Part shown: piece by piece, positions 1-64,000 of the stretch
Layout: each line of letters opens with the position of its first letter
How positions within the stretch are numbered: position 1 is the stretch's first letter
NCBI GenBank assembly: GCA_000004985.1
Contig: GG738906.1
Length of the DNA stretch: 64,000 nt
Direction: 5' to 3' (one strand)
From: Naegleria gruberi
Lineage: Eukaryota
Notes under the pieces: generated by a model
Told to the model about the DNA's origin: nothing
The model's database searches: none
Seen by the model: the letters and a program-made list of their open reading frames with translations, nothing else
Program-made: the position numbers and the translations under genes

Positions 1-11891: not shown

Positions 11892-14800
11892 TTACAAATA
11901 AAGGGAACTACTGAAAACAATGTCACGTCTCATTTTCTCCAAACCAATCAATAATTTCTTTTCAATAGTTTCTTCACCTATGGCCTTAGCAGCAGCACAC
12001 ATTTGTCTTACAATTTCTTCACATCGTCTCATTGATCTTACAATAGATCCTTCAAAAATCTCTGTCATTTTACAAATATCTACAAACTTGGCACCGTTGC
12101 ACCAGGCAAATGTTAAATTCATCATATTACAAGGGAACGATTGTAAATACTTGTCGGTATCCAACTCTAATTTTGACTCGATTGATACTTCAGCAACTCT
12201 TCTAGCTGCTTTTTCTAACTCTTCATAAGGTTTTTTCAATTCATCAACTAGGGCGTCTTTATCATCTTGTCTGTTTTGAGAGGATGTAACTTCAGAAGCA
12301 AAACATGATAAGACTGCAATACATTGTTCTGGAGTTAAATCAGAAAATGCACCATTATAAATCATTTCAGTAATAACTAAACTATCTGCGCTGCTCAATT
12401 CGCAGGCAACTCTACCTTTTGCTGTAATTACGTTATCTTCCGTGGCAAAACCTAACCTTCTTAATACACGCATCATATTCTTGAGTTCCTCCTTCATAAC
12501 CACTTGACCAGTTGTTTTAATTTGTTTCTTAAGAGCTTCAATTTCATTTTCGATTTCTAATTTGCTTTCAAAGAGAGCAATTTGATTCTTGTAATTAATA
12601 TCATCTTTTGAAGCATTTCCATTTGAAGCATTAAGTTCATATTGATAAAATGGACTATAGGATAATCTTGATTCCAATTGTTGAATGGTATCTACTACAT
12701 TTTTAACCTGAGCTCTTGCAATACCCATTTCTTCAACCAAATCTAGTCTTGGTACGTCTCCATACTTGTAAACAGACAATTTATCAATACTCATCATACC
12801 ATCAGTCGTTTCGGTGGTAGGTTGAGATTTGAATCTTGAAATTGTTTCCAAAAGCTTTAAAATAGTAGATTTAGCTTCTCCAGAGTTTGCATCTGGCCTG
12901 GACTTCATTTCCTTAGACAAGTAAACTTTAACAGAGCTGTAACATTCAATCAAGTCAACTGATAATGTCTTGATTATTGGCTTTGGCTCTAAAGACTTTT
13001 TGTATTCCTTAACAGGGTATGGCTCATTTGGCTTATCTGGATGTGATGGCAGTAAAATATCAATCAAGTAGTCTGAAGATTTAGTTTGGTTAATTTGCAA
13101 TTTTTCTGCGTGTTTCTTCTTGGTAAACTTGATCAAAATACCCCAACCAAAGCCATTAATTCTTAAAAGGCGACCTGCACTAAGTACAGGAATTGAATAT
13201 TTAGGTGTTGTAATGAGTTTTCTCAAATTATTGTACTCGTTTTCCAATTCTTTTTTCATGTTATAGTAGGATGATAATTGTGGCTCATTTTCAATCTTCA
13301 TTGAATCTCTCTTTACAATTGTTTCATTCAATGTTTGTTCAAAAGCAAGTCGTTTCTTTTCAGATTGGTATTGGAAAAATGATCTTTCCATAATATACTC
13401 CGGAGTAATTTCTTCTACTCTCAACAAGTTAAGCACCATGTAATAGCTCAAATGGAATGAAGAGTTTAAGCAATCAGCAATACCATTCATAAGTTGTTTG
13501 GCATCTTCCTCTCTCAAATCTGGATCGTCCATAATTAAAATAACAATACCTTTGTCATCCAAACCTCTACGACCAGCACGGCCACTCATCTGAATATATT
13601 CACCTGAAGTTAAACGTCTGGTGATTTGACCATCATACTTTTCAATACCTGTAAACAAAACAGTTTTTGCAGGCATGTTCAATCCCATAGCAAATGTCTC
13701 TGTGGCAAATAAAACTTTGATTAAACCTTCCTGGAATAGAATTTCAATAACTTCCTTCATAATTGGTAACAATCCAGAATGGTGAACTCCAATACCTTTC
13801 TGTAATAGTGGTAACATTGTTTCTACTTGTGGTAATTTACGATCTTCATCAGATAAAGAATCAATAGCATTATTAAATACCTCTGCAACCAAACTCATTT
13901 CTTCCTCGTCATTGAAATTGGACTTGGAGAGAGAGACAGCTCTTGTTTCACATTCTTTTCTGGAAAAACTGAAAACAATGACTGGTTGGAAATTTCTCTT
14001 CATAATCATATTTACCAATTTAACAAGAGATGTGTCGACTCTCTTTTTACGATCTCCACCACTCACTTTTCCTGAACTGTTTACATTTCCTGACCCTGAT
14101 CCACCAGATGTCACATTTTTTGATGCATTATTCAATTCTTCAACTGCCTTTTTCCAATTATCTTGTTTGAATGTATGTTTATCTACAACCAAGTGTATTC
14201 CCTGTCCACCAACAGGATAAATATAATGTTGTAATGGTGTTGGTCTGTAGTCTGTGTAAACCACATGAACTGGTTGTCCTTTCAATTTTGCAATCCAACC
14301 AGCAAATTCTGTTGCGTTTGGCATTGTAGCAGATAAGAAGACATATTTAACAGAATTTGGAAGTAAAATTAAAGTTTCTTCCCAAACTACACCTCTCTCC
14401 TTATCACGCATATAGTGAACTTCATCGAAAATAACCCATTGCACTTCATTCAAAATTTCAGATCCTCTATAGAGCATACTTCTCAAAATTTCTGTTGTCA
14501 TAACTATACAACTAGAGTTAGGATTGATAGTAACGTCACCAGTCATAAGTCCAACATCTGTAAATTCTTCTTGTAATTCTCTGAATTTCTGATTTGATAA
14601 AGCTTTAATAGGTGATGTATAGATGACTCTGCTTCCATCCTTTAATGACTTTGCAATAGCATATTCGGCTACTGCTGTTTTACCAGCACTAGTGTGGGCA
14701 CTGACAAGAACACTTTGTGATAATTCAATGGCACGAACGGCTTGTCTTTGAAATGCATCAAGAGTAAATGGGTATTCCTTTGCAGCTTGTTTTAATCCTA

Positions 14801-15284
14801 ATTCAACCTGTGTTTTTTGTTCCATCATAAAATTAACAATTTCGCTTGGATTCGATAAAACATTACTTGAAACTTCCGAACCATCAACACTACCCACTCC
14901 TGTCTGGGAATTAATAGAATAATTTGGAGGTAGAGCAATTTCGTGTAAACAATCGTTCTTCTCACCTAATTTACCAATAGATTTTGATGCAGAATTATTC
15001 ACAGAAACAATTGTTGGTGTACTTGTGGTTCTTGTAAGTTGTGTAGAATCATCAATAATTGTTGGTGTTGGTATGTATAAAGCTTCTTCAGGTAATGATG
15101 TTTCCGAAGTTTCCTCCGATGAAGTGATATCAACAATGACAGGCTTTAATTTCTTATTTTCTCTCAGTTCAACATCACGCTCAGCAATTTTTATTGATTC
15201 TTCTAGTGTTCTCTTTTTTGATTGTTGTTGATTGGTGGATGTTCCAAACACATTGAACAAGTCATCTTGTGAGAATGGATCCAT
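11892..15284 (-). CDS. Ski2/Mtr4-family DExH RNA helicase (exosome-associated), 1130 aa, single exon.
   Basis: Walker A AHTSAGKT, DEVH box FDEVHYMRD, an arch/KOW-like insertion and a DSHCT-type C-terminus ending ...RDIVFSSSLYL. Size and the short N-terminus resemble Mtr4 more than Ski2, but I could not discriminate the two. Confidence 0.85.
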   Translation of the reverse strand: MDPFSQDDLFNVFGTSTNQQQSKKRTLEESIKIAERDVELRENKKLKPVIVDITSSEETSETSLPEEALYIPTPTIIDDSTQLTRTTSTPTIVSVNNSASKSIGKLGEKNDCLHEIALPPNYSINSQTGVGSVDGSEVSSNVLSNPSEIVNFMMEQKTQVELGLKQAAKEYPFTLDAFQRQAVRAIELSQSVLVSAHTSAGKTAVAEYAIAKSLKDGSRVIYTSPIKALSNQKFRELQEEFTDVGLMTGDVTINPNSSCIVMTTEILRSMLYRGSEILNEVQWVIFDEVHYMRDKERGVVWEETLILLPNSVKYVFLSATMPNATEFAGWIAKLKGQPVHVVYTDYRPTPLQHYIYPVGGQGIHLVVDKHTFKQDNWKKAVEELNNASKNVTSGGSGSGNVNSSGKVSGGDRKKRVDTSLVKLVNMIMKRNFQPVIVFSFSRKECETRAVSLSKSNFNDEEEMSLVAEVFNNAIDSLSDEDRKLPQVETMLPLLQKGIGVHHSGLLPIMKEVIEILFQEGLIKVLFATETFAMGLNMPAKTVLFTGIEKYDGQITRRLTSGEYIQMSGRAGRRGLDDKGIVILIMDDPDLREEDAKQLMNGIADCLNSSFHLSYYMVLNLLRVEEITPEYIMERSFFQYQSEKKRLAFEQTLNETIVKRDSMKIENEPQLSSYYNMKKELENEYNNLRKLITTPKYSIPVLSAGRLLRINGFGWGILIKFTKKKHAEKLQINQTKSSDYLIDILLPSHPDKPNEPYPVKEYKKSLEPKPIIKTLSVDLIECYSSVKVYLSKEMKSRPDANSGEAKSTILKLLETISRFKSQPTTETTDGMMSIDKLSVYKYGDVPRLDLVEEMGIARAQVKNVVDTIQQLESRLSYSPFYQYELNASNGNASKDDINYKNQIALFESKLEIENEIEALKKQIKTTGQVVMKEELKNMMRVLRRLGFATEDNVITAKGRVACELSSADSLVITEMIYNGAFSDLTPEQCIAVLSCFASEVTSSQNRQDDKDALVDELKKPYEELEKAARRVAEVSIESKLELDTDKYLQSFPCNMMNLTFAWCNGAKFVDICKMTEIFEGSIVRSMRRCEEIVRQMCAAAKAIGEETIEKKLLIGLEKMRRDIVFSSSLYL

Positions 15285-15577
15285 GACGATGAAATTTTTT
15301 TTTCAATTTAAATGTTGATAACAAGGTAAAGTTTTGCAACTTCGAAAAAGTTGATGATGATTGTTGTGCACATGAAATACTTTCTTATTTACATTGAAAA
15401 TTTTGGCTGTTATTTGTTTGGCAACATAGCCATGGCAGAGTGCTTGATGATATTGAAAGGAAATATTGTGCAACAAGACAAAAATAGGTTTGTAAACTTT
15501 TGTGTTGGGAAACAAAAAATTAACGACTTGTTTGATTGGTTGGGCTTGTTTGTGGCAGACACAAATCAAAAAAAAAT

Positions 15578-17081
15578 ATGAGTGTGTTAGACCTGCTTGG
15601 TGATGAAATCAACAATGCAGACGGAGAGGAGGTAAGTACCTCTGTCTCCAATATTATAGGGGAGCAAGGCAGTACAAACATCGTTTCCACAACTTCATCT
15701 TTGGCCACATCATCTACTCCACAACAATCATCTTCTGGTAATAGTACCACCATCCAACGACCTCCCTCCACCACTGCTAGCACCACTAAACCTTGGGGAA
15801 GATTAGTACTGGTAAGCACCGGATGTTCTGATATTCCAAAAGAATTCTTCCTCTCCGAAGATGTTATTAATATTGGCAGAATGCAAACCAACAATGTGAG
15901 AATTTTTTCGAAACAACAATCCAAATTTGTTTCAAGAAACCATGCCCAAATTAAAAAAATCAATGCTTTCACTTTTGAAATCGAAGATAAAGGGAGCATG
16001 AACGGTACACTGGTGAACGGCAAAAAGATTCAAACCTCCAAATTAAAGTAAGTACTACTTTTAATTCTCAATAATAACTATGCGCAGACATGGAGACTTG
16101 ATTATTATTACTGGAGGACCAACAGCCAATGTCAATGATTACATTACAGTTAATGACAAGAGGAGAGAAATGTTTCAAAACGAACAAGATTGGAAATATG
16201 AACTCACTACCCAACTCAAACAAGCCTTTATCTATAGATTTGAACTTTTAGATCAGAATGCTATAATGAAAAGTTTAAGCTCTGTTATCTCAGAGCCTGT
16301 TTCAAAACAAGAAGAAAAATCTGTAGAGAATATTAGTCGAGATATTTCTATAACACAAACACAAAAACCACTTCCAGATAATAAGAGAAAGATTGACGAC
16401 ACTGATTTAGCAACTAGTGAAACTGGAAAGAAATTTAAAGCACTTTCTGATTCTTGCACAAGCGAACTCACTTGTTGTATTTGTTATAATCTTTTCGTGG
16501 AACCAACAGTTCTTGAATGTGGTCATAATTTTTGTAAACGTTGCTTGTATGAATGGCTAGCAAAGAATCACTCTTGTCCACTATGTAGAAAGAAGCTATC
16601 AAAGGGGTCATACCCTAACAGATCTATAGAAACTATTCTAAATTCTTACGTTCAACATGTTTCCTGTACTGACGAACAAAAGCTAAGAGAAGACAGAATT
16701 AAACTCATTCAACAGAAATTCGATGAAGATTTAGCTAAATTACACGGAATGATTGAGAATGCCAAGGCTAAAAAGATTAAATTTTTAAATATTAAGGACA
16801 GATGGAAACTAGAAGAAAAGAGAACCTTCAAGAATGGTGTAAAACAGTACTTTGGAAAATGCAGAGAAGATTTTTGTAATTTAGTTGGTATGACTGAAAA
16901 TTTTGTCAATAATTGCACCAACGAGGAATTAATAATTGCATGTGATAATTTGGAAATACCTGTTGCTTACATGATTGTTGGACAAGAAATTAAAACAATG
17001 AGGCGAGTTGTTGACTTTGATCAGACTAGACAAAGATTGTTGAACTTTTGGAATGCTGCAGATAATTTATTTTTCATTTAA
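15578..17081 (+). CDS. FHA-domain + RING-finger E3 ubiquitin ligase (CHFR/RNF8/Dma1-like). Exons 15578..16047 and 16088..17081; 40-nt intron 16048..16087 (GTAAGT...GCGCAG).
   Basis: FHA signature GRLVLVS...GR...VSRNHAQI...DKGSMNGTLVNGKKI in ORF 15536..16051. C3HC4 RING CCICYNLFVEPTVLECGHNFCKRCLYEW...CPLCR in ORF 16080..17081. The splice is phase-2 and yields ...QTSKLK|HGDLIIITGG. ATG at 15578 follows an A-run. Confidence 0.7.
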
Positions 17082-18154
17082 TTACTTTTTTTCCTTTTTC
17101 TTTTTTGCTTTCTTTTTAGGTTTGTTTTTTTGTATGTGTGCTTTTAGGTTGGAGACCATTTGAGTGGTTAGAATCTTGTAAGCTGCCTTATCAACACGTT
17201 CGTACAATCTTATCCTAATTAAATTTTCCTTGGTTTTGGCTAGCTCTGCAAACATTAGCACCGCATTAGAGTCAACTACAATGTAATTTAAATCAATATT
17301 TTGTAAAGCATTAAATGTGTTTTGAGTGATCGATTCACAAAACTTGGCAACAATGTCAGTCCTTAGAGGTGTTCCTTCTCCACACCCTGATAAATTAAGT
17401 TGTTGAAGTTTTTGAGATGATAACAATGCAGTTGCAATTGCTTCAAATCCCCTTTCTCCAAATGTATTTCCTTGTAATTCAAGATTTTGAAGAGAGGGAG
17501 ATTTGCTGATTGCCTCTGATGCAAGTGCTACAGCTCCTTCATCCTGAATTCCACAATAATTTAGAGATAATTTAGACAGTGAAGGGCTCCAAGCTATTCC
17601 GACTGCTAAAAGACAAGCTCCTTCATCTCCAATTTCATTATGATCCAAAATTAACGTTGTAAGAGTTTCATTGTTTTGTAAAGCACGTGATAGAGCACTA
17701 CAACCCTTGGAACTAACTCGATTGTCAATTAATTCCAATTCTTTAAGTTTTGGATGAGGTTGTAACCACTTTTTGAAATGATAAGCATTGCCATTTTCCA
17801 ACATACCTTTCCGATTAATTGTACAGTTTTATCATTCATATTGTTTCTCCAAAACGACATTTTTTCATATCCTGGCATATTTACATCTAAATTTTCCAAT
17901 AATATTTGTATTGCTTCTGTAGAACATTCTTCCGTAATAAGGAATGGAATGTTTAATGTTGGAGGACCTTCCTCCGATTTTGATAGACGATTTAGTTTTT
18001 GAACAATAGAAGGGAGGGGCACAAGACTTTTATCTTGGCAGGCCTTTTCGTAGGATTTCAAAAACTTTTTAATTGCTTTTCTATTATTTTCAATTTCATC
18101 TCCTTCCTTTGCTGATGATGATTTTTTGGCACTTGAGCTAGGTTTTGGAGGCAT
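17082..18154 (-). CDS. RNI-type leucine-rich-repeat protein with a Lys-rich C-terminal tail. Exons 17807..18154 and 17082..17768; proposed 38-nt intron 17769..17806 (GTATGT...AAAAAG).
   Basis: ORFs 17729..18154 and 17082..17804 overlap in different frames. A GTATGT donor sits exactly at a codon boundary after ...QLIGK, and the acceptor ttcaaaaag|tgg continues as WLQPHPKLKELELIDNRVSS. RNI-like repeats follow (LTTLILDHNEIGDEGA..., LSKLSLNYCGIQDEGA...). Alternative reading: two separate, overlapping genes. Confidence 0.5.
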
Positions 18155-18367
18155 TAAGGGCAGTTTTTTTTCGGTTGAAAATTTGTATTTTACTGATTAC
18201 TTTTCCATTAATTTACGGTAACATTATTAGACCGCTTATTCCAATAACAAAAGAAATACAAACAAGGGTAAGCACGAATCAGAGGATGGGCGAAGTTGTC
18301 AATGAAAAAGTCTCGTATTTACATTATTTCATAACAGTTTCGATTTACTTTTGAAAAATAAAAAAAA

Positions 18368-19991
18368 ATGGAACAGCTCTTAACGGCTAGGTGGGCTCAA
18401 CAATCTAACTCTCCCCTAGAGTCAGCACCATCATCACCGTTAAAAACAAGATTGAGCGTTTCCAAAACAACTCTATCAACAACAATTAAAAATTTTGATG
18501 CTGTCGCTAGGATTAATCAAGAAAAAACTAGCAGCCTTAATGGATTGAATTACTTGTATGATACCGATGATAGTGAATCTGATTCGGGATCTTCATCAGA
18601 CTCTGAACAAAGTGAAGCTACAGAAAAACGGTATCCATTCACTAATGCTGTCGAAGAATACAAAAAGAAAACAATCCTTTTAGGCTCATCAAGAAAAAGC
18701 AATATTTCATCTCCTCAAAATCTGCCCTCATCTCACAGAGTCGCTTCTCCAAGAAATGATACTGGCTATCAAAGTGTAAAAACAACGAAGAAAATACTTG
18801 GAAAAAATCATATCGATGAGTTAAAATCTCAAGTAGTTGATGACACATGTTTTATTGCTAATATAATCAAGGGAAGCCCAACATCAAAGAAGGAAAACTC
18901 ATCAAAGACTCCAACGATTCTAAAAAAGGAGAATGAATCAAAAAATGTTACTCCAAGTGTTAAAGAAGGTAAGTGAAACATTAAACTTATTTTAACTTTG
19001 CATTTCACAAGATGGGCTAAAATCTATTTTGGACGAACATAAATTAGACATTGAAGAATTGGAGTTTTTAGAGGTTACTTCTTCTGAAGATGATGAAATT
19101 GAGATAACAAAAGAAAAAGTTGAAATAATTTCAGGAGAAGATTCTATCAGAATTGAAAAAGAATCTGCTCGTGAATATTTTGAACGACTGTTACAGGATG
19201 CCAAAAAGAAAGAGCCAAAGGAAGTTAGAGATTACGAGAGAATGGCAGACTATGCCCTGGAAAAGTCATTGGAATCTTTGAAAAAAACTATTGACGATGT
19301 TGATATCACAAAAACTGAGACCTTCCAACATGTTTCACAGAGAAGAAGAATGTACGACTCTCTCAAGAGAGGACTAGGTGCTAGAGATTTCATGGTGGGA
19401 GTAGCAGGATCAAGCGAAGCAGCTGATGAGTTGCTCTCTAAAATTGGGTTATCACCAATCGCACCCAAGACACCTTCCTCTCCTCATCCACCTAATTCTC
19501 CAAGTAGTACTCCTCAAACATCGTCACCAGTAAAGGATAAAAAATCTAAAAGAACTAAGGAAGAGGAAGATAAAGTTCTTGACAGATTATCAAAACCGAG
19601 AAGCCATCATTTGTACAGAAAAAATGATGAAAATAATAAGAGTATTACTCATTCAGTGGCCACATTAAGCGAAAAGTTTTTGGATAGGATGAAAAATTAT
19701 GAAGAAATGAAGAAATTGAAACTTGAAGAGTTACGATCTCAAATGAATCAAAAAAGAAATCAAGATATTAGCTTTTCTCCTAGGATTAACAATAATTCGA
19801 AATCAATACATAGAAATATTAACTCTCTTCTCTCATGGCACAAAGAAAAGAGCATGAAACATGAAAAGTTGCTCTTGAAGAAACAAGAAACCGATTCAAT
19901 AATTGATTGTACTTTTTCTCCTGAAATTAGTGAGCGATCTCAACGATTGGCAAAAAGAAAACCAAACATTCCTTTATCATTGCGCGATTAA
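18368..19991 (+). CDS. Hypothetical Ser/Glu-rich protein (about 527 aa). Exons 18368..18968 and 19012..19991; 43-nt intron 18969..19011 (GTAAGT...CACAAG).
   Basis: ORF 18368..18976 ends at a GTAAGT donor (phase 1). The acceptor restores the frame of ORF 19029..19991 (...SVKE-D-GLKSILDEHKLDIEE). No recognisable domain. Confidence 0.55.
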
Positions 19992-20028
19992 AATGTATAT
20001 TAATTTCCAATAAATCAATTATTTACAA

Positions 20029-22683
20029 TTAATCATCTTGCTCATCTTCTTCATTAATGGAAACTCTCCTATTTGATTTGGGTTTTACAACAGAAAAGTC
20101 AGAAAAATCTGATCTACCTTCAAGCTCCAGATTCTGCTCATTACAAATATGAAGCATGCAAATAAAGCAAAAAGGAATAGAAGCTTCAGAAAAATCTGGT
20201 TTTCTTTCTCCTTCTTTTGGTTTTGTTGTATTAACAGTCGAGACAACGGAAGAGAAGTCAAGTTTCTTATCATCAGATGACCTTATTTCTTTCCATAAAT
20301 GTTCTTTGAGAGCTCTGACGTCAACCTGTTTGGCTTTGGATTCGTACTTGATATTTAATTTTGAGACCTTCTTTGGAGCTTCTATTAGCTTTTCACCTCC
20401 AACTGTATTTGCTGTAGAATTGAGATTTTGAGTAGCTACTTGAATTTCTTTTTCATCCAAAAGTGAGGCTGAATCATTGAGTTTGATAGTATCATATTGG
20501 AAAGTGTCTTGTTGTGTTTGATATGTTAAATTTGGATCTTGCATTATGATCTCTGTTGTCGGCTCAATAGTAGGCTCAATATTGGGTTGAGTGAGATCAT
20601 CTGTAATCATATCAAATCCACCCAAATCCATATCAAACCCACCAATTTCTGTCATTGGTTGATCGTTCTCATCATCACTTTCATCATAAAGCTGACTTGA
20701 ATGAATTACCTTCATTCCTCCTTCAGTGGTTTTCTGCCTTTTGCTCGTATCTATCACTACAGGTTGTTTAGATTTTTCAAAATTAAATCTTTGAGATCCT
20801 AATTCATTAATAGAAACAGCTTTCAACGATCTGTTTGTGAATATTGGTGGGAGTTTGAAAGGTTTCAGTAGGGTCGCCAGATCGTAGTGAAAATCTTCTG
20901 GTAAAAGTGTAGTCTTTTGAGCATTAATGGATTTTTCTGCCATTTGGTTCTTTTCTGGTTTACTACTAATTTTAAAATCTGTTGCAAAATCAATCTTGTC
21001 ACAATCTGTTAAAAAGTCAAATTTGAAAGCTTCTTTTTGAGTTCTCTTTTTTGTAGTCTTTTTGTTGGTATGAGTTGTGGATTTTACTGTTGGTTTCCAA
21101 TGGTCAATACCCGACCAATGTCTAATTTTTGTAACATCAAAGTATGCATAATCATCGTCAACAGTTAAAGATTCTGGATCCTTTTGCAACATATCAAGGA
21201 ATGAGAGTTGTTTGTCATTTTCAGATTCTTTTTGTTTTTCTTCTATTGTAACAATTTCTTCACCTGAATCTGAAGTTTGGGTTTCAATAGGCTCAGGATT
21301 GGCAAAATCAGTATCAAAAAGACCTCCCTCATCGTCATCATCATCTTCATGATCAACATTTTCAAAGTGGTCAGGAGCAAGTCCTCCAACTTCGTGTACT
21401 GCATTAATTAAGGCTGCTCCTTCACAGCCGATGGATATTTTGTGAGGAATTTCTTGTGTCATATTGAGACCAGCAATTTCATCAGGTACCATTGATTGAA
21501 TATCATCAATACCTGTTTCCAATCCCCCAAGCTCAATATCGAAATGTTGGTTTGGATTGATTTCTAGCTGTTGGAGTTGATCGGATTCCCCAACGAGAGA
21601 TGTTTTCTCCTCAGATTGAAGAGGTGGAGGTTGTTCATGATTGACTTCTTCCTCATCCTCCATCATTGATGAGTTATTAAAAGATTTAATGGTGCTCTTA
21701 TCTAGCGTAATATTATTTGCATGTTCTTCCACTTCTTCTTCTACCTGGAATGGAATTGGTTGCACAGATTGTTGTGGAATATTCTCAATAATTTTAGAAT
21801 ATTTGTAGTCCCAACTCTTTGAATCTATAATCACCTCACAACCTAACCCTAAACCCAAATTATTCAATAATAATGAGTGAGCACTCCCAACATCAAAATT
21901 ATTTGAAGAACCAGTAGAGTTATGGTATAGTGGCTCGATCATATAGTTGAGATCTAATTTTTTAACAGTAATATTGTTCACGTTTGTTTCTAATGTATTG
22001 ACTCCATATCTTACACGTTTTTTCTTTGTTTTTTCCTCTGACTTATCAGAATCCTTTCCTTCTTGGTTATTTTCTGTTTCGTCTGCTTTTCCTTTCTCCT
22101 GTGTTCGGGCAAAGCTGCCCAATACTTTATACGTCTCAGAGTGAATAGAATCCACACGAGTAGAGTAAATTTTAACGCCTGCATCCAAAGTGCAACTAGC
22201 TGTTTGAAATGTACCACCACCCAAGTTAGATCCTAATACTTCACCAATATAGTCAAGCAAGTTCAACTCCCAAGCATTTTTTGTAGTAATCTTATTCTCT
22301 GTTGAGAGTTTAATACAATTCATAAATAATTCTTCCAATTCTGAAGGAGAAACATGTCTGGAAGTTGTTGATGGTCTGTGTACTCCACTTTTCCGACTTG
22401 TTGCTCCTGCTAAAAATTTAGAAGATGCAGGAACAACACTTTTACGCTTCCTCCTATTATTCATCTTTTCTTCATCGTCATTGTTAATATCTAAATTAGC
22501 AGTTGGAGCAAATAATGTAGATTTTCTTCTGGACGATTGATTTTGTCGTACAGGAGCAGGACTTTCAATAGTGATCGATCCTGTTGAATTTCGTTTACTA
22601 GATTTTGGTGATAACGTTTCCTCTTCTTCATCTTCCTCATCTAAAAGATTATTGTCCTCTTCACTGCTATCTTGTCTTGGCAT
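20029..22683 (-). CDS. NCAPH: Condensin complex subunit 2 (kleisin CAP-H/Barren/Brn1), 884 aa, single exon.
   Basis: N-terminal kleisin motif ...LDAGVKIYSTRVDSIHSETYKVLGSF and the C-terminal winged-helix motif ...IPFCFICMLHICNEQNLEL, both characteristic of Barren/CAP-H. Acidic low-complexity middle region. Confidence 0.8.
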   Translation of the reverse strand: MPRQDSSEEDNNLLDEEDEEEETLSPKSSKRNSTGSITIESPAPVRQNQSSRRKSTLFAPTANLDINNDDEEKMNNRRKRKSVVPASSKFLAGATSRKSGVHRPSTTSRHVSPSELEELFMNCIKLSTENKITTKNAWELNLLDYIGEVLGSNLGGGTFQTASCTLDAGVKIYSTRVDSIHSETYKVLGSFARTQEKGKADETENNQEGKDSDKSEEKTKKKRVRYGVNTLETNVNNITVKKLDLNYMIEPLYHNSTGSSNNFDVGSAHSLLLNNLGLGLGCEVIIDSKSWDYKYSKIIENIPQQSVQPIPFQVEEEVEEHANNITLDKSTIKSFNNSSMMEDEEEVNHEQPPPLQSEEKTSLVGESDQLQQLEINPNQHFDIELGGLETGIDDIQSMVPDEIAGLNMTQEIPHKISIGCEGAALINAVHEVGGLAPDHFENVDHEDDDDDEGGLFDTDFANPEPIETQTSDSGEEIVTIEEKQKESENDKQLSFLDMLQKDPESLTVDDDYAYFDVTKIRHWSGIDHWKPTVKSTTHTNKKTTKKRTQKEAFKFDFLTDCDKIDFATDFKISSKPEKNQMAEKSINAQKTTLLPEDFHYDLATLLKPFKLPPIFTNRSLKAVSINELGSQRFNFEKSKQPVVIDTSKRQKTTEGGMKVIHSSQLYDESDDENDQPMTEIGGFDMDLGGFDMITDDLTQPNIEPTIEPTTEIIMQDPNLTYQTQQDTFQYDTIKLNDSASLLDEKEIQVATQNLNSTANTVGGEKLIEAPKKVSKLNIKYESKAKQVDVRALKEHLWKEIRSSDDKKLDFSSVVSTVNTTKPKEGERKPDFSEASIPFCFICMLHICNEQNLELEGRSDFSDFSVVKPKSNRRVSINEEDEQDD

Positions 22684-22713
22684 TCTTTTTTAATAAACTT
22701 TTTCAAACAAAAA

Positions 22714-22726
22714 ATGGCGGGAAAAC
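22714..22726. promoter_or_regulatory. E2F-like site TGGCGGGAAAA (reverse complement TTTTCCCGCCA), about 30 nt upstream of the condensin CAP-H start codon, in a 282-nt divergent intergenic region.
   Basis: Matches the E2F consensus TTTSSCGC/TTTCCCGCC. It is a rare GC-rich element in an otherwise about 85% AT spacer. Confidence 0.35.
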
Positions 22727-22965
22727 AAATATGCTTGTTCACAACTTTAATTTATTATTACTATGTGTTCTTTGAAATAATATTTGCTATCAGAGAAATA
22801 TAAGATTTAGTTCAGTATTATTTGGAATAATTTATGAAGATTTTTAGATAGAATTACTGTTTTATTTAATAATGTTATTATTATTAGATTAATAATTATC
22901 ATAATAAATTTTGAAATTGAAATTTAAAAAAATAAAATCCAACATCAATACTCTTCCTCTATTAA

Positions 22966-24339
22966 ATGTCTGAAGAAACAATTCACGACTCACCAGCCAT
23001 CTGTACTGATGAAGACGGAAACAAGGAACTTTTAACAACAACACCACCATTGAACGTTATTTTCCTTGGACACGTTGATGCTGGTAAATCAACACTTTCA
23101 GGTCGTATTTTGTTGGATACCGGAATGATTGATGATAGAGTTATCGAAAAATTCAAGATGGAAGCCAAAGAAAATAACAGAGAATCTTGGTATATCGCTT
23201 ATATTATGGATTGTAGTGAAGATGAAAAAGCTAAAGGTAAAACAATTGAAGTAGGTCGTGCTCACTTTGAAACACAAAAGAAGCGTTACACAATTTTGGA
23301 TGCTCCTGGTCACAAGGCCTATGTCCCAAACATGATTTCTGCTACTACCCAAGCTGATGTTGGTATTCTTGTTATTTCTGCAAGAAAGGGTGAATTCGAA
23401 GCTGGTCTTGAAAAAGGAGGTCAAACTATGGAACATACTGTTTTATCAAAGACTTTGGGTGTTGATCAATTGATTGTTGTTGTAAACAAGATTGACGATC
23501 CTTCTGTTGCTAAAGATAAGGTCAGATATGATGAAATTGTCACAAAAGTTAGTGCAACTTTGAAGGGTGTTGGTTGGAATTTAAAGACTCAAGTTCAATT
23601 TATTCCAATTGATGCATTGACTGGGCAAAATATTTCATCAAGAAATTTGAATGTTCCATGGTATTCTGGTCCATCTTTGATTGAAGCTTTGGATGATATT
23701 AAACTCACAGCTGTGCATGATGTCAATGCTCCTTTGCGTTTACCTATTATTGATAGATATAGAGATAAGGGTTGTACAGTAGTTTTGGGAAAAGTATTGA
23801 GTGGACAAATCAAAATTGGACAAAAGGTTGTTGTCATGCCTAATAAGTGTGTTTGTGAAGTTATTGCTTTAAAGAGTCACGAAATTAATATTCACGGTGG
23901 TGTTGTTTCTGCAGGTGAAAATGTTGAATTATATTTGAAGGGTGATGATGATAATATTGCTTCCGGACACACTGTTTGTGATCCTGAACACTTATTGGAA
24001 CCAGTTCAAGAATTTATTGGATCTTTCCACATTTTGGATAGCTCTGAACATGTCGATATTATTTCATCTGGTTTTAGTACAAATATGCACATTCACACAG
24101 CCATGGAAACTATTACCCTTACAAAATTGATAAGCAAGATGGATAAAAAGACAGGCAAACCACTCGCACAAGTTCCAAAGTTTGTTCAAAACAAGGATAC
24201 TGCTGAAGGAGTTTTCAGATTAGAAAAACCAATCTGTATTGAAAAGTTTGAATCTTTGAATGCTATGGGTAGATTTGTTTTACGTTCCGATAGAACTATT
24301 GCTGTTGGTAGAGTGAAGAAGGTAAAACCATTGAAGTAA
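22966..24339 (+). CDS. EF1A-family translational GTPase, eRF3/HBS1-like, 457 aa, single exon. It lacks the long N-terminal extension typical of eRF3/HBS1.
   Basis: G1 GHVDAGKST, G2/G3 region ...KGKTIEVGRAHFETQKKRYTILDAPGH, G4 NKID, plus beta-barrel domains II/III. The G domain is closest in pattern to eRF3/HBS1 rather than eEF1A. Confidence 0.8.
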   Translation: MSEETIHDSPAICTDEDGNKELLTTTPPLNVIFLGHVDAGKSTLSGRILLDTGMIDDRVIEKFKMEAKENNRESWYIAYIMDCSEDEKAKGKTIEVGRAHFETQKKRYTILDAPGHKAYVPNMISATTQADVGILVISARKGEFEAGLEKGGQTMEHTVLSKTLGVDQLIVVVNKIDDPSVAKDKVRYDEIVTKVSATLKGVGWNLKTQVQFIPIDALTGQNISSRNLNVPWYSGPSLIEALDDIKLTAVHDVNAPLRLPIIDRYRDKGCTVVLGKVLSGQIKIGQKVVVMPNKCVCEVIALKSHEINIHGGVVSAGENVELYLKGDDDNIASGHTVCDPEHLLEPVQEFIGSFHILDSSEHVDIISSGFSTNMHIHTAMETITLTKLISKMDKKTGKPLAQVPKFVQNKDTAEGVFRLEKPICIEKFESLNAMGRFVLRSDRTIAVGRVKKVKPLK

Positions 24340-24529
24340 ATTTGGTCAAACCATTAAACTTTTTGTAAATTGAGCTGTTGATAGGTTTAAATCTTATTAA
24401 TTCCATATAGCTTCAACATTCACATAGCTCATGAAAAAACTTTTACTTTCGAATGAATTATTCTTAACCAATCTACGCATGCTTGTTATGAGAATCTGAG
24501 CTATGTTTTTTATTGTGGATCTACAATAG

Positions 24530-26125
24530 TTAGAATTTGGAAACCCCAAATGACAAAATCTCATTAGTCCAATCACTCAAAACGTGTACAGAACATAAAG
24601 AAATAAAAGTAATGAACAATACAAAGATCATTAGGTACTTTTTGTGATAAAGTCTGGAGAACACATTCCCATTGTATTCTTGAATTAAACTCATATTTTC
24701 CTCTTCGGAAACTCCATTGATTCTTCTTGATTTTCTTCTCTTAATTCTATCAGATTGAGAGGAACGAATTCCATCCCCTTGTTGAAGATCTGATACCAAC
24801 TCATTAATTTGTGCAATTCAGAAAAAAAAACTTACCTTCCATTTGTTTTTCAAATGATGAAAAGTTTTGGTTATCTGGTAATAATTTCATATTCATAAAC
24901 TGAATATCTTTTGGTGAGAGACGATAGAGTGACCACTTAAGCAAAATTCTTTTGAGAAAGGCCATCGAAAAACAAAGAACAAACATAACCACACAAAATA
25001 ATTGATAAATAATTCCTTCCCAAAAATAAGAAGTATAGGCAAAGTCAACTGTAATATAGAAATGTTTTGCAACAAACAAAGCCACAATACCACCAACAAG
25101 AGTTACCATAAAGTCCAAACTTCTCATAATCATTGGAGTTCTTGTTGAATAAAAATGATAAATCAATCCAATAGCAAGAGATGTGATCATTTGTCCCACA
25201 CTTGATTCACCTGCAAGAATGGCAGTACTATTTTTGTAAATTGTTGTTTGAATTAATTATTTCAATAACTCACCATGGTAACAATAAGAGAGCAGGAAGT
25301 CCTACAAATACTGAATATCTTTCCAAAACATGCAAAATTAAGACAGTTCCCATTAAAACTTCTTCTGAAGGCATACACCAACCAAGAGAATTTCCAAGAA
25401 CAAATGTTGTTCCAGTTGTTACATTCATTGGATTGAATGGCTCTTCCATAATATATTGTGTAGAAATGTCACTTTCATGTCTTAAACTACCTGAGCCTAC
25501 AAATCTACAAGAGCAAGGACATGGCTGTCTAATTGCCAATAAAAGTACCATGTTGAAAGATTGAACAATTGCAAGTCTGAAAAATAGGGAAAGAATTTGA
25601 AGAACATAATAAGCAAAGCTAGAGGCCAGCTCTTCTGTATAATGCTCCTCATCATAAACACTCAATACAAATGGGAGAATAAAACATAAAGCGAATAATA
25701 AAGGATTAACAAATTTGAACATATCAAACCATTGAAGAACATATTGAGAAAGTCTATAGAGAGCTTGTTTGGTATTTGATGGAATATAGGTTGAAGTTGG
25801 ATCACTGCATTATTCAACGCATTTACAATAACATTTTCAAATTTAAAACCTACAAATGACAACCATTCATGAACCATAAAAATCCTGTTGTTGGATCTCC
25901 ATTTGTTGGAAATTGACTATCTTGCAAACTTGGATTTGTAGCACATTGAAGTGTTAAAAACGTATTATTTGTATTATCTGTTTGTCCCATCAGAGAATTA
26001 AATCCATCTAAAATTGAAAATGCTTGTTGATTTTTCATTCCGATAATATTTGATCTTCCAAAGGTTGTTGATGAAAATAATAACACCAACAAAATGGTGC
26101 AATAAATGAATACAATTTGCTTCAT
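24530..26125 (-). CDS. Multi-pass membrane protein with N-terminal signal peptide. Four exons: 25854..26125, 25274..25804, 24836..25227 and 24530..24789. Introns: 49 nt (GTAGGT...AATGCAG), 46 nt (GTGAGT...AAAATAG), 46 nt (GTAAGT...TATCAG).
   Basis: Four collinear minus-strand ORFs (25850..26125, 25270..25722, 24804..25199, 24530..24799). Each ends at a consensus donor, and its frame resumes after an AG 46-49 nt downstream with matching phases (2, 2, 1). Signal peptide MKQIVFIYCTILLVLLFSSTTFG. At least 6 hydrophobic helices. Family not identified (possibly CREST/LUSTR-like; unverified). Confidence 0.6.
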
Positions 26126-26237
26126 TTTTTTAAAGATTTTTTCAACAACTATTTCATAAACTCCGTGCTTTCATCACACAATTTAATAAATTAATAATTT
26201 TATAATAAATTAATTTATTTAAAGGAAATAATAACAA

Positions 26238-27644
26238 TTATAAATGATAAATAAAATCAGAGAGAGGATTAATTAATGTAGATTCTTCATAAAATGAAAT
26301 GGAATTTGCTCGAAGTTTTGGGTTGATTGTAAAAAGGGAAAAGCATTTGGAAAGATTATATTCCAGTTCCTTATTGGTTTTTACAATATCACTCTTTCCA
26401 ATACCTATAGAAAAGTTAAAACCATGACATTTCTTACTTGTAATTCTTTTTAAAAATTGTTCTAAATTATCAAATATTACTCTGTCATTAAACGTAATAC
26501 CACTATTATTTGATCTATCGTTAGAGGTTATTGGAACAGAAAGTATTCCCAAATCATATCTATTGGTTATTTTTAATATATCTACATGGAGTGAATATGG
26601 TGATGAATTTAGTATTAGTTTTTCTAATTCATAGAGAAGGTGGTGAGATATGGAAAATCTAGTCTTGTCCTTTTCAATAAATGATGAAATAATATTTAGA
26701 TCTGAAAGTAGTATATTTTGCAAAATGTATTGTGCAAATATATCCAAATTGATAATATCTTGATTTTCTTCATAAGGATTAGAATTCATAAGAAAATTGG
26801 AATTATTATTTAAATATTCACAACAATCGATAACTTGTTTTACACCGAGTAGGTAGGAAGGATTTCTTTTCAAATTTTGGTCATCCAATCTGATAAATCC
26901 CTGTCTTTGATGTAAATCTAGAATTTTTTCATTTTCTGAACTCCATACGGGAAGAATGCTTGAACGATTCATTCCCATTATTGACAATGTTACAATATTC
27001 GCAATATTATTTTCAGAGCCATTATTATCATTTGAAAAATTCCAAGATGATTGATTCTTTGCGTGAATATATGAAACATGAGCTTTCTTTACAATATTAT
27101 ACAAATCTTCAGTTTCCATAAATGAAAAATCAACAATAAATACATATTTTTCTACAGACGACAATCTAGTCTTATATGAAGCTGCCAATAAATCTTCTAA
27201 TTGTAATGTCAATGAGTGAGCTGGCTGAGGTTTTTTTTGGAAGGATATCGAGGAAGGAGAAGTAGCATTTCTAGGAGATGAATCTGTTGTTCTACTTCTT
27301 GGTGATGTAGAAGAAGAAGTTGAAACTCCAGATGGAAGGGGAACAAGATTTATACTAGTATTCTGTTGGGAATTTACGGTGGTAGAATTTCCAAGAATGT
27401 GCCGCTTGAAAGAGAGTCTCCTTGGTTTTGTATCAACAGTTTGTTGTTGTTGATCAGTTGATACTGTAGGTTCCGAATTGTTTGTTTGTTTAATTTCAAA
27501 ACTAGCATCATACTTGGTGGATGTATTTTCTTCCGAAATGATTGTGGTGTTGGTAGGGTTGATTACAAATCCTCCTGATGGTGGTTGACCAATATGAGGA
27601 TTGTCTAAGTGTTTGGAAGATTTTCTCTTGAAGAGCGATTTCAT
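26238..27644 (-). CDS. Hypothetical protein, 468 aa, single exon. Ser/Thr-rich N-terminal third, then a globular region.
   Basis: Long ORF with the window-typical codon usage. No motif I can name with confidence. Confidence 0.5.
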   Translation of the reverse strand: MKSLFKRKSSKHLDNPHIGQPPSGGFVINPTNTTIISEENTSTKYDASFEIKQTNNSEPTVSTDQQQQTVDTKPRRLSFKRHILGNSTTVNSQQNTSINLVPLPSGVSTSSSTSPRSRTTDSSPRNATSPSSISFQKKPQPAHSLTLQLEDLLAASYKTRLSSVEKYVFIVDFSFMETEDLYNIVKKAHVSYIHAKNQSSWNFSNDNNGSENNIANIVTLSIMGMNRSSILPVWSSENEKILDLHQRQGFIRLDDQNLKRNPSYLLGVKQVIDCCEYLNNNSNFLMNSNPYEENQDIINLDIFAQYILQNILLSDLNIISSFIEKDKTRFSISHHLLYELEKLILNSSPYSLHVDILKITNRYDLGILSVPITSNDRSNNSGITFNDRVIFDNLEQFLKRITSKKCHGFNFSIGIGKSDIVKTNKELEYNLSKCFSLFTINPKLRANSISFYEESTLINPLSDFIYHL

Positions 27645-27748
27645 TTTTTTTTAATTAATAAAAGGTGAGATTTAAGAGAAACTTTACAAGGATCAAACAA
27701 AGATATTAGAAGGTTTTGATTGAGAAAAGAAATTTAATAATTAACAAC

Positions 27749-30608
27749 CTAAACATGTGGTGATAAACTAATAGCATTCCAACCATATGGACTCTTTACA
27801 GGGCTATCTTCCAAACTTCCAGAGCCAACAGACATTCCCAAAATGCTACTATTATTTCTTCCACAGCTTCCTCCTGATTCTCTCCTTTTCTTAATATTAA
27901 TAGCTTTTGGAGGAGATCTTCCTCGTTGACCAATCATCATACCTGGATGAGAACCTTCATAGTATTCATCATCATCCAATTCAAATTGTTCCTCATCCCC
28001 ACTATCCAGGCTGCTATCATCATTATATTCTTCCTGTTCGTCTTCTGAGAGATCGAAAATTCCATTATCATCATCCATCATTTCATCCTCGTCATAAGAT
28101 TCTGGTCTTTTTTTCATCATGGCATGTAGTGGAGATTTTGATTGAGGAGAGTGTAGAGATTCAAAGAGAAAATTGTTTGCCTCCGAATTTCTGTGGTTAT
28201 TGGTTTTTGACATATTCCTCAATCTGTCCCATTCGTCCATCATACCAGAATTACCAGCAGATCCACAATAGAAATCTTGTCTTTGTGAATTGGAAGAAAA
28301 TTGTGAGTTAGTTCCAAAATCACTCGAATCATACCCAGTTGTTGGATTGATATTTGGATATTCCCATTTTTGATAGATTGGCAAAATATATTTTTCAGAT
28401 TTTCTTAACAAATATGGATCGAATGGGAAAAAGTTATTCTCAAGATAATTCACACCTCCATATCCACCACGAAGAGGAACAACAATGTTTTGGTTTTCCT
28501 CCAGAACATGATGGAAATCAAAGAGGTAGAAACGAGAAAAGGCATTAACAACTTCTTCAGCAACATCAGAAGCTACAATCTGTTGAAATGCACAATAGGT
28601 TTTGTTTGGAAATAATTTTCGTGTTGGGTAGGGAGAATGACATGTTGGAACCATTTGATTAACCAATCATTAACCAATTGGTACAGTCATTTGCAATACC
28701 GCAATTGGTTTATTCGAAGCAAGACACATCAAATCATTATGGTCGTAATGTTTGAATGTGATCGTGTAATAATAATATGTTTGACAAGAATTATTCACAA
28801 ATAAAAGCAATACCACCAATGGCGTTCGGTTGTTCATTGCATTCGTGAAAATTAATGTCAATTAAAAATTGATACAATAAATTTGAATTGTAACAATGTT
28901 AAATCCATTCCATTTAAAATTATTTTGAATTTAAGATAAAGTAAATCTTGGTTGGATAGATTGTCATACTTACCTTAAGAGGATTAAATTTAGAATAAAT
29001 AATACGTTTGATAGGACTTTGGGAGAAAAATTGTCTACCTTCTGCCATTAGTTGTTTGACATCCTTTCTAATAGGTGAGGTTTCACCTCCTTCCCCATCT
29101 TCTGGTTTGAGCAATTGTTGTATTTTGAAACATAACACATAGAAAACTCCTTGGCAAATAGAATAAAACAAACTATGAGTTTCTACATCTAAGTATTGTA
29201 AACTTTGCTCAAAAGTTATAATATACTTTTCTGACCAGGCTAATAATTGACCCAAAGTTCTTAAAACAATGGTATTAGTAACATATTTTGCTCTTGATAA
29301 AAGACCGGATAAATAAGCAGCACAACATTTTCTAACCTCAACATGAAGTTGACTGTTGAATATATTTCCAAGTAAAAAACTGATAAATCTTTCCATATAA
29401 TTAACGTGAAAACTGCAAACGTAAAACATTAAAAATTGAATAGAGTGAAGTTGATATTGGTTAAGTACAAAGCTTCTGAATAAAACCATCATGGAGTGGA
29501 ATATGGAATCAAGAAATTCATTTTTTCCCTTAATTTCGCTATTGCCACTTTCTAGATACTTGTTATTTTGTCTTGGTGGATGTAAATGTACAGGAGAAGA
29601 AGGTGGAGCATTGGCACGTTCATTGATATATTCAAATAGAATGGTAACAATGGAATCAAGTTTTTCAGCACAGTAAATACGCATCTCTTCAGCATTGGAT
29701 TCATCAAATTCAAAATCAAATACAGCGTTTTCTAGATGTTTAACATCTGATGCTTCATTATTCATATTTCCAATATGCTTATTGGTTTGTGATGAGAAGG
29801 TATCATTTTGTGAATTCATTGCAACAAGTTGGGCATCCATTTCAATTAGACTTTGTACAACCGAGGAGAAACAGAAGCTAGTAAGTGAGGGAATATATCT
29901 ATCCAAACTTAAAGCATTATCAACAAATGCTCTATGAATTGAAAGTGAGTGTGAGGCATGAGGATAAACCTGTCTAATTCTATCTTTAAGTTGAGTAATG
30001 AACAAGTGTTGGTTGGTAGCTTTTTTTTGTATTTTGTAGAGGAGATTATGTACATTTTGTTTTCTTGTTCTTTCGAGCGTTTCTATGAGTTCTGCTGTTA
30101 ATTTTAATCCACCATTATTTTCTTCAATTCTCTTCAGCTCGAAATCTGGTATCGGAAGGAAATGTTCAACAAGGCAGGAAATTATCATTTCGTGAATACT
30201 TGTAGCAGTAGTATTGTTATTTGTTGTTGTTATGAGAGTACTATTAGTAGACGAAGATGTGGTATAAAGAGCCAAACACAATGTATCGAAACTAATTTGT
30301 AAATCCTTGTTATTAGAACACATTACTTTTGTGCTAGTGGAGAGGATGGCATGAATTAAATCTTTACAATTTGAATATTGACTATTATTGAGGGATCTTG
30401 AATGTACAATTTCGTTGGTTATCCTTGAGAGTGCTTTGAAAGTGAGTACAAGTTGGAGAGGACTGAGTTGATGGAATTTTTGTACGACACTCACATATTT
30501 TCGTGGATCATTATTTTCAAATAACTCTCGTAGCGCTGTTGAAAAAGCTTGTTTAATTACATTAATTTGTTGTTCTTGTTGGAGTTGTTGTGGATTTTGT
30601 TGCATCAT
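27749..30608 (-). CDS. RRN3: RNA polymerase I transcription initiation factor RRN3/TIF-IA. Exons 28974..30608 and 27749..28579, with an unusually long 394-nt intron (28580..28973, GTAAGT...CAACAG).
   Basis: ORF 28920..30608 aligns by eye to RRN3 (YLSGLLSRAKYV~YIGSFLARAKFI, FYSICQGVFYVLCFKIQQLL~FYSACQAVFYTFVFRHKQLL, FNPLKV~LNPLKI). ORF 27749..28666 carries the RRN3 C-terminal block (VVNAFSRFYLF..., FFPFDPYLLRKSEKYILPIYQKWE~FFPFDPCVLKRSKKFIDPIYQVWE). A GTAAGT donor sits immediately after NPLK. The only in-frame AG that gives the conserved continuation NPLK|IVASD...VVNAF is caacag| at 28580/28581. Confidence 0.75.
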
Positions 30609-30631
30609 TTTTAAAGGGAAGGAGTGAGAGG

Positions 30632-30931
30632 TTATTTTGGCAATTTTTTTATTTCGTTAAATTGTTTGATGATGGCTTGTTTAGATTCAATGCCACAATT
30701 TAACTTGTGCATAATAAAAAACAATTCATTTCTTTTAAAAATTTGAAAACTTTGGAATTGCACATGCCTTGCTACAAAATGTTTTTCGAATATGATTTCA
30801 ATTTTAAATGAAGGACATATGATGTCGATACTTGAACCGCAATAATTCGCACAAAAGTCCACCATAAAAGCCTGGTTCAAGTTGATCCAGTTGAGCTCTT
30901 CAAAAAAAAGCCAGTACTTCATTCTATCCAC
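30632..30931 (-). CDS. Small ORF (99 aa) whose stop codon lies 24 nt upstream of the RRN3 start codon on the same strand. It may be a uORF/5'-leader ORF, a small gene, or spurious.
   Basis: ORF only; no motif. Position is in the 460-nt region between RRN3 and the ABCG gene. Confidence 0.2.
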   Translation of the reverse strand: MDRMKYWLFFEELNWINLNQAFMVDFCANYCGSSIDIICPSFKIEIIFEKHFVARHVQFQSFQIFKRNELFFIMHKLNCGIESKQAIIKQFNEIKKLPK

Positions 30932-30955
30932 AAACTTTGGTTTTTCTCATCAACT

Positions 30956-33110
30956 ATGGCCGAAACACAAGAAATACCACTAGAAATGATGAGTTATTGT
31001 CAATGTACATGCTGATCAGCATGGTCAACAAGAGGGATTTCACTTTAGAGAGGTTCCAAAAGTATTATTGGAATGGAAAAATTTGAGCTATGAAGTAAAA
31101 GTTAAAAAGTCACTTCCACCCTCTAAAACTACAACATCCAAAGAAAGAATAACCTTTCATTTAAAAAATTTATTTAAAAAAGTCCCAAAAACTATTCTTC
31201 ATTCAATGAGTGGATTTGTAAAGCCAGGTGAGGTATTAGCAATTATGGGACCATCTGGAGCTGTAAGTTTTTTTGGAAGGTTGACATTTTAATGACATTT
31301 GTTCGTTAAGGGAAAAACCTCACTCCTCAACATTCTCTCTCAAAGAGTTAAAGCTTCTGGAGGTGAAATTTTAGCCAATGGACAACATGTTGGAAAGGCA
31401 TTCAAAAGCATTAGTGCATTCGTTCAACAGGATGATGTACTTTTAGGTAATTTAACTGTAAGTGTCTAATTTTAATTATTGGAAAACAATAATGAAATAA
31501 GGTGAGAGAAACTTTGAGATATACAGCAATGCTTCGTTTAGGCAACGTTTCAATGAAGGAGAGAATGAAAAGAGTTGACAGTTTAATCCAAGAACTTGGT
31601 CTTTCTCGAGTTGCTGATACTCTGGTAGGTAGTCCAGGTTTGGTAAAGGGAATTTCTGGAGGTGAAAGAAAACGTCTGTGTATTGCTATTGAACTTCTTA
31701 CACAACCATCCGTATTATTTTTGGATGAGGTGAGAATAATTTAATAATTTCATTGAACGAGACATTAACAAAACCAGCCAACAACAGGCCTCGATGCAAA
31801 AACAAGTTTAAGTGTGATTAATACCATTAACAAACTAGCCCAGAATGGTAGAACAGTCGTATTGACTATTCATCAACCTAGATCAGATATTTTCCAATCA
31901 TTTGATAGATTGCTCCTATTAGCAAGAGGAAAAATTGCTTATTTTGGTAATGCTAAAAGTGTCATACCATACTTTTTAAAGCTTGGATATGATTGTCCAG
32001 AAGCATTCAACCCAGCTGACTTTTTTATGGATCTTGTAACAGAAAATCCTGCTCTAGTAGAAGAGGGAAAAACAACAAAAGTAGAACAAAATCAAAGAAT
32101 TGAAACAATACTTTCAAACTATTCTGAAAACTTTGAAGAGTTGGCCTCTGCAAAAAGAGATGGGGTCAATATGGAACACTTGACAAGAAAAAACAAGTAT
32201 ACATCGGGTTGGTTTTCTCAATTTTTTGTGGTTTTGATGAGATCTTTTCTCAATACCATAAGAAATAAGGCTGTTACAATGGCTAGATTATTTCAGCAGG
32301 TTTCAACTGCTTTCTTACTTGGCTTAATTTATTTGAGGCTGAAAAATGATCAGACTGGTGTTCAAGATAGGCTTGGTGTATTATTCTTTTCTGTTTCCAA
32401 TATGTTTTTTGGAAGTTTATCGAGCTCCCTAAATGTATTACTTGGAGACAAGCCTGTGTTTAATAGAGAGAGAGGTGCTAAACTGTATAGAGTTAGTAGT
32501 TGGTATGTTGCAAAGGTTATTGCAGACATCCCAAGTGTACTGTTTTTCCCTCTTCTTTTTGGTTGCATCTTATATTTTTGGATAGGGCTTAATGGAAGTA
32601 TTGATAGATTCTTAATGTTTCTATTGATTCAAGCGATTTTAGGCTTGACCGGGCAAGGTCTCGGTATTGCTATAGCGAGCATTTCACCAAACGCTTCTGT
32701 GGCATTTTCAATTATGCCAGTAATCAGTACCATTTTAATGTTATTTGGAGGGTTCTACTTGAATTTAGACAATGTACCAGTGTACTTTGTTTGGATTTAC
32801 TGGTAAGTTATCGAAATAGAACACATTTCATCCTTATCTATTCTAATTATTATTAACAAACAGGACTAGTATCTTTCATTTTGCATTTGAGGCATTTTGT
32901 ATTAATGAATTTACGTCCTCAACATTTGAATGCACTTCCTCAAGCTATTGTCCATTTCCAAATGGCGCAGCCGTGTTAGAAAATTTGGCAATGGATTCTT
33001 CAATGTCATCAACTTGGATTAACATTGGTTTATCATGTGCCCTTATTCTTGTTTATCATATTTTTGCTTATTTATGTTTGAGATTTTTCTCTAAACCGAG
33101 AGGTGGCTAA
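30956..33110 (+). CDS. ABCG-family (White/ABCG2-like) half-transporter, NBD then TMD. Exons: a short uncertain 5' exon (ATG at 30956); body starting at 31033, 31035 or 31053 and running to 31262; 31311..31457; 31502..31729; 31778..32802; 32864..33110. Introns: 48 nt (31263..31310), 44 nt (31458..31501), 48 nt (31730..31777), 61 nt (32803..32863).
   Basis: LEWKNLSYEV..., Walker A GPSGA|GKTSLLN (split by an intron), Q-loop, ABC signature ISGGERKRL, Walker B LLFLDE|PTTGLDA (split by an intron), H-loop TIHQPRS. Six TM helices follow, and the ABCG-type C-terminal extracellular Cys loop (...NEFTSSTFECTSSSYCPF...) sits after the last intron. The main ORF frame has no ATG (the track's M is a TTG). 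An ATG at 30956 can be spliced in by a 31-49-nt intron, but the exact junction is unresolved. Confidence 0.8.
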
Positions 33111-33167
33111 TTTTTACAATAATTTTAATTTATAGTTTACAAATATTTAATAAATAAGTGGATTCAA

Positions 33168-34340
33168 TTACATATAAAAGTGAGAAAAATCCTCATCGTC
33201 ATCATCTAAATCTCTTGGAACTCGGTGATGGTCTGGATTTGGTTGACCACCTCCTCTACCTTGACCTCCAAAAGGTGCATTAGGATAGATTGGATCAAAT
33301 CTAGCACCTGGAATAAAGCCTGGGTTAGGTCTTCTATTATTATTTGAACCTGGAAAGAATAATGGATTGTTTGGACCAACCTGGCTGCCTCCACCAAATG
33401 GAAAACCAGATCCCCTTCCTCCAAAAGGTTGTGGTAAATGACCCAAACCAGGATACAAATCTTCATCACCAATACGATAAGGTCTACCACCAATAGGTGG
33501 TTGAATATATCCTCCTCTTCTTGGAGGGCCAATTCGTAGTGGATCAAAATCGTCATCATCTTCATCATACATACTTCTACTTGGTGGAATGTATTGTCTT
33601 GGTTGACGATCTTCTAATAGAGATGAGGAAACGTTAGTCGTAGTTGCATTATTGGATGATTGTGTGGATGACATGCTAATTGTTTCAAATCCCTCTTTTG
33701 GAACCAGTTTGTTTTGAATTTGAGTTTTAAATTGATATTCCAAGTCTTGTAAATTCTTAAAAACAGAAATAAAATCAATATTATCGTTACTTTGGTTGAT
33801 AACTTCATTAAACTTTTCTCTGTCAATAAACTCAAAAAGATTATTAAACTCCAACTGATAGACTTGTTCTTCTTCTTGTTGTTTGGCATATTGTGACATG
33901 TTCAAGTTTGAATTCTCATTGATATCAATATTTGGGAAAAGTAAAATGGTTGAAAATACTAATAATTTAGTTTGTCCCATCATTAATACTTTTAGAGTAA
34001 AATTAAATGTTCTTTGTGTGTGTTTGTACTTGAGAGAGAACATTTCCACGTTTGAATCAAAGTTGTTCGGAGGAAGAATTTGTCCCTCTGGTAATTCTAC
34101 ACATTGATCAGTTTCATTCAATCCAACACATCTAAATCCATGTTTTAACATTAAAAAGTGTAATACTAATACAAGCCAAGTTTGAGGTTTTGTTTTTTTT
34201 AATTTGTTTTGTAATTCTATATTATTAGTTAGTTGTGGATCGGTTAAATATTCTAAAATATTTGATCGGATCAAAGAACTAGATGATGAAGAATTGTCTT
34301 CTCCGCTGCTGCTGGCGTGGTTATCTGATGATGAAGACAT
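33168..34340 (-). CDS. PSMF1: Proteasome inhibitor PI31-like protein, 390 aa, single exon.
   Basis: N-terminal FP-type domain. C-terminal Pro/Gly-rich region with ...DDDFDPLRIGPPRRGGYIQPP...PGARFDPIYPNAPFGG... (compare PI31 ...GARFDPFGP...). A C-terminal hydrophobic-Tyr-X ending (FYM) resembles the HbYX proteasome-docking motif. Confidence 0.6.
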   Translation of the reverse strand: MSSSSDNHASSSGEDNSSSSSSLIRSNILEYLTDPQLTNNIELQNKLKKTKPQTWLVLVLHFLMLKHGFRCVGLNETDQCVELPEGQILPPNNFDSNVEMFSLKYKHTQRTFNFTLKVLMMGQTKLLVFSTILLFPNIDINENSNLNMSQYAKQQEEEQVYQLEFNNLFEFIDREKFNEVINQSNDNIDFISVFKNLQDLEYQFKTQIQNKLVPKEGFETISMSSTQSSNNATTTNVSSSLLEDRQPRQYIPPSRSMYDEDDDDFDPLRIGPPRRGGYIQPPIGGRPYRIGDEDLYPGLGHLPQPFGGRGSGFPFGGGSQVGPNNPLFFPGSNNNRRPNPGFIPGARFDPIYPNAPFGGQGRGGGQPNPDHHRVPRDLDDDDEDFSHFYM

Positions 34341-34549
34341 TTTTTATTGTTTATTATTAGATTGATTTTTGTTCATTCCAGAAACTGATGGATGCGTTAT
34401 TTTAAAATTTAAAAAAAAAATCCCTTCTGTTTATTCAGGTTGAACAATAAAAAACTCTCTCCGAATTGACTCGAATGGACAAACAATAACATTGTAACAA
34501 TTCCAAATTATATCACATTCAACACATATGAAAATTTTTAATATTCATC

Positions 34550-36769
34550 ATGGCACGGTTACCAAACACTCCGATCATTGTTGATGAATTTAAATACATT
34601 CCCGGATGTTTCATTTATCTATTAACCCATCTTCATACGGATCACACTGGTGGTCTTACTCCAAGTTGGAATAATGGAATAATATTTTGTAGTGAAATAA
34701 CCAAAAGATTACTCTTGAAAAAGTTTCAATTACAAGAACCAGAGAGAATAATTGCTTTAGAGGAGGGACCAACCTATTACATTCCTCTTGTACCACCCAG
34801 TCCAATGCAGGATCACACAGACACGAATTTAAATATTCATCATGATGTTAATATTTGGAGGGATCCATCCTATTGGGTCAAGTTTAACAATAATCCTTCT
34901 TCCTCTCAAAACAATAGCAGTAACTTGTCACAATCAATGTCAGTTGGTATGAATCAAGCCTTGACTGTTTATGATAAGGATACATCTTATATGCAAGTCA
35001 ATATCATTGATGCTAATCACTGTCCAGGAAGTATTATGTTTTTATTGGAAGGCTATTTTGGAAATGTTTTATTTACAGGAGATTTCAGATATGATGCAAG
35101 AATTCTGCAAGCTCCTTGCTTTAGAGACAAGAAAATTGACCACCTCTACCTTGATGACACATTTCTGGATAAAATGTATGATTTTCCAACGAGACAAGAG
35201 GCTGGTAAACAAGTAATAAGTGTTATCAAGTCACTACCAGATACAACTCATATTCTGATTGCGGTTGACCATTTGGGTAAAGAGGAGTTAATGTTGGCTT
35301 TAGCAACTACTTTTCAAACTTTAATAGTTGTGCCCGAAGAAAGATATGAACTATTAGAATGTATGAATGATATTATCCCAATAGATTTATTTACCTGTGA
35401 TCCTAAACAAGGTAGAATTTTTGTAAAATCAAAGAAGGAAGTCAATATGCGGTCAATAATTGAGCACAAAAGAATTTTTGGAGCAACTACTGTTGGTATT
35501 ATTCCATCTGGATGGTCTTCTGCCCAACTCAAAGATCCAACCTCACAATTAATTTATAGAGTACCCTACTCACTCCATTCATCCTATTCGGAAATAATAG
35601 AATTTGTATCCACATTGAAGCCAAAAAATGTGTACAGTACTTCAAAAGATGAAAATTTAGAATTGAGAGATCAAGTTGGAAAATATTGTGATTATAATAC
35701 ACCCCTAAAACCTGTAATTGTTCCACGTTCTGTACTCTCACACATGGAAAGGTCATCCAATATGATTGATCATAAGAAAATTACAAGTGTTTCAAATATT
35801 TCCCCATCATCATCAATAACTAAAGTGTACAGAAAAAGAAAATCATACCCTCCTTCCCATAAGAAGTTTCTAAAAATTATTCCCCAAAATACACAAACCC
35901 AAAATACCAGTATTATTGACCTAACAGACACTGTGAATACATCCCAAATCAATTTAGAAGATACCCAAGATTTACTCTCCCATATGTACAATAGATCAGA
36001 AACAAGCTTTTCATTGCCATCCACCCCAAATAAGAAGAAGGAGTCCCAAAGAATTGTGGGATCATTAGAAGTTTTAGATGTTTTGGACAATTTTGTAAAT
36101 ATTTCTCCTATACCTAGTCCAAAAATTATTAAGCATTCCCCTCACAGAAAACAACTTGCCTCTAAACATTCAATAGAGCAAGTGTTGGTGGACAATAATG
36201 GAATACCAATTCTGGTACCAAAAGATACAAACTTGGAATCTGATGAAATATATAACTTATCACTTTCTCCCCACAGTGGGGATGAAAATGCTTTTGATGA
36301 AAGTGAGATTTTGAATAATATTGATTTAGAACAATCACCAGAGGAAAGTATTATTATTAAAACTGCTAACAATCAGCAGTTGCCATCAAAGAAAAGAAAG
36401 CATGTTGAAACAAGACAAATTTTAGAATTAAGCGATGATGACGAAATAGTACTCAAACCAGCAACCAACAAGACAACATCTCATTATGAATCCAATACAA
36501 AAAAGTTGAAACTTGCGACAAATCTTTCACAGATAGAATTCTCACTAGAGGCTAATCCTGTTGTTGCTCAAGACGAAATTGACAAGAACGAGCCCTATCC
36601 ACAAGGTTACTCACAAATTTCTTGGGATGATTCAGATGAAGATGTAAAATTAATACCACACCAGAAAAACAAAACAAGCCAAACACTCCATAAAACTACA
36701 AAACCAACCAAACAATCCAGTTCCCTCAGTTTGACAGACATTTTCTTTCCTAAAGCGACAAGGCATTAA
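34550..36769 (+). CDS. SNM1/PSO2-family DNA interstrand cross-link repair nuclease (metallo-beta-lactamase + beta-CASP), 739 aa, single exon.
   Basis: MBL motif HLHTDHTGGL, a second His/Asp cluster ...IDANHCPGSIMFL..., and a beta-CASP region. Long Ser/Asn-rich C-terminal tail. Confidence 0.8.
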   Translation: MARLPNTPIIVDEFKYIPGCFIYLLTHLHTDHTGGLTPSWNNGIIFCSEITKRLLLKKFQLQEPERIIALEEGPTYYIPLVPPSPMQDHTDTNLNIHHDVNIWRDPSYWVKFNNNPSSSQNNSSNLSQSMSVGMNQALTVYDKDTSYMQVNIIDANHCPGSIMFLLEGYFGNVLFTGDFRYDARILQAPCFRDKKIDHLYLDDTFLDKMYDFPTRQEAGKQVISVIKSLPDTTHILIAVDHLGKEELMLALATTFQTLIVVPEERYELLECMNDIIPIDLFTCDPKQGRIFVKSKKEVNMRSIIEHKRIFGATTVGIIPSGWSSAQLKDPTSQLIYRVPYSLHSSYSEIIEFVSTLKPKNVYSTSKDENLELRDQVGKYCDYNTPLKPVIVPRSVLSHMERSSNMIDHKKITSVSNISPSSSITKVYRKRKSYPPSHKKFLKIIPQNTQTQNTSIIDLTDTVNTSQINLEDTQDLLSHMYNRSETSFSLPSTPNKKKESQRIVGSLEVLDVLDNFVNISPIPSPKIIKHSPHRKQLASKHSIEQVLVDNNGIPILVPKDTNLESDEIYNLSLSPHSGDENAFDESEILNNIDLEQSPEESIIIKTANNQQLPSKKRKHVETRQILELSDDDEIVLKPATNKTTSHYESNTKKLKLATNLSQIEFSLEANPVVAQDEIDKNEPYPQGYSQISWDDSDEDVKLIPHQKNKTSQTLHKTTKPTKQSSSLSLTDIFFPKATRH

Positions 36770-36803
36770 TAAAATCTTTACTTATTAAAATATGGAAAAT
36801 GGT

Positions 36804-39800
36804 TTATAAATCTTCATTTAGATATGGATTCACAACGCTCTTTTTTTCATTCTTTTTAAAGGTCTCTGTTTGTTTAAATCTCCAATAGACTCCCATCAAC
36901 TGTTCGGTTGTTTCTACTTTGAGAATTGTGATAAGGTCTTCCAGTTCTTGTGCAGTTATAGCCTCATCTTGCTCCTTTCTAATGTGAAACATTCTCATCG
37001 TTTTCCTGCTGATAGAGAGAGGAAAAGGACTGTACTTTTTAAGGAATCTTTTGTAAATCTTCCTCACATGTTGGGATCTCTCAAACATACTGTGATGGAA
37101 ATTACCTTCAAAGGAATAAATGTCAATCAATTGACGATATAAATATACTAGTGGAAGGGTAAATTCTTTCATTGCATAAAATTCAAACAATGGACCCAAT
37201 ACCGGATCATTTACAACATCTAATAATTCACTGTCAGAAGTATTTTGTGTTTCAGATCCTCTAGTGCAACAAAATGTGTGTTTTCTAGCTGTCATACAAG
37301 CTACAAATCCTCCATAAACCAAGAGAATTAATAGCTTAACCATAAAAAGTAAAATAATTGGAGCAATTTCAAGCATGTGTATGTGAGCTTGTCTGCTGTA
37401 GAGTTGGAAAGCAAGAGAACCCTCATTAAAAGTATTGCTATACAGATTTGGATACATTACGTTCATTACATCATAACCTTCTGCTAGAACAAGTAAACTA
37501 GCCATGAACATATAAGCTATCCATTCAATTTTGAAAAGGAAAACATCTCCATTAAAAGTACCTTCAAATTTCAAAAAGTTGTCAGTCTTTACATCATTGA
37601 AATTTAACATTTTCTTCATGAATATTTCCATAAAAATAATAATAGAGAAGCTAACTATTACACTCAATGTAATTAAGCAAGCCCTTATTAAACTAAATAC
37701 TGTAAATACTAATTTAAAGTTAAGAACTGAAACTGAAGCCAGTACTAGTAATATGATATATGTAACCAGTTGGGCAGCATAAAGAGTCAAACATGGCATA
37801 ACTAAATAGGATCTGGAAGTGAATTTAACATATCTACGAATTGAATATTTTTCATCTTTCTCTTGATACTTTTTCATCAAGAATTGGAATCTTTCCTTGT
37901 GGTAGTATTGCCAAATATTCAACATGTAGAGAACTAGCATGGCACAATATAATGGATCGATAACAGTTCTCAAGGCTCCATCTATTGTATCCATGAAAGG
38001 TATTTCAACACCTGTCAAGAAAATATTCATAATCATTCCATCTCTAGTCAAATTGATAAGTGCTTCGAGTATCAGGACTAGAATTCCAAAAAATGGAATA
38101 AAACCTCTAAACTTTAGCGAAATATTGTGTGGTGTCCTTATACTAAGTAGAAAAATAGCTTGTCCAACAGAGAAAATTAAAATTAAAATACAGGATGTAA
38201 TATCTCCCCAAACCTTATTGGTAAAATCTTGGATAAGTTCAACATCTGATGTGTTTGCCTTCAATACAGCAAAAAGGGTGGTATGATTACAAGAGCAATA
38301 AATTCTATTTAGTCCAGGATTGGAATCATCAGTAATCAAACTATCCTTTGGCTTGGAATTACCGAGGAATGAATAAGATGCCACAGTGGTGCATCCCTCC
38401 TTTGACCATTCTTCTGTAGTTTCATTCCAAAAATGGCATCCACCCCCCATCCACAAGTAAGTAGGTAGGTAGACACTTTGATCAGCAAAGAATACCATCT
38501 CTATTGGTGACTTTAAATTTCTCAATTTCAATGATTGTTGATTGTAGAGTAATTCTACACTTATCATTACGTTTCCAAGTATTTTGGAATTGCCTTCTGT
38601 ATTTTTAAAAGTTACAATCTTGAACCCAACAAATTGATCTGTAATGTTCAAAGGAAGTGGAGATATGATGGATGCATCCAACGAGTTGGCCAATGTGCTT
38701 CTTTCTGTATTAGAATGGATAATCTCATCAGAATTCAACTCAATATCAGAAATGAATAGACTTTGTTGTCTAATTTCAGGTGGAAGTTGGATAAGAAGTA
38801 AATTATTGTTCACTTTCCATTCTCTAGTGTCGTTGGAGTAATCAACAGAAACAGAGGCCCCTTCTCCAAATCCAGCACCAATCAGACTACTCAACAAATC
38901 TCTCTTGTAGCTTATTTCTACGTTATTGTTTGTAATGGTTACAGCAGTTGAAGGCGCCGACTCCTCTAAAAGTCTAATAGACAACTGGTGAATCCATTTT
39001 TGGCAAAAACCAGCAAGAACTTGTGATTTAACAATTATTGTGTTGGCGTTTGCTGTTGACAGTAACGAGTCAAGAATAGTAAGGAAAGAATTAGAATATG
39101 TAGAGAATAGAGATGAAAATTCTACTTTAGGATTGTTGACTTCACTAGTTGGTCTCATATCTATGACATCTATTGTTCTGGTGATGAATAAATTTCGTTC
39201 CTTCAAAAAATTTACAAGCAATGGGTGTAAAAGAGAGTCAACTATGAGCGATATAGATCTAGATGATAGATGTGATGGTTTTTTGGTGAGAGAGGAAATT
39301 AGTTGAATTAAATTAATATCCATTCTGAATAGATCAAATAATGAAAGTGCAAAAGTGTTAGAACTATTAAGTGTTTTCAGTTGTTCTCGAGCCGAGATGG
39401 CTGCACTAGCTATTTGTTCTCTAATTATTCCTTCTTCATCAGAATTATTAAAGGCTGCATACTCATTTAGAGTAGTGCACAATTTGTCCAAGTCTAGATA
39501 AATATCTTGAATAATTTTTGGTTCGAAAACTGTTACATTATTTTTCTTCATTAAATCTGTGATGTTTGGCAAAATGTCAATGACTTGCTGTTGAATGTTT
39601 TGAATTTTGGATTTGGTCGCCTTGAGATAATTGTGATCAGTGCTAGTGTTGTTTAGTTTGATATTTCTAGTTCCAATCCAATATCTAAAGTTGTATGATT
39701 CCTTTGATGGATCATTAATTTGTAAAAATATATGGATATCAACTTGATTTGTGTGAGAGTAGGGTAACCAAGTTGTTAACTTGTTCATATGTGTGGAAGT

Positions 39801-41546
39801 GGTCAAGAGCTTCATTGTATCACCTTCAATAGAGTAATAAATCTCATATATTGCAGAGACGCTGGAAGAAGTAATACCAGGAAATTCAATAACAAATTTG
39901 TCTAATAATGGCCTATTAAATCCATCAAGTAATGGATAAATAGAAATTGAACTGCTATCTATAATACTATCTTGTTGCTTTGAAGCAACCTTTCTCCTAA
40001 ATGTTGAATTAACAATGTATATTTGATTGATAATAGCCTTAACGGAGAACTCATAAATATTAGGACTGGAAGAGTATGCCTTCTCATTGCTCAAAAGAGT
40101 TCTAGGTTCTAAATAGAGTACTGAATTAGAGGAAGTCTTTACAATGGTTGGTGTTTCTTGTTGATCTTCACGTCCTAAATAACTCACAGTCCACTCCCAT
40201 TTCAATGAGGTTACACCAGAAAGTAAAACTCCACCCGGAAAAATTTCACCACTCAATACTATTGCCTTTGTTGGATCCATGAATGTGGTGTCGATACTTG
40301 GGAAAATTCTAACTGCCCAATATTCATTGGCATTTAATGTTCGAAGTATGATAAAAGTGGTGTCAGATCTTGAACCAACACTATAATCAAGGCAAATCAC
40401 ATAGGTATTAAAATATTCAAGATTTTCTGTAGGAATATTATAATTTGATTCAAATGTGTTTACAGGTGTTTCAAATGTACAAGGTAGTAATACTGATGAG
40501 GAAATGTCAGATTTCAATTGAGATTTTCCACTCAGCTTGTAGGAATGGCCTTTTATGTAAAAGCATGACCAAATAAAAGACTCTTTAACAAAATCCACTA
40601 GTGGTAAGTTTTCAGGATCATAACTTGTTGAAAAAAGTTGTAAGGACCCATCTGATTGAATTATACTACCAAAATCAGATTCTTTTGGATATAAATTGGA
40701 ACGAGTATTATAAGAGTAAATTGGTAAATACTCTTCATACAATCCTCCATTGATTTGAGCTATAACATTGGATTTTGGCAATCTTTCTACACTAAATGAG
40801 AAGGAAATATACTCCATAGTAATGTTGCTGTTAGAGGAGTTGTATTCACCAATAAAATCAAAATTATAAGGGATGGAAGGCAGTAAATCATTAGTATTGA
40901 CTTTAAGTAAAAGTCCTCGAGTAATAGAATGCGTTAAAGGGTTGGATGTTAATAAACTCAATAAAGAATTGCCATTGCTAATCTTCCAAAAGTAGTTTCG
41001 TTCATTATTTGAAAATCCTGTAGCAGAAGCATTAAAAATTATCTCCTCATGGCTTGAAACTGAAACTAATTGTTGAGAGTGTATTGCCACATTGTTCATG
41101 TAAATTGTCAAATTGTTCAAGCTTGACTGTTCGTTTGCGTTCACAAAAAATCTGCCAGTTGTCACTGTATCCTCCAAAGCATGATAGTAATGGTGGTAAA
41201 TATTGGAAATGTTTTTTTGTTGAACACCAAAAGATTTGAAAAAGTAAGAATTCACTTGTATATCATGAATGTAAGAACTTTTAACTGCGTTTGATACACA
41301 AAGCATGGTTGATAATATCAAGACCAAATGAATCCAAGAAACAATCATGTGCCATATGCCCTTTCCGAATTGCATACTACTATGTATTCTTTTAGGAATT
41401 GATGAAGACATTTTTAAATTCGTAATATTTAATAGTGATTTCTTGTTAAATAATTCTTGTTTAGTCATTTGTTGTTGATGATGTGAGTTCGGAGGACTTT
41501 TTACATAGTAATTTTTTTGCAAATCTTTGGGTGTTTGGTTTTGCAT
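36804..41546 (-). CDS. Adhesion-GPCR-like receptor, 1580 aa, single exon: signal peptide, about 1000-aa N-glycan-rich ectodomain, canonical GAIN/GPS motif, 7 TM helices, cytoplasmic tail.
   Basis: Signal peptide ...IWHMIVSWIHLVLILSTMLCVSNA. GGGCHFWNETTEEWSKEGC...(35 aa)...IYCSCNHTTLFAVL is encoded at about 38262..38460, immediately followed by seven hydrophobic helices (ITSCILILIFSVGQAIFLLSI ... IAPIILLFMVKLLILLVYGGFVACM). The start codon could be the first ATG (41546) or a downstream Met preceding the signal peptide. Confidence 0.75.
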   Translation of the reverse strand: MQNQTPKDLQKNYYVKSPPNSHHQQQMTKQELFNKKSLLNITNLKMSSSIPKRIHSSMQFGKGIWHMIVSWIHLVLILSTMLCVSNAVKSSYIHDIQVNSYFFKSFGVQQKNISNIYHHYYHALEDTVTTGRFFVNANEQSSLNNLTIYMNNVAIHSQQLVSVSSHEEIIFNASATGFSNNERNYFWKISNGNSLLSLLTSNPLTHSITRGLLLKVNTNDLLPSIPYNFDFIGEYNSSNSNITMEYISFSFSVERLPKSNVIAQINGGLYEEYLPIYSYNTRSNLYPKESDFGSIIQSDGSLQLFSTSYDPENLPLVDFVKESFIWSCFYIKGHSYKLSGKSQLKSDISSSVLLPCTFETPVNTFESNYNIPTENLEYFNTYVICLDYSVGSRSDTTFIILRTLNANEYWAVRIFPSIDTTFMDPTKAIVLSGEIFPGGVLLSGVTSLKWEWTVSYLGREDQQETPTIVKTSSNSVLYLEPRTLLSNEKAYSSSPNIYEFSVKAIINQIYIVNSTFRRKVASKQQDSIIDSSSISIYPLLDGFNRPLLDKFVIEFPGITSSSVSAIYEIYYSIEGDTMKLLTTSTHMNKLTTWLPYSHTNQVDIHIFLQINDPSKESYNFRYWIGTRNIKLNNTSTDHNYLKATKSKIQNIQQQVIDILPNITDLMKKNNVTVFEPKIIQDIYLDLDKLCTTLNEYAAFNNSDEEGIIREQIASAAISAREQLKTLNSSNTFALSLFDLFRMDINLIQLISSLTKKPSHLSSRSISLIVDSLLHPLLVNFLKERNLFITRTIDVIDMRPTSEVNNPKVEFSSLFSTYSNSFLTILDSLLSTANANTIIVKSQVLAGFCQKWIHQLSIRLLEESAPSTAVTITNNNVEISYKRDLLSSLIGAGFGEGASVSVDYSNDTREWKVNNNLLLIQLPPEIRQQSLFISDIELNSDEIIHSNTERSTLANSLDASIISPLPLNITDQFVGFKIVTFKNTEGNSKILGNVMISVELLYNQQSLKLRNLKSPIEMVFFADQSVYLPTYLWMGGGCHFWNETTEEWSKEGCTTVASYSFLGNSKPKDSLITDDSNPGLNRIYCSCNHTTLFAVLKANTSDVELIQDFTNKVWGDITSCILILIFSVGQAIFLLSIRTPHNISLKFRGFIPFFGILVLILEALINLTRDGMIMNIFLTGVEIPFMDTIDGALRTVIDPLYCAMLVLYMLNIWQYYHKERFQFLMKKYQEKDEKYSIRRYVKFTSRSYLVMPCLTLYAAQLVTYIILLVLASVSVLNFKLVFTVFSLIRACLITLSVIVSFSIIIFMEIFMKKMLNFNDVKTDNFLKFEGTFNGDVFLFKIEWIAYMFMASLLVLAEGYDVMNVMYPNLYSNTFNEGSLAFQLYSRQAHIHMLEIAPIILLFMVKLLILLVYGGFVACMTARKHTFCCTRGSETQNTSDSELLDVVNDPVLGPLFEFYAMKEFTLPLVYLYRQLIDIYSFEGNFHHSMFERSQHVRKIYKRFLKKYSPFPLSISRKTMRMFHIRKEQDEAITAQELEDLITILKVETTEQLMGVYWRFKQTETFKKNEKKSVVNPYLNEDL

Positions 41547-41560
41547 TTTTTTTAAATTTA

Positions 41561-41794
41561 TTATTGATTTTGAATGGGCTCTTTACAGTGGTAATTGATG
41601 ATTTTTTTATCAATTAACAACTGGAGCTTAGAATTATCTAGAGTTTCTTTGTTTTCCTCTCCACCTTTGGAATTTTCCTCTATAATGTGTTTGAATTGAT
41701 TGTGATCTACTCCAAAACTTTTCCATTGCTCAATATCAGCCAGGAATACTTTTTTGCAAGGTTGTTTGGTTGTTTTGGCCGCTCCAGCAAACAA
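41561..41794 (-). CDS. Small ORF (77 aa) ending 14 nt upstream of the receptor gene's first ATG on the same strand; uORF-like or spurious.
   Basis: ORF only. Confidence 0.15.
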   Translation of the reverse strand: MFAGAAKTTKQPCKKVFLADIEQWKSFGVDHNQFKHIIEENSKGGEENKETLDNSKLQLLIDKKIINYHCKEPIQNQ

Positions 41795-43268
41795 CCAATT
41801 TGGTTGTCCATAACTTGGGATTTAACTTTTTTGAGTGACACACTACCAAAGTTCCACTATCAATGTCCATAAGCTCCTTTCTTTGGATGGGGGCTGATGT
41901 ACAACTTTGGAGGACATAGCTCAATATCCTTACCATTTTCTTTCTTACTGTATCGGTGCAATGTTATTGATCTTGGTTGATGGCTGCCACCAACAAAAAA
42001 TAACTCTAAAGCCCTTCCCTTTGTACTGTTATCCTCTGCTAGAAATTATCTTCCTAAATCTCAAAATCCAATACTTGAAATGTTCAAATTGCTTTCTCCA
42101 AGAAACCATTGAATCACATTGTTATTCCATCTCCAGTCCAGAACTTTTGCAAACAGGTATCAAGAGTGCAAAATCTGAGAAATCATACCAAACACTCTAT
42201 AATGATTTGAATAATCTTCACAAGTCCTGCTTTGCTCACTTGTCCCTCAATGATATTAATCACCAATTTTTGAAAAACTGCTGGTATAGAAGCGGCAACA
42301 AAGGCTATAGAATTAACTGTTTGTTCCCTTAAAAAAGAGCTTACTCTGTCCCTATGTAGGAAACGGCATTTGTTGAAAAGTTTTGCATATCTATTTTTCC
42401 ATTATTAAATGTGTAAGAAAGAAGTCTTGGAATATTATATAATACATCCTGTTTCTCTTTTCAATTCTTTCACTGTTAAGGAGTCCTTTTGTGTTTTTAT
42501 CCAAATATGTGACATGAAAGCATCGTCAGAAAATGATGGAACAATATATCTATACTGGTTCTTGGAAGCATCTCTAAAAGCTGTAGACGGCAAGGTTGAG
42601 TGAGCCTGCGAAGAAAGGGCAGCAAAAAAGATGCTTAATATTAATATATAAAAAAAATATATTGCAACTAAATACTAACAGATTCGTAAATGTATCCAAT
42701 ACTTCACCATTGTGTGTTTGACTATTTGGCTTCCATTGGCAAGCTTAGGTTCGGGCGGTTGTAGTACCCAATCTTTGAAAGAAAAATCTAATCATATCGA
42801 GAGTAAAGTGCCAATGTTTTCAAAAGTGATATTAAATGCTTTCATAAATTTCAAATTTAAGGGACATATTGATGAAATAAAGCCTTTGGAGAAAATAGAA
42901 AAATTGAAGTCTGTAACCATTTCAAGACTAAATTCGAACCATCAAAGTCAATTTGAATTATTATTCTACAGAACTTCTTCTTCTTTCATGCCGAACATTA
43001 TGGTCAATCCACTCTTGTTCTTATCAAAGTGGCAAGATATTTTTGACTGGCAAAAGTTGTTTGACCAATACGTATTTTGTTTTGATACATATTCAGAGTT
43101 GTCACTGATTTCTTACTATTATTTTTACAACATGTAACACTATTGCATCTTGAACGGGTGTTTTTTAACAATAGGTTTTAAGTGTTGTTTCTTGAAGAAC
43201 ATACTGCTAAGAATATTTTCTCATTAAATTGAAATTTCTCAAAAAAACAAAAAAACAACCCATTCAAA

Positions 43269-43532
43269 ATGAATCCACCAACAGAACAAATCGAATCTGT
43301 ATTGCAACCACATCAAATGGTGTATCCTTACAGAAAACGAGCAACACAAACCATCAACACATCTACCATCAACAACAAACAACAAACATCTCCTGAGGAA
43401 GACATTGTTCCTCCCTTATTAATGAATTTCATACCACCTCCTTGTCCAGTTGATAATATTACAAATCCTTCCTTAGCAGCTTTGAAAAGAAATTGTTATT
43501 GGAGAAGGAGATTGTTCTTGCACAATGGATAA
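43269..43532 (+). CDS. Short ORF (87 aa) overlapping the next ORF in the +1 frame. It may be the N-terminal part of the downstream gene (frameshift or sequence error) or an independent small ORF.
   Basis: ATG with an A-rich context at 43269. The downstream frame opens 45 nt before this ORF's stop. No splice-site pair reconciles the two frames (all candidate junctions create stop codons). Confidence 0.25.
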   Translation: MNPPTEQIESVLQPHQMVYPYRKRATQTINTSTINNKQQTSPEEDIVPPLLMNFIPPPCPVDNITNPSLAALKRNCYWRRRLFLHNG

Positions 43533-44562
43533 AGAAGGAACAACTTATACTGTTCGAACAGTAGATAAGCATGAACGATCGTTAAACAGTAGTCATGATA
43601 ACGCAACTAGTATAACTCGAAGCTCAATTCCGCCCCAAACAACCGCCACCACACAACCACAAATTCACTCTTCAACAACAACATCACCAACAATTTCTCC
43701 AACCTTTGCAACCCTTTATCGAAGTGCCTCCTCATATCGTGCGCATGTTTCAGGCACACCTCAATACGTACAAACATCACCTGCCCAAGTGGTTAGGTCT
43801 TCATCATTTGATAGCCATTTGCCAATTTTCTCACACATTCCCTCCACCAATATCACACATGCAAACACTTTATCCTCTCCTTCTCTGTCACCTAATCATG
43901 CTTATTTTCTTAGCTCAACACCAACCCAATTTCTCTCCACTAGTATTCCAACAATTCAGTATTCATCATCACCAAATTATTGCCCCATTCCAAATACAAC
44001 CTTCTCTCATGTTCCTCTTTTTGTTTCTACACAGCCTGTGACTGTAGTTCCCTCAAATATTCAAAAACCAAACATTTCAAAGAAAAAGGTAAAGACACCT
44101 TCTTCCCCAGTGGCTTCATCTTCATCATCTTCCAGTCAATCATCGCAACATTTACAAATAGTAAGCCAGGAGCATCCTTCTGCTCAAGAAAGAAAACGAT
44201 CAATCTCACCAGCATTTGGAGAGCAAGTCAAGTTAACCCCCCCTGAAAAGAAAACAAAAACCATCGAAATTCCAAAGTCTACACAAGCTTTGAAAATTCC
44301 AAGAGCAGAAATAGCAGAAGCAAAACAACATTCTAAAGACTCACTAAAGGGGAAAAAAACCATTGTGGCTAGATTTCTTTGCCCAAACAATTGCGAAATT
44401 CAAGGCACCCCAATTGTTTCACTAGATTCCTCATCTCACAGTGTAATTATTCAAGGTGTCAGTTTAGTTTATAATCCTCCAGAGTTTGCTCAGTTGGATA
44501 AAACAGTGGTAGTGAAAGGAGAGAACGGATCTCTAGAAGTAAGATTGCCACTTTTAGAGTAG
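43525..44562 (+). CDS. Hypothetical Ser/Thr/Pro-rich protein (345 aa) with a conserved-looking C-terminal globular segment (...TIVARFLCPNNCEIQGTPIVSLDSSSHSVIIQGVSLVYNPPEFAQLDKTVVVKGENGSLEVRLPLLE).
   Basis: Long ORF; low-complexity N-terminal two-thirds. Family not identified. Confidence 0.5.
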   Translation: MDKEGTTYTVRTVDKHERSLNSSHDNATSITRSSIPPQTTATTQPQIHSSTTTSPTISPTFATLYRSASSYRAHVSGTPQYVQTSPAQVVRSSSFDSHLPIFSHIPSTNITHANTLSSPSLSPNHAYFLSSTPTQFLSTSIPTIQYSSSPNYCPIPNTTFSHVPLFVSTQPVTVVPSNIQKPNISKKKVKTPSSPVASSSSSSSQSSQHLQIVSQEHPSAQERKRSISPAFGEQVKLTPPEKKTKTIEIPKSTQALKIPRAEIAEAKQHSKDSLKGKKTIVARFLCPNNCEIQGTPIVSLDSSSHSVIIQGVSLVYNPPEFAQLDKTVVVKGENGSLEVRLPLLE

Positions 44563-44603
44563 AATGTTATAGAATAATAACATGAACCATTGTACAGTAA
44601 TAT

Positions 44604-46897
44604 TTATTGAGATAAAGATCCTCTTACAATTTCTACCAAAGATGTCAATAATTGGAAAACAACAGTAGTTTGAGGATTGATTAAAATCTTAAACAGAGCA
44701 TTTCTTAAATTTTGGCTATCAGCTTGCTCATTATCTGAGGCAATGTCATTAACATCAACTACCTTATTAATAAGTTCCATTTGTTGTGCTAGGAAAGAAG
44801 AAATTAGAGGATGAGATTTGATAGGTTCTTCCATTAATTTTGCCAATAAGTCTAATACCTTCTTTTCATTCTCATCAATGACTTGTTCATTCTTAATAAG
44901 TTCACCCTTTTCGTAGAGTTGAGAAAACTTTCTACCCTGTGCATCTGTGTAGTGAGTTTCCCCTTCAATTTGTCCGTCAACCCAATATCCCTCAAGAGAT
45001 TCTTTACTGTCCAAAAGAACAAATCTTCCTCTCCCATCAAATTTACCTCTTTTCCAATAACCAACATATGTGTATCCAGATGATGAAAAAGTTCCATAAC
45101 CATCAGAGAAATCACCAAGCCATTCACCTTCATAAACATCACCATTAGGATAGGATTGTTTGCCAAAACCTTCTCTCTTATCATTGTTCCATTCCCCATC
45201 ATAATGGGACTGATTTGCAGCAAATTTCATTTTACCCCTTCCAGATTTGATTGAATTTATAAAGTGGCCTTCGTAGACATCTCCTGAGGCATATTTATAA
45301 ATACCTTTACCTGTTATGGAATCTTTTGAGAATTCACCTTCGTATTTGGATCCATCTGTAAACACCATCTTACCTGCTCCATCTCTCATATCATCAATAA
45401 AATAGCCTTCATATACACCTCCATCGTTGTACATTAAAATACCAAAACCGTGCTTTTGTCCATTTGTGTTTGTGTCACCTTTATAAAATGGTTGGTTGCA
45501 ATCCATATTAAGATTATCACCAAGTCCACTACCAATCGAAATATTATGTGGTAATGTGGCTATATCAATTGAACTTTCAGATTCAACCGATGTTATGGAA
45601 GACAGATTATTCTCTACTTCTAAAACCATCTTAACAGACACTTGCCTTTTGTGATACACTCGGCTTAATGTAGCAGTATTATTAACAACAGTAGGGGTTG
45701 TACTGGCACCAATACTATTCAAATCTTCATCCTCAGTTTGATCATTGCATGTTTGAGAGGTTGCTGTATTTTCATCATTTGTCTGAATGTCTGAAACACC
45801 ATCCTCAAATATTTGAGGAGCATTGACTATTAATGACTTGATGACGTTGGTTGCATTGGAAATATCTCTAATAGTTAGCATGGGATCTTGATCTTTCAGA
45901 TATAATATATTAGGTTGAATTACAATAGCAATATTTTCAGGACTCATTAAATTCTAAAATTCAAACAAATTGAAATAACAATAAATAAAATATTAACAAA
46001 CATTAATAATAAAATAAAAATTAGTTCAATATTTTTGAAATTATTACATACCACTTGTTGTTTTTTCGAAACAGTATTTAAAAATAGGCAAAGTTTTTTT
46101 AGCAGTACATAATTTGCTCTGGGCAAAAGACCACAAATTTGTTGTAATAATTGACATTTACGACTAGTTTCCAATTCCTCAAGTTCTGAAGGTGATAAAT
46201 TATTTGTATCATTATTTGATATTGAAGTGGTATTAATCATTTTTGAAGTTGCAAGAAATGATTCGTATAGTTTGTTTGTTAATAGTGGTTCTCTCAGTTT
46301 CCTCAAATAAACCTTAATGAGAGAGGCTGCTAAATGTACATCTGCATATTCATTAAAATCAACTGTAGCCATTTTAGCTCCACCACTTTTAAATAATTCA
46401 TCAATTTCTTTCATTACCTTTTCTTCTCTACTCTTCGATGTAGAATGTCTGAAAATACCTTGAGTTTCCAAGCCATGTTTCTCCAAATAGTCCATGGCAT
46501 GAAATAGGAATTGGGGAATGTGTTCAGGTGAATTGGAAGGAAATTCATGGCCCCAAATGGTATCCTGATTCAAAATTTTAGAAAGTCCACCATTGATACC
46601 AGTACTACTACTACCCTTTGAATTTTCACCACCATTCAATATTTGTGATGATGAGGATGTTGAAGAGGAACGAGTGGAATTCTTTTTTCTTTTACTTCTT
46701 GTGGTGGTGGTGGAACCGTTATTATTACTACTACATGAGGATTCATCATCATCATGTTGCTGCTGTTGCTTGTCATGTTCATTAATCATTCCTTGTAACT
46801 GATCGTAGAGTGCAGTGGATTTTTGACCGTCAGTGTTTTTGAAGAGTGCCACAGATGCTCTGGGCTCTAATTTGATACGGGAAAATAGTCTTCTCAT
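44604..46897 (-). CDS. RhoGAP-domain protein fused to C-terminal MORN repeats (about 730 aa). Exons 46052..46897 and 44604..45953; 98-nt intron 45954..46051 (GTATGT...TTTTAG).
   Basis: ORF 45947..46897 carries a RhoGAP domain (…GIFRHSTSKSREEKVMKEIDE…, LLPRANYVLLKKLCLFLNTVSKK) and ends in intron read-through. A GTATGT donor follows KQQV. The acceptor ttttag|AATTTAATG continues as NLMSPENIAIVIQPNIL (RhoGAP motif N.M...NLA.VFGP.LL) into ORF 44604..45947, which holds at least 7 MORN repeats (YEGYFIDDMRDGAGKMVFTDGSKYEGEF...). Confidence 0.7.
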
Positions 46898-47397
46898 AAT
46901 TGTTGAATTAAAGTGTTGATGATAAAGGTGAATTTTGTGGTTTCAAAAAATGTCAAGAGCTGTCACACACCAACAATTTTTGACAACACGGTTTTATGGT
47001 GTGGTAATGGTGCCCTTTTTTTTTTAATTGTTTTAATTTCCTCAAAACGACATTAGACGGATTTGAAAAGAATTAACGACATGAGAAATTTAAGGTAACG
47101 AAGAATAAATTTATTAACTTGTCACATATTACCTGAATGGTATTGTAATTGATGGTTGTGAGTTAAATAGTAGTAAAAACTCATTGTTACCATTTAATTC
47201 TCAAGTGCCAATCTAACATAAGTATCATATCTCTTAGATCTAATGGACTCATTTCTGTTCAATTGATCTCTTAAGAGATCGAGAATTAAAAAAAGAATAT
47301 CCATCCTTGCCTCACAGGGGTTGTCAGACGATTGGTGTTTTTCTTGTTGTTTGGTGTGTCTAATGAGGAGAGATAGACCTGAATATTGTTGAGTGAA

Positions 47398-48410
47398 TTA
47401 ATTTAGTCTAACTAATAACTTACAGTCATTCAAAATACTTTCAAGATCACATCTATTGCTTATTAAAGCTATAAGGAATTTGAGAAATGATTTACAAGTG
47501 TTAAGATCGGGAAAATGTTGTTTTGCATGCTTTCTCTTTTTCAATGGAGGTTGGATTTGAGCTTGATTGTTATTTTGAATGAAAATTGTTACAGACCTCC
47601 ACAATAACTGCTTTTTCAATGTTTGAACAGTTTCGATCAATGATGAGTACACTAAGTTTTCCTCCGATATTGCATCGAAAATTGTTTCAATGAGTGTTTC
47701 TAATCTTCTTCTTGAAATAGGAGAGAAAATTGTTTCAGCTGTAAATCTGGCCTCAATACACAAGGCTAAATATTCTAATTTGATTTGAGAAGTTTTACAA
47801 TTTTCAACAATACTTGTTACAATTTTCAATATACTAGAATCAGCTTGTTCCATTATTTCCTCTGATGATTTAAAGTATGAATCAAATACAAGTCTCATCA
47901 CAAAATCCTTATCAAAATCAGGATTAATGAAATTTTCCAAAACCAACTCTGATAACAATTTAATGTCGAATTGAGGAAAATAGAAAGGAAGATTTAAAAT
48001 ATGTACAAGAAGAGTACATGTAATCTTTCCCATATTTTCAAATAATACAACATGATCATATCTGCAATAAAATCGAATTAGGTTCTCTATTGTAAAATAA
48101 ATAAATACCTAAATTCTTGAGGAGGATGTCTAGTAATTTCAACAAGATACATCAAAATTTTGATTATATAATCATTGATATTCAAGTCTTTTCTGTTCGA
48201 ATAGTTGCACAACATTTCAAATACAGCCTCATCTTGTATTCCTTTCAATAAGAAAGTGATAATTTCCTCCAAAGAATCATAATTAATGTTTCCATTTTCA
48301 ATCATATCTTTTAATATTGAATGTATTGTTTTAAAACATTGATTCATTTCAGTGAACTTATTTGCATCCCTAGCTTGTAAAATTTCCAAAGCCTTTTTGA
48401 TTGACTCCAT
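47398..48410 (-). CDS. Hypothetical alpha-helical protein (about 329 aa). Exons 48109..48410 and 47398..48061; 47-nt intron 48062..48108 (GTATTT...TTGCAG).
   Basis: ORF 48087..48410 ends ...HPPQEF then the donor AG|GTATTT (phase 2). The acceptor restores the frame of ORF 47398..48033 (R-YDHVVLFENMGKITCTLL...). Confidence 0.55.
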
Positions 48411-48447
48411 CTTGTTTAATAATTAATATTTTTTTTTGTTTTAAAAA

Positions 48448-49416
48448 ATGTCAGCAACAAGAGAAACTAGCAACATCACACAACAAGCATCATCAGCTAA
48501 TAATAGTAGTAGTAGTAAGGAGGGTGTTGTTAAATATCCAAACAAGTACACTACGGATCCAATTAATTTAAATGATTTTTATTCGTCATTACATTTCTCG
48601 GAGGAAACATTAACACAAGAACAAAGAGACATTTATAAGGAGATGGAAATTTTTGACTATTGCAATCAACAAGCAATTAAAATTGTTGGAGATCCAAAGG
48701 TTGGTCAAGCACATTATATTGAAAGATTATGCTCTATGAAATACTTGAAAGGTTCTTCTTGCTTGGATAAATACGTCTCTTTTAATGCCGAAGAAACACC
48801 AGGAAGACTAAACTCATCAACAAAGGATTACGCCCAATTTTATTATAATTTAATGCACTGTCAGGAACGAGATGAAGATTCAAGTGCCAAGTATAAAGTA
48901 TTATTAGAAGAAAGAGAAGATTTCTCAAATGTCAAATCGCACCAATTGAAAGATGTATTTCCAATTATTCATGATAATTTACTTTTGAAAAATAGTGATT
49001 CCTTAAAGGAAATTTTTTCTAAAATTGATCCTAATAGCGAAGATCGTTCAAAACAACTTTTTGAACATTTAACCAATAGAACTGCATTGCCTCAATATGA
49101 AAATTTGAGGAAATGTGCCAAGGAACGATATGTTAAATCTGTTCATGACGATGATACTTTTGGATTAAACCAAAATAATGTCAACGAACTAGCTCATAAG
49201 TGTTTTGTTCCTTATTTTGAATTTTTCACAAGGATTGGAACTGTCCTTTGTAGAAGGCAAATTGAAAACTGCTTGGCTCTTGGTTTGAAGAAACAACGTA
49301 CAACTGTTCCAGAGGCCAATGTTTTCTACCTTAACACATGCTTTTCAGATGATTCACTCGTGGCTGATTGTATGAAATATACAGAGAAGTATTTTATTGA
49401 TAAGTTAGAAGAATAA
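48448..49416 (+). CDS. Hypothetical protein, 322 aa, single exon. Its ATG is only 37 nt from the divergent ATG of the preceding gene.
   Basis: Long ORF with typical codon usage; no motif recognised. Confidence 0.5.
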   Translation: MSATRETSNITQQASSANNSSSSKEGVVKYPNKYTTDPINLNDFYSSLHFSEETLTQEQRDIYKEMEIFDYCNQQAIKIVGDPKVGQAHYIERLCSMKYLKGSSCLDKYVSFNAEETPGRLNSSTKDYAQFYYNLMHCQERDEDSSAKYKVLLEEREDFSNVKSHQLKDVFPIIHDNLLLKNSDSLKEIFSKIDPNSEDRSKQLFEHLTNRTALPQYENLRKCAKERYVKSVHDDDTFGLNQNNVNELAHKCFVPYFEFFTRIGTVLCRRQIENCLALGLKKQRTTVPEANVFYLNTCFSDDSLVADCMKYTEKYFIDKLEE

Positions 49417-49594
49417 ATACTTGTCGATTCATAATATCATTGATACAGTTGTTATTTTCAAAGTTTGGTTTAATATAATCATTTATGGCAAGAATTTCAA
49501 AATATGATCTATTTGTGTCTAATGGAATGAACGTGACTTGCATGAGTTCTCTAATTCAAGCAAAAATATTTTTGTTTCAATTAAAAAGGCTCTA

Positions 49595-50821
49595 TTAAGT
49601 TTTCTTATATTTTAGCCAAGTTAAAGCTGCAACAAGAATCAGACAACCAGCCATCCACATTTTTTGCTTTTCCTTCTCATATTCAAAATAGTGTATTGTA
49701 TGTTGAATAATTTCTAAATATTCCCACAAGTGATATTGATTTCGAATTGGAAATTTTGTTGACCTTATTTCTATCTTGGCTGGATTTTCATTGTAAAGTA
49801 TTGATTCATCTTTCTTCCAATCTAATAAACAAGCACTTGTATGATAATCATATGGATTCAACTCTATCAAAATTAAATCATCCTGGTTCAACATGACATC
49901 AAATATATATGACTCGTAATACTTGGACAGTATTGATACTTTTTCATTAAAAAAATTTACAATTTTTCTTGAAGATAATTCAATGTCAATATCTTGATGG
50001 AATACATGCTGATCATATTGAGAAATTGCAACTAATTTACCTTTAAAAACAAAGCATCTGAACTCATTTTTGAAATCAACATTTTCACACCATTCTCTCA
50101 ATATGATATGAGAATGGGAATAAGTGGGATCCTTGTGATAGTAATTATTTGTCAAAATCCATTCAAAACCTCTCCTAATATGCAAATTGTTTAAAAGTTA
50201 AAAAATAAGTAAATACCTTATTCTCTTACTCAGCAAAATTAAAATCACTCCATACATTAGATTATTTTCTGATATTCTCATTAAATTAGTATATGACTTT
50301 CTTATTATTTTAAATATTTCATTTTGATTATTGTAAAATTGATCCAGCTCATTTTCAGTGTGGGAATGTTTTTGAAAATTGTTAAGAAAATTGATGTATT
50401 CCTCAATCGTTGATAATTGATTTCCCAATGTGTTTACCATATAATCTCTATTCCTTCCTAAATTGAAACTCTCAATACTGTCTTTTGGTGAATTTGATGA
50501 TGTTCTCAAAAATACTCCACTACTAGATGGATGTGTTGAAAAATAATTTTCCAATTCTTGTAGTATGTATTTAACAGTTGATATGCAACAAGTGAATAAA
50601 TCTTTTAGATCATCAAAAGAATCCATTTTTATGCTAATCCTCCTTTTAAATTCACTCATGGTTTTTTTATCTGTCATAAATTCGTATAATTGTGTAATTT
50701 GGTCAATTGTTAACGGAATAAAAAAAGTAGGAAATGTAACGTTGGAACAATGTTGATACCAACATTCCACATCATAGGATTTCCAAAATTTAATTTCTTC
50801 GGCTGAACGGCATTGAATCAT
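49595..50821 (-). CDS. CDC123: CDC123 (cell division cycle protein 123 / D123 family, eIF2 assembly factor). Exons 50217..50821 and 49595..50174 with a 42-nt intron (50175..50216, GTATTT...ATATTAG). An alternative junction uses a GTAAGA donor at 50229 with a 60-nt intron.
   Basis: D123 family blocks: VFLRTSSNSPKDS, REW..., EFRCFVFKGKLVAISQYD, ILIELNPYDYHTSACLLDWKKD. The two ORFs 50198..50821 and 49595..50185 join in frame by either junction, giving ...LLSKRIR|RGFEWIL or ...ILLLS|FEWIL. Confidence 0.7.
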
Positions 50822-50846
50822 TTTTTTAAAAAAGAAAATATTTTAT

Positions 50847-52415
50847 TTAAAACGTTTCATCATCAGATGAATCAAGCAAATCATCAAGATTAGGTAAAAT
50901 GCTATTCCCTCCTTGTTCTTGTACAAGTGTTGAAATGAAGGTTTGTAAAATATCTCTAAAGATGTGTTCGTTTTCAGGACTTACAACAAGCTGATTCATG
51001 GCCATTCCTAGACCCATATTTTCATTCTCATTGTTGAGACTGTTGGAGTGGTATAAATTTAGAATTTGATCACCATGTTGTCTCATTACTCTCTCTAAAA
51101 TACTCCTTTCAAAGCTATCATCTATTTCAGTATCCATTTTAATATTGACCTTTTGTGTTGATGTTTCCCAGAAGAATAATCTTGAACTTTCAATAGAGTT
51201 GGTAAGTAATCTGTTGTCATTAATGTTGAGAATTAAATGTACAACACCTTCATGGCCATTCAATGTGCGGAGAAGTTTTCCAGAATCCTTTTCATAAATG
51301 TAAACCTTATTATCCTCACTTCCTGTCAGTACATATTTTTCATTATCAAAGAAACAGCTACTGACATTATAACTCTTACATTTGTGATCTTGATACTTTT
51401 GAATAACACTAGAGTCCAAATTACTAATTTGATCAGATGTACCTGTAGGTAATTTTCTAACATCGAACAACCGTATTACACTATCTCTACCACTAGAAAG
51501 AAGGTGATGGTCATCTTTGGTAATTTGTAATTGATTCATTTTTCCTTCATGAGCTTTGATTTTGAAAATTGGTTTGACAGTATTGGAACCTGTATTAGAG
51601 TTGAAAACTAAATTTCTAGAGTCGTACAGTCTAATATATCCATCACGAGATCCTGTATAGAACATGCTAGGTGAATGATTTGTACAAAGTATGGAATTAA
51701 TAGTATTTAATCCACCTAGAATATTTTGAGGGTCATTTTGAATTTGGAACAAAATTTGGTGTTCCTTATTAATATCATATCCGAATATTCTACCTGAAAT
51801 ACAACCAGAAAGAAGAGTCGAATTATCACAAGATGTATCCAAACACCGAATCCAATCTTTGTGATCCTTTAGTGTTTGAATATTATTTTCTCCGTGCCAA
51901 ACTTTGATTGTTTTGTCCAAAGATGATGTGTAGAAAAATTCGTCATCAATTGCATGACTAGTTGATGTTTTTCTATTATCATTTTCAAGTCTATGCTTGT
52001 TGTTATCCATAAAATGTATTTGAGTGACAATTTCTCTGTGTTGTGTTTTAAATTGTTTAGTTTTTTGTCCATCTTCATTCAATAAAAGAAGTTCTGATTT
52101 TCCATTCGCAACTGCAATAACATTCTTTCTTTCATTCATAGAGACAGAGAAACAACAATCCTCTCCTCCTCCATTACCATTTCCCTTTCCGATTGTAGCA
52201 ACTTGTGCTGTTTCTAGTTTATCTATTAAAGCAACCTTTTTAATACGTTCTCTCATAGATTGTTGAACGCTATTTGTTGATCCACGATTTCTTGAAGAAC
52301 TTGAGAGGAATGCTCTATTGTTTACATATTTAAATAAACTTTTTCTTGTCTCTTCAAAATATTTGTCATCATGTGCCATCATTTTTTTAATAATAATTAA
52401 ATTTGATTGGTACAA
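50847..52415 (-). CDS. WD40-repeat protein, 522 aa, single exon. Its stop is 25 nt upstream of the CDC123 start on the same strand.
   Basis: Multiple WD-like repeats (...SSLDKTIKVWH, ...GSRDGYIRLYD, ...SGRDSVIRLFDVR, ...GSEDNKVYIYE) and an acidic C-terminus (DDLLDSSDDETF). Subfamily (DCAF-like?) not determined. Confidence 0.7.
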   Translation of the reverse strand: MYQSNLIIIKKMMAHDDKYFEETRKSLFKYVNNRAFLSSSSRNRGSTNSVQQSMRERIKKVALIDKLETAQVATIGKGNGNGGGEDCCFSVSMNERKNVIAVANGKSELLLLNEDGQKTKQFKTQHREIVTQIHFMDNNKHRLENDNRKTSTSHAIDDEFFYTSSLDKTIKVWHGENNIQTLKDHKDWIRCLDTSCDNSTLLSGCISGRIFGYDINKEHQILFQIQNDPQNILGGLNTINSILCTNHSPSMFYTGSRDGYIRLYDSRNLVFNSNTGSNTVKPIFKIKAHEGKMNQLQITKDDHHLLSSGRDSVIRLFDVRKLPTGTSDQISNLDSSVIQKYQDHKCKSYNVSSCFFDNEKYVLTGSEDNKVYIYEKDSGKLLRTLNGHEGVVHLILNINDNRLLTNSIESSRLFFWETSTQKVNIKMDTEIDDSFERSILERVMRQHGDQILNLYHSNSLNNENENMGLGMAMNQLVVSPENEHIFRDILQTFISTLVQEQGGNSILPNLDDLLDSSDDETF

Positions 52416-52640
52416 ATTATTGATAGTTAATATTATATTAATATTACACTATTGTTATCAATCACATAAAATTCTATTGAAACAATACTAGTCAATAAAC
52501 AAATACAATTATTAAAAATTAAAGCATCCGCCATGTCGCCGATAATAAATAATAGACCTTCCTTTCCTATCACAAATAAATAGAAGAAATGTGAAGCAGG
52601 AGATCCATTCAACAACACATTTCAAAAAAAATCAAATATC

Positions 52641-54302
52641 ATGGTCCTTCTTAAAAACGTAAAGAATTTTACCAAACATTACGATATTATTGTAATTGGT
52701 GCTGGTGCTGGTCTTGGTAAATTGGGTCGTCCAGCAACAGAATACGGTTATTCTGTTGCCTTGTGCGAGAATGATAAATTGGGAGGAACTTGTTTGAACA
52801 GAGGATGTATTCCAAGTGTATGTTTTTCAAAATTATTCTTTTTGATCCGATCCAATTTTAATGGAAATATAGAAAATGTTGATCCATCCAGCAGAAGTTG
52901 CAAACAATATTGAAGAAGCACATCGTTTTGAAATTGACGTAAAAAAGAAGGAAAATTCTGATGATTTAGATTATGACATTAGATTTTCAGAAATGGTTTC
53001 AAGAGTTTGTAAGACTATTGATGAAGAAAGTGATTCAATCATTCCAAGAGTTGAAGCTAATCAAAAATTAGATTGGTTTGTTGGACAAACTGGTAGATTT
53101 GTTGGAGAAAGAACTGTTCAAGTTGGAAGTCCAGAAGACAATGTTGTCATTACAGGTAAGATATTAATGTCTATAGTGGATTCTAATAATTAAATAGCTG
53201 ATAGAGTTTTTGTAGCTTGTGGAGCAAGAGCATTAGACTTGTCAAAGGAAATTGAAGGATTGGACAAGACCCCATACATGACATATAGAGAGGCTTTGAG
53301 AAATCAAAAGCGATTCAAATCATTGATTGTTATTGGAGCTGGTTATATTGCTACCGAACTTGCACATTTCTTTGCAAGTACTGGAACAAAGACTAATATT
53401 TTTGTAAGAAGTGGATTCTTAAAACACGAGGATGAAGAAGTTCAAAAAGAATTTGACCGAGTCTTTTCTAAAAAGAAGAATATTAATGTAATTAAGGGAA
53501 TGAAAATTTTGAAGGCACGATATGAAAATGACGAATTTGTTTTAACTTATTCCAATCCAAGTGATGAATCATCTGGTACTATTGAAGTAAGAGCCGAAGG
53601 TTTATTGGTTGCTGCTGGTGTTGTTCCAAACACTGACATTTTACAATGTGACAAGGCTGGTATTCAAACAAGTAAGGATGGATTCATTATTGTAGACAAA
53701 TTCTTAAAGTCTGTAAACGCACCTAATGTTTGGGCATTTGGTGATGTTGCTGGTAATTATCTTTTCAGACACAATGCCAATTTTGAATCTGAATATCTCA
53801 TGGAAACAGTAATTTCAAAGATGAGTGAGCCTTATCCAATTGACCATACAGGAATGCGTAAGTATCACACTTTATGTTAGACAATTACTAATCCATTACT
53901 ATAGCTCATGCTGTCTTTTCTCAACCACAAATTGCTGGTGTTGGTTTGACTGAGCAAGAATGTAGAAAACAAGGATTGAAATATGTTTCTGTTAAGAATA
54001 ATTACTCAGCTTCAGCTATGGGTATGGCTCTGTTATCGCAAGAAGGTTTTGTAAAGATCATTGTTGAAAGAGAAACTAGAAAGATTTTAGGTTGTCACAT
54101 AGTGGGGCATGAAGCCTCTACTCTCATCCACCAAGTCATTGTTCTTTTCAGACTTCCTGGAGGACCAAAGTTGGACGATTTATTGAACTGTATCTATATT
54201 CACCCAGCTTTATCTGAAATTGTAAGAAATGCTGCCAGAAAGGCTAAGCAAGCTCTTATCGATGCCGGTGAAACTGTGCCAGCAAGCCTCTATTTCAGAT
54301 AA
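52641..54302 (+). CDS. FAD/NAD(P)-dependent class-I pyridine nucleotide-disulfide oxidoreductase (glutathione reductase / dihydrolipoamide dehydrogenase family), 500 aa. Exons 52641..52817, 52873..53155, 53216..53857 and 53905..54302. Introns 55 nt (GTATGT...AAATATAG), 60 nt (GTAAGA...TTTGTAG), 47 nt (GTAAGT...ACTATAG).
   Basis: FAD motif DIIVIGAGAGLG. The redox-active disulfide GGTCLNRGCIPS|KML is split from its downstream part by the first intron. ATG-RP-like ...VVIT|ACGARA. NAD(P) motif LIVIGAGYIATELA. FGDVAG. C-terminal dimer-interface His-Pro motif ...YIHPALSEIV. The exon sum is 1500 nt, and all three junction phases are consistent. Confidence 0.8.
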
Positions 54303-54324
54303 ATTAAAGTAAAAAATAACCCTT

Positions 54325-55053
54325 TTATCTTGGTACGGTGGCTAATCCCTTTTTCAGTAAATTGGTGACTTGTTCCTTGCTGAAATTGAAGGCAATCCCT
54401 ACTAGTCTGAAAAATTCTTTAGGTGTTTCCTGCAAGGCAGCTGTTAGCACCTTACCATCAATCTTTTGTGCTCCTTGTTTTTTCAATACGTACAAGTAGA
54501 AAAGTGCTGCAAGAATTGCAATACCTCCAACTACTCCAACAACCACACCAACAATTATACCAATAGATTCCTCTGTGGACAGGGCAGAAAACTTCACAAT
54601 AATATCCATGGTTGCTTGATTGATACCATCAGGAGGATTTATCTCAAAATCAATTGTTTTTCCATTAGAAGTACTAGCTTTGATAGGAATACTAAGCTTC
54701 ATTGATTTGTCAGTGTCCAGATATTGTTTTTGATCTAAAGCAACCTCTTTGGAACCGCCATTCTCATCACTAACTGAAACAAGTATAGATGATGTCACAG
54801 TGACAGTGAATAATCCTTGCTTATCAGAGTTGGTAGGCTTGATTTCAATTTCCACTGTTTTATCCTCACTTGTTGATATTGTGTATACCAGATATTTCTT
54901 TGAGGGGTTAGTCATTGTTACCCTAGTTGAACCTTCCATTACTTTATCAACTTGATTAATTTTTCTAAGTTTCCCTATTGAAAGTGTTGCATTAATAATT
55001 GATGCCGAGAGGAAAACCGTAAGGATGAACAGTTGTAGATGATGTTTGTTCAT
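54325..55053 (-). CDS. Small type-I membrane protein (about 242 aa from Met-41): signal peptide, Ser/Thr-rich ectodomain, one TM helix, short cytoplasmic tail. The ORF extends upstream to 55173, but the signal peptide begins at the internal ATG.
   Basis: MNKHHLQLFILTVFLSASIINA (signal-peptide-like) ... IGIIVGVVVGVVGGIAILAALFYLYVL (TM) ... KKQGAQKIDGK.... Confidence 0.45.
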   Translation of the reverse strand: MNKHHLQLFILTVFLSASIINATLSIGKLRKINQVDKVMEGSTRVTMTNPSKKYLVYTISTSEDKTVEIEIKPTNSDKQGLFTVTVTSSILVSVSDENGGSKEVALDQKQYLDTDKSMKLSIPIKASTSNGKTIDFEINPPDGINQATMDIIVKFSALSTEESIGIIVGVVVGVVGGIAILAALFYLYVLKKQGAQKIDGKVLTAALQETPKEFFRLVGIAFNFSKEQVTNLLKKGLATVPR

Positions 55054-55272
55054 TTTATTTGATTTTACTGAGTGAACTTGTAGGGAGTACGAAAATTTCT
55101 GGCGCCATTTTTGAGCCCTTACATGAGACCACTCAATGACTTTCAACATGTTGATAAACCAGCAGTTGACCATATATTTACAATAAAAATTGATAAGTTT
55201 TTCATTAAAGACATGAAGTAGCTGTTAACTTCTGCCTCTTCTCACTTAAAAAATCATTGAGGAAATTAGAGC

Positions 55273-58200
55273 TTACTTTCTTTTGGTATTTATTTTGGGA
55301 AGCCTAAAATTTTCACCTGAGTCAGTACTTCTAGAGGAGATGGATCTCAAATCCATATCACTTTCAATTTGGGCCGTGTGTGTGACCAGATTTTGTTTGG
55401 TATTGGTTTTTGGTTTTGAAGGTGTTGGAGCGCTGCTTCCTGAGTTCTTTTTAAACATTTCCAACCTTTTCATTGGGTCTTTTCTTTCTTCTTTCAATTT
55501 TTTTTGCATTTTCAACTTGTTCATTCTCTTGTTTTTGGCGAACAAATCTTTAGCTGTTTCAATATTCTTAAAGTTCCAATTATTTTTTAAGGCTTCAAGA
55601 TTTGGGTTCGTTCCATTTTGGCTATCAGAAATGGAATTTTTCAAAATACTATTTGAACTGATTCTAATGGAGTCATCTACATCCTCGTCTTCAACATTTT
55701 CTGAGGTATTGATTGTTGATGTATTCACCTCGTCATCCTCATTAGATATCCATTTCTGATTTTTGGAAAGAGTTGAACTTGATGGTTGAGTAGGGAAAAA
55801 GTGTTCCTTGATATTTTCATCACCTCCATGACTTGTTTTGGTATTTACATCATAATAGTACACTTCGAATTTTCTATTCTTTCTTTTTTCTGGAATTTTT
55901 ACATCTATTAAATCAGTATCCACACCTGTATATTCCAAATCGTCAACTGCATTTTCCAACTCAAATATTTCATCAGCTTCGAATTGTCTAGCCCTTTTTA
56001 AAATAGTTCTAACTCTGTATCCTTTCCAAACAGATTGAATCTTGGTTGCAGCTAGGTGTCTCGTATGAAGAGCCTTAAGAATCCAAGGGAGGTTCTTTTT
56101 TCTGGAAATGTAGCCCTTCCACACCTTTTGAATTTTAACCGCTGCCTCATTCTTAAGTTGATCGTTGTGTTTTCTTTTTGCTACTCGCCAGAATCTGAAC
56201 CATCTCTGGATTAGACATACCGAGTGTATTTTGTTAACCTTTTCCTGGTATTCAGTATTTTGACTGAAATGGTTTTGGTGTTTTTTAGGATTAAAGTTCA
56301 AGTGCTCCTCAAAGTGCTTTGATTTTTGTTCTGACTTTTGCTCATACTGGGATAAACGGGTGTCCAATCTCTTTGAGAAACGTTGCTGAACCTTTTGAAA
56401 GCTCCTCTCATCAAATCTCTCAGCACTAAGGCATTGATGGTAATTATTGAATTGAGATCGCTCAATAACTTGTTTGGAACACATATAATAGTAGGTGGTT
56501 TTTGTATTCCACTCTGTTATTGGAAGGGCTTGTAAACTCCTTTGGGACTTGTCCAAGGTGATGGCATCTCTCATAAATTTATATGAATTTTCTCTCAATT
56601 GATTTGCCTCAATTGACGGAACGCAGATTTTTAGTGAATGATTGATAAATGACACCAAATGGCCCACCAATCTTGGAGAATAGTGAACAAGATGAGAAAC
56701 TACACTAAATCTTGAATTCATGCTTACAGGCTCACCATCAAGATTGTTCAAATTTGGGAGAATTCCAATCAATAATTCTCTATATAAAACACCCTTACAT
56801 ATTGGGTTGTCATTGATTTTAACTTCCTCAATGTTTCTACAATATTTTAGGTGTAATATCTCATCTATTGATTGTATATTGTTGAAAGATAAATTAACAT
56901 TCCTCAACATGATACAATTTGAGAGTGGTGATATGTGTTCAATCTTGTTATTGCTCAAGTTCAAATATTGCAAAAGAGGGGAAAATAAAAATTGGTTAGG
57001 AAGCTGAACAATTTGGTTGGTATTCAAATACAAACTCTTTAAAAGTACTTGATGAAAGGATGGAACTTGCATTATTTTGTTTTGGTACAGTATTAAATCC
57101 TCTAACAATAGGTTATACCTCAAGAAATTGTGAAGAGATTCTAATTCGTTGTATCCACAATCCAAGTATTGTAAATTTGAAAATCCATCCAACACTCTTA
57201 AATCTGATATTTGATTAATATCCACTCGTAAATATTGTAAATTTCTATTATTTTGTAATCCACTCAAGTCTTGAATTTTGTTATTACACATATTAATACC
57301 TCTTAATTGGCAAGTATTTCTTAAAGAACCAAGAGAAGTAATATTATTTCCTATGGCATACAATTCTTTGAGTTTTGAAGCTATTTCTCTGTTCATTTGA
57401 ATTGAGGTTAACCTGTTATCATTTAGTGATAAGCACTCAAGTTGATTCAAATTTTTAAGCGTACCCAAAGATTGAAGAACGTTGGTATCAAGAAAAAGTG
57501 CTCTCAAATTATAGAATGGCTCGAAAACTCTTTCTTTGATTGAAGATATTTCTTCTCCTCTAATATTGATCAATACGACTGTGTTGTCATCCTTTTCAAA
57601 AGGCATGTTGTTCTCCAGTTTTTCTTCATCAAGAATTGAAAAAGGCTTTGAAAGAGATGAAGAGGAACTGTCTTTCACAAGTGTTGGTGTTGGGAGTGGG
57701 GGAGGTTTTGAGAAATTTTTGATTGTTGCTCTCCACCTTTCAAAGTCCTGGAATAGAGTCCAACATTTTGACTTTCTAGAATTCTCTACTGACTCTAATA
57801 TACATTTGATAATGTACAGTCTTTTGATAGATTTTAAACGATCTCTTTCCCTCTTCTTTTCTTCTTCAATCCTCTTTTGTTCCATATCTCTTTTGAGCTT
57901 TTCCTCCTCTTGTTGTTTCCTTCTCTTATCCTCTTCTATTCTCTTAATTTCCTGCTCTTTTCTTATTCTTTCTTCTTCTTCTTTTTTTTTCTTTTCCACT
58001 TCCTTGAGTTTTTTGTCATTGTCAATTTTTTTCTTTCTTTGAAGAGCTTTTTCTGTTTTTAATGCTTCGATTTGTTTCCTTTCTTGTTCTTCCTTGAGTC
58101 TTTGCTCTTCTTGTTTCTTGAGCATTAACTTTTCTAGGATCTCTTGTTTTTCAATTTCCTGCTGCAGTTCTTCTTCTTTTTTTTTCTGGGCTGCTACAAT

Positions 58201-59113
58201 TTGTCTCTCTATTTCAGCTTGCTGTTTCTTGAATAAGATTTCTTGTTGCTCCAACTGTTTCTTGACTTTTTCATTCTCTTGTCTTTCTTCATCATCTCTT
58301 TTTCTCTTCTCTTCTTGATATTTTCTTTGTTTTTCCCTAAGTTCAAACTCTTGCTTTTTCCTTTCTATTTCTCGTTCTCTTTCTTCCTCCTCGAATTTCT
58401 TTTTTAAAAGCTCTGAAGAAGAATTGTCAATGGCTTCTTCTGAAATTGTGATAATATCTACTGTAGTATTCGCTGGTTTGAAATTATTTTGAGATTTCTC
58501 TGTGTTGGGATTGATGGATGTCTTGGCAGGGGTGATAATTTTTGGTACAATTTGAACTTTTTCTTCAACCTATAATCCAATAACTGTTTGTTTCATTAGG
58601 ATTCCAATTAAATCTACTTACAGCAATGGTAACAGATTCTTTGAGTTCTTTTACGGAAGTCAAATAATTTTCAATAAAATCATCCTCATCCAACATTTTT
58701 CTCACCTCATCAATGTCTTCTCCAAAATTAAAATCCTGTTTTGATTCAAATGTTGTTAAGAAAGCTCCATCACCTGATTGCAACTCATTTCTCTTATTCA
58801 CCAACGATTCAAACTCATCCACATATCTGTTGTAATCATCATAGGAAGAGCGAAGAGAAGAAATATCTGTTAATGTGGCCATTACTACAATACCGAAGAA
58901 AAAATACTTACCATCTCTATAATTTTGTTGTTTGAAACTAAATGTACTTGTATTATCGTCACTCTCTTCCTCCTCCTCCAATTCCAAGTTATAATAACTT
59001 AAAAGATCTTTTAGAACAGAATTTGCCCTTGAGGAATCTCTTGGACTACTTATCATGTCATCCATTGTACCTTTAAAACGATCTAAATCCTTCCATAGAA
59101 TTATTGTTATCAT
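55273..59113 (-). CDS. Leucine-rich-repeat + IQ-motif protein with a long Lys/Glu-rich coiled coil (about 1263 aa; LRRIQ1/CEP97-like architecture). Exons 58622..59113 and 55273..58569; 52-nt intron 58570..58621 (GTAAGT...ATTATAG).
   Basis: ORF 55273..58254 continues open upstream to the TAG within ttatag|GTT. ORF 58565..59113 has a GTAAGT donor after ...ESVTIA (phase 0), which joins to VEEKVQIVPKI.... Then comes a KE-rich coiled coil of about 350 aa, then SDS22-like LRRs (LNQLECLSLNDNRLTSI..., LQYLRVDINQISDL..., LQYLNLSNNKIEHI...), then IQ motifs (AAVKIQKVWKGYISRKK, AATKIQSVWKGYRVRTILK). Confidence 0.65.
57850..58400. repeat. Low-complexity polypyrimidine (plus strand) / polypurine (coding strand) tract with TCTTC/TTCTT-type microrepeats. 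It encodes the Lys/Glu-rich coiled coil of the LRR-IQ protein.
   Basis: Runs such as ttcttcttcttttttttt and ctcttcttgtttcttg. Spurious plus-strand poly-Ser/Phe ORFs (57536..58042, 57877..58062, 58094..58318) overlap it. Confidence 0.4.
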
Positions 59114-59245
59114 TAGATAAGTTCGGAACTAGTGGGCTGCTGTTGTTTTTGGCTTGAGCCACATTAATCATCAAATCTATTTATTTTTTTGGTGTTGGTT
59201 TGTACTTGAAAATGGCGGGATAGTTTGTAGTGGGTAAAGGATCCA

Positions 59246-62200
59246 TCAATATTTGCTAGAATAATTTGTAAATGGCTCTACAATCTCATATTCCTCTTCA
59301 AAGGTCTTTTCTTCTGTTGGTTGTGTGGCCGAGTCATTATTGATAATAGTAAGAGCCTTTTCGATTTCCTTAAACCAGTCCAAGCATTCTTCTTTGGTCT
59401 CACAAATAAAGCCAAGCGGAATTCGTTTAGATGGGGTATTAATGATGAGTGTAAACTGGCGTTCTCCTTTATACTTATCATTAATACTCCATTTTTCTTT
59501 TTCTTCCTTATCTGCTATACTTTGGTCTATTTCAATTGGAGGAAAATCTCTTCCAGGAGATAATTGGTCCATTTCGAACGCAGCTTCATCAGTACCCATT
59601 ACAACAGAGGCACCCTTCAAAGGATAGAGGTTGAATCTGGAGACTAGTTTCTGTACAAAGTTTGTTTCCTTAATTATAACAACGTCACTCATTAAATAAA
59701 CTTGGACATAAAGTTCTGTAAATCTAAGTTCTAAAAGGTCTTCAATTGTTTTGTTTTTTACAGCATCCCAATAAGGTGTAACTTGTCCTCTTATTTCAGA
59801 TATAGTTCCCTTATTATACAGCTTGTTCATTACATCTTTCTTAAAGTTGTTGATGCCCTTGTTTTGACCTAGAATCAATCTACCCTCTTTCAAAAAGAAT
59901 CTACCTGGCTTGAGTAAGGATTCGTTCATCTTTAGTTTTTTTTCAATTTCCAATACCTTATATTTGTTATTAATTCTATAAATGTATTCCTCTTGCTCTT
60001 GTACTATATGTCTAAGTTCTCTTACAACAATTCTAAGGTTTTTAAAATCTGGATGAGAATCTGGTGTATATCTCAATATCTTTTGTAAAAACTTTAGGTA
60101 AATGAATAATCTAGTTACAGGAAGAAGAAGGTATGCATCATAGATATGTCCACTACAAATTGGTAACCTCTTTCTTAGTTTGATATACTTGTCAAATTCT
60201 TCATTTGTTTTTCTCAGTTTGTTTAATACTGCTGCTGCATTTTCGTAAACACTTGGATACTTAACATATAATTGTCTAAATTCTTCCAAACGAGTTTCGA
60301 AAACTTTTGAAATTTCTATGGAATCCTCATTTTTCATAGATCGTGCTTGTGTCAGTGGTAAAAGCTTTGATTTGAGGTCAATATATAATCCTCTAGCATT
60401 TCCTATTATGTCTAGAATAACTGAAGGAAGTACACAATCTCTCTCTGAATTTGAAATATTGAATTCATTTCTATTCTTACAAATATCAAGTAAAGGTTCG
60501 AAAAGTATATCATTAAATACATTCATATGGCTTATATATTCTGTTTCACTATTTAATAATTGCAATAGTAAAACTTGTCGGTTAGGTATGTTCTTTTGAT
60601 ATTGTTCATTGATTTTCTTAATTTCTGGGCTATCTTCTTCGCCTAAACTCTCACTAACACCTCCTCCAAATAGATAATTGGTAGCTTTTACAGACTTTCT
60701 TCTATTTTTTGATTTAATACGCAAATCTTCCTCAGTGTTCAATTTGGAAAGTATAAGGGAAGTTGTATAGTAGAATAAATCATTATCATTGTACTTGAAA
60801 TATTTCAACTTCTTAAGTTGTCTTATATCGTCAGGAACCTCTCTAAGTTCATTTCCTGAAATATTCAGATCCGTTAACGTATTTTTAAGTAGTGATATAT
60901 CATTAGGGAAAATAAGAAGTGAATTTCCACTGAGGTCCAATGTTAAAATATTTGGAAGCTTGAGAATACATCCCGGTACATATTCAAAATTATTGTTACT
61001 TAAATCTAATTCTTTTAACTTTTTCATTTCACAAAAGTTTTCAGGTAATTCATAAAGATAATTATATGGTAAAAATAAATAAGTCAATGACTTTAAAGTA
61101 GTTGCAAACCAGGTAGGTATGGAAGATATGTAGTTATTCGAAATATCCAGAAGTGTAATATTTCCTCCTTCCACGAGGGATTGTATAGGAACTTGTGAGA
61201 GTATGTTGTATCGAAAGTAAACAGCTTGTGTTTTAGAACTTATTGGGGTTGGATTGTGATTTTGTCTGAATGCTCCTTCCCTATCAGTTATTCCATCAAA
61301 TATTTGTTTAAGATTTTTGTGAACAGCAATAGGTTGGTCAATAGAGTGAGACTCAGCTGCCAGCTGTTTGTAATCTAAATCTCCAGAACTTGGTCTCCTA
61401 GATTCCTTATTTGCCTCCTCATTTGCAGTCTCAGATTCCCCATAGTTTACTATCTGTGTTTCTGTGTCAGAATCAGATTCACTATCAGAATAATTTATAC
61501 TATCAGTTGCTGTGCTATCAAAGTCATCTACATTTGCTGTCAAGTTGCCATAACTGATGGATAATCTTTTCCAAGTATTTTTACCTCCATCTATTAAATC
61601 ATTGTCAGAATTTTTAAATTCTGATTTTTCAGTCTTTGCCACTTCTGGAATCGTATCTAATTTTTCTTCTTCTACTGGTTGCTTCAATTCTTTATACATT
61701 TCTCTTAATTCTTTAGTATCCGTAATATCATACTTATTTTTGTTAATATACATTCTTTGCTTTTTTTGTTCCTTCTTATTTGTTTTATATTGTTTTAATG
61801 CTCTTGGTACAGTTGATGTGTTGATTGAGTTTACAAATTCGTATGGTCTGGGCACTGAATAATGATCATCATCAGTTTGGTTGACTGAATCAGTGGTATC
61901 AAAATCTTTCCTGATTGATCTTCTCGGATTACCAAAAGGACCGTTCCTCATTTCTAATGTTTCAAAATCCAATTCATCTATTTGTGTACTAATTTCAAAT
62001 CTTACTTTTTTTCTGGAAAGATTGGATGAGCTGGTATTATTTTTGAGCATGTTGAAATTATAGGTTTGTTGTGATTTGGATGCTTGTGTTTTAGAAGGGT
62101 GAGATATGTTTGTGTTGTAAGACTCATCTAAAAGTTGTACCAAATTTAAAAATGTAATAATGTTCGTTTTAAATGTAATGACTATCGATTGAAGAGCGTA

Positions 62201-62464
62201 TTGAAGTGGCTTGATGAGTGTTGGACATATTATGAGTATTGCTGCAATTATTAAACAAAGAATAACGATATCCGAAGCTATTCGCCCAAAAAATGTTAAT
62301 ATCAAGTACGGAAAGTTTGAAGTATTTGGTGTTGTGGTATTCGCTGAAGTGATTATTTCGGAAATGTTCTCAGAGAGAACCGAAATTACTTGTGTCAGTT
62401 TTTCTTGATGATCATCAAGAGGTGTTGATGAAGTGATATTAAAATAGTTGGCTTGACCATCCAT
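59246..62464 (-). CDS. Membrane-anchored LRR-containing Rho guanine-nucleotide exchange factor (N-terminal TM segment(s), LRR block, DH-PH tandem), 1072 aa, single exon.
   Basis: Hydrophobic N-terminus YLILTFFGRIASDIVILCLIIAAILIICPTLI. LRRs (LTLLDISNNYISSIP, LKELDLSNNNFEYVP, LTLDLSGNSLLIFP, LTDLNISGNELREVP). DH domain (RQVLLLQLLNSETEYISHMNVFNDILFEPL...) followed by a PH-like region (...RFFLKEGRLILGQ...). Confidence 0.75.
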   Translation of the reverse strand: MDGQANYFNITSSTPLDDHQEKLTQVISVLSENISEIITSANTTTPNTSNFPYLILTFFGRIASDIVILCLIIAAILIICPTLIKPLQYALQSIVITFKTNIITFLNLVQLLDESYNTNISHPSKTQASKSQQTYNFNMLKNNTSSSNLSRKKVRFEISTQIDELDFETLEMRNGPFGNPRRSIRKDFDTTDSVNQTDDDHYSVPRPYEFVNSINTSTVPRALKQYKTNKKEQKKQRMYINKNKYDITDTKELREMYKELKQPVEEEKLDTIPEVAKTEKSEFKNSDNDLIDGGKNTWKRLSISYGNLTANVDDFDSTATDSINYSDSESDSDTETQIVNYGESETANEEANKESRRPSSGDLDYKQLAAESHSIDQPIAVHKNLKQIFDGITDREGAFRQNHNPTPISSKTQAVYFRYNILSQVPIQSLVEGGNITLLDISNNYISSIPTWFATTLKSLTYLFLPYNYLYELPENFCEMKKLKELDLSNNNFEYVPGCILKLPNILTLDLSGNSLLIFPNDISLLKNTLTDLNISGNELREVPDDIRQLKKLKYFKYNDNDLFYYTTSLILSKLNTEEDLRIKSKNRRKSVKATNYLFGGGVSESLGEEDSPEIKKINEQYQKNIPNRQVLLLQLLNSETEYISHMNVFNDILFEPLLDICKNRNEFNISNSERDCVLPSVILDIIGNARGLYIDLKSKLLPLTQARSMKNEDSIEISKVFETRLEEFRQLYVKYPSVYENAAAVLNKLRKTNEEFDKYIKLRKRLPICSGHIYDAYLLLPVTRLFIYLKFLQKILRYTPDSHPDFKNLRIVVRELRHIVQEQEEYIYRINNKYKVLEIEKKLKMNESLLKPGRFFLKEGRLILGQNKGINNFKKDVMNKLYNKGTISEIRGQVTPYWDAVKNKTIEDLLELRFTELYVQVYLMSDVVIIKETNFVQKLVSRFNLYPLKGASVVMGTDEAAFEMDQLSPGRDFPPIEIDQSIADKEEKEKWSINDKYKGERQFTLIINTPSKRIPLGFICETKEECLDWFKEIEKALTIINNDSATQPTEEKTFEEEYEIVEPFTNYSSKY

Positions 62465-62496
62465 TTTTTTAAAGTATTTTTAGGTAACTTCAAGAG

Positions 62497-62527
62497 GAAT
62501 CCCGCCAATTTTAACAACCGCGCCATA
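62497..62527. promoter_or_regulatory. Two E2F-like GC-rich elements (aaTCCCGCCaat at 62498..62509 and aaCCGCGCCat at 62516..62526) plus an overlapping CCAAT in the 87-nt divergent spacer between the RhoGEF and MCM2 start codons.
   Basis: TCCCGCC/GGCGGGA and CCGCGCC/GGCGCGG match the E2F core TTTSSCGC. These are the only CG-containing stretches in this spacer. Confidence 0.35.
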
Positions 62528-62551
62528 AATTTAAAAAAAATAAACCAAAAA

Positions 62552-64000
62552 ATGAATCCGCCAGAAGATGTTGAAACACAAGAGTACGAAGAGGAAATTC
62601 CATTTGATGAAGAGGAGGAGGAAGGTGAAGATTTATTTGCGGATGACGTATTAGAGGAGGACTATACAAAAGGACCAACAGAAGAAGACTTTTATGATGA
62701 GCAATATATTGACAATACTACATACCATCCTATGAGCTATCATGATCGTTTGAACGTTGAAAATTTAATGAATTCTAGAGATGAAGAAGAAGAGGATGAA
62801 ATAGATCAAGCCATTAGACGGAGTGAAAACAAACGTAAGAGTTTGCCTTCTTCCGATGATGCAATTCTACATTTATTGGGAGATGACAATACAGATGAAT
62901 CTCATTCCTTTGAAGAGGACGAAGAAGATGATGGACAAACTTCGTTTGATGAGATTTTTACAGGTGACATTAGAGAAAAAATTGCTATGGAGAGAACAAG
63001 AGCTCTCATATTAAAGGGTTTTAGAAGGTTTTTCACAGAGGAAAAAAGAGAAGTTTATATGGAAGCCATCAAACATGCTGTAGCTAATAATAAGAAATCG
63101 ATAGTTGTCAATTTCACTGATCTTTCAGTTGCTCCTCATCTACTTTTATTATTGACAGATTTACCTGATGCTACCATTGAATTAATGGAAGAAGCTGTAA
63201 ATAGAATTGTAGAATTACAATATCCGAATTATGTGGGAGATGATTTTCATATCAGAATCAAAAACTTGCCAACTGTGGAATCAATTCGTGATTTGAGACA
63301 TTCCAGTTTAAATCAGTTGATATCTGTAAGAGGAGTAGTGACAAGAAGAACTGCCATGTTTCCTCAACTTAAATTTGTAAAGTATGATTGTGTTAAATGT
63401 GGAGAAAGCTTGAGTCCAATAATAGTGAGAAATGCATCAGATGTTTCTAAACCTTCTAGCTGTCCTGGTTGTGCTGGAAAAAACTGTTTCATTATTAATG
63501 AAGCTAAAACTATTTATTCTAATTACCAAAAGATAACAATTCAAGAGCCTCCTGGAACAGTTCCAGCAGGTAGAATACCAAGATCCAAAGATGTGATTCT
63601 TGTTGATGACTTGATTGATTGCACCAGACCTGGAGAGGAAGTTATTGTCACAGGAGTTTATAAACAAAATTATGATGCATTCCTCAATGTGAAACAAGGA
63701 TTCCCAGTGTTTGCCACAATAATAGAAGCCAACTATGTGGAGAAAATATTCGACAAACGAAGTGAAGCCATCACCAAAGAAGATGAAAGAAAGATTCAAC
63801 AATTAGCAAAAAATCCACATATTCAGGAAAAGATTATCAAATCAATAGCACCTTCAATTTTTGGACATGAAGATATTAAGAAGGGTATAGCTTTATCTTT
63901 ATTTGGAGGTGTAAGAAGAGTATCTGAAGAACATACTACAAGAGGTGATATCAATGTTTTACTATTAGGTGATCCAGGTACAGCAAAATCTCAAATCCTT
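62552..64000 (+). CDS. MCM2: DNA replication licensing factor MCM2, N-terminal about 483 aa; 3'-truncated by the window edge. No intron within the window.
   Basis: Acidic histone-binding-type N-terminus, the RRF-type motif ...ILKGFRRFF..., a C4 zinc finger (CVKCG...CPGCAG) and OB-fold region. The MCM box begins with ...GDINVLLLGDPGTAKSQIL (Walker A) at the window edge. The ATG at 62552 follows an A-rich leader. The frame is open to position 64000. Confidence 0.85.
   Translation, partial: MNPPEDVETQEYEEEIPFDEEEEEGEDLFADDVLEEDYTKGPTEEDFYDEQYIDNTTYHPMSYHDRLNVENLMNSRDEEEEDEIDQAIRRSENKRKSLPSSDDAILHLLGDDNTDESHSFEEDEEDDGQTSFDEIFTGDIREKIAMERTRALILKGFRRFFTEEKREVYMEAIKHAVANNKKSIVVNFTDLSVAPHLLLLLTDLPDATIELMEEAVNRIVELQYPNYVGDDFHIRIKNLPTVESIRDLRHSSLNQLISVRGVVTRRTAMFPQLKFVKYDCVKCGESLSPIIVRNASDVSKPSSCPGCAGKNCFIINEAKTIYSNYQKITIQEPPGTVPAGRIPRSKDVILVDDLIDCTRPGEEVIVTGVYKQNYDAFLNVKQGFPVFATIIEANYVEKIFDKRSEAITKEDERKIQQLAKNPHIQEKIIKSIAPSIFGHEDIKKGIALSLFGGVRRVSEEHTTRGDINVLLLGDPGTAKSQIL

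Follow-up and report, generated by a model that had tools for sequence, protein, structure and literature searches.

RRN3 is an activator of ribosomal RNA synthesis, and to our knowledge essentially no snoRNAs or regulatory RNAs have been described in the heterolobosean lineage. Among intron-poor eukaryotes, yeast has autoregulated long introns in YRA1, DBP2 and RPL30, each the target of the RNA-binding protein that its own gene encodes. In human genes, AG exclusion zones with distant branch points are known (Gooding et al., 2006, PMC1431707), and for human HTR4 such zones are cited as 149-291 nt long (PMC3239191). In the yeast genes COF1 and UBC13 the use of distant 3' splice sites depends on secondary structure (PMC3239191). 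Moreover, U17 is found in larger-than-typical introns of compact genomes, as in Fugu rpS7 and Xenopus rpS8 (PMC7601244), and the recognition element of U17/snR30 is invariantly located 7 nt upstream of ACA (PMC2664660).

How does the intron of Naegleria gruberi RRN3/TIF-IA (NAEGRDRAFT_52953) compare to these systems? The gene lies within a 64-kb stretch of DNA, analysed as a whole and referred to as the window, and consists of the following parts:

28974-30608, minus strand: RRN3 coding exon 1, 545 codons, last residues NPLK (from the ORF list, PF05327 and XP_002671366.1)
28968-28973, minus strand: 5' splice site GTAAGT, read directly (GTATGT in orthologues, GTACGT in one)
28580-28973, minus strand: RRN3 intron, the sole one in the gene, 394 nt, phase 0, GTAAGT...CAACAG
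28670-28861, minus strand: intronic 63-codon ORF, a chance ORF, non-coding, with no frame-specific conservation
27749-28579, minus strand: RRN3 coding exon 2, beginning IVASDVAEEV and including the stop codon

By direct reading, exon 1 ends at 28974 with AAT CCT CTT AAG (NPLK) and exon 2 starts at 28579 with ATT GTA GCT TCT GAT (IVASD). The 821-residue translation of the joined exons is identical at every residue to XP_002671366.1/EFC38622.1 of N. gruberi NEG-M, confirming the original prediction of a 394-nt intron at 28580-28973 with GTAAGT after NPLK and IVASD as continuation. The intron is thus already part of the public gene model and the protein annotation of RRN3 is unchanged by these findings. 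Pfam PF05327 was found on every RRN3 homologue retrieved, the N. gruberi and N. lovaniensis proteins are 71-78% identical, and the annotated proteins of N. lovaniensis, Willaertia and Acrasis are continuous across NPLK-[IV][VI]A.D. In addition, an intronless homologue (L007) encodes NPFK-VIPIDIVEEV uninterrupted in genomic DNA, indicating that the spliced product lacks no residues. Gene span minus coding sequence amounts to 388 nt in N. lovaniensis, 308 nt in Willaertia and 272 nt in Acrasis, which is exactly the length of the intron and makes it the only one in RRN3 of these species. Since no AG occurs after intron nt 26, an internal GT-AG acceptor is impossible, which decides for one intron and against two short ones flanking a micro-exon. 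The GTAWGT-like donor and the 3' AG, which restores the frame and the conserved protein, show the interruption to be, as far as genomic and protein sequences can tell, a single U2-type GT-AG spliceosomal intron, and its retention leads to an in-frame stop 17 codons inside it. The two reading frames reaching into the intron are as first described: the leading 29 codons of ORF 27749-28666 are intronic ((28666-28579)/3 = 29), and ORF 28670-28861 (63 aa, TTG start) is situated inside the intron and is non-coding. Orthologous introns are equally similar in all six frames, which excludes a conserved peptide. Re-measurement of the 13 other introns definable in the window gave the same 38-61 nt, plus one of 98 nt, as reported before. 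The claim that the RRN3 intron is eight times the norm holds for the window; for the genome it is overstated because the published mean intron length of N. gruberi is 203 bp (PMC8296547).

The intron is found at the identical NP[LF]K/[IV] codon boundary and in phase 0 in four Naegleria (N. gruberi, N. lovaniensis, L014 and L003), Willaertia, Acrasis and two acrasid-like metagenome contigs; the acrasid set comprises Acrasis, L005 and L006. The seven complete copies measure 272-395 nt (N. gruberi aside, 388, 395, 336, 308, 272 and 372 nt), and in each of these lineages it is the single intron of RRN3 and several-fold longer than neighbouring introns. This comparison shows the intron to be ancient, with position and length retained in all heterolobosean orthologues found. 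A recently inserted sequence, one of the explanations offered originally, is refuted, as the long intron occupies the same site throughout Heterolobosea; the suggested check in related species found it retained, long and with conserved blocks. A metagenome scan with RRN3 peptide patterns yielded 515 pattern matches and no confirmed case, and protein searches with exon 2 alone or an exon-1 profile returned essentially no new homologue within the indexed proteins.

Among the features shared by the aligned introns, the exclusion of AG is the most strongly conserved property. In N. gruberi internal AGs occur at nt 4 and nt 26 only, leaving the following tract:

28582-28947, minus strand: AG-free tract of 366 nt, intron nt 27-392, 93% of the 394-nt intron

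This tract, taken as a curiosity when first noticed, is present upstream of the acceptor as described, while the length of about 330 nt given for it was too low. It is the longest AG/CT-free run on both strands of the window, the runners-up being 226 and 173 nt long, and about 3.5e-6 runs of 366 nt are expected in the window at its CT frequency. Over all orthologous introns, 4 internal AGs were counted vs 116.5 expected (obs/exp 0.03; Poisson P about 2e-44), all at intron nt 26 or before; for the next most depleted dinucleotide obs/exp is 0.64, and for CT it is 0.64. Orthologues other than N. gruberi have no internal AG past nt 10, four of them none at all. In the 13 short introns of the window, seven of nine internal AGs are at nt 26 or before, and the 98-nt intron has none. 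The other long AG-free runs of the window, at 34438-34664 (plus strand) and 62489-62662 (minus strand), are non-intronic. The AG exclusion probably reflects how these spliceosomes select the 3' splice site, taking the first AG that is sufficiently far from the 5' splice site or branch point, and the short introns of the window show the same pattern. Under such a rule a long intron would be viable only if selection purges every AG, and the need for this purging suggests that some function repays the cost of its length. The complete lack of AG across 270-390 nt, kept independently in lineages with saturated synonymous sites, argues for a strict form of the rule. As the best reading we infer that a first-AG rule imposes AG-freeness on long introns and that the RRN3 intron owes its persistent length to a functional RNA core. 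If true, the locus would offer a clean natural experiment on how a deep-branching eukaryote selects its 3' splice sites, the rule would account for most Naegleria introns being about 40-60 nt, and gene models in Heterolobosea could be tested by it, a long predicted intron containing AGs being suspect.

From where would such an AG be counted? The branch point is possibly distal, and two parts of the intron bear on this question:

28894-28905, minus strand: first YURAY motif resembling a branch point (GAUUUAACAUUG) past the last internal AG, a candidate distal one
28580-28612, minus strand: 3' splice-site region, UUUCCAAACAAA (conserved in N. gruberi, N. lovaniensis and L014) ... CAUUUCAACAG

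Several orthologues carry conserved YURAY motifs at a distance of 25-75 nt from their 5' end. Distal candidates are UUUAAC at nt 71-76 in N. gruberi, UACUAAC at nt 24-30 in Willaertia and AACAYUAAYUYUU at nt 25-45 in three acrasids, and N. lovaniensis and L014 share a conserved CU(A/G)AU island amid drifting sequence. A search for YURAY near the 3' end found none in the last 78 nt in N. gruberi and none in the last 178 nt in Willaertia. Counting against a distal branch point, proximal candidates exist, namely CAUGAU 14 nt before the AG in N. lovaniensis and UUUGAU 22 nt before it in Acrasis, and the conserved UCCAAAC in Naegleria and likewise UCAAC are weak ones. A distal branch point would make the RRN3 intron an AG-exclusion-zone intron of record length. 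As in the human AG exclusion zones, a long AG-free tract reaches the 3' splice site, consistent with selection of the first AG past the branch point, and branch-point-like motifs followed by pyrimidine-rich runs lie far upstream in several RRN3 orthologues. Unlike those zones, the RRN3 zone takes up 93% of the intron, and in four orthologues all of it, has been preserved throughout an entire protist lineage, has a branch point that is a candidate only, and encloses a conserved folded core, whereas human zones are reported to be unstructured.

This core is about 215-245 nt long and has the order hairpin A, B block, CGAAUAAACC motif, hairpin C and ACA-containing tail:

28616-28861, minus strand: conserved RNA core, intron nt 113-358 (trio alignment, N. 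lovaniensis vs L014 map)
28781-28861, minus strand: hairpin A, about 81 nt (minimum free energy fold), unique in the window
28720-28766, minus strand: B block, local hairpin around AAACAUUACGACCAUAAU, with one C-G to U-A compensatory change
28702-28716, minus strand: CGAAUAAACCAAUUG motif, holding AAUAAA and a near U17 m2 (AAACCAA vs AAACCAU)
28636-28691, minus strand: hairpin C, closing stem AAUGAC/GUCAUU conserved, interior variable
28616-28626, minus strand: CAACACGAAAA, ACA-containing tail, 3' edge of the conserved core

Between N. lovaniensis and L014, two close Naegleria, the core of some 215 nt is 90-100% identical vs 53-77% in the first 115 nt of the intron and 61% at exon four-fold sites, and conservation falls immediately past the tail, which reads AACAC(C/A/G)A in all four Naegleria. 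Four-fold sites are saturated in every species pair compared (identity 0.14-0.55), and despite this the intronic blocks are 80-100% identical: Naegleria introns contain conserved blocks of 19-34 nt, a 29-nt block is identical in L005 and L006 and matches at 26 of 29 positions in Acrasis, and CGAAUAAA is invariant in four Naegleria and Willaertia. These comparisons show that the core is evidently under stronger purifying selection than synonymous sites. In the apex of hairpin A (28807-28840) the loop ACGCC and the structure are both conserved, with 14 pairs, 94.6% of cells paired and compensatory double changes at three pairs among four Naegleria; the hairpin carries sense-strand G-U pairs, and a second copy of its 3' strand lies 114 nt downstream. 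The whole structure has nine double-change pairs vs 2.9+/-1.3 in shuffles (0 of 500), and slid controls reach at most four. Such changes show that at least one hairpin in the core is maintained by compensatory substitutions, and together with the sense-strand G-U pairs they mark the core as an RNA-level element of the sense strand. The suspicion that an outlier intron hosts something was thus borne out: the orthologous introns contain blocks on which purifying selection is strong, and a hairpin in them shows compensatory changes. For hairpin B part of the covariation stems from a misaligned row, the alignment of the B block being unreliable for L003, and a covariance model of the ACCAUGA...UGGU hairpin was dropped because MAFFT placed L003 and Willaertia out of register. 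The ACCAUAA of the B block can pair alternatively with UUGCGGU (28698-28704), and a switch is possible in which ACCAUGA pairs either locally or with UUGUGGU. A global bridging structure common to the orthologues was rejected: fold z-scores are -3.3 for N. gruberi and -1.8 each for N. lovaniensis and Willaertia, and L003 (-0.07), L005 (+0.18) and Acrasis (+2.4) fold no better than shuffles. Searches with nhmmer between Naegleria and acrasid cores were non-significant in both directions (E = 9.6 and 2.4 or worse), and since sequence homology of the core across these clades is statistically undetectable, one element for the whole phylum is not claimed. A metagenome scan with the hairpin-A motif gave four matches, all in GC-rich bacterial coding sequence and hence attributable to chance.

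What does the core do? Of the readings weighed, the one judged most probable, albeit tentatively, is that it acts in cis to control RRN3 splicing. The core would be a folded domain, factor-binding or conformation-switching, between the 5' module and the sole available AG, and would set the efficiency of intron removal and thereby tune the dosage of RRN3, a growth-limiting Pol I initiation factor. Like YRA1, DBP2 and RPL30, RRN3 encodes a dosage-sensitive regulator and has a single, unusually long, retained intron whose retention leads to a premature stop; it differs in having no known effector, and its regulation is a hypothesis. Several observations count against control in cis: 1) the core lies at least 110 nt from the donor and at least 40 nt from the acceptor, which is atypical for splicing regulators; 2) its sharp boundaries, at the base of hairpin A and just past ACA, resemble the ends of a processed stable RNA; 3) overall foldedness is not conserved among orthologues; 4) RRN3 does not belong to the classical RNA-binding proteins, which leaves simple autoregulation without an evident effector. 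According to a recent report, human RRN3 binds mRNAs and steers alternative polyadenylation (PMC12638823). In a more elaborate form, which we regard as rather unlikely, the intron would be a lineage-wide RNA control device that combines strict first-AG scanning with a conformational-switch core and couples Pol I initiation capacity to cell state. Scanning would proceed from a 5'-proximal branch point over 250-350 nt, the longest AG exclusion zone described, and the switch would gate the sole AG or the invariant intronic AAUAAA, either in the manner of a riboswitch or through binding of a factor that reports growth state, for which RRN3 itself is a possibility.

Alternatively, and in our view almost as probably, the core may be a stable non-coding RNA, some 215-245 nt in size, that acts in trans: either an H/ACA-like snoRNA that is orphan or very divergent, or a representative of a new class. 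Exonucleases would trim the excised intron down to this RNA, the intron would persist because the RNA needs it for expression, and AG-lessness would be imposed on the RNA by its intronic location. The limits of conservation match the base of hairpin A and the ACA tail, with the 5' 115 nt and the post-core spacer drifting, the core combines three hairpins with conserved single-stranded motifs, the host gene acts in rRNA synthesis, and there is precedent in U17 and other snoRNAs in large introns of compact genomes (PMC7601244). The likeness to intron-hosted snoRNAs thus lies in an outlier-long intron of a ribosome-synthesis gene with a sharply bounded core in drifting sequence, whereas C/D boxes, a convincing H/ACA set and an Rfam match are lacking and the core is unalignable between the major heterolobosean clades, although guide and box sequences of true snoRNAs are normally conserved over such distances. 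Rfam at gathering thresholds gave nothing above chance on both strands of the whole window, E<=10 on both strands of 28400-29150, covering the intron for which a covariance-model search had been proposed, gave chance matches only (ODC_IRES, SNORD77 across the exon junction, bxd_1), and E<=5 on six orthologous loci gave no match within any intron. Riboswitch classes such as TPP had no match among Rfam aptamer models, and a tRNA/tmRNA scan found none. The motif search likewise agreed with the original prediction that no convincing C/D or H/ACA set is present. A box C/D snoRNA was rejected: of six complete introns examined, those of N. gruberi, Willaertia, Acrasis and L005 lack CUGA altogether, and no C box is conserved. 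AGA boxes of the euglenozoan style are impossible without AG. As regards H/ACA RNAs, three hairpins are present, and AAACCA fits ANANNA, a low-information motif, in four of five Naegleria/Willaertia introns and not in L003, where an H box is unalignable. ACA is present at the 3' edge of the core in four Naegleria, 4-11 nt off the nearest stem, and internal loops in hairpins B and C measure at most 3x3 nt, leaving no pseudouridylation pocket.

The AAACCAU motif also gave rise to the idea of U17/snR30. The core and U17/snR30 are both multi-hairpin RNAs, of at least 200 nt and with ACA downstream, and the m2-like element occupies the 3' strand of an internal loop beside the basal helix. AAACCA(U/A), which matches both m2 and ANANNA, is single-stranded in N. 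gruberi, N. lovaniensis, L014 and Willaertia; the match to m2 is exact (AAACCAU) in N. lovaniensis and L014 and reads AAACCAA in N. gruberi and Willaertia. However, the position is occupied by AAAUCC in L003 and by nothing comparable in acrasids, and m2 and ACA are 10, 11 and 9 nt apart in N. lovaniensis, L014 and L003, respectively, instead of 7, with GCA replacing ACA in N. gruberi. A search of the Naegleria and Willaertia introns for m1 (AUAUUCCUA, at most two mismatches) found only AUAUUAUUA in N. gruberi, which is not conserved, and the scattered two-mismatch matches of Acrasis have no counterpart in L005 or L006. U17/snR30 was rejected as the m1 and 7-nt spacing rules both fail and no Rfam model matches; with CUGA missing from four of six introns as well, the snoRNA originally suggested is unsupported.

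A purely mechanical role, in which the hairpins compact the stretch between a distal branch point and the AG for the second catalytic step, with neither regulation nor an RNA product, is improbable. It has a precedent in COF1 and UBC13 (PMC3239191), with which the RRN3 intron shares an intron-poor genome, hairpins in the interval from the candidate branch point to the 3' splice site, and splicing that is possibly fold-sensitive; moreover, the introns of N. gruberi, N. lovaniensis and Willaertia fold better than shuffles, and several orthologues have no YURAY close to the 3' end. Yet such a role leaves the persistence of length unexplained, as deletions should have accumulated since the heterolobosean ancestor. 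Conservation extends beyond pairing to loop and single-stranded sequences (ACGCC, CGAAUAAA), and the introns of Acrasis and L005 are at most as structured as shuffles, or even less so, so that, unlike in yeast, the structure is not common to all orthologues. Yeast also tolerates silent AGs that are concealed in such structures, whereas the RRN3 intron is simply devoid of AG.

An element at the DNA level, i.e. a palindromic transcription-factor site, an intronic enhancer or a promoter, is very improbable: imperfect palindromes are present in acrasids (ACCA..AUGU/ACAU..UGGU) and in N. gruberi (CACAU...AUGUG), but AG exclusion is strand-specific (0.03 for AG vs 0.64 for CT), and G-U pairs of the helices would be A-C on the opposite strand, the changes being compensatory for RNA pairing. 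That the intron has no function and persists by chance, conserved through slow evolution or coincidence, is effectively refuted by selection on the core and AG exclusion, even though long introns are not rare in the N. gruberi annotation with its published mean of 203 bp (PMC8296547), given blocks of 80-100% identity beside saturated four-fold sites, the P of about 2e-44 and the position and length kept in every heterolobosean orthologue found.

If the core is functional as proposed, the one gene limiting rRNA transcription would contain a strongly constrained RNA of about 215-245 nt that falls into no existing class. This RNA would be either a new point at which ribosome production is controlled or a non-coding RNA not described before. 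As a defined sequence also in N. fowleri-like species, the core could be of interest in the search for amoeba-specific RNA targets.

Repeats and paralogous copies were considered along with recent insertion and rejected, as three conserved motifs are unique in the window except for chance-level matches. One motif match lies at 1221-1235, antisense to a coding ORF.

RRN3, the gene of a Pol I initiation factor (NAEGRDRAFT_52953), is interrupted on the minus strand where the GTAAGT donor at 28973 directly follows the NPLK codons. The conserved continuation IVASDVAEEVVNAF... starts at 28579, directly 3' of CAACAG, and the intervening sequence has a G+C content of 30%.

30608..28920, minus strand: RRN3 ORF of 562 codons, containing the RRN3 domain up to ...SKFNPLK
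28580-28973, minus strand: RRN3 intron of 394 nt, phase 0, GTAAGT...CAACAG
28582-28947, minus strand: AG-free tract of 366 nt, from the AG count in the intron

Joining exon 1 to exon 2 yields an 821-aa translation that an exact-sequence look-up found to equal XP_002671366.1/EFC38622.1 end to end, the record being named 'predicted protein NAEGRDRAFT_52953' of Naegleria gruberi NEG-M. This identity places the window in N. gruberi, in agreement with a G+C of 33% for that species. The intron is present in the public gene model as the sole intron of the gene. A protein search assigned the product to family PF05327, with N. lovaniensis, Willaertia magna and Acrasis kona as nearest matches. No residues are lost at the junction, since NPLK-[IV][VI]A.D is gap-free in the annotated orthologue proteins and a distant intronless homologue (L007) reads NPFK-VIPIDIVEEV uninterrupted in genomic sequence. 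The original prediction of one 394-nt intron was therefore correct, and, since no AG occurs inside it past nt 26, a micro-exon between two short introns is impossible with GT-AG introns.

AG is found only at nt 4, 26 and 393 of the intron. The AG-free tract, previously put at about 330 nt, is real and long but measures 366 nt, and neither strand of the window contains a longer stretch free of AG or of CT; about 3.5e-6 runs of this length are expected at the window dinucleotide frequency. The next longest runs, of 226 and 173 nt, are not introns. Eight orthologous RRN3 introns contain 4 internal AGs, all within the first 26 nt, against 116.5 expected from composition (observed/expected 0.03, Poisson P about 2e-44), whereas CT as the next most depleted dinucleotide only drops to 0.64, so the depletion is specific to AG and to the strand. 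AG exclusion is the most conserved property of the intron. TG (observed/expected 1.88), CA (1.47) and AC (1.40) are enriched in the orthologous introns, sense-strand G amounts to only 13-16%, and T nearly always precedes G. The 226-nt run (34438-34664, plus strand), which is unlikely under a uniform model (about 0.02 expected), extends from intergenic or 5' leader sequence into a plus-strand gene (ATGGCACGGTTACC...), where it takes in the first ~30 codons.

Most simply, these organisms would use as acceptor the first AG past a minimal distance. First-AG acceptor choice would mean that a long intron has to be purged of AG, and since such purging is a continuing selective cost, the length itself is implied to be functional. 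Of the 9 internal AGs in the short introns of the window, 7 are located no further downstream than nt 26. The 98-nt intron (45954-46051, minus strand, GTATGT...TTTTAG) is wholly AG-free, its last YURAY, a branch-point-like motif, lying 37 nt upstream of the acceptor, and is a smaller case of the pattern of first AG and distant branch.

Candidate branch points are conserved at both ends of the RRN3 intron. Distal candidates are AACAYUAAYUYUU with a T-rich run behind it, which the three acrasid sequences have in common at 25-45 nt from the donor, UACUAAC at nt 24-30 of the Willaertia intron, and a CU(A/G)AU island kept amid drifting sequence in N. lovaniensis and L014, a locus of an N. lovaniensis/fowleri-like Naegleria. 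A distal position is also favored by the search for YURAY near the 3' end, which found none in the final 78 nt of the N. gruberi intron or the final 178 nt of the Willaertia intron. Proximal candidates are CAUGAU in N. lovaniensis and UUUGAU in Acrasis, 14 and 22 nt from the AG respectively, and UCCAAAC, conserved in Naegleria. PMC3239191 cites human AG-exclusion zones of 149-291 nt, and if the branch point is distal, the RRN3 intron would be an AG-exclusion-zone intron exceeding these cases. The donor reads GTAAGT in N. gruberi, GTATGT in N. lovaniensis and GTACGT in L014 (L014:3241-3246), so donor position +4 can vary freely in this intron.

How old is the intron? Homologue loci were retrieved and the matching codon boundary was located in each.

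RRN3 intron lengths at the matching codon boundary
N. lovaniensis: 388 nt
L014: 395 nt
L003, an uncultured Naegleria conspecific with L015: 336 nt
Willaertia: 308 nt
Acrasis: 272 nt
L005, an acrasid-like metagenome contig: 372 nt
L006, a second acrasid-like contig: >195 nt, running off the contig end

In N. lovaniensis, Willaertia and Acrasis it is also the sole RRN3 intron, since gene span minus CDS equals the intron length exactly. A long intron at the matching boundary in Naegleria, Willaertia, Acrasis and the acrasid-like contigs rules out the suggested recent insertion, and the proposed comparison with related species instead shows an ancient intron that is long in every case. Its position, length and AG exclusion are pan-heterolobosean, with interior sequence conservation demonstrable within clades only. 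The intron had also been called a length outlier; this is true of the window, where the remaining definable introns measure 38-61 nt, with a single exception of 98 nt, but less extreme genome-wide, since the mean N. gruberi intron is 203 bp long (PMC8296547). L007 (GCA_006365035.1, a eukaryote; 29% identity) has no intron at the site and appears intronless altogether, so that the intron is either specific to Heterolobosea or was lost in the L007 lineage. RRN3 is flanked in N. lovaniensis and L014 by a Na/sulphate symporter gene and a dual-specificity phosphatase gene, whereas its N. gruberi neighbours appear to be a serine/asparagine-rich 468-aa ORF downstream (26238-27644) and an ABC-transporter-like ORF upstream (31068 onwards); local synteny is therefore not kept, though the intron is.

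Within the intron, conservation is concentrated in a core. In the neighbouring exon, which is highly conserved, four-fold degenerate sites have reached saturation (0.14-0.55 identity in all species pairs compared), while three intronic blocks are common to Naegleria species, namely GCGAUUAACCAUCGNACGCCUUCGGUGGAAUCGC, AAACAUYAYGACCAURAU and CGAAUAAAYC, the last of which is also found in Willaertia. In the window, AAUAAA lies at 28706-28711. L005 and L006 share an identical 29-nt block, ACCAYRAUGUGUGAAAACAUUYGACUGGU, matched at 26/29 positions by Acrasis. N. lovaniensis and L014 form the closest pair, and their comparison gives a fine map; exon four-fold identity between them is 0.61.

Identity between N. 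lovaniensis and L014 along the intron
First ~115 nt: 0.53-0.77
nt ~120-335: 0.90-1.00
nt ~331-350: dip in identity
Last 45 nt, 3' splice-site region: 0.97

Core and predicted hairpins in N. gruberi
28616-28861 (intron nt 113-358), minus strand: conserved core, mapped from N. lovaniensis/L014 conservation
28781-28861, minus strand: hairpin A, predicted fold
about 28720-28766, minus strand: hairpin B, predicted fold
28636-28691, minus strand: hairpin C, predicted fold

The core extends from the foot of a long hairpin to directly past AACACC and carries the loop or single-strand motifs ACGCC and AAUAAACCAAUUG; GUGAAAACAUUUGAC is such a motif in acrasids. The core is a sense-strand, RNA-level element under strong constraint by purifying selection. 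Profile searches revealed no connection between the Naegleria core and the acrasid block; a hairpin that has ACCA.../...UGGU as its closing strands and contains an asymmetric internal loop occurs in both clades and is a lead only.

Folding of the N. gruberi intron is more stable than that of shuffled sequences (z = -3.3), but z is -0.07 for L003, +0.18 for L005 and +2.4 for Acrasis, so foldedness is not common to all orthologues. In four Naegleria sequences the apex of hairpin A comprises 14 pairs, with 94.6% of cells paired, compensatory double changes in 3 pairs and sense-strand G-U pairs. The entire predicted structure has double changes in 9 pairs as compared to 2.9+/-1.3 in shuffles (0/500) and at most 4 in slid controls, structure and test deriving from one alignment of only four sequences. 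The L003 sequence is misregistered across the columns of hairpin B, which leaves hairpin A as the only solid one. ACCAUGA is predicted to pair either locally in hairpin B or with UUGUGGU just past CGAAUAAACCAU. Moreover, the 3' strand of hairpin A recurs 114 nt downstream as a near-copy of 16 nt (CCAAUUGCGGUAUUGC versus CCAUUGGUGGUAUUGC; 28693-28708 and 28807-28822). The near-copy directly follows the CGAAUAAACC motif and could pair competitively with the 5' strand of hairpin A. These alternatives make a conformational switch in the core possible but unproven. ATTAACCAAT occurs twice, 11 nt apart (28658-28678), forming the arms of hairpin C.

Which class of RNA could the core belong to? The Rfam search advised for both strands returned no family in the window or six orthologous loci, and a tRNA scan of the window found none. 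The snoRNA suggestion fares poorly, in agreement with the earlier failure to see a convincing C/D or H/ACA set by eye: CUGA is absent altogether from 4 of 6 complete introns checked, ruling out a C/D snoRNA, and U17/snR30 is rejected as m1 is absent, m2 only partly present and the ACA off the distance from the recognition element, which is invariantly 7 nt (PMC2664660). ACA stands at the 3' edge of the core in all four Naegleria, 4-11 nt from the stem; neither a pseudouridylation pocket nor an alignable H box was found in the core, and a canonical H/ACA RNA is unconvincing. No conserved ORF was found in the orthologous introns, and the intron element is not a repeat and has no second copy within the 64-kb window.

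The intron is real, annotated, ancient and single, with selection against AG and a strongly constrained sense-strand RNA core; the function of the core is inferred. The first-AG rule would account for the AG-free tract, and the intron would be retained at great length for the sake of the core. On nearly balanced evidence we tentatively favor a core that acts in cis as a module setting RRN3 splicing efficiency, because RRN3, a dosage-critical growth regulator, has no other intron, and because this one has been kept throughout the phylum with an interior specific to each clade, leads to an early stop when left unspliced and permits alternative pairings. Release of the core as a stable ncRNA of undefined class is only slightly less likely: its sharp boundaries and ACA tail would fit, although it lacks any box system and is not conserved across clades. 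A purely mechanical, bridging role is unlikely, as it leaves the persistent length unexplained, and action at the DNA level is highly improbable given strand-specific AG exclusion and G-U pairs. That the core has no function at all is barely credible in view of its strong conservation.

The intron per se is already known from annotation, and a literature search found no publication on it; as far as we found, its conservation across Heterolobosea, complete AG exclusion and unclassified conserved RNA core are undescribed. It belongs with AG-exclusion-zone introns and conserved intronic RNA elements rather than in a new category, and provides a way into 3' splice-site choice and the control of rRNA synthesis in a deep-branching lineage.

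CAG4714657.1 of N. fowleri, which falls into the same 90% protein cluster as the spliced RRN3 protein, has 1089 aa versus 882 aa in N. lovaniensis and is probably a fused or mis-modelled gene, the mis-modelling possibly being caused by the long intron. Sequence 100% identical to the window is found in two independent assemblies of one metagenome run (ERR1078381; L008 and L013). Each of them breaks 79 nt beyond the end of the read-through ORF, at ~28841, the boundary between base and apex of hairpin A, and L013 has exon 1 split into two ORFs (382 and 169 aa); breaks and split reflect either assembly error or strain polymorphism.

Follow-up and report, generated by a model that had tools for sequence, protein, structure and literature searches.

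The open reading frame at positions 36804..41546 on the minus strand of the 64,000-nucleotide stretch of Naegleria gruberi DNA analysed here (the window; contig GG738906.1) is a genuine N. gruberi gene. We assign it, with a probability of roughly 80%, to a heterolobosean family of GPS-bearing 7TM-RGS receptors, most likely as an RGS-tail regulator of G-alpha. Although mis-annotated, it belongs to a family already known from N. fowleri and does not represent a new kind of receptor. Read from the outside inward, the predicted receptor starts with a signal or anchor segment, then has a short variable region and a REJ-like module, and continues with a GAIN/GPS domain, seven transmembrane (TM) helices, an RGS-homology domain and a 15-residue tail. 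The features are laid out in the window as follows:

36804..41546 (-): complete open reading frame, uninterrupted over 1580 aa plus stop (frame-open P ~9e-53 by composition)
41283..41360 (-): hydrophobic signal peptide or signal-anchor segment, residues 63-88, GIWHMIVSWIHLVLILSTMLCVSNAV (hydropathy)
39705..40652 (-): REJ-like module, residues ~299-614 (Pfam REJ PF02010 match of the orthologue consensus)
38952..39629 (-): GAIN subdomain A, a helical bundle, residues 640-865 (AF2 helices at pLDDT 76-92; the ADGRG6 alignment extends here)
38259..38951 (-): GAIN subdomain B including the GPS, residues 866-1096 (Pfam GPS and profile matches)
38259..38438 (-): GPS proper, residues 1037-1096 (Pfam GPS)
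38277..38285 (-): H1088-T1089-T1090, at the position of the canonical H-L↓T tripeptide, with the Stachel-like LFAVLK next
37293..38210 (-): seven-helix transmembrane domain, residues ~1113-1418 (hydropathy, loop charges, AF2)
37693..37766 (-): 74-nt GT..AG "intron" of the deposited model, coding for conserved TM4 residues 1261-1285
36852..37226 (-): divergent RGS-homology domain, residues 1441-1565 (hhalign, Foldseek, Pfam RGS in an orthologue)
36807..36851 (-): C-terminal tail of 15 residues, 1566-1580, ending in VVNPYLNEDL (100% identical in N. lovaniensis)

Gene Model and Homologues

The N. gruberi "predicted protein" deposited in public databases (P0001) matches residues 46-1260 of the reading frame, and its length is 1228 aa versus 1580 aa for the uninterrupted frame. 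The public model takes 74 nt out of TM4, so that the protein is truncated before TM4 is complete, and TM5-7 and the RGS box are lost. The homologues from N. lovaniensis, an ENA contig and Willaertia align colinearly through 37693..37766 up to the C-terminus, and the N. lovaniensis orthologue is annotated as a single exon. Both observations support the single-exon frame proposed in the initial annotation and contradict the splicing of the deposited model. Were that model correct, the product would be a 1228-aa REJ-GAIN protein with ~3.5 TM helices, followed by a non-functional or relic frame. GT..AG boundaries are indeed present, and the model is found in NCBI, UniProt and EukProt. However, the length of the supposed intron is not divisible by three, and its removal would interrupt TM4; conservation runs through its 25 codons and the next 295 (74-100% with N. 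lovaniensis, 48% with Willaertia), and a run of 320 stop-free codons has a chance probability of ~3e-11 given the local base composition. In the other five frames, the longest open run is 118 codons. We therefore reject the truncated protein as very improbable, on the strength of the conserved TM4 codons, the frame-open statistics and the single-exon orthologue. Since TM5-7 and the RGS domain are absent from the public model, GPCR and RGS repertoire surveys would miss or misclassify this gene.

Homologues were collected by exhaustive HMMER search. A word-index search with the full protein retrieved only the truncated self, and no homologue came up with residues 1000-1580 or the family alignment, because the protein is low-complexity and AT-rich. 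Identity to the N. lovaniensis protein rises from 46% in the ectodomain through 60% (GAIN subdomain B), 72% (GPS), 74% (7TM) and 84% (RGS-like domain) to 100% in the tail; this increase toward the cytoplasmic end points to the intracellular module as the functional core. The paralogues P0005, P0006 and P0007, from N. gruberi and N. lovaniensis, display the same GPS-7TM-RGS order. All three score above the Pfam RGS cutoff, and P0006 and P0007 also exceed that of Pfam GPS, the GPS of P0005 being recognised by motif and alignment. The 64-kb window contains no paralogue of the receptor gene, and the genes flanking its N. lovaniensis homologue show no synteny with the window; orthology with the N. 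lovaniensis gene is thus assigned from best-hit similarity.

GAIN Domain and GPS Motif

The canonical GPS reads C-x-C-x-H-L-(T/S)-x-F-A-(V/I)-L, with C-x-(F/Y)-W ... W-x-x-x-G-C upstream, and is cut between L and T. A motif with these Cys/Trp landmarks, CHFWNETTEEWSKEGC...NRIYCSCNHTTLFAVLK, had been recognised in the initial annotation; we locate it at 38259..38438 (-), where the protein scores 27 bits against Pfam GPS PF01825 (cutoff 22.5, E 6e-6). Furthermore, a family profile of residues 640-1112 was compared with the PDB, and all 16 matches listed (E <= 10) are GAIN chains of adhesion GPCRs, 11 of them at E <= 0.002. The best are ADGRG1 (E 1.2e-9) and ADGRG3 (1.9e-8); ADGRG6 aligns over 240 columns, and ADGRF1, ADGRL3, CELSR1 and BAI3 are found as well. 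In the structural comparison, Foldseek places the GAIN domains of BAI3 and BAI2 on top, but with low TM-scores and from a model of pLDDT 54. The AF2 models are poor and their alignments shallow (residues 600-1580, pLDDT 49 with 8 sequences; residues 640-1112, pLDDT 54 with 6 sequences), and they are usable only for GAIN subdomain A and the RGS box; in subdomain B, beta strands are predicted at low confidence. Judged from the sequence comparisons, the GAIN/GPS domain directly before the seven TM helices is genuine. Our literature search found no paper on a GAIN domain in Naegleria.

The replacement of the P1 Leu by Thr, also seen initially, is confirmed at 38277..38285 (-). The resulting H-T-T had suggested a possibly cleavage-deficient GAIN domain, but the view of a degenerate, cleavage-dead site loses ground when the family is considered. 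The His at P2, the Thr at P1, the Thr at P1' and the Phe at P3' are invariant in all six GPS-carrying members found, down to ~20% identity. H-T-T thus characterises the whole family instead of being an isolated decay in a single protein, and it is the normal GPS tripeptide of these proteins. Its invariance provides a natural test of the P1 leucine requirement in GAIN autoproteolysis.

Seven-Helix Region and RGS-Homology Domain

Seven hydrophobic helices had been noted after the GPS, and this count is borne out by seven hydropathy peaks, by seven long helices in the AF2 model (pLDDT 49) and by the loop charges (K+R 19 inside versus 4 outside), which fit an N-out/C-in topology. T1090 lies 22 residues upstream of TM1, and the first intracellular loop is 10 residues long. 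The anticipated similarity to 7tm_2 did not materialise, there being no match at E <= 10 for the N. gruberi protein, the six family members or the family consensus. No other Pfam GPCR family matched the region, even with the family profile or consensus, and the 7TM family profile retrieved no solved GPCR among the PDB sequences. The profile and consensus approach raises the GPS, RGS and REJ domains well above threshold, but not the 7TM. The description of the protein as adhesion-GPCR-like consequently holds for the ectodomain, with its GAIN/GPS, but not for the 7TM, which matches no GPCR family, nor for the RGS domain at the C-terminus.

The last ~140 residues, overlooked in the initial annotation, are a divergent, cytoplasmic RGS box. 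Against Pfam RGS, the N. gruberi protein alone stays below threshold (13.3 bits), the orthologue P0003 exceeds the cutoff of 23.9 (24.4 bits) and the family consensus reaches 51 bits. Using hhalign, the domain aligns with the paralogue RGS boxes at 98.5% (E 1.5e-15), and the paralogue RGS-box profile matches RGS12, RGS17, RGS7 and RGS4 in the PDB at E 1e-9. Foldseek on the RGS region returns RGS1, 4, 8, 16, 17 and 18 with probability 1.0 (RGS16 at TM 0.75, rmsd 2.7 A). A profile built from the clade of the N. gruberi protein by itself found no RGS match in the PDB, and a single-sequence PDB search with the N. gruberi protein found nothing; the link to RGS thus needed the paralogue profile as a bridge.

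The motifs through which canonical RGS domains touch switch I of G-alpha have been exchanged in this clade, and their substitutes are conserved. EFSxENL is replaced by EF(T/S/Q/K)L(P/Q)(L/Y), and DTFSRF by G(V/I/M)YWRF (by DVLVRF in Willaertia); where EVN has its Asn, the N. gruberi protein carries Ser, as does RGS17. The replacement of SxENL and D(S/T)xxRF makes GAP activity doubtful, and the domain may bind G-alpha without GAP activity, or another partner.

N-Terminal Segment and Ectodomain

The signal peptide initially placed at the N-terminus is correct in that a hydrophobic segment exists (residues 63-88), with basic residues before it and a cleavage-like SNA↓V site after it (...LCVSNA↓V). 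No other part of the N-terminal region is conserved in the N. lovaniensis orthologue, and residues 1-56 of the frame show no conservation there. The segment does not, however, lie at the N-terminus of the frame but 62 aa past the first ATG (41546), 17 aa past the annotated start M46 (41411) and 5 aa past M58 (41375). It would therefore be either a signal anchor or a signal peptide whose translation starts at one of the later ATGs. We also reject a high density of N-x-S/T sequons as a mark of the ectodomain, since the 16 present do not exceed the 16.6 +/- 3.6 expected in shuffles of the same residues and reflect an N/S/T-rich composition.

No usual module had been discerned by eye in the ectodomain, which was suggested to be a perhaps novel ligand-binding region. 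For its conserved part this is probably wrong, as it appears to be largely REJ-like, resembling polycystin-1. The consensus of three orthologues reaches 38.5 bits against Pfam REJ PF02010 (cutoff 25, E 7e-10), covering positions 107-399 of the 452 in the profile, and the module contains an L-x-L-x-S-T-S-x-D-P-E ... F-x-W-x-C motif. The P0003 ectodomain alone falls just below the cutoff (23.8 bits, E 2e-5), and the N. gruberi protein alone gives no match to Pfam REJ.

Proposed Function and Alternative Identities

The RGS-homology domain at the C-terminus places the protein with the Naegleria 7TM-RGS proteins, whose expected GAP action runs counter to the GEF action of a GPCR. We put forward that the REJ and GAIN ectodomain may sense an extracellular ligand or a mechanical pull. 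The signal would cross the 7TM bundle, one possible route being the Stachel-like strand TLFAVL after the GPS, and would alter the engagement of GTP-bound G-alpha by the cytoplasmic RGS-homology domain. In this respect the receptor would resemble AtRGS1 and the N. fowleri 7TM RGS proteins, working as a regulated GAP or G-alpha-binding module rather than as a GEF-type GPCR. Beyond the architecture and homologies documented above, we infer the signalling direction and the G-alpha partner, together with GAP competence and GPS cleavage.

A true class B2 adhesion GPCR, with a tethered agonist, a 7TM acting as GEF and an H-T-T that yields a non-cleaved receptor, is an unlikely alternative. In its favour, the GAIN domain is homologous to those of adhesion GPCRs and ~22 residues separate the GPS from TM1. 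Furthermore, the TLFAVLK that follows the GPS resembles the tethered-agonist consensus of adhesion GPCRs, TxFAVLM (PMC9539791), keeping F+3 and L+6 with M+7 replaced by K (the paralogues read TSFATFI and TQFATFV), and the P1 mutation L837A is known to impair cleavage of latrophilin-1 (PMC3321182). However, this strand also has a structural role within the GAIN fold, so that its conservation is no proof of agonist function, and an H-T-T invariant across paralogues is unexpected for a decayed site. The absence of 7tm_2 similarity, even by family profile or consensus, and the RGS-homology domain at the C-terminus further oppose this identity, as do the relatives, which are all 7TM-RGS proteins. 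The REJ-like module directly upstream of the GAIN/GPS would instead suit a protein of the polycystin-1 or PKDREJ type, with its REJ and GAIN ectodomain on a channel-associated membrane domain; polycystin-1 (PC1) does interact functionally with G proteins, and its tail binds RGS7 (PMC9672506). We reject this identity too, as extremely improbable: the TM count, seven and not eleven, largely refutes it, no PLAT or PKD-channel Pfam match occurs at E <= 1, and a first intracellular loop of only 10 residues leaves no room for a PLAT domain.

In a deeper evolutionary scenario, rather unlikely when taken as a whole, the heterolobosean REJ-GAIN-7TM-RGS proteins might be survivors of an ancient eukaryotic mechanosensory module that existed before adhesion GPCRs and polycystins diverged. 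Their H-T↓T site, non-canonical yet catalytically competent, would release or expose a tethered strand that switches a 7TM of unclassified type, and the 7TM would control the fused RGS-homology domain, which, with its classical GAP contacts lost, would serve as a G-alpha effector or scaffold. The GAIN-7TM linkage has been placed in stem holozoans (PMC12716839). If the scenario were true, the origin of this linkage would move closer to the last eukaryotic common ancestor, or the linkage would have arisen twice.

For the 7TM-RGS receptor that we favour, a full GAIN domain directly before a 7TM in a discoban, outside Holozoa, bears on the timing of GAIN-7TM coupling; here it occurs alongside a REJ-like module, which recalls polycystin-1, and an RGS box, which recalls plant AtRGS1. 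Additionally, the family is expanded in Naegleria, the genus of the pathogen N. fowleri, whose G-protein signalling is under consideration as a drug target (PMC9283941).

Comparison with Known Systems

Bosch et al. (J Biol Chem 2022, PMC9283941) describe 28 7TM RGS proteins in N. fowleri, some of which bear GPS motifs; the RGS domains of three, Nf 7TM RGS2-4, act in isolation as GAPs for Nf G-alpha subunits. That work mentions the GPS motif, but neither a full GAIN domain nor the H-T-T tripeptide. The N. gruberi protein, from the same genus, shares with this group a large ectodomain, GPS motif, seven TM helices and C-terminal RGS domain, in that order. In contrast to the EGF-like and lectin ectodomains published for N. 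fowleri, its own appears to contain a REJ-like module, and its RGS box diverges at the canonical G-alpha contacts, whereas the GAP assays cover Nf 7TM RGS2-4.

Like AtRGS1, the N. gruberi protein fuses seven TM helices to a cytoplasmic RGS box. The ectodomain of AtRGS1 is minimal, however, and is not known to carry GAIN/GPS or REJ. Together with other 7TM-RGS proteins of plants, Trichomonas, some fungi and holozoans, it is a receptor-GAP acting on G-alpha (PMC3971589).

With adhesion GPCRs (ADGRG1/GPR56, ADGRG3, ADGRG6, ADGRL3) the protein has in common the GAIN domain, the Cys/Trp landmarks of the GPS, the His at P2 and the Thr at P1', as well as a Stachel-like strand and a GPS ~22 residues before TM1. 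It differs from them in a 7TM that is not detectably 7tm_2, in a P1 Thr where they have Leu, Ile or Phe, and in a C-terminal RGS box, which implies an opposite action on G proteins.

The pairing of REJ with GAIN/GPS is typical of PC1, PKDREJ and the sea-urchin REJ proteins, and the N. gruberi protein appears to show it too, with a REJ-like module followed by GAIN/GPS. Unlike polycystin-1, it has 7 TM helices and not 11, lacks a PLAT or TRP-like channel domain, and carries its RGS box fused to the receptor rather than recruited to it.

Gene Structure and Genomic Context

In this AT-rich window (GC about 33%), 36804..41546 (-) holds 1580 codons without interruption, encoding a receptor (the query) whose parts follow the order leader, REJ-like part, GAIN/GPS, seven transmembrane helices (7TM) and RGS-homology domain. 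With stops expected every ~14 codons from the gene's own base composition, 320 open codons would arise with P about 3e-11, and the longest open run in the remaining five frames is at most 118 codons. Residues 46-1260 are 100% identical to P0001, a Naegleria gruberi "predicted protein" of 1228 aa, which marks the window as N. gruberi nuclear DNA. P0001 diverges past Leu1260 and terminates 13 residues on (FNKGLLNYIECNS*), the cause being a GT..AG intron of 74 nt predicted at 37693..37766 (-), which changes the reading frame. The TM4 residues encoded by this segment are kept in N. lovaniensis, an ENA environmental contig and Willaertia magna, whose homologues align colinearly with the query up to the final residue. 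Furthermore, identity between the query and N. lovaniensis 3' of the "intron" is 74-100%, and the N. lovaniensis gene (XP_044555734, here P0002; L001 8001-17285) is annotated as a single 9285-nt exon. Judged by these results, 37693..37766 is coding and the P0001 gene model is wrong. Thus, the single-exon reading of the initial annotation is borne out, and the truncated model is very improbable. The error drops TM5-7 and the entire cytoplasmic (RGS-like) domain.

P0001 starts at M46 (41411), versus 41546 for the first ATG of the ORF, and an alternative start at M58 (41375) would yield a classical signal peptide. The public model of a paralogue, P0006 (N. gruberi XP_002671458), has six hydrophobic segments only, with an alignment gap at the expected TM3/TM4, which points to a further wrongly called intron among the 7TM-RGS genes of this genome.

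The neighbours at 28920-34340 and 43525-46897 are ordinary eukaryotic housekeeping/signalling genes, none of them receptor-related, and the SNM1/Artemis-type gene is convergent with the receptor gene, their stop codons lying just 34 bp apart.

Genes surrounding the receptor gene
28920-30608, RRN3
31814-32806, ABC-2 transporter fragment
33168-34340, PI31 proteasome regulator
34550-36769, +, SNM1/Artemis-type DNA-repair metallo-beta-lactamase (Pfam DRMBL, E 6e-13)
43525-44562, ORF with no Pfam match
44604-45947, MORN-repeat protein
45947-46897, RhoGAP

GAIN/GPS Domain and the H-T-T Tripeptide

The GPS peptide quoted in the initial annotation is present, its exact place being 38259..38438 (-), with H-T-T at 38277..38285. 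Pfam GPS scores 27 bits against the query (gathering score 22.5). A GAIN profile, in which the query (residues 640-1112) was combined with three paralogues and two long orthologue-like proteins, was compared with all PDB sequences and retrieved adhesion-GPCR GAIN domains exclusively: ADGRG1 (E 1.2e-9), ADGRG3 (E 1.9e-8), ADGRG6 (E 1.8e-5, about 240 columns, extending into the helical subdomain) and, further, ADGRF1, ADGRL3, CELSR1 and BAI3. Because just 6-8 homologues are available, the AF2 models are poor (pLDDT 49 and 54), with the expected GAIN pattern of a helical subdomain and then about 11 strands. Comparison of the membrane-proximal fold agrees in that the top three Foldseek matches of a GAIN-only model are BAI3 and BAI2 GAIN crystal structures, at low TM-scores. 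The GAIN assignment can therefore be considered established by sequence comparison and weakly supported by the models.

The C-x-C-(N/D)-H-T-T-x-F columns are invariant in all six GPS-containing family members (three from N. gruberi, two from N. lovaniensis, one from an environmental contig). Since this holds despite overall identity falling to about 20%, the Thr at P1 (T1089) is a lineage signature under selection, not the lesion of a single gene. Published findings on cleavage point both ways. In latrophilin-1 the P1 Leu occupies a hydrophobic pocket and cleavage is impaired by L837A (PMC3321182); atypical sites can still cleave, such as S-L-S of GPR125 (PMC9539791), and the solved ADGRG6 chain, with H-F-T, also has a P1 other than Leu. 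Neither the general base His nor the nucleophile Thr varies in the family, which would be more easily explained by retained catalysis, though the same residues belong to a structural strand. Whether the H-T-T site is cleavage competent, which the initial annotation had questioned, appears about evenly balanced. In the query, N1087-H-T1089 (38277-38288 -) forms an N-glycosylation sequon that is absent with canonical N-H-L; the sequon Asn of C-N-H-T-T lies three residues ahead of the putative scissile bond, and paralogues with C-D-H-T-T are without it.

Ectodomain

The closest homologues are longer, with 3094 aa in N. lovaniensis and 3045 aa in the environmental protein (P0003). Their about 1450 additional residues, with weak RCC1-like (propeller) and EGF/teneurin-like matches, come after the conserved hydrophobic leader and before the REJ-like part that these homologues have in common with the N. 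gruberi protein; from the latter the block is wholly absent. This difference could reflect lineage-specific loss or gain, or non-strict orthologues, a doubt that arises because the flanking genes are without synteny. The shared part (query residues ~167-640, identity 42-46%) has repeated F/Y-x-W ... L-x-(I/L) ... Y-x-F patterns and an L-x-L-x-S-T-S-x-D-P-E ... F-x-W-x-C motif. Against Pfam REJ the query alone gives no score, the P0003 segment 23.8 bits (E 2e-5; below the cutoff of 25), and a three-orthologue consensus 38.5 bits (E 7e-10, profile positions 107-399 of 452). We conclude that the membrane-proximal ectodomain is probably REJ-like, as in polycystin-1/REJ proteins, and not the new ligand-binding fold initially envisaged; residues ~89-298 only fall outside the assigned parts. 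The density of sequons equals the shuffled expectation.

Transmembrane and RGS-Homology Domains

After the GPS, the query and the paralogues P0005 and P0007 each show seven hydropathy peaks. Lys+Arg number 19 in predicted inside loops versus 4 in outside loops, and seven long helices appear in the AF2 model, in agreement with the helix count first proposed. No Pfam 7TM family, including the anticipated 7tm_2, and no solved GPCR was matched by this domain, whether with the protein, the six members singly, the family profile or the family consensus. This negative is meaningful, since scores rise with the same consensus approach for GPS (36 bits), RGS (51 bits) and REJ (38.5 bits); by profile comparison, the 7TM part is not detectably 7tm_2.

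The query alone matches Pfam RGS weakly (13.3 bits, E 0.12, residues 1444-1543). P0003 reaches 24.4 bits (cutoff 23.9) and the paralogues 30-38 bits; the query-clade profile aligns with the paralogue RGS-box profile (98.5% probability, E 1.5e-15), and the latter retrieves RGS12, 17, 7, 10, 2, 4 and others from the PDB (E down to 1e-9). In the large AF2 model this region alone is predicted with reasonable confidence, and it can be superposed on the structures of RGS16, RGS4 and RGS1 (probability 1.0; TM up to 0.75, with rmsd 2.7 A over 123 residues). Taken together, these results make RGS homology secure. The domain is 84% identical to that of N. lovaniensis and, with the tail, shows the highest conservation in the protein. 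The final 15 residues (36807-36851 -, ...KNEKKSVVNPYLNEDL), which might serve in sorting or docking, exceed every other part in conservation: N. gruberi and N. lovaniensis share all of them (100% identity), and P0003 differs at one residue (KNEKRSVVNPYLNEDL).

In the structure of RGS4 with Gi-alpha-1, the switch-I pocket is lined by S85/E87/N88, N128 and D163/S164/R167. At these contact motifs, traced by chaining the query-clade/paralogue and paralogue/PDB alignments, the query has T-L-P-L, Ser (like RGS17) and G-V-Y-W-R-F, substitutions conserved inside its clade. The domain is an RGS-homology fold, and its GAP competence is doubtful.

Possible Mechanism and Relation to Known Systems

We envisage that the ectodomain captures a ligand or mechanical load, which the GAIN domain, cleaved or uncleaved, would pass to the helix bundle; the bundle might then shift the RGS-homology domain, or make it more or less available, with respect to GTP-bound G-alpha, the outcome being tuned G-alpha signalling. 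Some N. fowleri G-alpha subunits are self-activating. A class-B2 GPCR working as a GEF would share the GAIN domain and the seven helices; with a bundle not detectably 7tm_2 and an RGS-homology tail, we consider it unlikely. Less probable still is a polycystin-type protein, which would account for the REJ-like part; the helices number seven here, not eleven.

The paralogues have the GPS-7TM-RGS layout, the GPS of P0005 being recognized by motif and alignment. P0005 (N. gruberi XP_002669798) carries at least 14 ephrin-receptor-like/NCD3G cysteine-rich repeats together with this layout. Family ectodomains have evidently been shuffled freely onto a constant GAIN-7TM-RGS core. In the literature searched we found no full GAIN assignment and no REJ-like module for these proteins, and no mention of the invariant H-T-T or of the non-canonical contact residues in the RGS box of the query's clade. 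The architecture itself is already published for the sister species N. fowleri, where Bosch et al. described 28 "7TM RGS" proteins, the same class as the query. A number of these bear GPS motifs and EGF or lectin ectodomains, and for three of the 28 the RGS domain, taken in isolation, speeds GTP hydrolysis by several Nf G-alpha subunits (PMC9283941). Proteins with 7TM-RGS also occur in plants, Trichomonas and some opisthokonts (PMC3971589). A recent survey assigned the GAIN/7TM linkage to stem holozoans (PMC12716839); the heterolobosean family, whose 7TM is of unassigned type, joins GAIN to 7TM outside Holozoa, which is of some evolutionary interest.

Follow-up and report, generated by a model that had tools for sequence, protein, structure and literature searches.

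Several described systems bear on the protein analysed here. In p50RhoGAP (ARHGAP1, Cdc42GAP), the GAP domain is paired with an N-terminal Sec14/BCH lipid-binding domain. The MORN1 proteins of Toxoplasma, Trypanosoma and Plasmodium consist solely of MORN repeats and carry no enzymatic domain; structural work on them saw no membrane binding and pointed to protein-protein roles and tail-to-tail dimers (PMC7725318). MORN repeats are also among the domains classically tied to Dbl RhoGEFs, including those of Acanthamoeba and Thecamonas (PMC5499878). Searching the literature by domain pairing and by accession, we found no published description of an architecture joining RhoGAP to MORN, and none of the PDB chains among the Foldseek matches listed held both domains. 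In this study, we analysed a window of 64,000 nucleotides from Naegleria gruberi (contig GG738906.1, assembly GCA_000004985.1), in which a first-pass annotation had joined a RhoGAP ORF and a MORN ORF into a single gene. The best explanation of the locus as a whole, to which we give a probability of roughly 85%, is a two-exon gene encoding a 731-aa cytosolic RhoGAP–MORN protein, a putative off-switch for Rho held on a MORN scaffold.

Gene structure and splice junction

The gene lies on the minus strand and comprises two exons and one intron. Exon 1 (46897..46052; 846 nt, 282 codons) begins with the ATG at 46897, and its translation equals residues 1-282 of the deposited protein XP_002671369.1. 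From this exon come a conserved basic motif at the N-terminus (MRRLFSRIKLEPRASVALFK), a low-complexity insert and the RhoGAP domain up to about its 170th residue. The spliceosomal intron (46051..45954; 98 nt, phase 0, GTATGT…TTTTAG) has stops in two of the three frames. Exon 2 (45953..44604; 1350 nt) runs on in the frame of exon 1 for 449 codons and closes with the stop codon TAA at 44604..44606; the rest of the RhoGAP domain, a linker, the MORN array and the tail at the C-terminus are encoded here. At the junctions, exon 1 ends in ...AAACAACAAGTG, the intron runs from GTATGTAATAA... to ...GAATTTTAG, and exon 2 opens with AATTTAATGAGTCCT. Left unspliced, the same strand reads as one ORF of 316 aa (45947..46897) and another of 447 aa (44604..45947). 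All the ORF and intron coordinates of the first-pass annotation were reproduced when we re-read the sequence.

Base composition sets the intron apart, with 12% GC vs 35% in each exon. A scan of the 64 kb for 60-nt stretches with at most 12% GC returned six segments, and one of them (45946..46051) coincides with the intron nearly to the nucleotide. Splicing lifts the Pfam RhoGAP score from 93.0 to 114.7 bits, a gain of 21.7, and the alignment to p50RhoGAP crosses the splice junction free of gaps (FLNTVSKKQQVNLMSPENIAIVIQPNILYLKD vs FLVQISAHSDQNKMTNTNLAVVFGPNLLWAKD). This alignment, together with the presence of the Asn194 equivalent in exon 2, bears out the earlier claim that the RhoGAP domain continues past the ttttag acceptor. 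An alternative in-frame donor, GTGGTA, would give an intron of 101 nt; it was rejected for losing one residue relative to all orthologues, whereas GTATGT keeps the orthologue spacing. Willaertia and N. lovaniensis share the start, as M[KR][KR]LFS[RK], and conservation around the junction reaches back past the internal ATG at 45947 as far as the acceptor AG (NLMSPEN).

The splice product of 731 aa has, in order, the basic N-terminal motif, a disordered region, the RhoGAP domain, a disordered linker, eight to nine MORN repeats and a four-helix tail. Outside the RhoGAP domain, the MORN array and the helical tail, the structure model is disordered throughout, and the two long disordered linkers are Ser/Thr-rich. 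We also considered whether the N. gruberi insert (aa ~45-105) is a hidden intron. This idea was dropped, as the insert has an exon-like GC content of 35-42% and is retained in the deposited model.

Predicted GAP activity and the proposed MORN scaffold

The RhoGAP coding region, as delimited by Pfam and the structure model, spans 45801..46567 on the minus strand (aa ~111-333) and is interrupted by the intron, so that the splice junction falls within the domain. On the spliced protein, PF00620 scores 114.7 bits (cut-off 24.5) over aa 128-300 and covers profile positions 1-145 of 148. In the AlphaFold model, built from seven sequences, residues 111-333 form an all-helical RhoGAP fold (pLDDT 80-93), for which Foldseek returned p50RhoGAP, chimaerin and ARHGAP20 at TMt 0.76-0.86 (1tx4, 2osa, 3msx, 5m6x). 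The arginine finger, R150 (codon AGA, 46448..46450, minus strand), lies in a GIFR motif in exon 1 and aligns to Arg85 of p50RhoGAP in the numbering of 1rgp/1ow3, while K195 aligns to Lys122. The counterpart of Asn194 is N289 (codon AAT, 45933..45935, minus strand) in exon 2, mapped through the gap-free second alignment block, in which query position 139 pairs with chain position 148 of 1ow3. These three residues are invariant in all seven family members. Given this invariance and a confidently modelled fold that matches solved RhoGAPs, the GAP is likely active. In the mechanism that we propose, R150 would enter the active site of at least one Naegleria Rho/Rac GTPase and speed up GTP hydrolysis, thereby turning the GTPase off. 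There is no shortage of possible substrates, with at least 23 Rho GTPases in N. gruberi (PMC8305917).

The MORN array (44880..45488, minus strand; aa 438-640) scores 95.4 bits with PF02493 (cut-off 22.5). A regular-expression count gave seven canonical units of the form Y-x-G-x-[WF]...G-x-G plus one or two degenerate ones, and the array is modelled as 18 beta-strands with pLDDT >90. For residues 438-640, the best fold matches are MORN1 of T. gondii, T. brucei and P. falciparum (6t6q, 6t4r, 6t4d; TMt 0.85-0.91, 30-36% identity), accompanied by axonemal radial-spoke and central-pair MORN proteins and by junctophilins. The array is followed by a C-terminal tail (44607..44879, minus strand; aa 641-731) with four modelled helices (643-655, 664-680, 690-707 and 712-730), whose block-mean pLDDT ranges from ~54 to 83 with a disordered dip at 677-691. 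This tail, which the first-pass annotation had overlooked, is conserved in 7/7 family members, has the motif L..AL....NP.T..VF.LL..L and bears charged residues in every member; no Pfam family matched it. Nor does the protein have a transmembrane segment, the highest 19-residue Kyte-Doolittle mean being 1.25. We suggest that the rigid beta-sheet of the MORN array could, with the helical tail, form a module for docking or dimerisation, which would set where the GAP acts or its oligomeric state. The basic N-terminus and both Ser/Thr-rich linkers are candidate regulatory regions.

What the MORN array would dock to is less certain. The first-pass annotation took MORN repeats as membrane and PI-lipid modules and proposed that they target the GAP to the membrane, that is, that the array binds phosphoinositide membranes directly and brings the GAP to the plasma membrane. 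This follows the classical view of MORN drawn from junctophilins and plant PIP5Ks, and it fits with the junctophilin structures among the fold matches and with the net charge of +5 in the N-terminal 30 residues. The best structural matches, MORN1 and the axonemal proteins, are however protein-bound; the MORN segment itself is net acidic (-7), and an anchor of the junctophilin type is missing. The premise is contested: TbMORN1 does bind individual phospholipids, so that a lipid-related role of the array is conceivable, but it showed no binding to membranes or vesicles, either in vivo or in vitro (PMC7725318). Altogether, we regard direct membrane binding as possible but doubtful, and a protein partner or a cytoskeletal structure would be a likelier target than the bilayer.

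A more specific version of the docking idea can be formulated, although we consider it speculative and rather unlikely as a whole. The combination of RhoGAP, MORN and tail might be a heterolobosean invention in which a MORN1-like dimeric rod anchors Rho/Rac inactivation to a fixed cytoskeletal landmark, for instance a cortical ring or a structure of the basal body or flagellar root. If this were true, the family would contribute to shutting down actin-based crawling, either in particular parts of the cell or as amoebae turn into flagellates, and the short and long MORN forms of the family would set different reach or partners.

A further alternative is that the RhoGAP fold is catalytically silent and serves as an effector-like module that binds Rho-GTP on the MORN scaffold. 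Inactive RhoGAP domains exist in other proteins, and the family departs from the typical domain in two respects: it has QPN instead of the GPN of FGPNLL, with Gln for the usual Gly, and an insert of ~30 residues lies within the domain. Against this reading, the arginine finger and the equivalents of Lys122 and Asn194 do not vary across the family, although its most distant members share only 24% identity with the N. gruberi protein; this is the pattern expected of selection on catalysis. A pseudo-GAP is thus improbable, and an active GAP on a MORN scaffold remains the reading that we favour.

Relatives and the deposited gene model

Orthologues of the N. gruberi protein were found in N. lovaniensis (XP_044543684.1, 703 aa, 60% identity) and Willaertia magna (KAL9657289.1 / ABK040_011509, 610 aa, 51%). 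Both share the domain order, the N-terminal motif, the tail and a MORN array of eight to nine repeats, but they do not have the ~60-residue Ser/Thr/Asn-rich insert that precedes the GAP domain in N. gruberi, and in Willaertia the linker between GAP and MORN is much shorter. The Willaertia locus is syntenic, as both neighbours of the N. gruberi gene have orthologues there. A phase-0 intron occupies the identical position in W. magna (L001, 42 nt), in the orthologue from an N. fowleri sample (L005, 166 nt) and in an environmental relative (L007, 42 nt). The sequences of these three introns are mutually unrelated, and the exons flanking them are conserved.

A second group of relatives, at 24-31% identity, consists of longer proteins with the order RhoGAP, MORN, helical tail: N. 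fowleri XP_044561353.1 / FDP41_004539 (762 aa), P0193 (756 aa), P0097 (834 aa, locus L011) and P0233 (1196 aa, locus L010 of assembly GCA_037189345.1). They retain the arginine finger and QPN, and their MORN array is about twice as long as that of N. gruberi. FDP41_004539, L010 and L011 are uninterrupted RhoGAP+MORN ORFs. The long-form loci that were read (P0002, P0097 and P0233) are single ORFs, and none of the three has an intron at the N. gruberi site. In P0243, a relative of this clade, the reading is broken elsewhere than at that site. L011 has a FolD neighbour whose matches are mostly of bacterial type; the best named eukaryote among them is Acrasis kona, at 64% identity, which weakly suggests a heterolobosean origin for this locus.

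These relatives bear directly on the idea that the window holds two independent genes, one for a RhoGAP-only protein of 316 aa and one for a MORN protein of 447 aa with the ATG at 45947 as its start codon. Both ORFs are intact, and the deposited predictions of prokaryote-style gene callers include the unspliced 316-aa ORF of a near-identical strain as well as ORFs of relatives that cover exon 1 only (P0090, P0096, P0241, P0242). Nevertheless, the 316-aa product would be devoid of the Asn194 equivalent and of the final RhoGAP helices. Its hydrophobic tail is translated T-rich intron and is not conserved; at this point other members read VSHRPIRQ, VSF or VSFCT before a stop. A role for this read-through peptide as a membrane anchor produced by intron retention was likewise dropped, as the peptide is conserved in no relative. 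M285, at which the MORN protein would start, corresponds to the Met found invariantly in the N-x-M motif of RhoGAP, and the residues between the acceptor and this Met are conserved as well. Since the RhoGAP fold and the Asn194 equivalent require exon 2, they support a single gene, as do the conserved intron position, the homologues with uninterrupted ORFs and the match to a deposited protein. Two genes are therefore very improbable. On the evidence of comparison, composition and the predicted gene model, the two ORFs are exons of one RhoGAP–MORN gene, in keeping with the first-pass proposal.

That annotation had also called the domain fusion unusual, and our searches agree: of the 1.84 billion representative proteins covered, those with RhoGAP+MORN fall into only a few clusters. 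In a search with the full-length query, MORN-only proteins dominate the matches, and the N. gruberi cluster is represented by the 316-aa unspliced ORF; the N. gruberi entry was reached through an exhaustive search of representatives and a cluster look-up. A profile of seven RhoGAP halves returned short ORFs of the exon-1 type and generic RhoGAPs and did not return the known full-length members. As judged from these sequences, the architecture is rare, and the family members that can be placed all belong to Heterolobosea.

The gene is not new. The same locus is deposited as RefSeq XP_002671369.1 / GenBank EFC38625.1 / UniProt D2VX69 (strain NEG-M, 661 aa), and the reference annotation already uses the exact 98-nt intron. 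Removing this intron and 44905..44859 from the sequence reproduces XP_002671369.1 exactly. The second segment (44859..44905, minus strand) is a 47-nt RefSeq/JGI "intron" with a weak GTGAAC donor and an exon-like GC content of 30%. Its translation, ELIKNEQVIDENEKK, is conserved in both N. lovaniensis and Willaertia. Conservation also persists further downstream in the unspliced frame, whereas the tail of the RefSeq protein (IRLIGKINGRTYQ...) is without homologues. As far as ...FSQLYEKG (about residue 632), the deposited protein does not differ from our 731-aa model; from there on, a frameshift replaces the conserved 99-residue end (ELIKNEQ... onward) with 29 unrelated residues. In view of the weak donor, the exon-like GC content and the conservation of both the peptide and the downstream frame, this segment is most likely coding and the RefSeq C-terminus is probably wrong. 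The exact 731-aa sequence was absent from the protein collection searched.

The product name given by RefSeq and UniRef, phosphatidylinositol-4-phosphate 5-kinase, was presumably transferred from plant PIP5Ks, which bear N-terminal MORN repeats. That the protein is such a kinase is next to impossible, since Pfam at E <= 0.01 finds RhoGAP and MORN only in the 731 aa, the structure model has no kinase-like region, and the homologues in N. lovaniensis and N. fowleri go by the name of Rho-GAP domain-containing protein. The misleading name and the probably wrong C-terminus in RefSeq/UniProt can propagate to other annotations.

Comparison with described systems

Our analysis indicates that a real intron and the continuity of a domain across it can be recovered from raw sequence; for a gene already in the reference annotation, this has little wider significance. 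A practical point is that Naegleria and its relatives have a small, so far uncharacterised subfamily of RhoGAPs in which a MORN scaffold is combined with a conserved tail. With this subfamily, groups working on Naegleria actin dynamics could study how Rho signals are placed in a lineage remote from animals and amoebozoans.

The closest solved relative of the GAP domain by sequence is p50RhoGAP (1rgp, 1tx4, 1grn, 1ow3; E 7e-21), the fold of which is matched at TMt 0.76-0.80 and the Arg85, Lys122 and Asn194 of which all have equivalents in the Naegleria protein. The Naegleria GAP differs from it by the C-terminal MORN array, the insert within the domain and the QPN variant. The MORN array differs from MORN1 by the helical tail after the last repeat and, by analogy with MORN1, may form a tail-to-tail dimer. 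Junctophilins also combine MORN repeats with a C-terminal element, but theirs is a transmembrane anchor, which the Naegleria protein lacks. Alsin (ALS2/ALS2CL) and other Dbl-type RhoGEFs resemble the Naegleria protein in joining a Rho-family regulator to MORN, a familiar pairing that the first-pass annotation did not mention, and the homologue search returned ALS2CL and a MORN+RhoGEF protein among the matches to the array. Pfam found no DH-PH, RCC1 or VPS9 domain in the 731-aa protein, and the direction of control is opposite: a Dbl RhoGEF turns Rho on, whereas a GAP turns it off. Set against these systems, the Naegleria protein is an ordinary multidomain RhoGAP.

The RhoGAP-MORN gene and its intron

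The first-pass annotation had proposed that a RhoGAP ORF (45947..46897, 316 aa) and a MORN-repeat ORF (44604..45947, 447 aa), both on the minus strand, form a single gene with a 98-nt intron. Both ORFs appear as described in the ORF listing, and our results support the single gene on the basis of domain integrity, a shared intron position, intronless fusions in homologues and the deposited protein model. The conserved part of the first ORF stops at ...LNTVSKKQQV, whose last codon is GTG (46054..46052, minus strand). This codon is followed on its 3' side by GTATGTAATAA..., an AT-rich stretch and then GAATTTTAG, which closes at 45954, after which the reading frame resumes with AAT TTA ATG AGT CCT (N-L-M-S-P). 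Splicing joins exon 1 (846 nt) to exon 2 (1350 nt, including the TAA stop) across this 98-nt, phase 0 intron, all on the minus strand, and yields a product of 731 aa. The GC content of the intron is 12%, as compared with 35% in the exons. Within the 64-kb window, GC content falls to 12% or below across 60 nt in only six segments, and one of them, 45946..46051, coincides almost exactly with the intron. The other five (22826..22950, 26168..26263, 33108..33179, 50280..50340 and 52378..52448) may represent introns or AT tracts between genes, and could offer a means of checking other gene models.

We found that the Pfam RhoGAP score increases from 93.0 bits for the unspliced ORF to 114.7 bits for the spliced protein, and that the phmmer alignment to p50RhoGAP runs gap-free across the splice junction. 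In this alignment, R150 corresponds to the arginine finger (Arg85 of p50RhoGAP) and K195 to Lys122, both in exon 1. The equivalent of Asn194, N289, lies in exon 2, and hence the GAP domain would be truncated in the product of exon 1 alone. The ATG at 45947, the start of a putative separate MORN gene, was ruled out as a start codon; it specifies the Met that is invariant in the RhoGAP N-x-M motif. Moreover, an intron occupies the identical codon boundary, immediately 5' of NLMSPEN, in three further loci: the Willaertia magna orthologue (42 nt, GTAAGT...TTTTAG), an orthologue from an N. fowleri sample (166 nt) and an environmental relative (42 nt). The intron sequences are mutually unrelated between loci, the exons on either side are conserved, and the read-through peptides differ in each species. 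Both genes flanking the RhoGAP-MORN gene are orthologous to those flanking the Willaertia locus. Finally, RhoGAP and MORN are encoded by a single unbroken ORF in three homologues, namely N. fowleri FDP41_004539 (locus L002, 6001..8289, 762 aa), P0233 (L010, 3472..7062, 1196 aa) and P0097 (L011, 1924..4428, 834 aa).

Upstream, two ORFs of 107 and 211 aa (47398..48410, minus) look like one gene with a short GTATTT...TTGCAG intron at roughly 48063..48109, which would make introns of this type normal in the N. gruberi genome. The 211-aa part has no Pfam match; its Willaertia orthologue (E 1e-13) is the 332-aa gene located upstream of RhoGAP-MORN. A convergent gene on the plus strand (43525..44562) comes within 41 nt of the RhoGAP-MORN stop codon. 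Its 345-aa product is Ser/Thr/Pro-rich, without a Pfam match, and shares a conserved C-terminal block of about 75 residues with the Willaertia neighbour (49% identity, E 4e-23). Further away, a 1580-aa ORF (36804..41546, minus) shows a weak, partial match to the Pfam GPS (GPCR proteolysis site) motif (27 bits, E 6e-6), and may encode an adhesion-GPCR-like or polycystin-like protein.

The deposited protein and its C-terminus

A cluster look-up retrieved a 661-aa N. gruberi protein from this locus (XP_002671369.1 / EFC38625.1 / D2VX69), which is identical to our 731-aa model up to ...FSQLYEKG. Removal of the 98-nt intron and of a further 47 nt (44905..44859, minus) reproduces it exactly; thus, the 98-nt intron is already present in the reference annotation. 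The second RefSeq "intron" is unlikely to be real. Its donor is weak (GTGAAC), its GC content (30%) is exon-like, and it encodes ELIKNEQVIDENEKK, conserved as ELVKNERLIDEKEQR in N. lovaniensis and ELVKSERIIDENEKK in Willaertia. Reading through this stretch adds about 90 residues that align with all family members. In the RefSeq model, its removal causes a frameshift and loss of the conserved tail, and the final 29 residues have no homologue. Altogether, these data make 731 aa the better model and probably the true product. The RefSeq/UniProt name, "phosphatidylinositol-4-phosphate 5-kinase", is a misnomer; Pfam detects only RhoGAP and MORN, and no PIP kinase domain. The name presumably derives from plant PIP5Ks by way of their MORN repeats. 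A 316-aa protein from an ENA contig of another sample (P0090) consists of unspliced exon 1 plus the read-through peptide and differs from the window by one residue (L166S, IDELF to IDESF); public metagenome or assembly datasets thus contain a strain of N. gruberi that is nearly identical.

A heterolobosean protein family

When 1.84 billion representative proteins were searched exhaustively, MORN-only proteins dominated the match list, and only a few entries carried a GAP domain besides MORN. The short form (N. gruberi, N. lovaniensis and Willaertia) has 8-9 MORN repeats and the intron. The long form (FDP41_004539, P0193, P0097 and P0233) has about twice as many repeats, and its loci L002, L010 and L011 lack an intron at the RhoGAP junction. 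Common to all members are the arginine finger, QPN[IL]L as a signature in place of the GPNLL of most RhoGAPs, and a C-terminal motif, L..AL....NP.T..VF.LL. All those that could be assigned to a lineage belong to the Heterolobosea. The FolD gene beside the RhoGAP-MORN gene on L011 is closest, among named eukaryotes, to that of Acrasis kona, a weak hint at the origin of this contig. In both L010 and L011, the gene directly upstream encodes a C2 domain and runs in the opposite direction, pointing to related source organisms for these two unplaced contigs.

An AlphaFold model, built on an alignment of seven family sequences, begins with a disordered, low-confidence region (residues 1-110) that opens with a conserved basic motif, M[KR][KR]LFSR; the first 30 residues have a net charge of +5. 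There follow the helical RhoGAP domain (111-333, pLDDT 80-93), an acidic, disordered linker of low confidence (334-434), an 18-stranded MORN sheet (438-640, pLDDT > 90) and four helices (643-730, block-mean pLDDT about 54-83, dipping into disorder at 677-691). No transmembrane-like segment was found in the 731-aa protein. In Foldseek searches of the PDB, the two predicted domains match separate sets of entries, and none of the chains listed matches both. The MORN part resembles MORN1 of Toxoplasma, Trypanosoma and Plasmodium (TMt 0.85-0.91), followed by axonemal MORN proteins and junctophilins. For the GAP part, the matches are p50RhoGAP, chimaerin, ARHGAP20 and Myo9b (TMt 0.72-0.86).

Possible function and known MORN-Rho regulator pairings

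With gene structure, domain composition, conservation of catalytic residues and fold established here, R150 would be expected, from known RhoGAP biochemistry, to act on a Rho/Rac GTPase by completing its active site and accelerating GTP hydrolysis. N. gruberi codes for at least 23 Rho GTPases, along with numerous regulators (PMC8305917; PMC5499878; PMC9928731). The least secure part of this mechanism is what the MORN array does. We favour a docking or dimerisation module formed by the MORN repeats and the tail, since MORN1 proteins engage in tail-to-tail dimerisation and protein-protein interaction (PMC7725318). Direct targeting of the GAP to lipid, as the first-pass annotation had read the array, is a live rival that follows the traditional view of MORN repeats as membrane/PI-lipid binders. 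However, a structural study of MORN1 proteins reported no membrane or vesicle binding (PMC7725318), and the MORN segment of the N. gruberi protein is net acidic.

The initial observation is real and was read correctly, and its object is already known: for N. gruberi, N. lovaniensis, N. fowleri and Willaertia, public databases already annotate the gene, its intron and both domains. As useful by-products, the analysis corrects the C-terminus and the product name and defines a small RhoGAP–MORN–tail family from Heterolobosea. RhoGAPs are typically multidomain proteins. The GAP-MORN pairing is indeed unusual, given its rarity among the proteins searched, and our literature search found no published description of it. 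MORN repeats are already well known alongside Rho regulators of the GEF type, namely alsin and the Dbl-family members found in Acanthamoeba and Thecamonas (PMC5499878). Unlike these proteins, in which MORN accompanies a GEF, the N. gruberi protein combines MORN with a GAP.

Follow-up and report, generated by a model that had tools for sequence, protein, structure and literature searches.

The 37 nt between the start codons of two divergent genes of Naegleria gruberi (contig GG738906.1 of assembly GCA_000004985.1) appear to be a true promoter region, contracted to an extreme degree and placed between two head-to-head genes that are themselves real and intact, and we put the probability of this reading at roughly 0.58. 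In its best form, the reading would consist of a minimal A/T core promoter shared by both genes, very short leaders, and regulatory DNA spilling into the coding sequence of the neighbour. The two genes are called here the minus gene and the plus gene after the strand on which they lie, and the window is the whole stretch of 64,000 nt that was analysed (33% G+C, with genes dense on both strands and short GT-AG introns). The earlier note on this DNA had placed the two ATGs 37 nt apart and had described the DNA between them as almost pure A/T. Both statements hold: the coordinates are exact to the base (minus CAT at 48408-48410, plus ATG at 48448), and 34 of the 37 positions are A or T (92%). The same is true of the second pair that it named, a leucine-rich repeat (LRR) and RhoGEF gene (ATG 62464, minus) and MCM2 (ATG 62552, plus), with 87 nt between the start codons. 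In structure, both pairs qualify as bidirectional promoters, since their protein-coding genes point away from each other on the two strands and their 5' ends are less than 1 kb apart. About nine divergent ATG-to-ATG gaps are found in the window, namely 37, 87, 209, 213, 282, 293, and ~414 nt together with two larger, less certain ones, and these two pairs have the smallest of them. Since most divergent gaps in the window measure 200-400 nt, the 37-nt gap is a local extreme and not the rule. A true ATG located further downstream was looked for in all four genes and was found in none of them; taken together, homology, reading-frame limits, and codon usage support all four start codons as predicted. 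The coordinates of the features are collected in Table 1.

Table 1. Features of the two divergent gene pairs, in positions of the window.
Feature	Position	Strand	Sequence	Remarks
Minus gene, exon 3	47194..47378	-		stop TAA 47194-47196 included
Minus gene, intron 2	47379..47423	-	GTAAGT...TTCAG	45 nt
Minus gene, exon 2	47424..48061	-		
Minus gene, intron 1	48062..48108	-	GTATTT...TTGCAG	47 nt
Minus gene, exon 1	48109..48410	-		ATG 48410-48408
Conserved element upstream of the plus-gene ATG	48393..48404	+	CTTTTTGATTGA	43 nt before ATG 48448
Spacer between the divergent start codons	48411..48447	both	CTTGTTTAATAATTAATATTTTTTTTTGTTTTAAAAA	37 nt, 92% A+T
Putative TATA-like element of the plus gene (by analogy with Giardia)	48415..48428		TTTAATAATTAATA	about -20 to -33 of ATG 48448; adjoins minus ATG
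Minus-gene A9 tract	48429..48437	-		-19 to -27 of minus ATG; T9 on the plus strand
Plus-gene A-tract	48439..48447	+	TTTTAAAAA	adjoins ATG 48448; signature form ttttaaaaaATG
Candidate TATA-like element for the minus gene	48439..48447	+	TTTTAAAAA	
Plus gene	48448..49416	+		322 aa, XP_002671319.1 / NAEGRDRAFT_52959
LRR and RhoGEF gene	59246..62464	-		1072 aa; ATG 62464 preceded by TTTAAAAAA; A-tract tttaaaaaaATG
RhoGEF/MCM2 spacer	62465..62551			87 nt, 72% A+T
E2F-like site	62500..62507	+	TCCCGCCA	sense, 45-52 nt upstream of MCM2 ATG
Second GC box	62518..62524	+	CCGCGCC	28-34 nt upstream of MCM2 ATG
MCM2 start-proximal A-tract	62530..62540	+	TTTAAAAAAAA	tttaaaaaaaa at -12 to -22, plus ccaaaaaATG
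MCM2	62552..64000	+		N-terminal 482 aa; gene continues past the window end

The plus gene fixes one side of the spacer. Its product is 100% identical over 322 aa to a predicted N. gruberi protein (286-kb scaffold), which identifies the window as nuclear DNA of this free-living heterolobosean amoeba. For the plus gene, no start other than ATG 48448 is possible: the frame opens one codon before this ATG, and the following in-frame ATG is codon 65. All six of the six orthologues begin with MS, and an invariant block, YP.K..D.I.LNDFYSS, follows from residue 30. A profile search over 1.84 billion representatives returned two clusters only, and the gene is therefore assigned to an orphan family, known only from Naegleria-type heteroloboseans. 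No Pfam domain was found in the protein, its AlphaFold model (pLDDT 39) is unusable, an exact-protein look-up on public contigs gave no match, and a scan of JGI metagenomes for more relatives found none. The order of a RhoGAP/MORN gene, the minus gene, and the plus gene is syntenic in five other Naegleria-clade genomes, and the divergent minus/plus pair is found in each of them (L001, L002, L003, L005, and L006). It is missing in the outgroup L007 (GCA_041937235.1), where the plus gene stands in tandem with the orthologue of the minus gene. The orthologous gap measures 230 nt in N. lovaniensis (annotated), 276-344 nt in N. fowleri, and 143-154 nt in three relatives known from metagenome or Logan assemblies. 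With gaps of ~143-344 nt in five genomes, the shortening to 37 nt is thus confined to the lineage of N. gruberi. The minus-gene orthologues used in this comparison were built by hand from the syntenic loci, and their overall identity is low (20-27%).

A MAFFT alignment of the spacers was uninformative except for one block, TTGATTGA. In the form (T)TTTGATTGA(A), it is located 4-46 nt before the plus-gene ATG in seven of seven species, L007 included; by chance, TTTGATTGA would turn up in 60 nt of a single strand with a probability of 0.3%. The element belongs to the plus gene because it is kept in L007 despite the different upstream neighbour and the tandem layout. In N. gruberi, the element CTTTTTGATTGA covers precisely the minus-gene codons 3-6, TCA ATC AAA AAG (S I K K). 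Given these four amino acids, the probability of TCAATCAAAAAG is 0.9% under local codon usage, and the rare isoleucine codon ATC (13% of Ile codons) is used. The position of the element inside minus codons 3-6 means that at least regulatory DNA overlaps coding sequence, and the 12 bp provide an example, open to testing, of one sequence put to two uses in a compacted genome. TTGATTGA does not qualify as a general promoter motif: the 8-mer occurs 18 times window-wide against 12 expected. It is not enriched, so its role rests on the positional conservation at one gene and on the gene of arginyl-tRNA synthetase, ArgRS. At the ArgRS gene, the same motif adjoins the start codon (TTGATTGAAAAAATG).

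The other side of the spacer is set by the start codon of the minus gene. ATG 48410 is the first ATG in the frame of minus exon 1 and would therefore be used if it is transcribed, and from the sequence it is quite probable that the gene starts there. The alternative that survives best, which we regard as unlikely, is initiation at the second in-frame ATG (Met22, 48347). This would widen the untranslated gap to 100 nt and place the TTGATTGA element in the minus 5' UTR or promoter instead of coding sequence. This possibility draws on the weak conservation of the N-terminus, with a BLAST comparison to the outgroup orthologue aligning from residue 16 only, on the frame before Met22, which at just 25 codons might be open by chance, and on the conserved element of the plus gene, which sits in the disputed codons. 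However, the codons in question look like coding sequence. When scored with a codon table from 16 other genes in the window, codons 1-21 reach 0.251 per codon, compared to a mean of 0.271 for in-frame 21-codon chunks, and this score is attained by only 0.3% of the chunks read out of frame and by 1.7% of 63-mers from intergenic DNA. Residues 2-12 (ESIKKALEILQ) align, in a six-species alignment, on an N-terminal helix conserved across all orthologues; the orthologues of other species carry 6-24 extra N-terminal residues. The L007 orthologue (E = 2e-14) starts with MEVKKIVLKIE, so that the protein start ME.KK is shared, and it has in common with the minus gene the sequence acaagATGGAG and an A8-9 tract ~20 nt upstream.

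Such A-tracts are not restricted to this locus. The 23 curated start codons in the window were surveyed on the sense strand over 40 nt upstream, and an A-run of at least 6 within those 40 nt was found at 13 of them, against a background of 3.9%, while T-runs were found at 3/23. At positions -5 to -1, A makes up 71%. The heptamer TAAAAAA is present in 10/23 upstream regions, with 0.46 expected, and TTTAAAA and TTGAAAA are enriched as well. The signature can be written as sense-strand TT[T/G]A5-9, not more than 40 nt from the ATG and often adjoining it, e.g., tttaaaaaaATG. It is repeated at 14/26 starts in related loci, and most start codons of Naegleria bear it. All four genes discussed here, the plus and minus genes, RhoGEF, and MCM2, carry it. 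In the minus gene, TTATTAAACAAG directly precedes the ATG, and the proximal region (an A8-11 tract, then ..acaa[ga]ATGGA) is common to N. gruberi, L007, and N. fowleri; with 30 nt, this conserved region fits wholly inside the 37-nt spacer. The A-tract could be a mere translation-context preference within longer leaders. The TT[T/G]A5-9 rule could help to correct start-codon calls in the error-prone annotations of Naegleria.

How two genes might be transcribed from so little DNA can be proposed from the arrangement of these elements. The A-tracts adjoin the ATGs, so they are not TATA boxes at the canonical -30 spacing for their own gene. It is more likely that they form an initiation zone or leader, with transcription starting in or next to them and leaders of a few nt to ~45 nt. 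The spacer contains two A/T blocks ~25 bp apart centre to centre, each 20-35 nt upstream of the opposite ATG. In Giardia lamblia, AT-rich TATA-like and Inr-like elements ~30 bp apart seem interchangeable, and promoters are bidirectional (PMC1885649, Teodorovic et al. 2007). By analogy, each A/T block of the N. gruberi spacer may be initiator-like for the adjacent gene and TATA-like for the opposite one. The location of TTGATTGA not more than 50 nt from the ATG, at a variable distance, suggests that the element coincides with the start site of the plus gene or immediately precedes it. If this is so, the plus mRNA would begin inside or beside the first codons of the minus gene, and its overlap with the minus 5' end could reach a few tens of nt. 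In 37 bp, there is no room for two Pol II pre-initiation complexes side by side. The genes must therefore either initiate by turns or have 5' ends that run past each other. The fullest version of this proposal assumes an A-tract initiator and near-leaderless mRNAs throughout the N. gruberi genome, with the locus acting as a reciprocal TATA/Inr promoter. Selection would keep the plus-gene element within codons 3-6 of its neighbour by way of a rare Ile codon, 12 bp would serve as coding and cis-regulatory DNA at once, and the mRNAs would cross. We put it forward tentatively and regard it, on balance, as less likely than not. If it were true, a Giardia-like solution would have evolved independently in a free-living discoban. 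The literature searched contained nothing usable on start sites, 5' UTRs, or core promoters of Naegleria, and core promoters and 5'-leader lengths are essentially undescribed for both Naegleria and Heterolobosea.

The arrangement might also be explained without a shared promoter. The two mRNAs would then overlap substantially, each promoter would be located inside the other gene, and the genes would affect each other by interference or antisense regulation. The conserved element of the plus gene does fall within minus coding sequence, and the lack of room for two pre-initiation complexes points in the same direction. Overlap of transcription units is also unavoidable elsewhere in the window. 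The stop-to-ATG gaps of tandem genes are 28, 99, 104, 112, and 132 nt, and the stop-to-stop gaps of convergent genes are 0, 7, 34, 37, and 41 nt. The published median of the N. gruberi 3' UTR is 39 nt, with cleavage 15-20 nt past AAUAAA (PMC11529991). With gaps as tight as these and 3' UTRs of this length, overlap of transcription units and of signals must be routine in N. gruberi. The 37-nt gap is not even the tightest junction in the window: ATG 9906 of ArgRS, which is required because the next Met falls inside the ArgRS N-terminal domain, is only 28 nt past the stop of the preceding giant ORF. The AATAAA of that ORF is located within the same 28 nt. The gap between the minus and plus genes is, in this respect, an extreme instance of the general compactness of the N. 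gruberi genome. Nevertheless, promoters lying wholly inside the opposite genes seem rather unlikely. Both genes have a sense A-tract inside the spacer, placed as it is at uncrowded genes, the 30 nt proximal to the minus gene that are conserved with the outgroup are wholly within the spacer, and no conserved element of the minus gene was found in the plus coding sequence. Of the explanations offered in the earlier note, the minimal promoter and the head-to-head overlap are thus both viable, and a blend of the two is favoured.

The earlier note had the minus gene end at 47398, which is wrong, as a second intron leads to a third exon with a stop codon, TAA, at 47194-47196. The three exons encode an orphan heterolobosean protein of 374 aa. 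The C-terminal exon, which follows LLNDG, is present in two relatives (L001 and L003) too, and exon 3 matches the C-terminal exon of N. lovaniensis. When the protein was searched among 5.8 billion sequences, both in the 321-aa two-exon version and in the 374-aa version, no match was obtained, not even to itself. The public annotation of N. gruberi thus appears to lack this gene, and with no such protein in the public collection it counts as a predicted gene. This absence, together with an upstream region more than 100 nt shorter than in relatives, would agree with a minus gene that is decaying or silent, its promoter deleted and the 37 nt serving the plus gene alone. We consider this very unlikely. 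The frame of 374 codons is intact over three exons, each with coding-type codon usage, the two introns have canonical GT-AG borders and keep the frame, and the conserved proximal A-tract is retained. Moreover, the v1 gene models of N. gruberi are known to miss genes and needed correction (bioRxiv 10.64898/2026.08.18.745565).

The third explanation of the earlier note, in which the 5' ends arise from a spliced leader or by removal of a 5'-UTR intron (an upstream non-coding exon) and the promoters are far off, finds some encouragement in the position of Naegleria within Discoba, whose euglenozoan branch performs spliced-leader trans-splicing, and in the CAAG right before the minus ATG, but it is most improbable: the plus strand of the spacer contains no AG and hence cannot supply a 3' splice acceptor, the sole AG of the minus strand is preceded by A-rich and not pyrimidine-rich sequence, the coding strand switches every 1-4 genes across the window with no long same-strand clusters, gene-specific conserved elements and E2F-like sites stand directly beside the ATGs, and Heterolobosea are reported to have ~2 genes per directon, no polycistronic architecture, and abundant promoter motifs unlike Euglenozoa (bioRxiv 10.64898/2026.07.29.740908). 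An Rfam scan of the 64-kb window returned no family, hence no spliced-leader RNA, and a tRNA scan was empty.

If the spacer is taken as a contracted promoter region of two genes, it can be compared with known systems. It has in common with Giardia the short intergenic DNA, an A/T element at the ATG, and a second one upstream (~30 bp in Giardia, ~25 bp in N. gruberi). Leaders in Giardia are ~3-25 nt, and a head-to-head example there, ran/phd, has 153 bp compared to the 37 bp in N. gruberi. In contrast to Giardia, the N. gruberi signature, known here from sequence alone, is a strand-specific A-run, TT[T/G]A5-9, and not mere AT-richness. Naegleria is also a free-living discoban, unrelated to diplomonads. 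A likewise compact case is that of Encephalitozoon cuniculi, with 5' UTRs below 7 nt, an ATG-proximal motif useful for start calling, and overlapping transcription units (PMC2803860). However, microsporidian and nucleomorph genomes are 2-3 Mb in size, belong to a parasite or an endosymbiont, and use a CCC-like motif, whereas N. gruberi is free-living. Its genome is reportedly ~41 Mb. Similar to bidirectional promoters of yeast and mammals, the pair is divergent and has been kept across five Naegleria-clade genomes. In yeast and mammals, the start sites are ~100-200 bp or more apart, on either side of a nucleosome-free region with room for two separate pre-initiation complexes. Mammalian bidirectional promoters are CpG-rich, whereas the A+T content of the N. 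gruberi spacer is that given above. Very short bidirectional regions and overlapping transcription units have been described repeatedly from other compact protist genomes, so the finding agrees with what is already understood. What sets the locus apart is how small the spacer is, its contraction in a single lineage, the A-tract rule that holds across the genus, and the 12 bp with two uses. The locus is also a natural minimal construct, of 37 bp or of ~100 bp with flanks, that could serve the rudimentary transfection vectors of Naegleria.

The 87-nt spacer between RhoGEF and MCM2 represents a less extreme version of the same organization, with one A-tract per gene and, between them, two E2F-type GC boxes oriented for MCM2. 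Both start codons are supported. RhoGEF has no second Met before codon 139, and its codons 1-138 resemble coding sequence. In MCM2, whose domains are MCM2_N, MCM_N, MCM_OB, and MCM, the Pfam match to MCM2_N begins with residue 12 in protein and profile alike. When homologues of the MCM2 N-terminus were searched for, the matches listed included MCM2s from fungi, plants, and other groups, and none from Naegleria was among them. Read from RhoGEF to MCM2, the order in the spacer is TTTAAAAAA of RhoGEF, 26 nt, TCCCGCCA, 10 nt, CCGCGCC, 5 nt, TTTAAAAAAAA, AAACCAAAAA, and the MCM2 ATG. The E2F consensus quoted in PMC4862756, TTTSSCGC/GCGSSAAA, is matched by TCCCGCCA, whose reverse complement is TGGCGGGA; E2F, DP, and Rb families are reported in Excavata. 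Three copies of TCCCGCCA are found in the window compared to 0.16 expected, a small sample, and all of them are 5' intergenic and in sense orientation. They precede MCM2, condensin subunit 2 (Cnd2; 32 nt from ATG 22683), and an LRR-IQ gene. As in E2F-regulated MCM promoters of animals and plants, the site, here a predicted one only, is ~50 nt from the MCM2 ATG. A difference from those promoters is that the third copy precedes the LRR-IQ gene, a gene with no assigned role. Judged by these motifs, the 87-nt spacer looks like an ordinary compact regulated promoter with specific sites serving MCM2.

The minus-strand gene of the pair whose start codons lie 37 nt apart extends over 47194-48410 in three exons and encodes a product of 374 aa. 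Its 3' end had been placed at 47398 in the earlier note; this position falls in intron 2. Since the product has no match in the public protein collection, not even to itself, the N. gruberi annotation apparently lacks this gene. The arrangement of its divergent partner, the plus-strand gene NAEGRDRAFT_52959, differs in GCA_041937235.1, a heterolobosean more distant than the other relatives (JBEGDK010000021.1; 5001-9217 of locus L007), where the orthologues of the plus gene and minus gene, separated by a 69-nt gap, and the RhoGAP/MORN gene are all encoded on the same strand. Relative to the Naegleria arrangement, the plus gene was thus inverted in L007, or vice versa. Despite the changed arrangement, the plus-gene orthologue retains the upstream element TTTTTGATTGAAAAAA.

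ATG 16080 is probably internal to a plus-strand gene at 15578-17081; a GTAAGT...GCGCAG intron, with splicing read from the sequence only, lies just upstream of it and appears to fuse ORF 15536-16051 (first ATG 15578) with ORF 16065-17081; the divergent gap to ATG 15284 would then be 293 nt. In two contigs of relatives, L003 (1577-1606) and L002, from N. fowleri (4324-4392), the starts assigned by automatic gene calling are probably wrong. For the L003 plus gene, the second ATG (1604, MSTQ) is the most likely start, because use of the first would place the conserved upstream element within the coding sequence. In N. fowleri, the start of the minus gene may lie in a mini-exon of 23 nt whose ATG ends at 4392 and which has an A11 tract in front of it. 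A sense-strand TT[T/G]A5-9 tract is located within 40 nt of the start codon, often directly adjoining it, in 13 of the 23 window genes and in 14/26 genes of the relatives L001-L007, and could provide a start-codon calling rule in Naegleria annotation.

The E2F-like 8-mer TCCCGCCA is present in three copies in the window versus 0.16 expected, and each of them is sense-oriented and located in 5' intergenic DNA. This pattern suggests a putative conserved E2F-type cell-cycle regulon in Naegleria.

Positions of short motifs and convergent stop codons in the window
Feature	Position	Orientation or spacing	Context
E2F-like 8-mer	62500-62507	sense (TCCCGCCAWTTT)	upstream of MCM2
E2F-like 8-mer	22715-22722	sense (TCCCGCCAWTTT)	upstream of condensin subunit 2 (Cnd2), ATG 22683
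E2F-like 8-mer	59213-59220	sense (TCCCGCCAWTTT)	upstream of LRR-IQ gene, ATG 59113
AATAAA of giant upstream ORF	9880-9885		inside 28-nt gap before ArgRS
TTGATTGAAAAA motif	9894-9905		inside 28-nt gap, adjoining ArgRS ATG 9906
Convergent stop codons	17081/17082	0 nt	
Convergent stop codons	11884/11892	7 nt	
Convergent stop codons	36769/36804	34 nt	
Convergent stop codons	19991/20029	37 nt	
Convergent stop codons	44562/44604	41 nt	

A junction tighter than the 37-nt divergent pair is found at 9875-9908, where only 28 nt separate the stop codon of a giant ORF of >2300 aa (9875-9877) from the ATG of arginyl-tRNA synthetase (ArgRS). So short a gap implies that the ArgRS promoter would lie within the upstream coding sequence. 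At convergent genes, stop-to-stop gaps of 0-41 nt, considered together with the published median N. gruberi 3' UTR of 39 nt (PMC11529991), mean that the 3' ends must overlap tail-to-tail. The plus-gene stop TAA (49414-49416) is embedded in AATAAA (49412-49417), an instance of the "dual-use" stop/poly(A) signals that have been described for 11-13% of N. gruberi genes (PMC11529991).

Follow-up and report, generated by a model that had tools for sequence, protein, structure and literature searches.

Genes and base composition of the window

The DNA analysed here (the window) is a 64,000-nucleotide stretch of contig GG738906.1 of Naegleria gruberi. Its GC content is 34% and about 87% of it is open reading frame (ORF), while the spacers range from some tens of bases to a few hundred; the non-coding share is 13%, at 30% GC as compared with 34% in coding DNA. 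The observed/expected (o/e) ratio of CpG was 0.38 across the 64-kb window, 0.37 in ORFs and 0.50 outside them, and CGCG was found at only two positions in the 64 kb.

Pfam searches bore out the gene identities given in an initial annotation made from the sequence, namely MCM2, the condensin subunit Cnd2/CAP-H, a RhoGEF with leucine-rich repeats (LRRs) and an EF-Tu-type GTPase. The ORF of an Mtr4-type helicase (11892-15284) matched a protein of Naegleria gruberi at 100% identity, and exact N. gruberi entries exist for the CAP-H, PI31, Artemis, WD40 and CHFR ORFs, which marks the window as nuclear DNA of this species; exact look-ups with the products of the GTPase, RhoGEF and WD40 genes returned no recorded gene. 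An Rfam scan of the whole window gave zero matches, and in PDB sequence searches the LRR-IQ and WD40 proteins matched nothing more specific than generic LRRs and WD40 repeats.

Three further features of the window were noted. The ORFs of a RhoGAP (45947-46897, minus strand) and of a MORN-repeat protein (44604-45947, minus strand) overlap by one base without a spacer, and may be a single gene or two genes in very tight tandem. The segment 41547-43525 (about 2 kb) holds short ORFs only, with several G/C runs (GGCCGC, GGGGGC, CGGGCGG), and is probably a multi-exon gene that the ORF listing does not resolve. A metagenomic contig reached through the RING/CHFR look-up (ENA ERZ929261, k127_139781) is 99.8% identical to positions 11603-21786 of the window, breaks within CAP-H and continues into DNA of 69% GC encoding a glycosyltransferase, a UDP-glucose dehydrogenase and a PNPase of bacterial type; it is apparently a chimeric assembly.

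E2F-type boxes upstream of MCM2 and CAP-H

MCM and condensin genes are classical E2F targets in animals and plants, where the E2F consensus is TTTSSCGC or its complement GCGSSAAA. The features of the MCM2/RhoGEF region are as follows.

62465..62551, between divergent genes: spacer of 87 nt, from the RhoGEF-LRR ATG at 62464 (minus strand) to the MCM2 ATG at 62552 (plus strand)
62499..62508, plus strand: E2F-type box 1, ATCCCGCCAA, with the core CCCGCC (GGCGGG on the other strand)
62517..62526, plus strand: E2F-type box 2, ACCGCGCCAT, with the core CGCGCC/GGCGCG
62552..64000, plus strand: MCM2, N-terminal 483 codons, the gene running off the window; Pfam domains MCM2_N, MCM_N, MCM_OB and MCM

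The initial annotation had reported two GC-rich strings at 62497-62527, aaTCCCGCCaat and aaCCGCGCCat, in a spacer of 87 nt, and both the strings and the length were found as described. The MCM2 ATG is preceded at 46-51 nt by the core of box 1 and at 28-33 nt by that of box 2, which contains one of the two CGCG tetramers of the window. The spacer is presumably a bidirectional minimal promoter. The orientation that these boxes have in common with the others of the window, read in the sense of the downstream gene, mildly favours MCM2 over the RhoGEF gene as the gene that they serve, although the spacer may equally act in both directions.

When the MCM2 fragment was compared with a collection of 5.8 billion protein sequences, the best match was only 56% identical and no Naegleria protein was returned, as against 100% for other proteins of the window; the N. 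gruberi MCM2 model may be absent from that collection or different there. The contig encoding this best match comes from an unrelated GC-rich organism, and scanning metagenomes with MCM2 gave no relative either.

The CAP-H region has the following features.

22714..22725, minus strand: E2F-type box upstream of CAP-H, TTTTCCCGCCAT in gene sense, the sole exact TTTSSCGC match in the window
20029..22683, minus strand: CAP-H/Cnd2, condensin subunit 2, 884 aa, identical to EFC38620.1 ('Condensin complex subunit 2')

Since the protein is identical to the N. gruberi entry EFC38620.1, the CAP-H start codon agrees with the public annotation. The spacer between CAP-H and the GTPase gene measures 282 nt (22684-22965), as had been claimed, and TGGCGGGAAAA occupies positions 22715-22725, at 32 nt from the ATG of CAP-H (22683) and near the distance of about 30 nt given initially. 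The box is an exact TTTCCCGC, and its core is 33-38 nt upstream of the ATG. A full listing gave no other run of five or more G/C in either spacer, in agreement with the description of these strings as the only GC-rich stretches there.

Further boxes in the window

Two more boxes, both missed in the initial annotation, and a weaker relative were found.

59212..59221, minus strand: box holding the third TCCCGCCA of the window, ATGGCGGGAT, in gene sense ATCCCGCCAT
55273..59113, minus strand: LRR+IQ gene, about 1262 aa, exons 59113-58622 and 58569-55273 (gene model made here)
55098..55108: E2F-type box with a palindromic core, TCTGGCGCCAT, including TGGCGCCA at 55100-55107
54325..55053, minus strand: small signal-peptide/transmembrane (TM) gene, 242 aa, signal peptide at the N-terminus (MNKHHLQLFILTVFLSASIINA) and TM segment at the C-terminus
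52527..52535: weaker relative of the boxes, ATCCGCCAT = ATGGCGGAT, in the divergent WD40/oxidoreductase spacer, its core lacking the last S

The first of these boxes is located in a spacer of 132 nt that follows the RhoGEF stop codon; the LRR+IQ gene has its first ATG (59113) about 100 nt downstream of the box. In our model an intron of 52 nt (58621-58570, GTAAGT...TATAG) joins the ORFs 58565-59113 and 55273-58254. The predicted protein combines an N-terminal region and a K/E-rich coiled coil with LRRs of the SDS22 type and IQ motifs. This architecture recalls CEP97 or LRRIQ1, but the PDB matches to the protein were to generic LRRs. A chimeric query masked for low complexity (CAP-H, the MCM2 N-terminus, LRR-IQ, RhoGEF and the TM protein) returned only three irrelevant giant LRR proteins. 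The gene also has a 27-nt in-frame GTAAGT...TAG at 58910-58884, possibly spliced, and a short upstream ORF beginning at 59172-59174.

The TGGCGCCA box falls inside the mechanically defined ORF 54325-55173. The true start of the TM gene is probably the ATG at 55053, the mechanical ORF beginning 120 nt too early; this ATG opens a typical signal peptide, and with such a start the box would lie about 50 nt upstream of the start codon. The protein matched no Pfam family, and neither its long nor its short form had an exact sequence in the protein collection.

Other spacers had been described as free of the motif. This was the case for Artemis(SNM1)/PI31 and Mtr4/CHFR, where nothing comparable was seen, but the WD40/oxidoreductase spacer holds the weaker ATGGCGGA at 52528.

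Shared anatomy of the boxes

The initial annotation had held that its three boxes all fit TTTSSCGC. The CAP-H box does so exactly, whereas MCM2 box 1 has one mismatch (TATGGCGC) and box 2 has two (AATCCCGC), all of them in the T-run. The strict 8-mer is thus matched by one of the five promoter boxes, and the other four have an A-rich flank beside the core in place of the T-rich one of the textbook site. What all five have in common, including the three that were noted initially, is an SGCGSS core. Read in gene sense, each gives SSCGCCA followed by A/T-rich sequence.

CAP-H: TTTTCCCGCCATTTT
LRR-IQ: CTATCCCGCCATTTT
MCM2: GAATCCCGCCAATTTT and AACCGCGCCATAAA
TM gene: TGGCGCCAGAAA

The TM-gene box is uninformative on orientation because its core is palindromic. 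TCCCGCCA(A/T) and AAATGGCG also resemble motifs that HT-SELEX has given for E2F7/8 and E2F2/3. An E2F-specific class of 8-mers, NNSGCGSN with the consensus GCGSSAAA, has been distinguished from the fungal SBF class NNCRCGNN (PMC4862756), and each of the five boxes agrees with the former.

E2F, DP and Rb proteins of N. gruberi

From the boxes it had been argued that the organism has an E2F/DP-Rb pathway, and such a pathway is indeed on record, with NgruE2F, NgruDP, NgruDEL and NgruRB all published (PMC4862756, supplementary files 4 and 6). Pfam assigned E2F_TDP and CC-MB domains to NgruE2F, and E2F_TDP and DP domains to NgruDP, the E2F_TDP matches being at 1e-28 and 2e-18. The recognition motif reads RRIYD in NgruE2F and RRRVYD in NgruDP, and NgruE2F ends in EGEGVSDLF. 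This C-terminus resembles the pocket-binding EGEGIRDLF of human E2F1. The RRXYD motif is invariant and contacts the GCGC core, and the N. gruberi DEL sequence has two DNA-binding domains (PMC4862756).

Boxes in relatives and a possible link to flagellar genes

DNA of relatives was examined at four short loci, about 70 kb in all. The Mtr4 loci of N. fowleri, N. lovaniensis, Willaertia and a JGI Naegleria-like contig had no synteny with the window. The CpG o/e ratio was 0.65-0.66 in the loci of N. fowleri and N. lovaniensis and 0.43 in that of Willaertia. Intergenic SGCGSS cores were few in these 70 kb and lay upstream of flagellar genes.

N. fowleri, locus position 7976-7985: CFA20 box, TTTGCCGCGC
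N. lovaniensis, locus position 8462-8471: CFA20 box, TTTGCCGCCA
Willaertia magna, locus position 18648-18659: ParcG box, a perfect palindrome, TTTGGCGCCAAA, with ParcG about 130 nt downstream; GC content of the locus 24%

In both Naegleria species TTTGCCGC stands about 70-75 nt upstream of CFA20, the 8-mer being kept while its immediate flanks differ.

The CFA20 boxes, the ParcG box and the TCCCGCCA box upstream of the CEP97/LRRIQ1-like LRR+IQ gene are leads to the idea that in Heterolobosea the E2F-type box also marks genes for the basal bodies and flagella that are built de novo in the amoeba-to-flagellate change. We regard this as rather improbable at present. If true, it would parallel the control of centriole amplification by E2F4/5-multicilin in animal multiciliated cells and would suggest an ancient link between E2F and centrioles.

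Rarity, placement and alternative explanations

The boxes could in principle be GC-rich strings that arose by chance in AT-rich spacers and have no function. Two of the counts would agree with this: SGCGSS occurs at six places in the 64 kb, its nine strand-matches being only mildly above the 4.1 expected (7 of 100 shuffles reach nine), and TTTSSCGC with one mismatch showed no enrichment in the window (52 as against 47 expected). Against it, TCCCGCCA has three matches in the window where 0.16 are expected, a number that none of 100 dinucleotide shuffles reached, and SSCGCCAW has five matches against 0.86 expected from shuffles. Placement is also far from random, as five of the six SGCGSS places are non-coding (P=2e-4) and five of six lie less than 110 nt upstream of a start codon, at about 30-105 nt (P=9e-6, or P=1e-4 when the two MCM2 boxes are counted as one); the zone up to 110 nt upstream makes up 6.9% of the window, and the start codons of the LRR-IQ and TM genes in this test are from models made here. 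Since the tests were chosen after the motif had been seen and the sample is one 64-kb window, these P values are indicative only. The orientation of the boxes is consistent, and they persist in a CpG-depleted genome. Pure chance is nevertheless no serious explanation and very unlikely on present evidence, and the boxes are real, non-random and probably functional elements.

A functional element need not be a cell-cycle switch, and the boxes could be general or housekeeping GC boxes used on many unrelated genes and read by E2F/DP or by another factor. Of the four upstream regions with a box, two are those of the LRR+IQ and the secreted/TM gene, which have no cell-cycle annotation, the spacer with the MCM2 boxes is common to the RhoGEF gene, the boxes of the relatives are upstream of flagellar genes, and Cryptosporidium parvum has E2F-like motifs before 2,379 genes, in which no particular pattern of expression was seen (PMC3734150). 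The box may therefore be a broader promoter element. However, both canonical E2F targets have the box, its core is the E2F-specific SGCGS, and it is not a general core element since only about four of some 30 promoters of the window have it; a role unconnected with the cell cycle is the less likely reading. It could also be envisaged that the boxes are mainly repressor sites, used by DEL (E2F7/8-type) or, through a CDE/CHR-like pair, by a DREAM-like complex, instead of activating E2F-DP sites. Three boxes read TCCCGCCA(A/T), which we take to be the preferred E2F7/8/DEL site, the N. gruberi DEL with its two DNA-binding domains is available, and CHR-like hexamers adjoin three boxes, as listed here.

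22698-22722, CAP-H: CCCGCCA-N7-TTTGAA
59203-59220, LRR-IQ: CCCGCCA-TT-TTCAAG
62488-62506, MCM2 box 1: TTCAAG-N6-CCCGCCA

Their spacing and orientation are nevertheless unlike the canonical CDE-N4-CHR, and a canonical pair (TTYGAA 4 nt downstream on the same strand) was ruled out by spacings of 7, 2 and 6 nt in mixed orientation. Such hexamers are common, at about five per kb of non-coding DNA, so that their co-occurrence with the boxes is only marginal (P ~0.02, a post hoc estimate). A mainly repressive role is quite improbable. Boxes of the SBF/MBF type were likewise ruled out, as ACGCGT had no match in the window and all seven CRCGAAA matches were inside ORFs.

Proposed function

The boxes, which are rare, alike in orientation and placed just upstream of start codons in an organism that possesses E2F, DP, DEL and Rb, are probably genuine E2F/DP sites in minimal promoters. 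Rare E2F-like boxes are likewise promoter-proximal in N. fowleri, N. lovaniensis and Willaertia, the perfect TTTGGCGCCAAA among them. Within the window both classical E2F targets, MCM2 and CAP-H, carry a box, as do two or three of the roughly 28 remaining genes; with four or five box-bearing genes among about 30, the probability that both targets would have one by chance is about 0.01-0.02. Artemis/SNM1 and CHFR, other genes of DNA repair or checkpoints in the window, are without a box. The boxes of the window would be placed at or near the transcription start of very short promoters, where the single typical E2F, paired with DP, would recognise the SGCGS(S) core through its RRXYD helix. The Rb orthologue would dock at the C-terminus of E2F and repress transcription outside S phase, and phosphorylation by CDK would free E2F and allow MCM2 and CAP-H to be switched on. 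DEL could act as a repressor on the same TCCCGCCA boxes. Binding of the factors, dependence on Rb and periodic expression are thus predictions of this scheme. The proposal of a conserved cell-cycle cis-logic, made in the initial annotation, holds insofar as both classical targets carry the box and the factors are present; it is weakened by the two of four box-bearing regions that serve genes with no known role in the cell cycle, by the RhoGEF gene that shares the MCM2 spacer, and by the flagellar genes of relatives and the Cryptosporidium motifs.

Literature searches of the library covered retrieved no paper on E2F sites in Naegleria, and a search with the literal box sequences retrieved primers only. 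The boxes are apparently an undescribed yet expected instance of the ancient E2F/Rb switch and no new kind of element; as the E2F/DP/Rb proteins of N. gruberi have already been catalogued, the finding is confirmatory and unsurprising, and the flagellar-gene lead is the sole part that could raise its interest. If confirmed, it would mean that the cis-code of E2F, beyond the E2F/DP/Rb proteins, reaches Discoba, among the lineages furthest from animals and plants. It would also provide candidate cell-cycle promoters of less than 100 nt for Naegleria, in which promoters are little known, and SGCGSS in a CpG-poor genome would be a simple handle for predicting the E2F regulon of N. gruberi and of the pathogen N. 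fowleri.

Comparison with known systems

The boxes share with the E2F sites of animals and plants the SGCGS core, a position that is apparently promoter-proximal, and the target genes; Naegleria, too, possesses E2F, DP and Rb as well as an atypical E2F. In contrast, the Naegleria promoters are far smaller (the 87-nt spacer being an example), four of the five boxes are without the T-run, and the Naegleria boxes are candidate sites. The CDE/CHR tandem elements of animal G2/M genes resemble three of the Naegleria boxes in that a TTTGAA/CTTGAA-like hexamer stands near a GGCGG-type element; in Naegleria, however, the hexamers are spaced at 7, 2 and 6 nt instead of 4 and in mixed orientation, and they accompany the boxes barely more often than chance would give.

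Among protists, the compact AT-rich genome of Cryptosporidium parvum, with its tiny spacers, provides near-identical boxes (TGGCGCCA and TTTGGCGGGAA), and E2F-like motifs (DTTGSCGCCH, TTTGGCGGGAAV) are its most abundant upstream motifs (PMC3734150). In that species the motif precedes most gene clusters and has no tie to the cell cycle, as opposed to about four of some 30 promoters in the window. In Dictyostelium, like Naegleria a free-living amoeboid protist, mcm2-7 and the condensin subunits, all of them and H too, are derepressed when the Rb orthologue RblA is lost, so that both kinds of target are Rb-repressed (PMC3386910). That evidence is based on expression and comes from Amoebozoa, whereas the Naegleria case is one of cis-sequence in Discoba.

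The fungal SCB and MCB elements (CRCGAAA and ACGCGT, read by SBF and MBF) are also CG-centred promoter elements of G1/S genes that partly overlap E2F sites, and SBF was not found outside fungi (PMC4862756). Because a G, and not C or R, precedes the CG, the Naegleria boxes belong, unlike SCB and MCB, to the E2F-only class.
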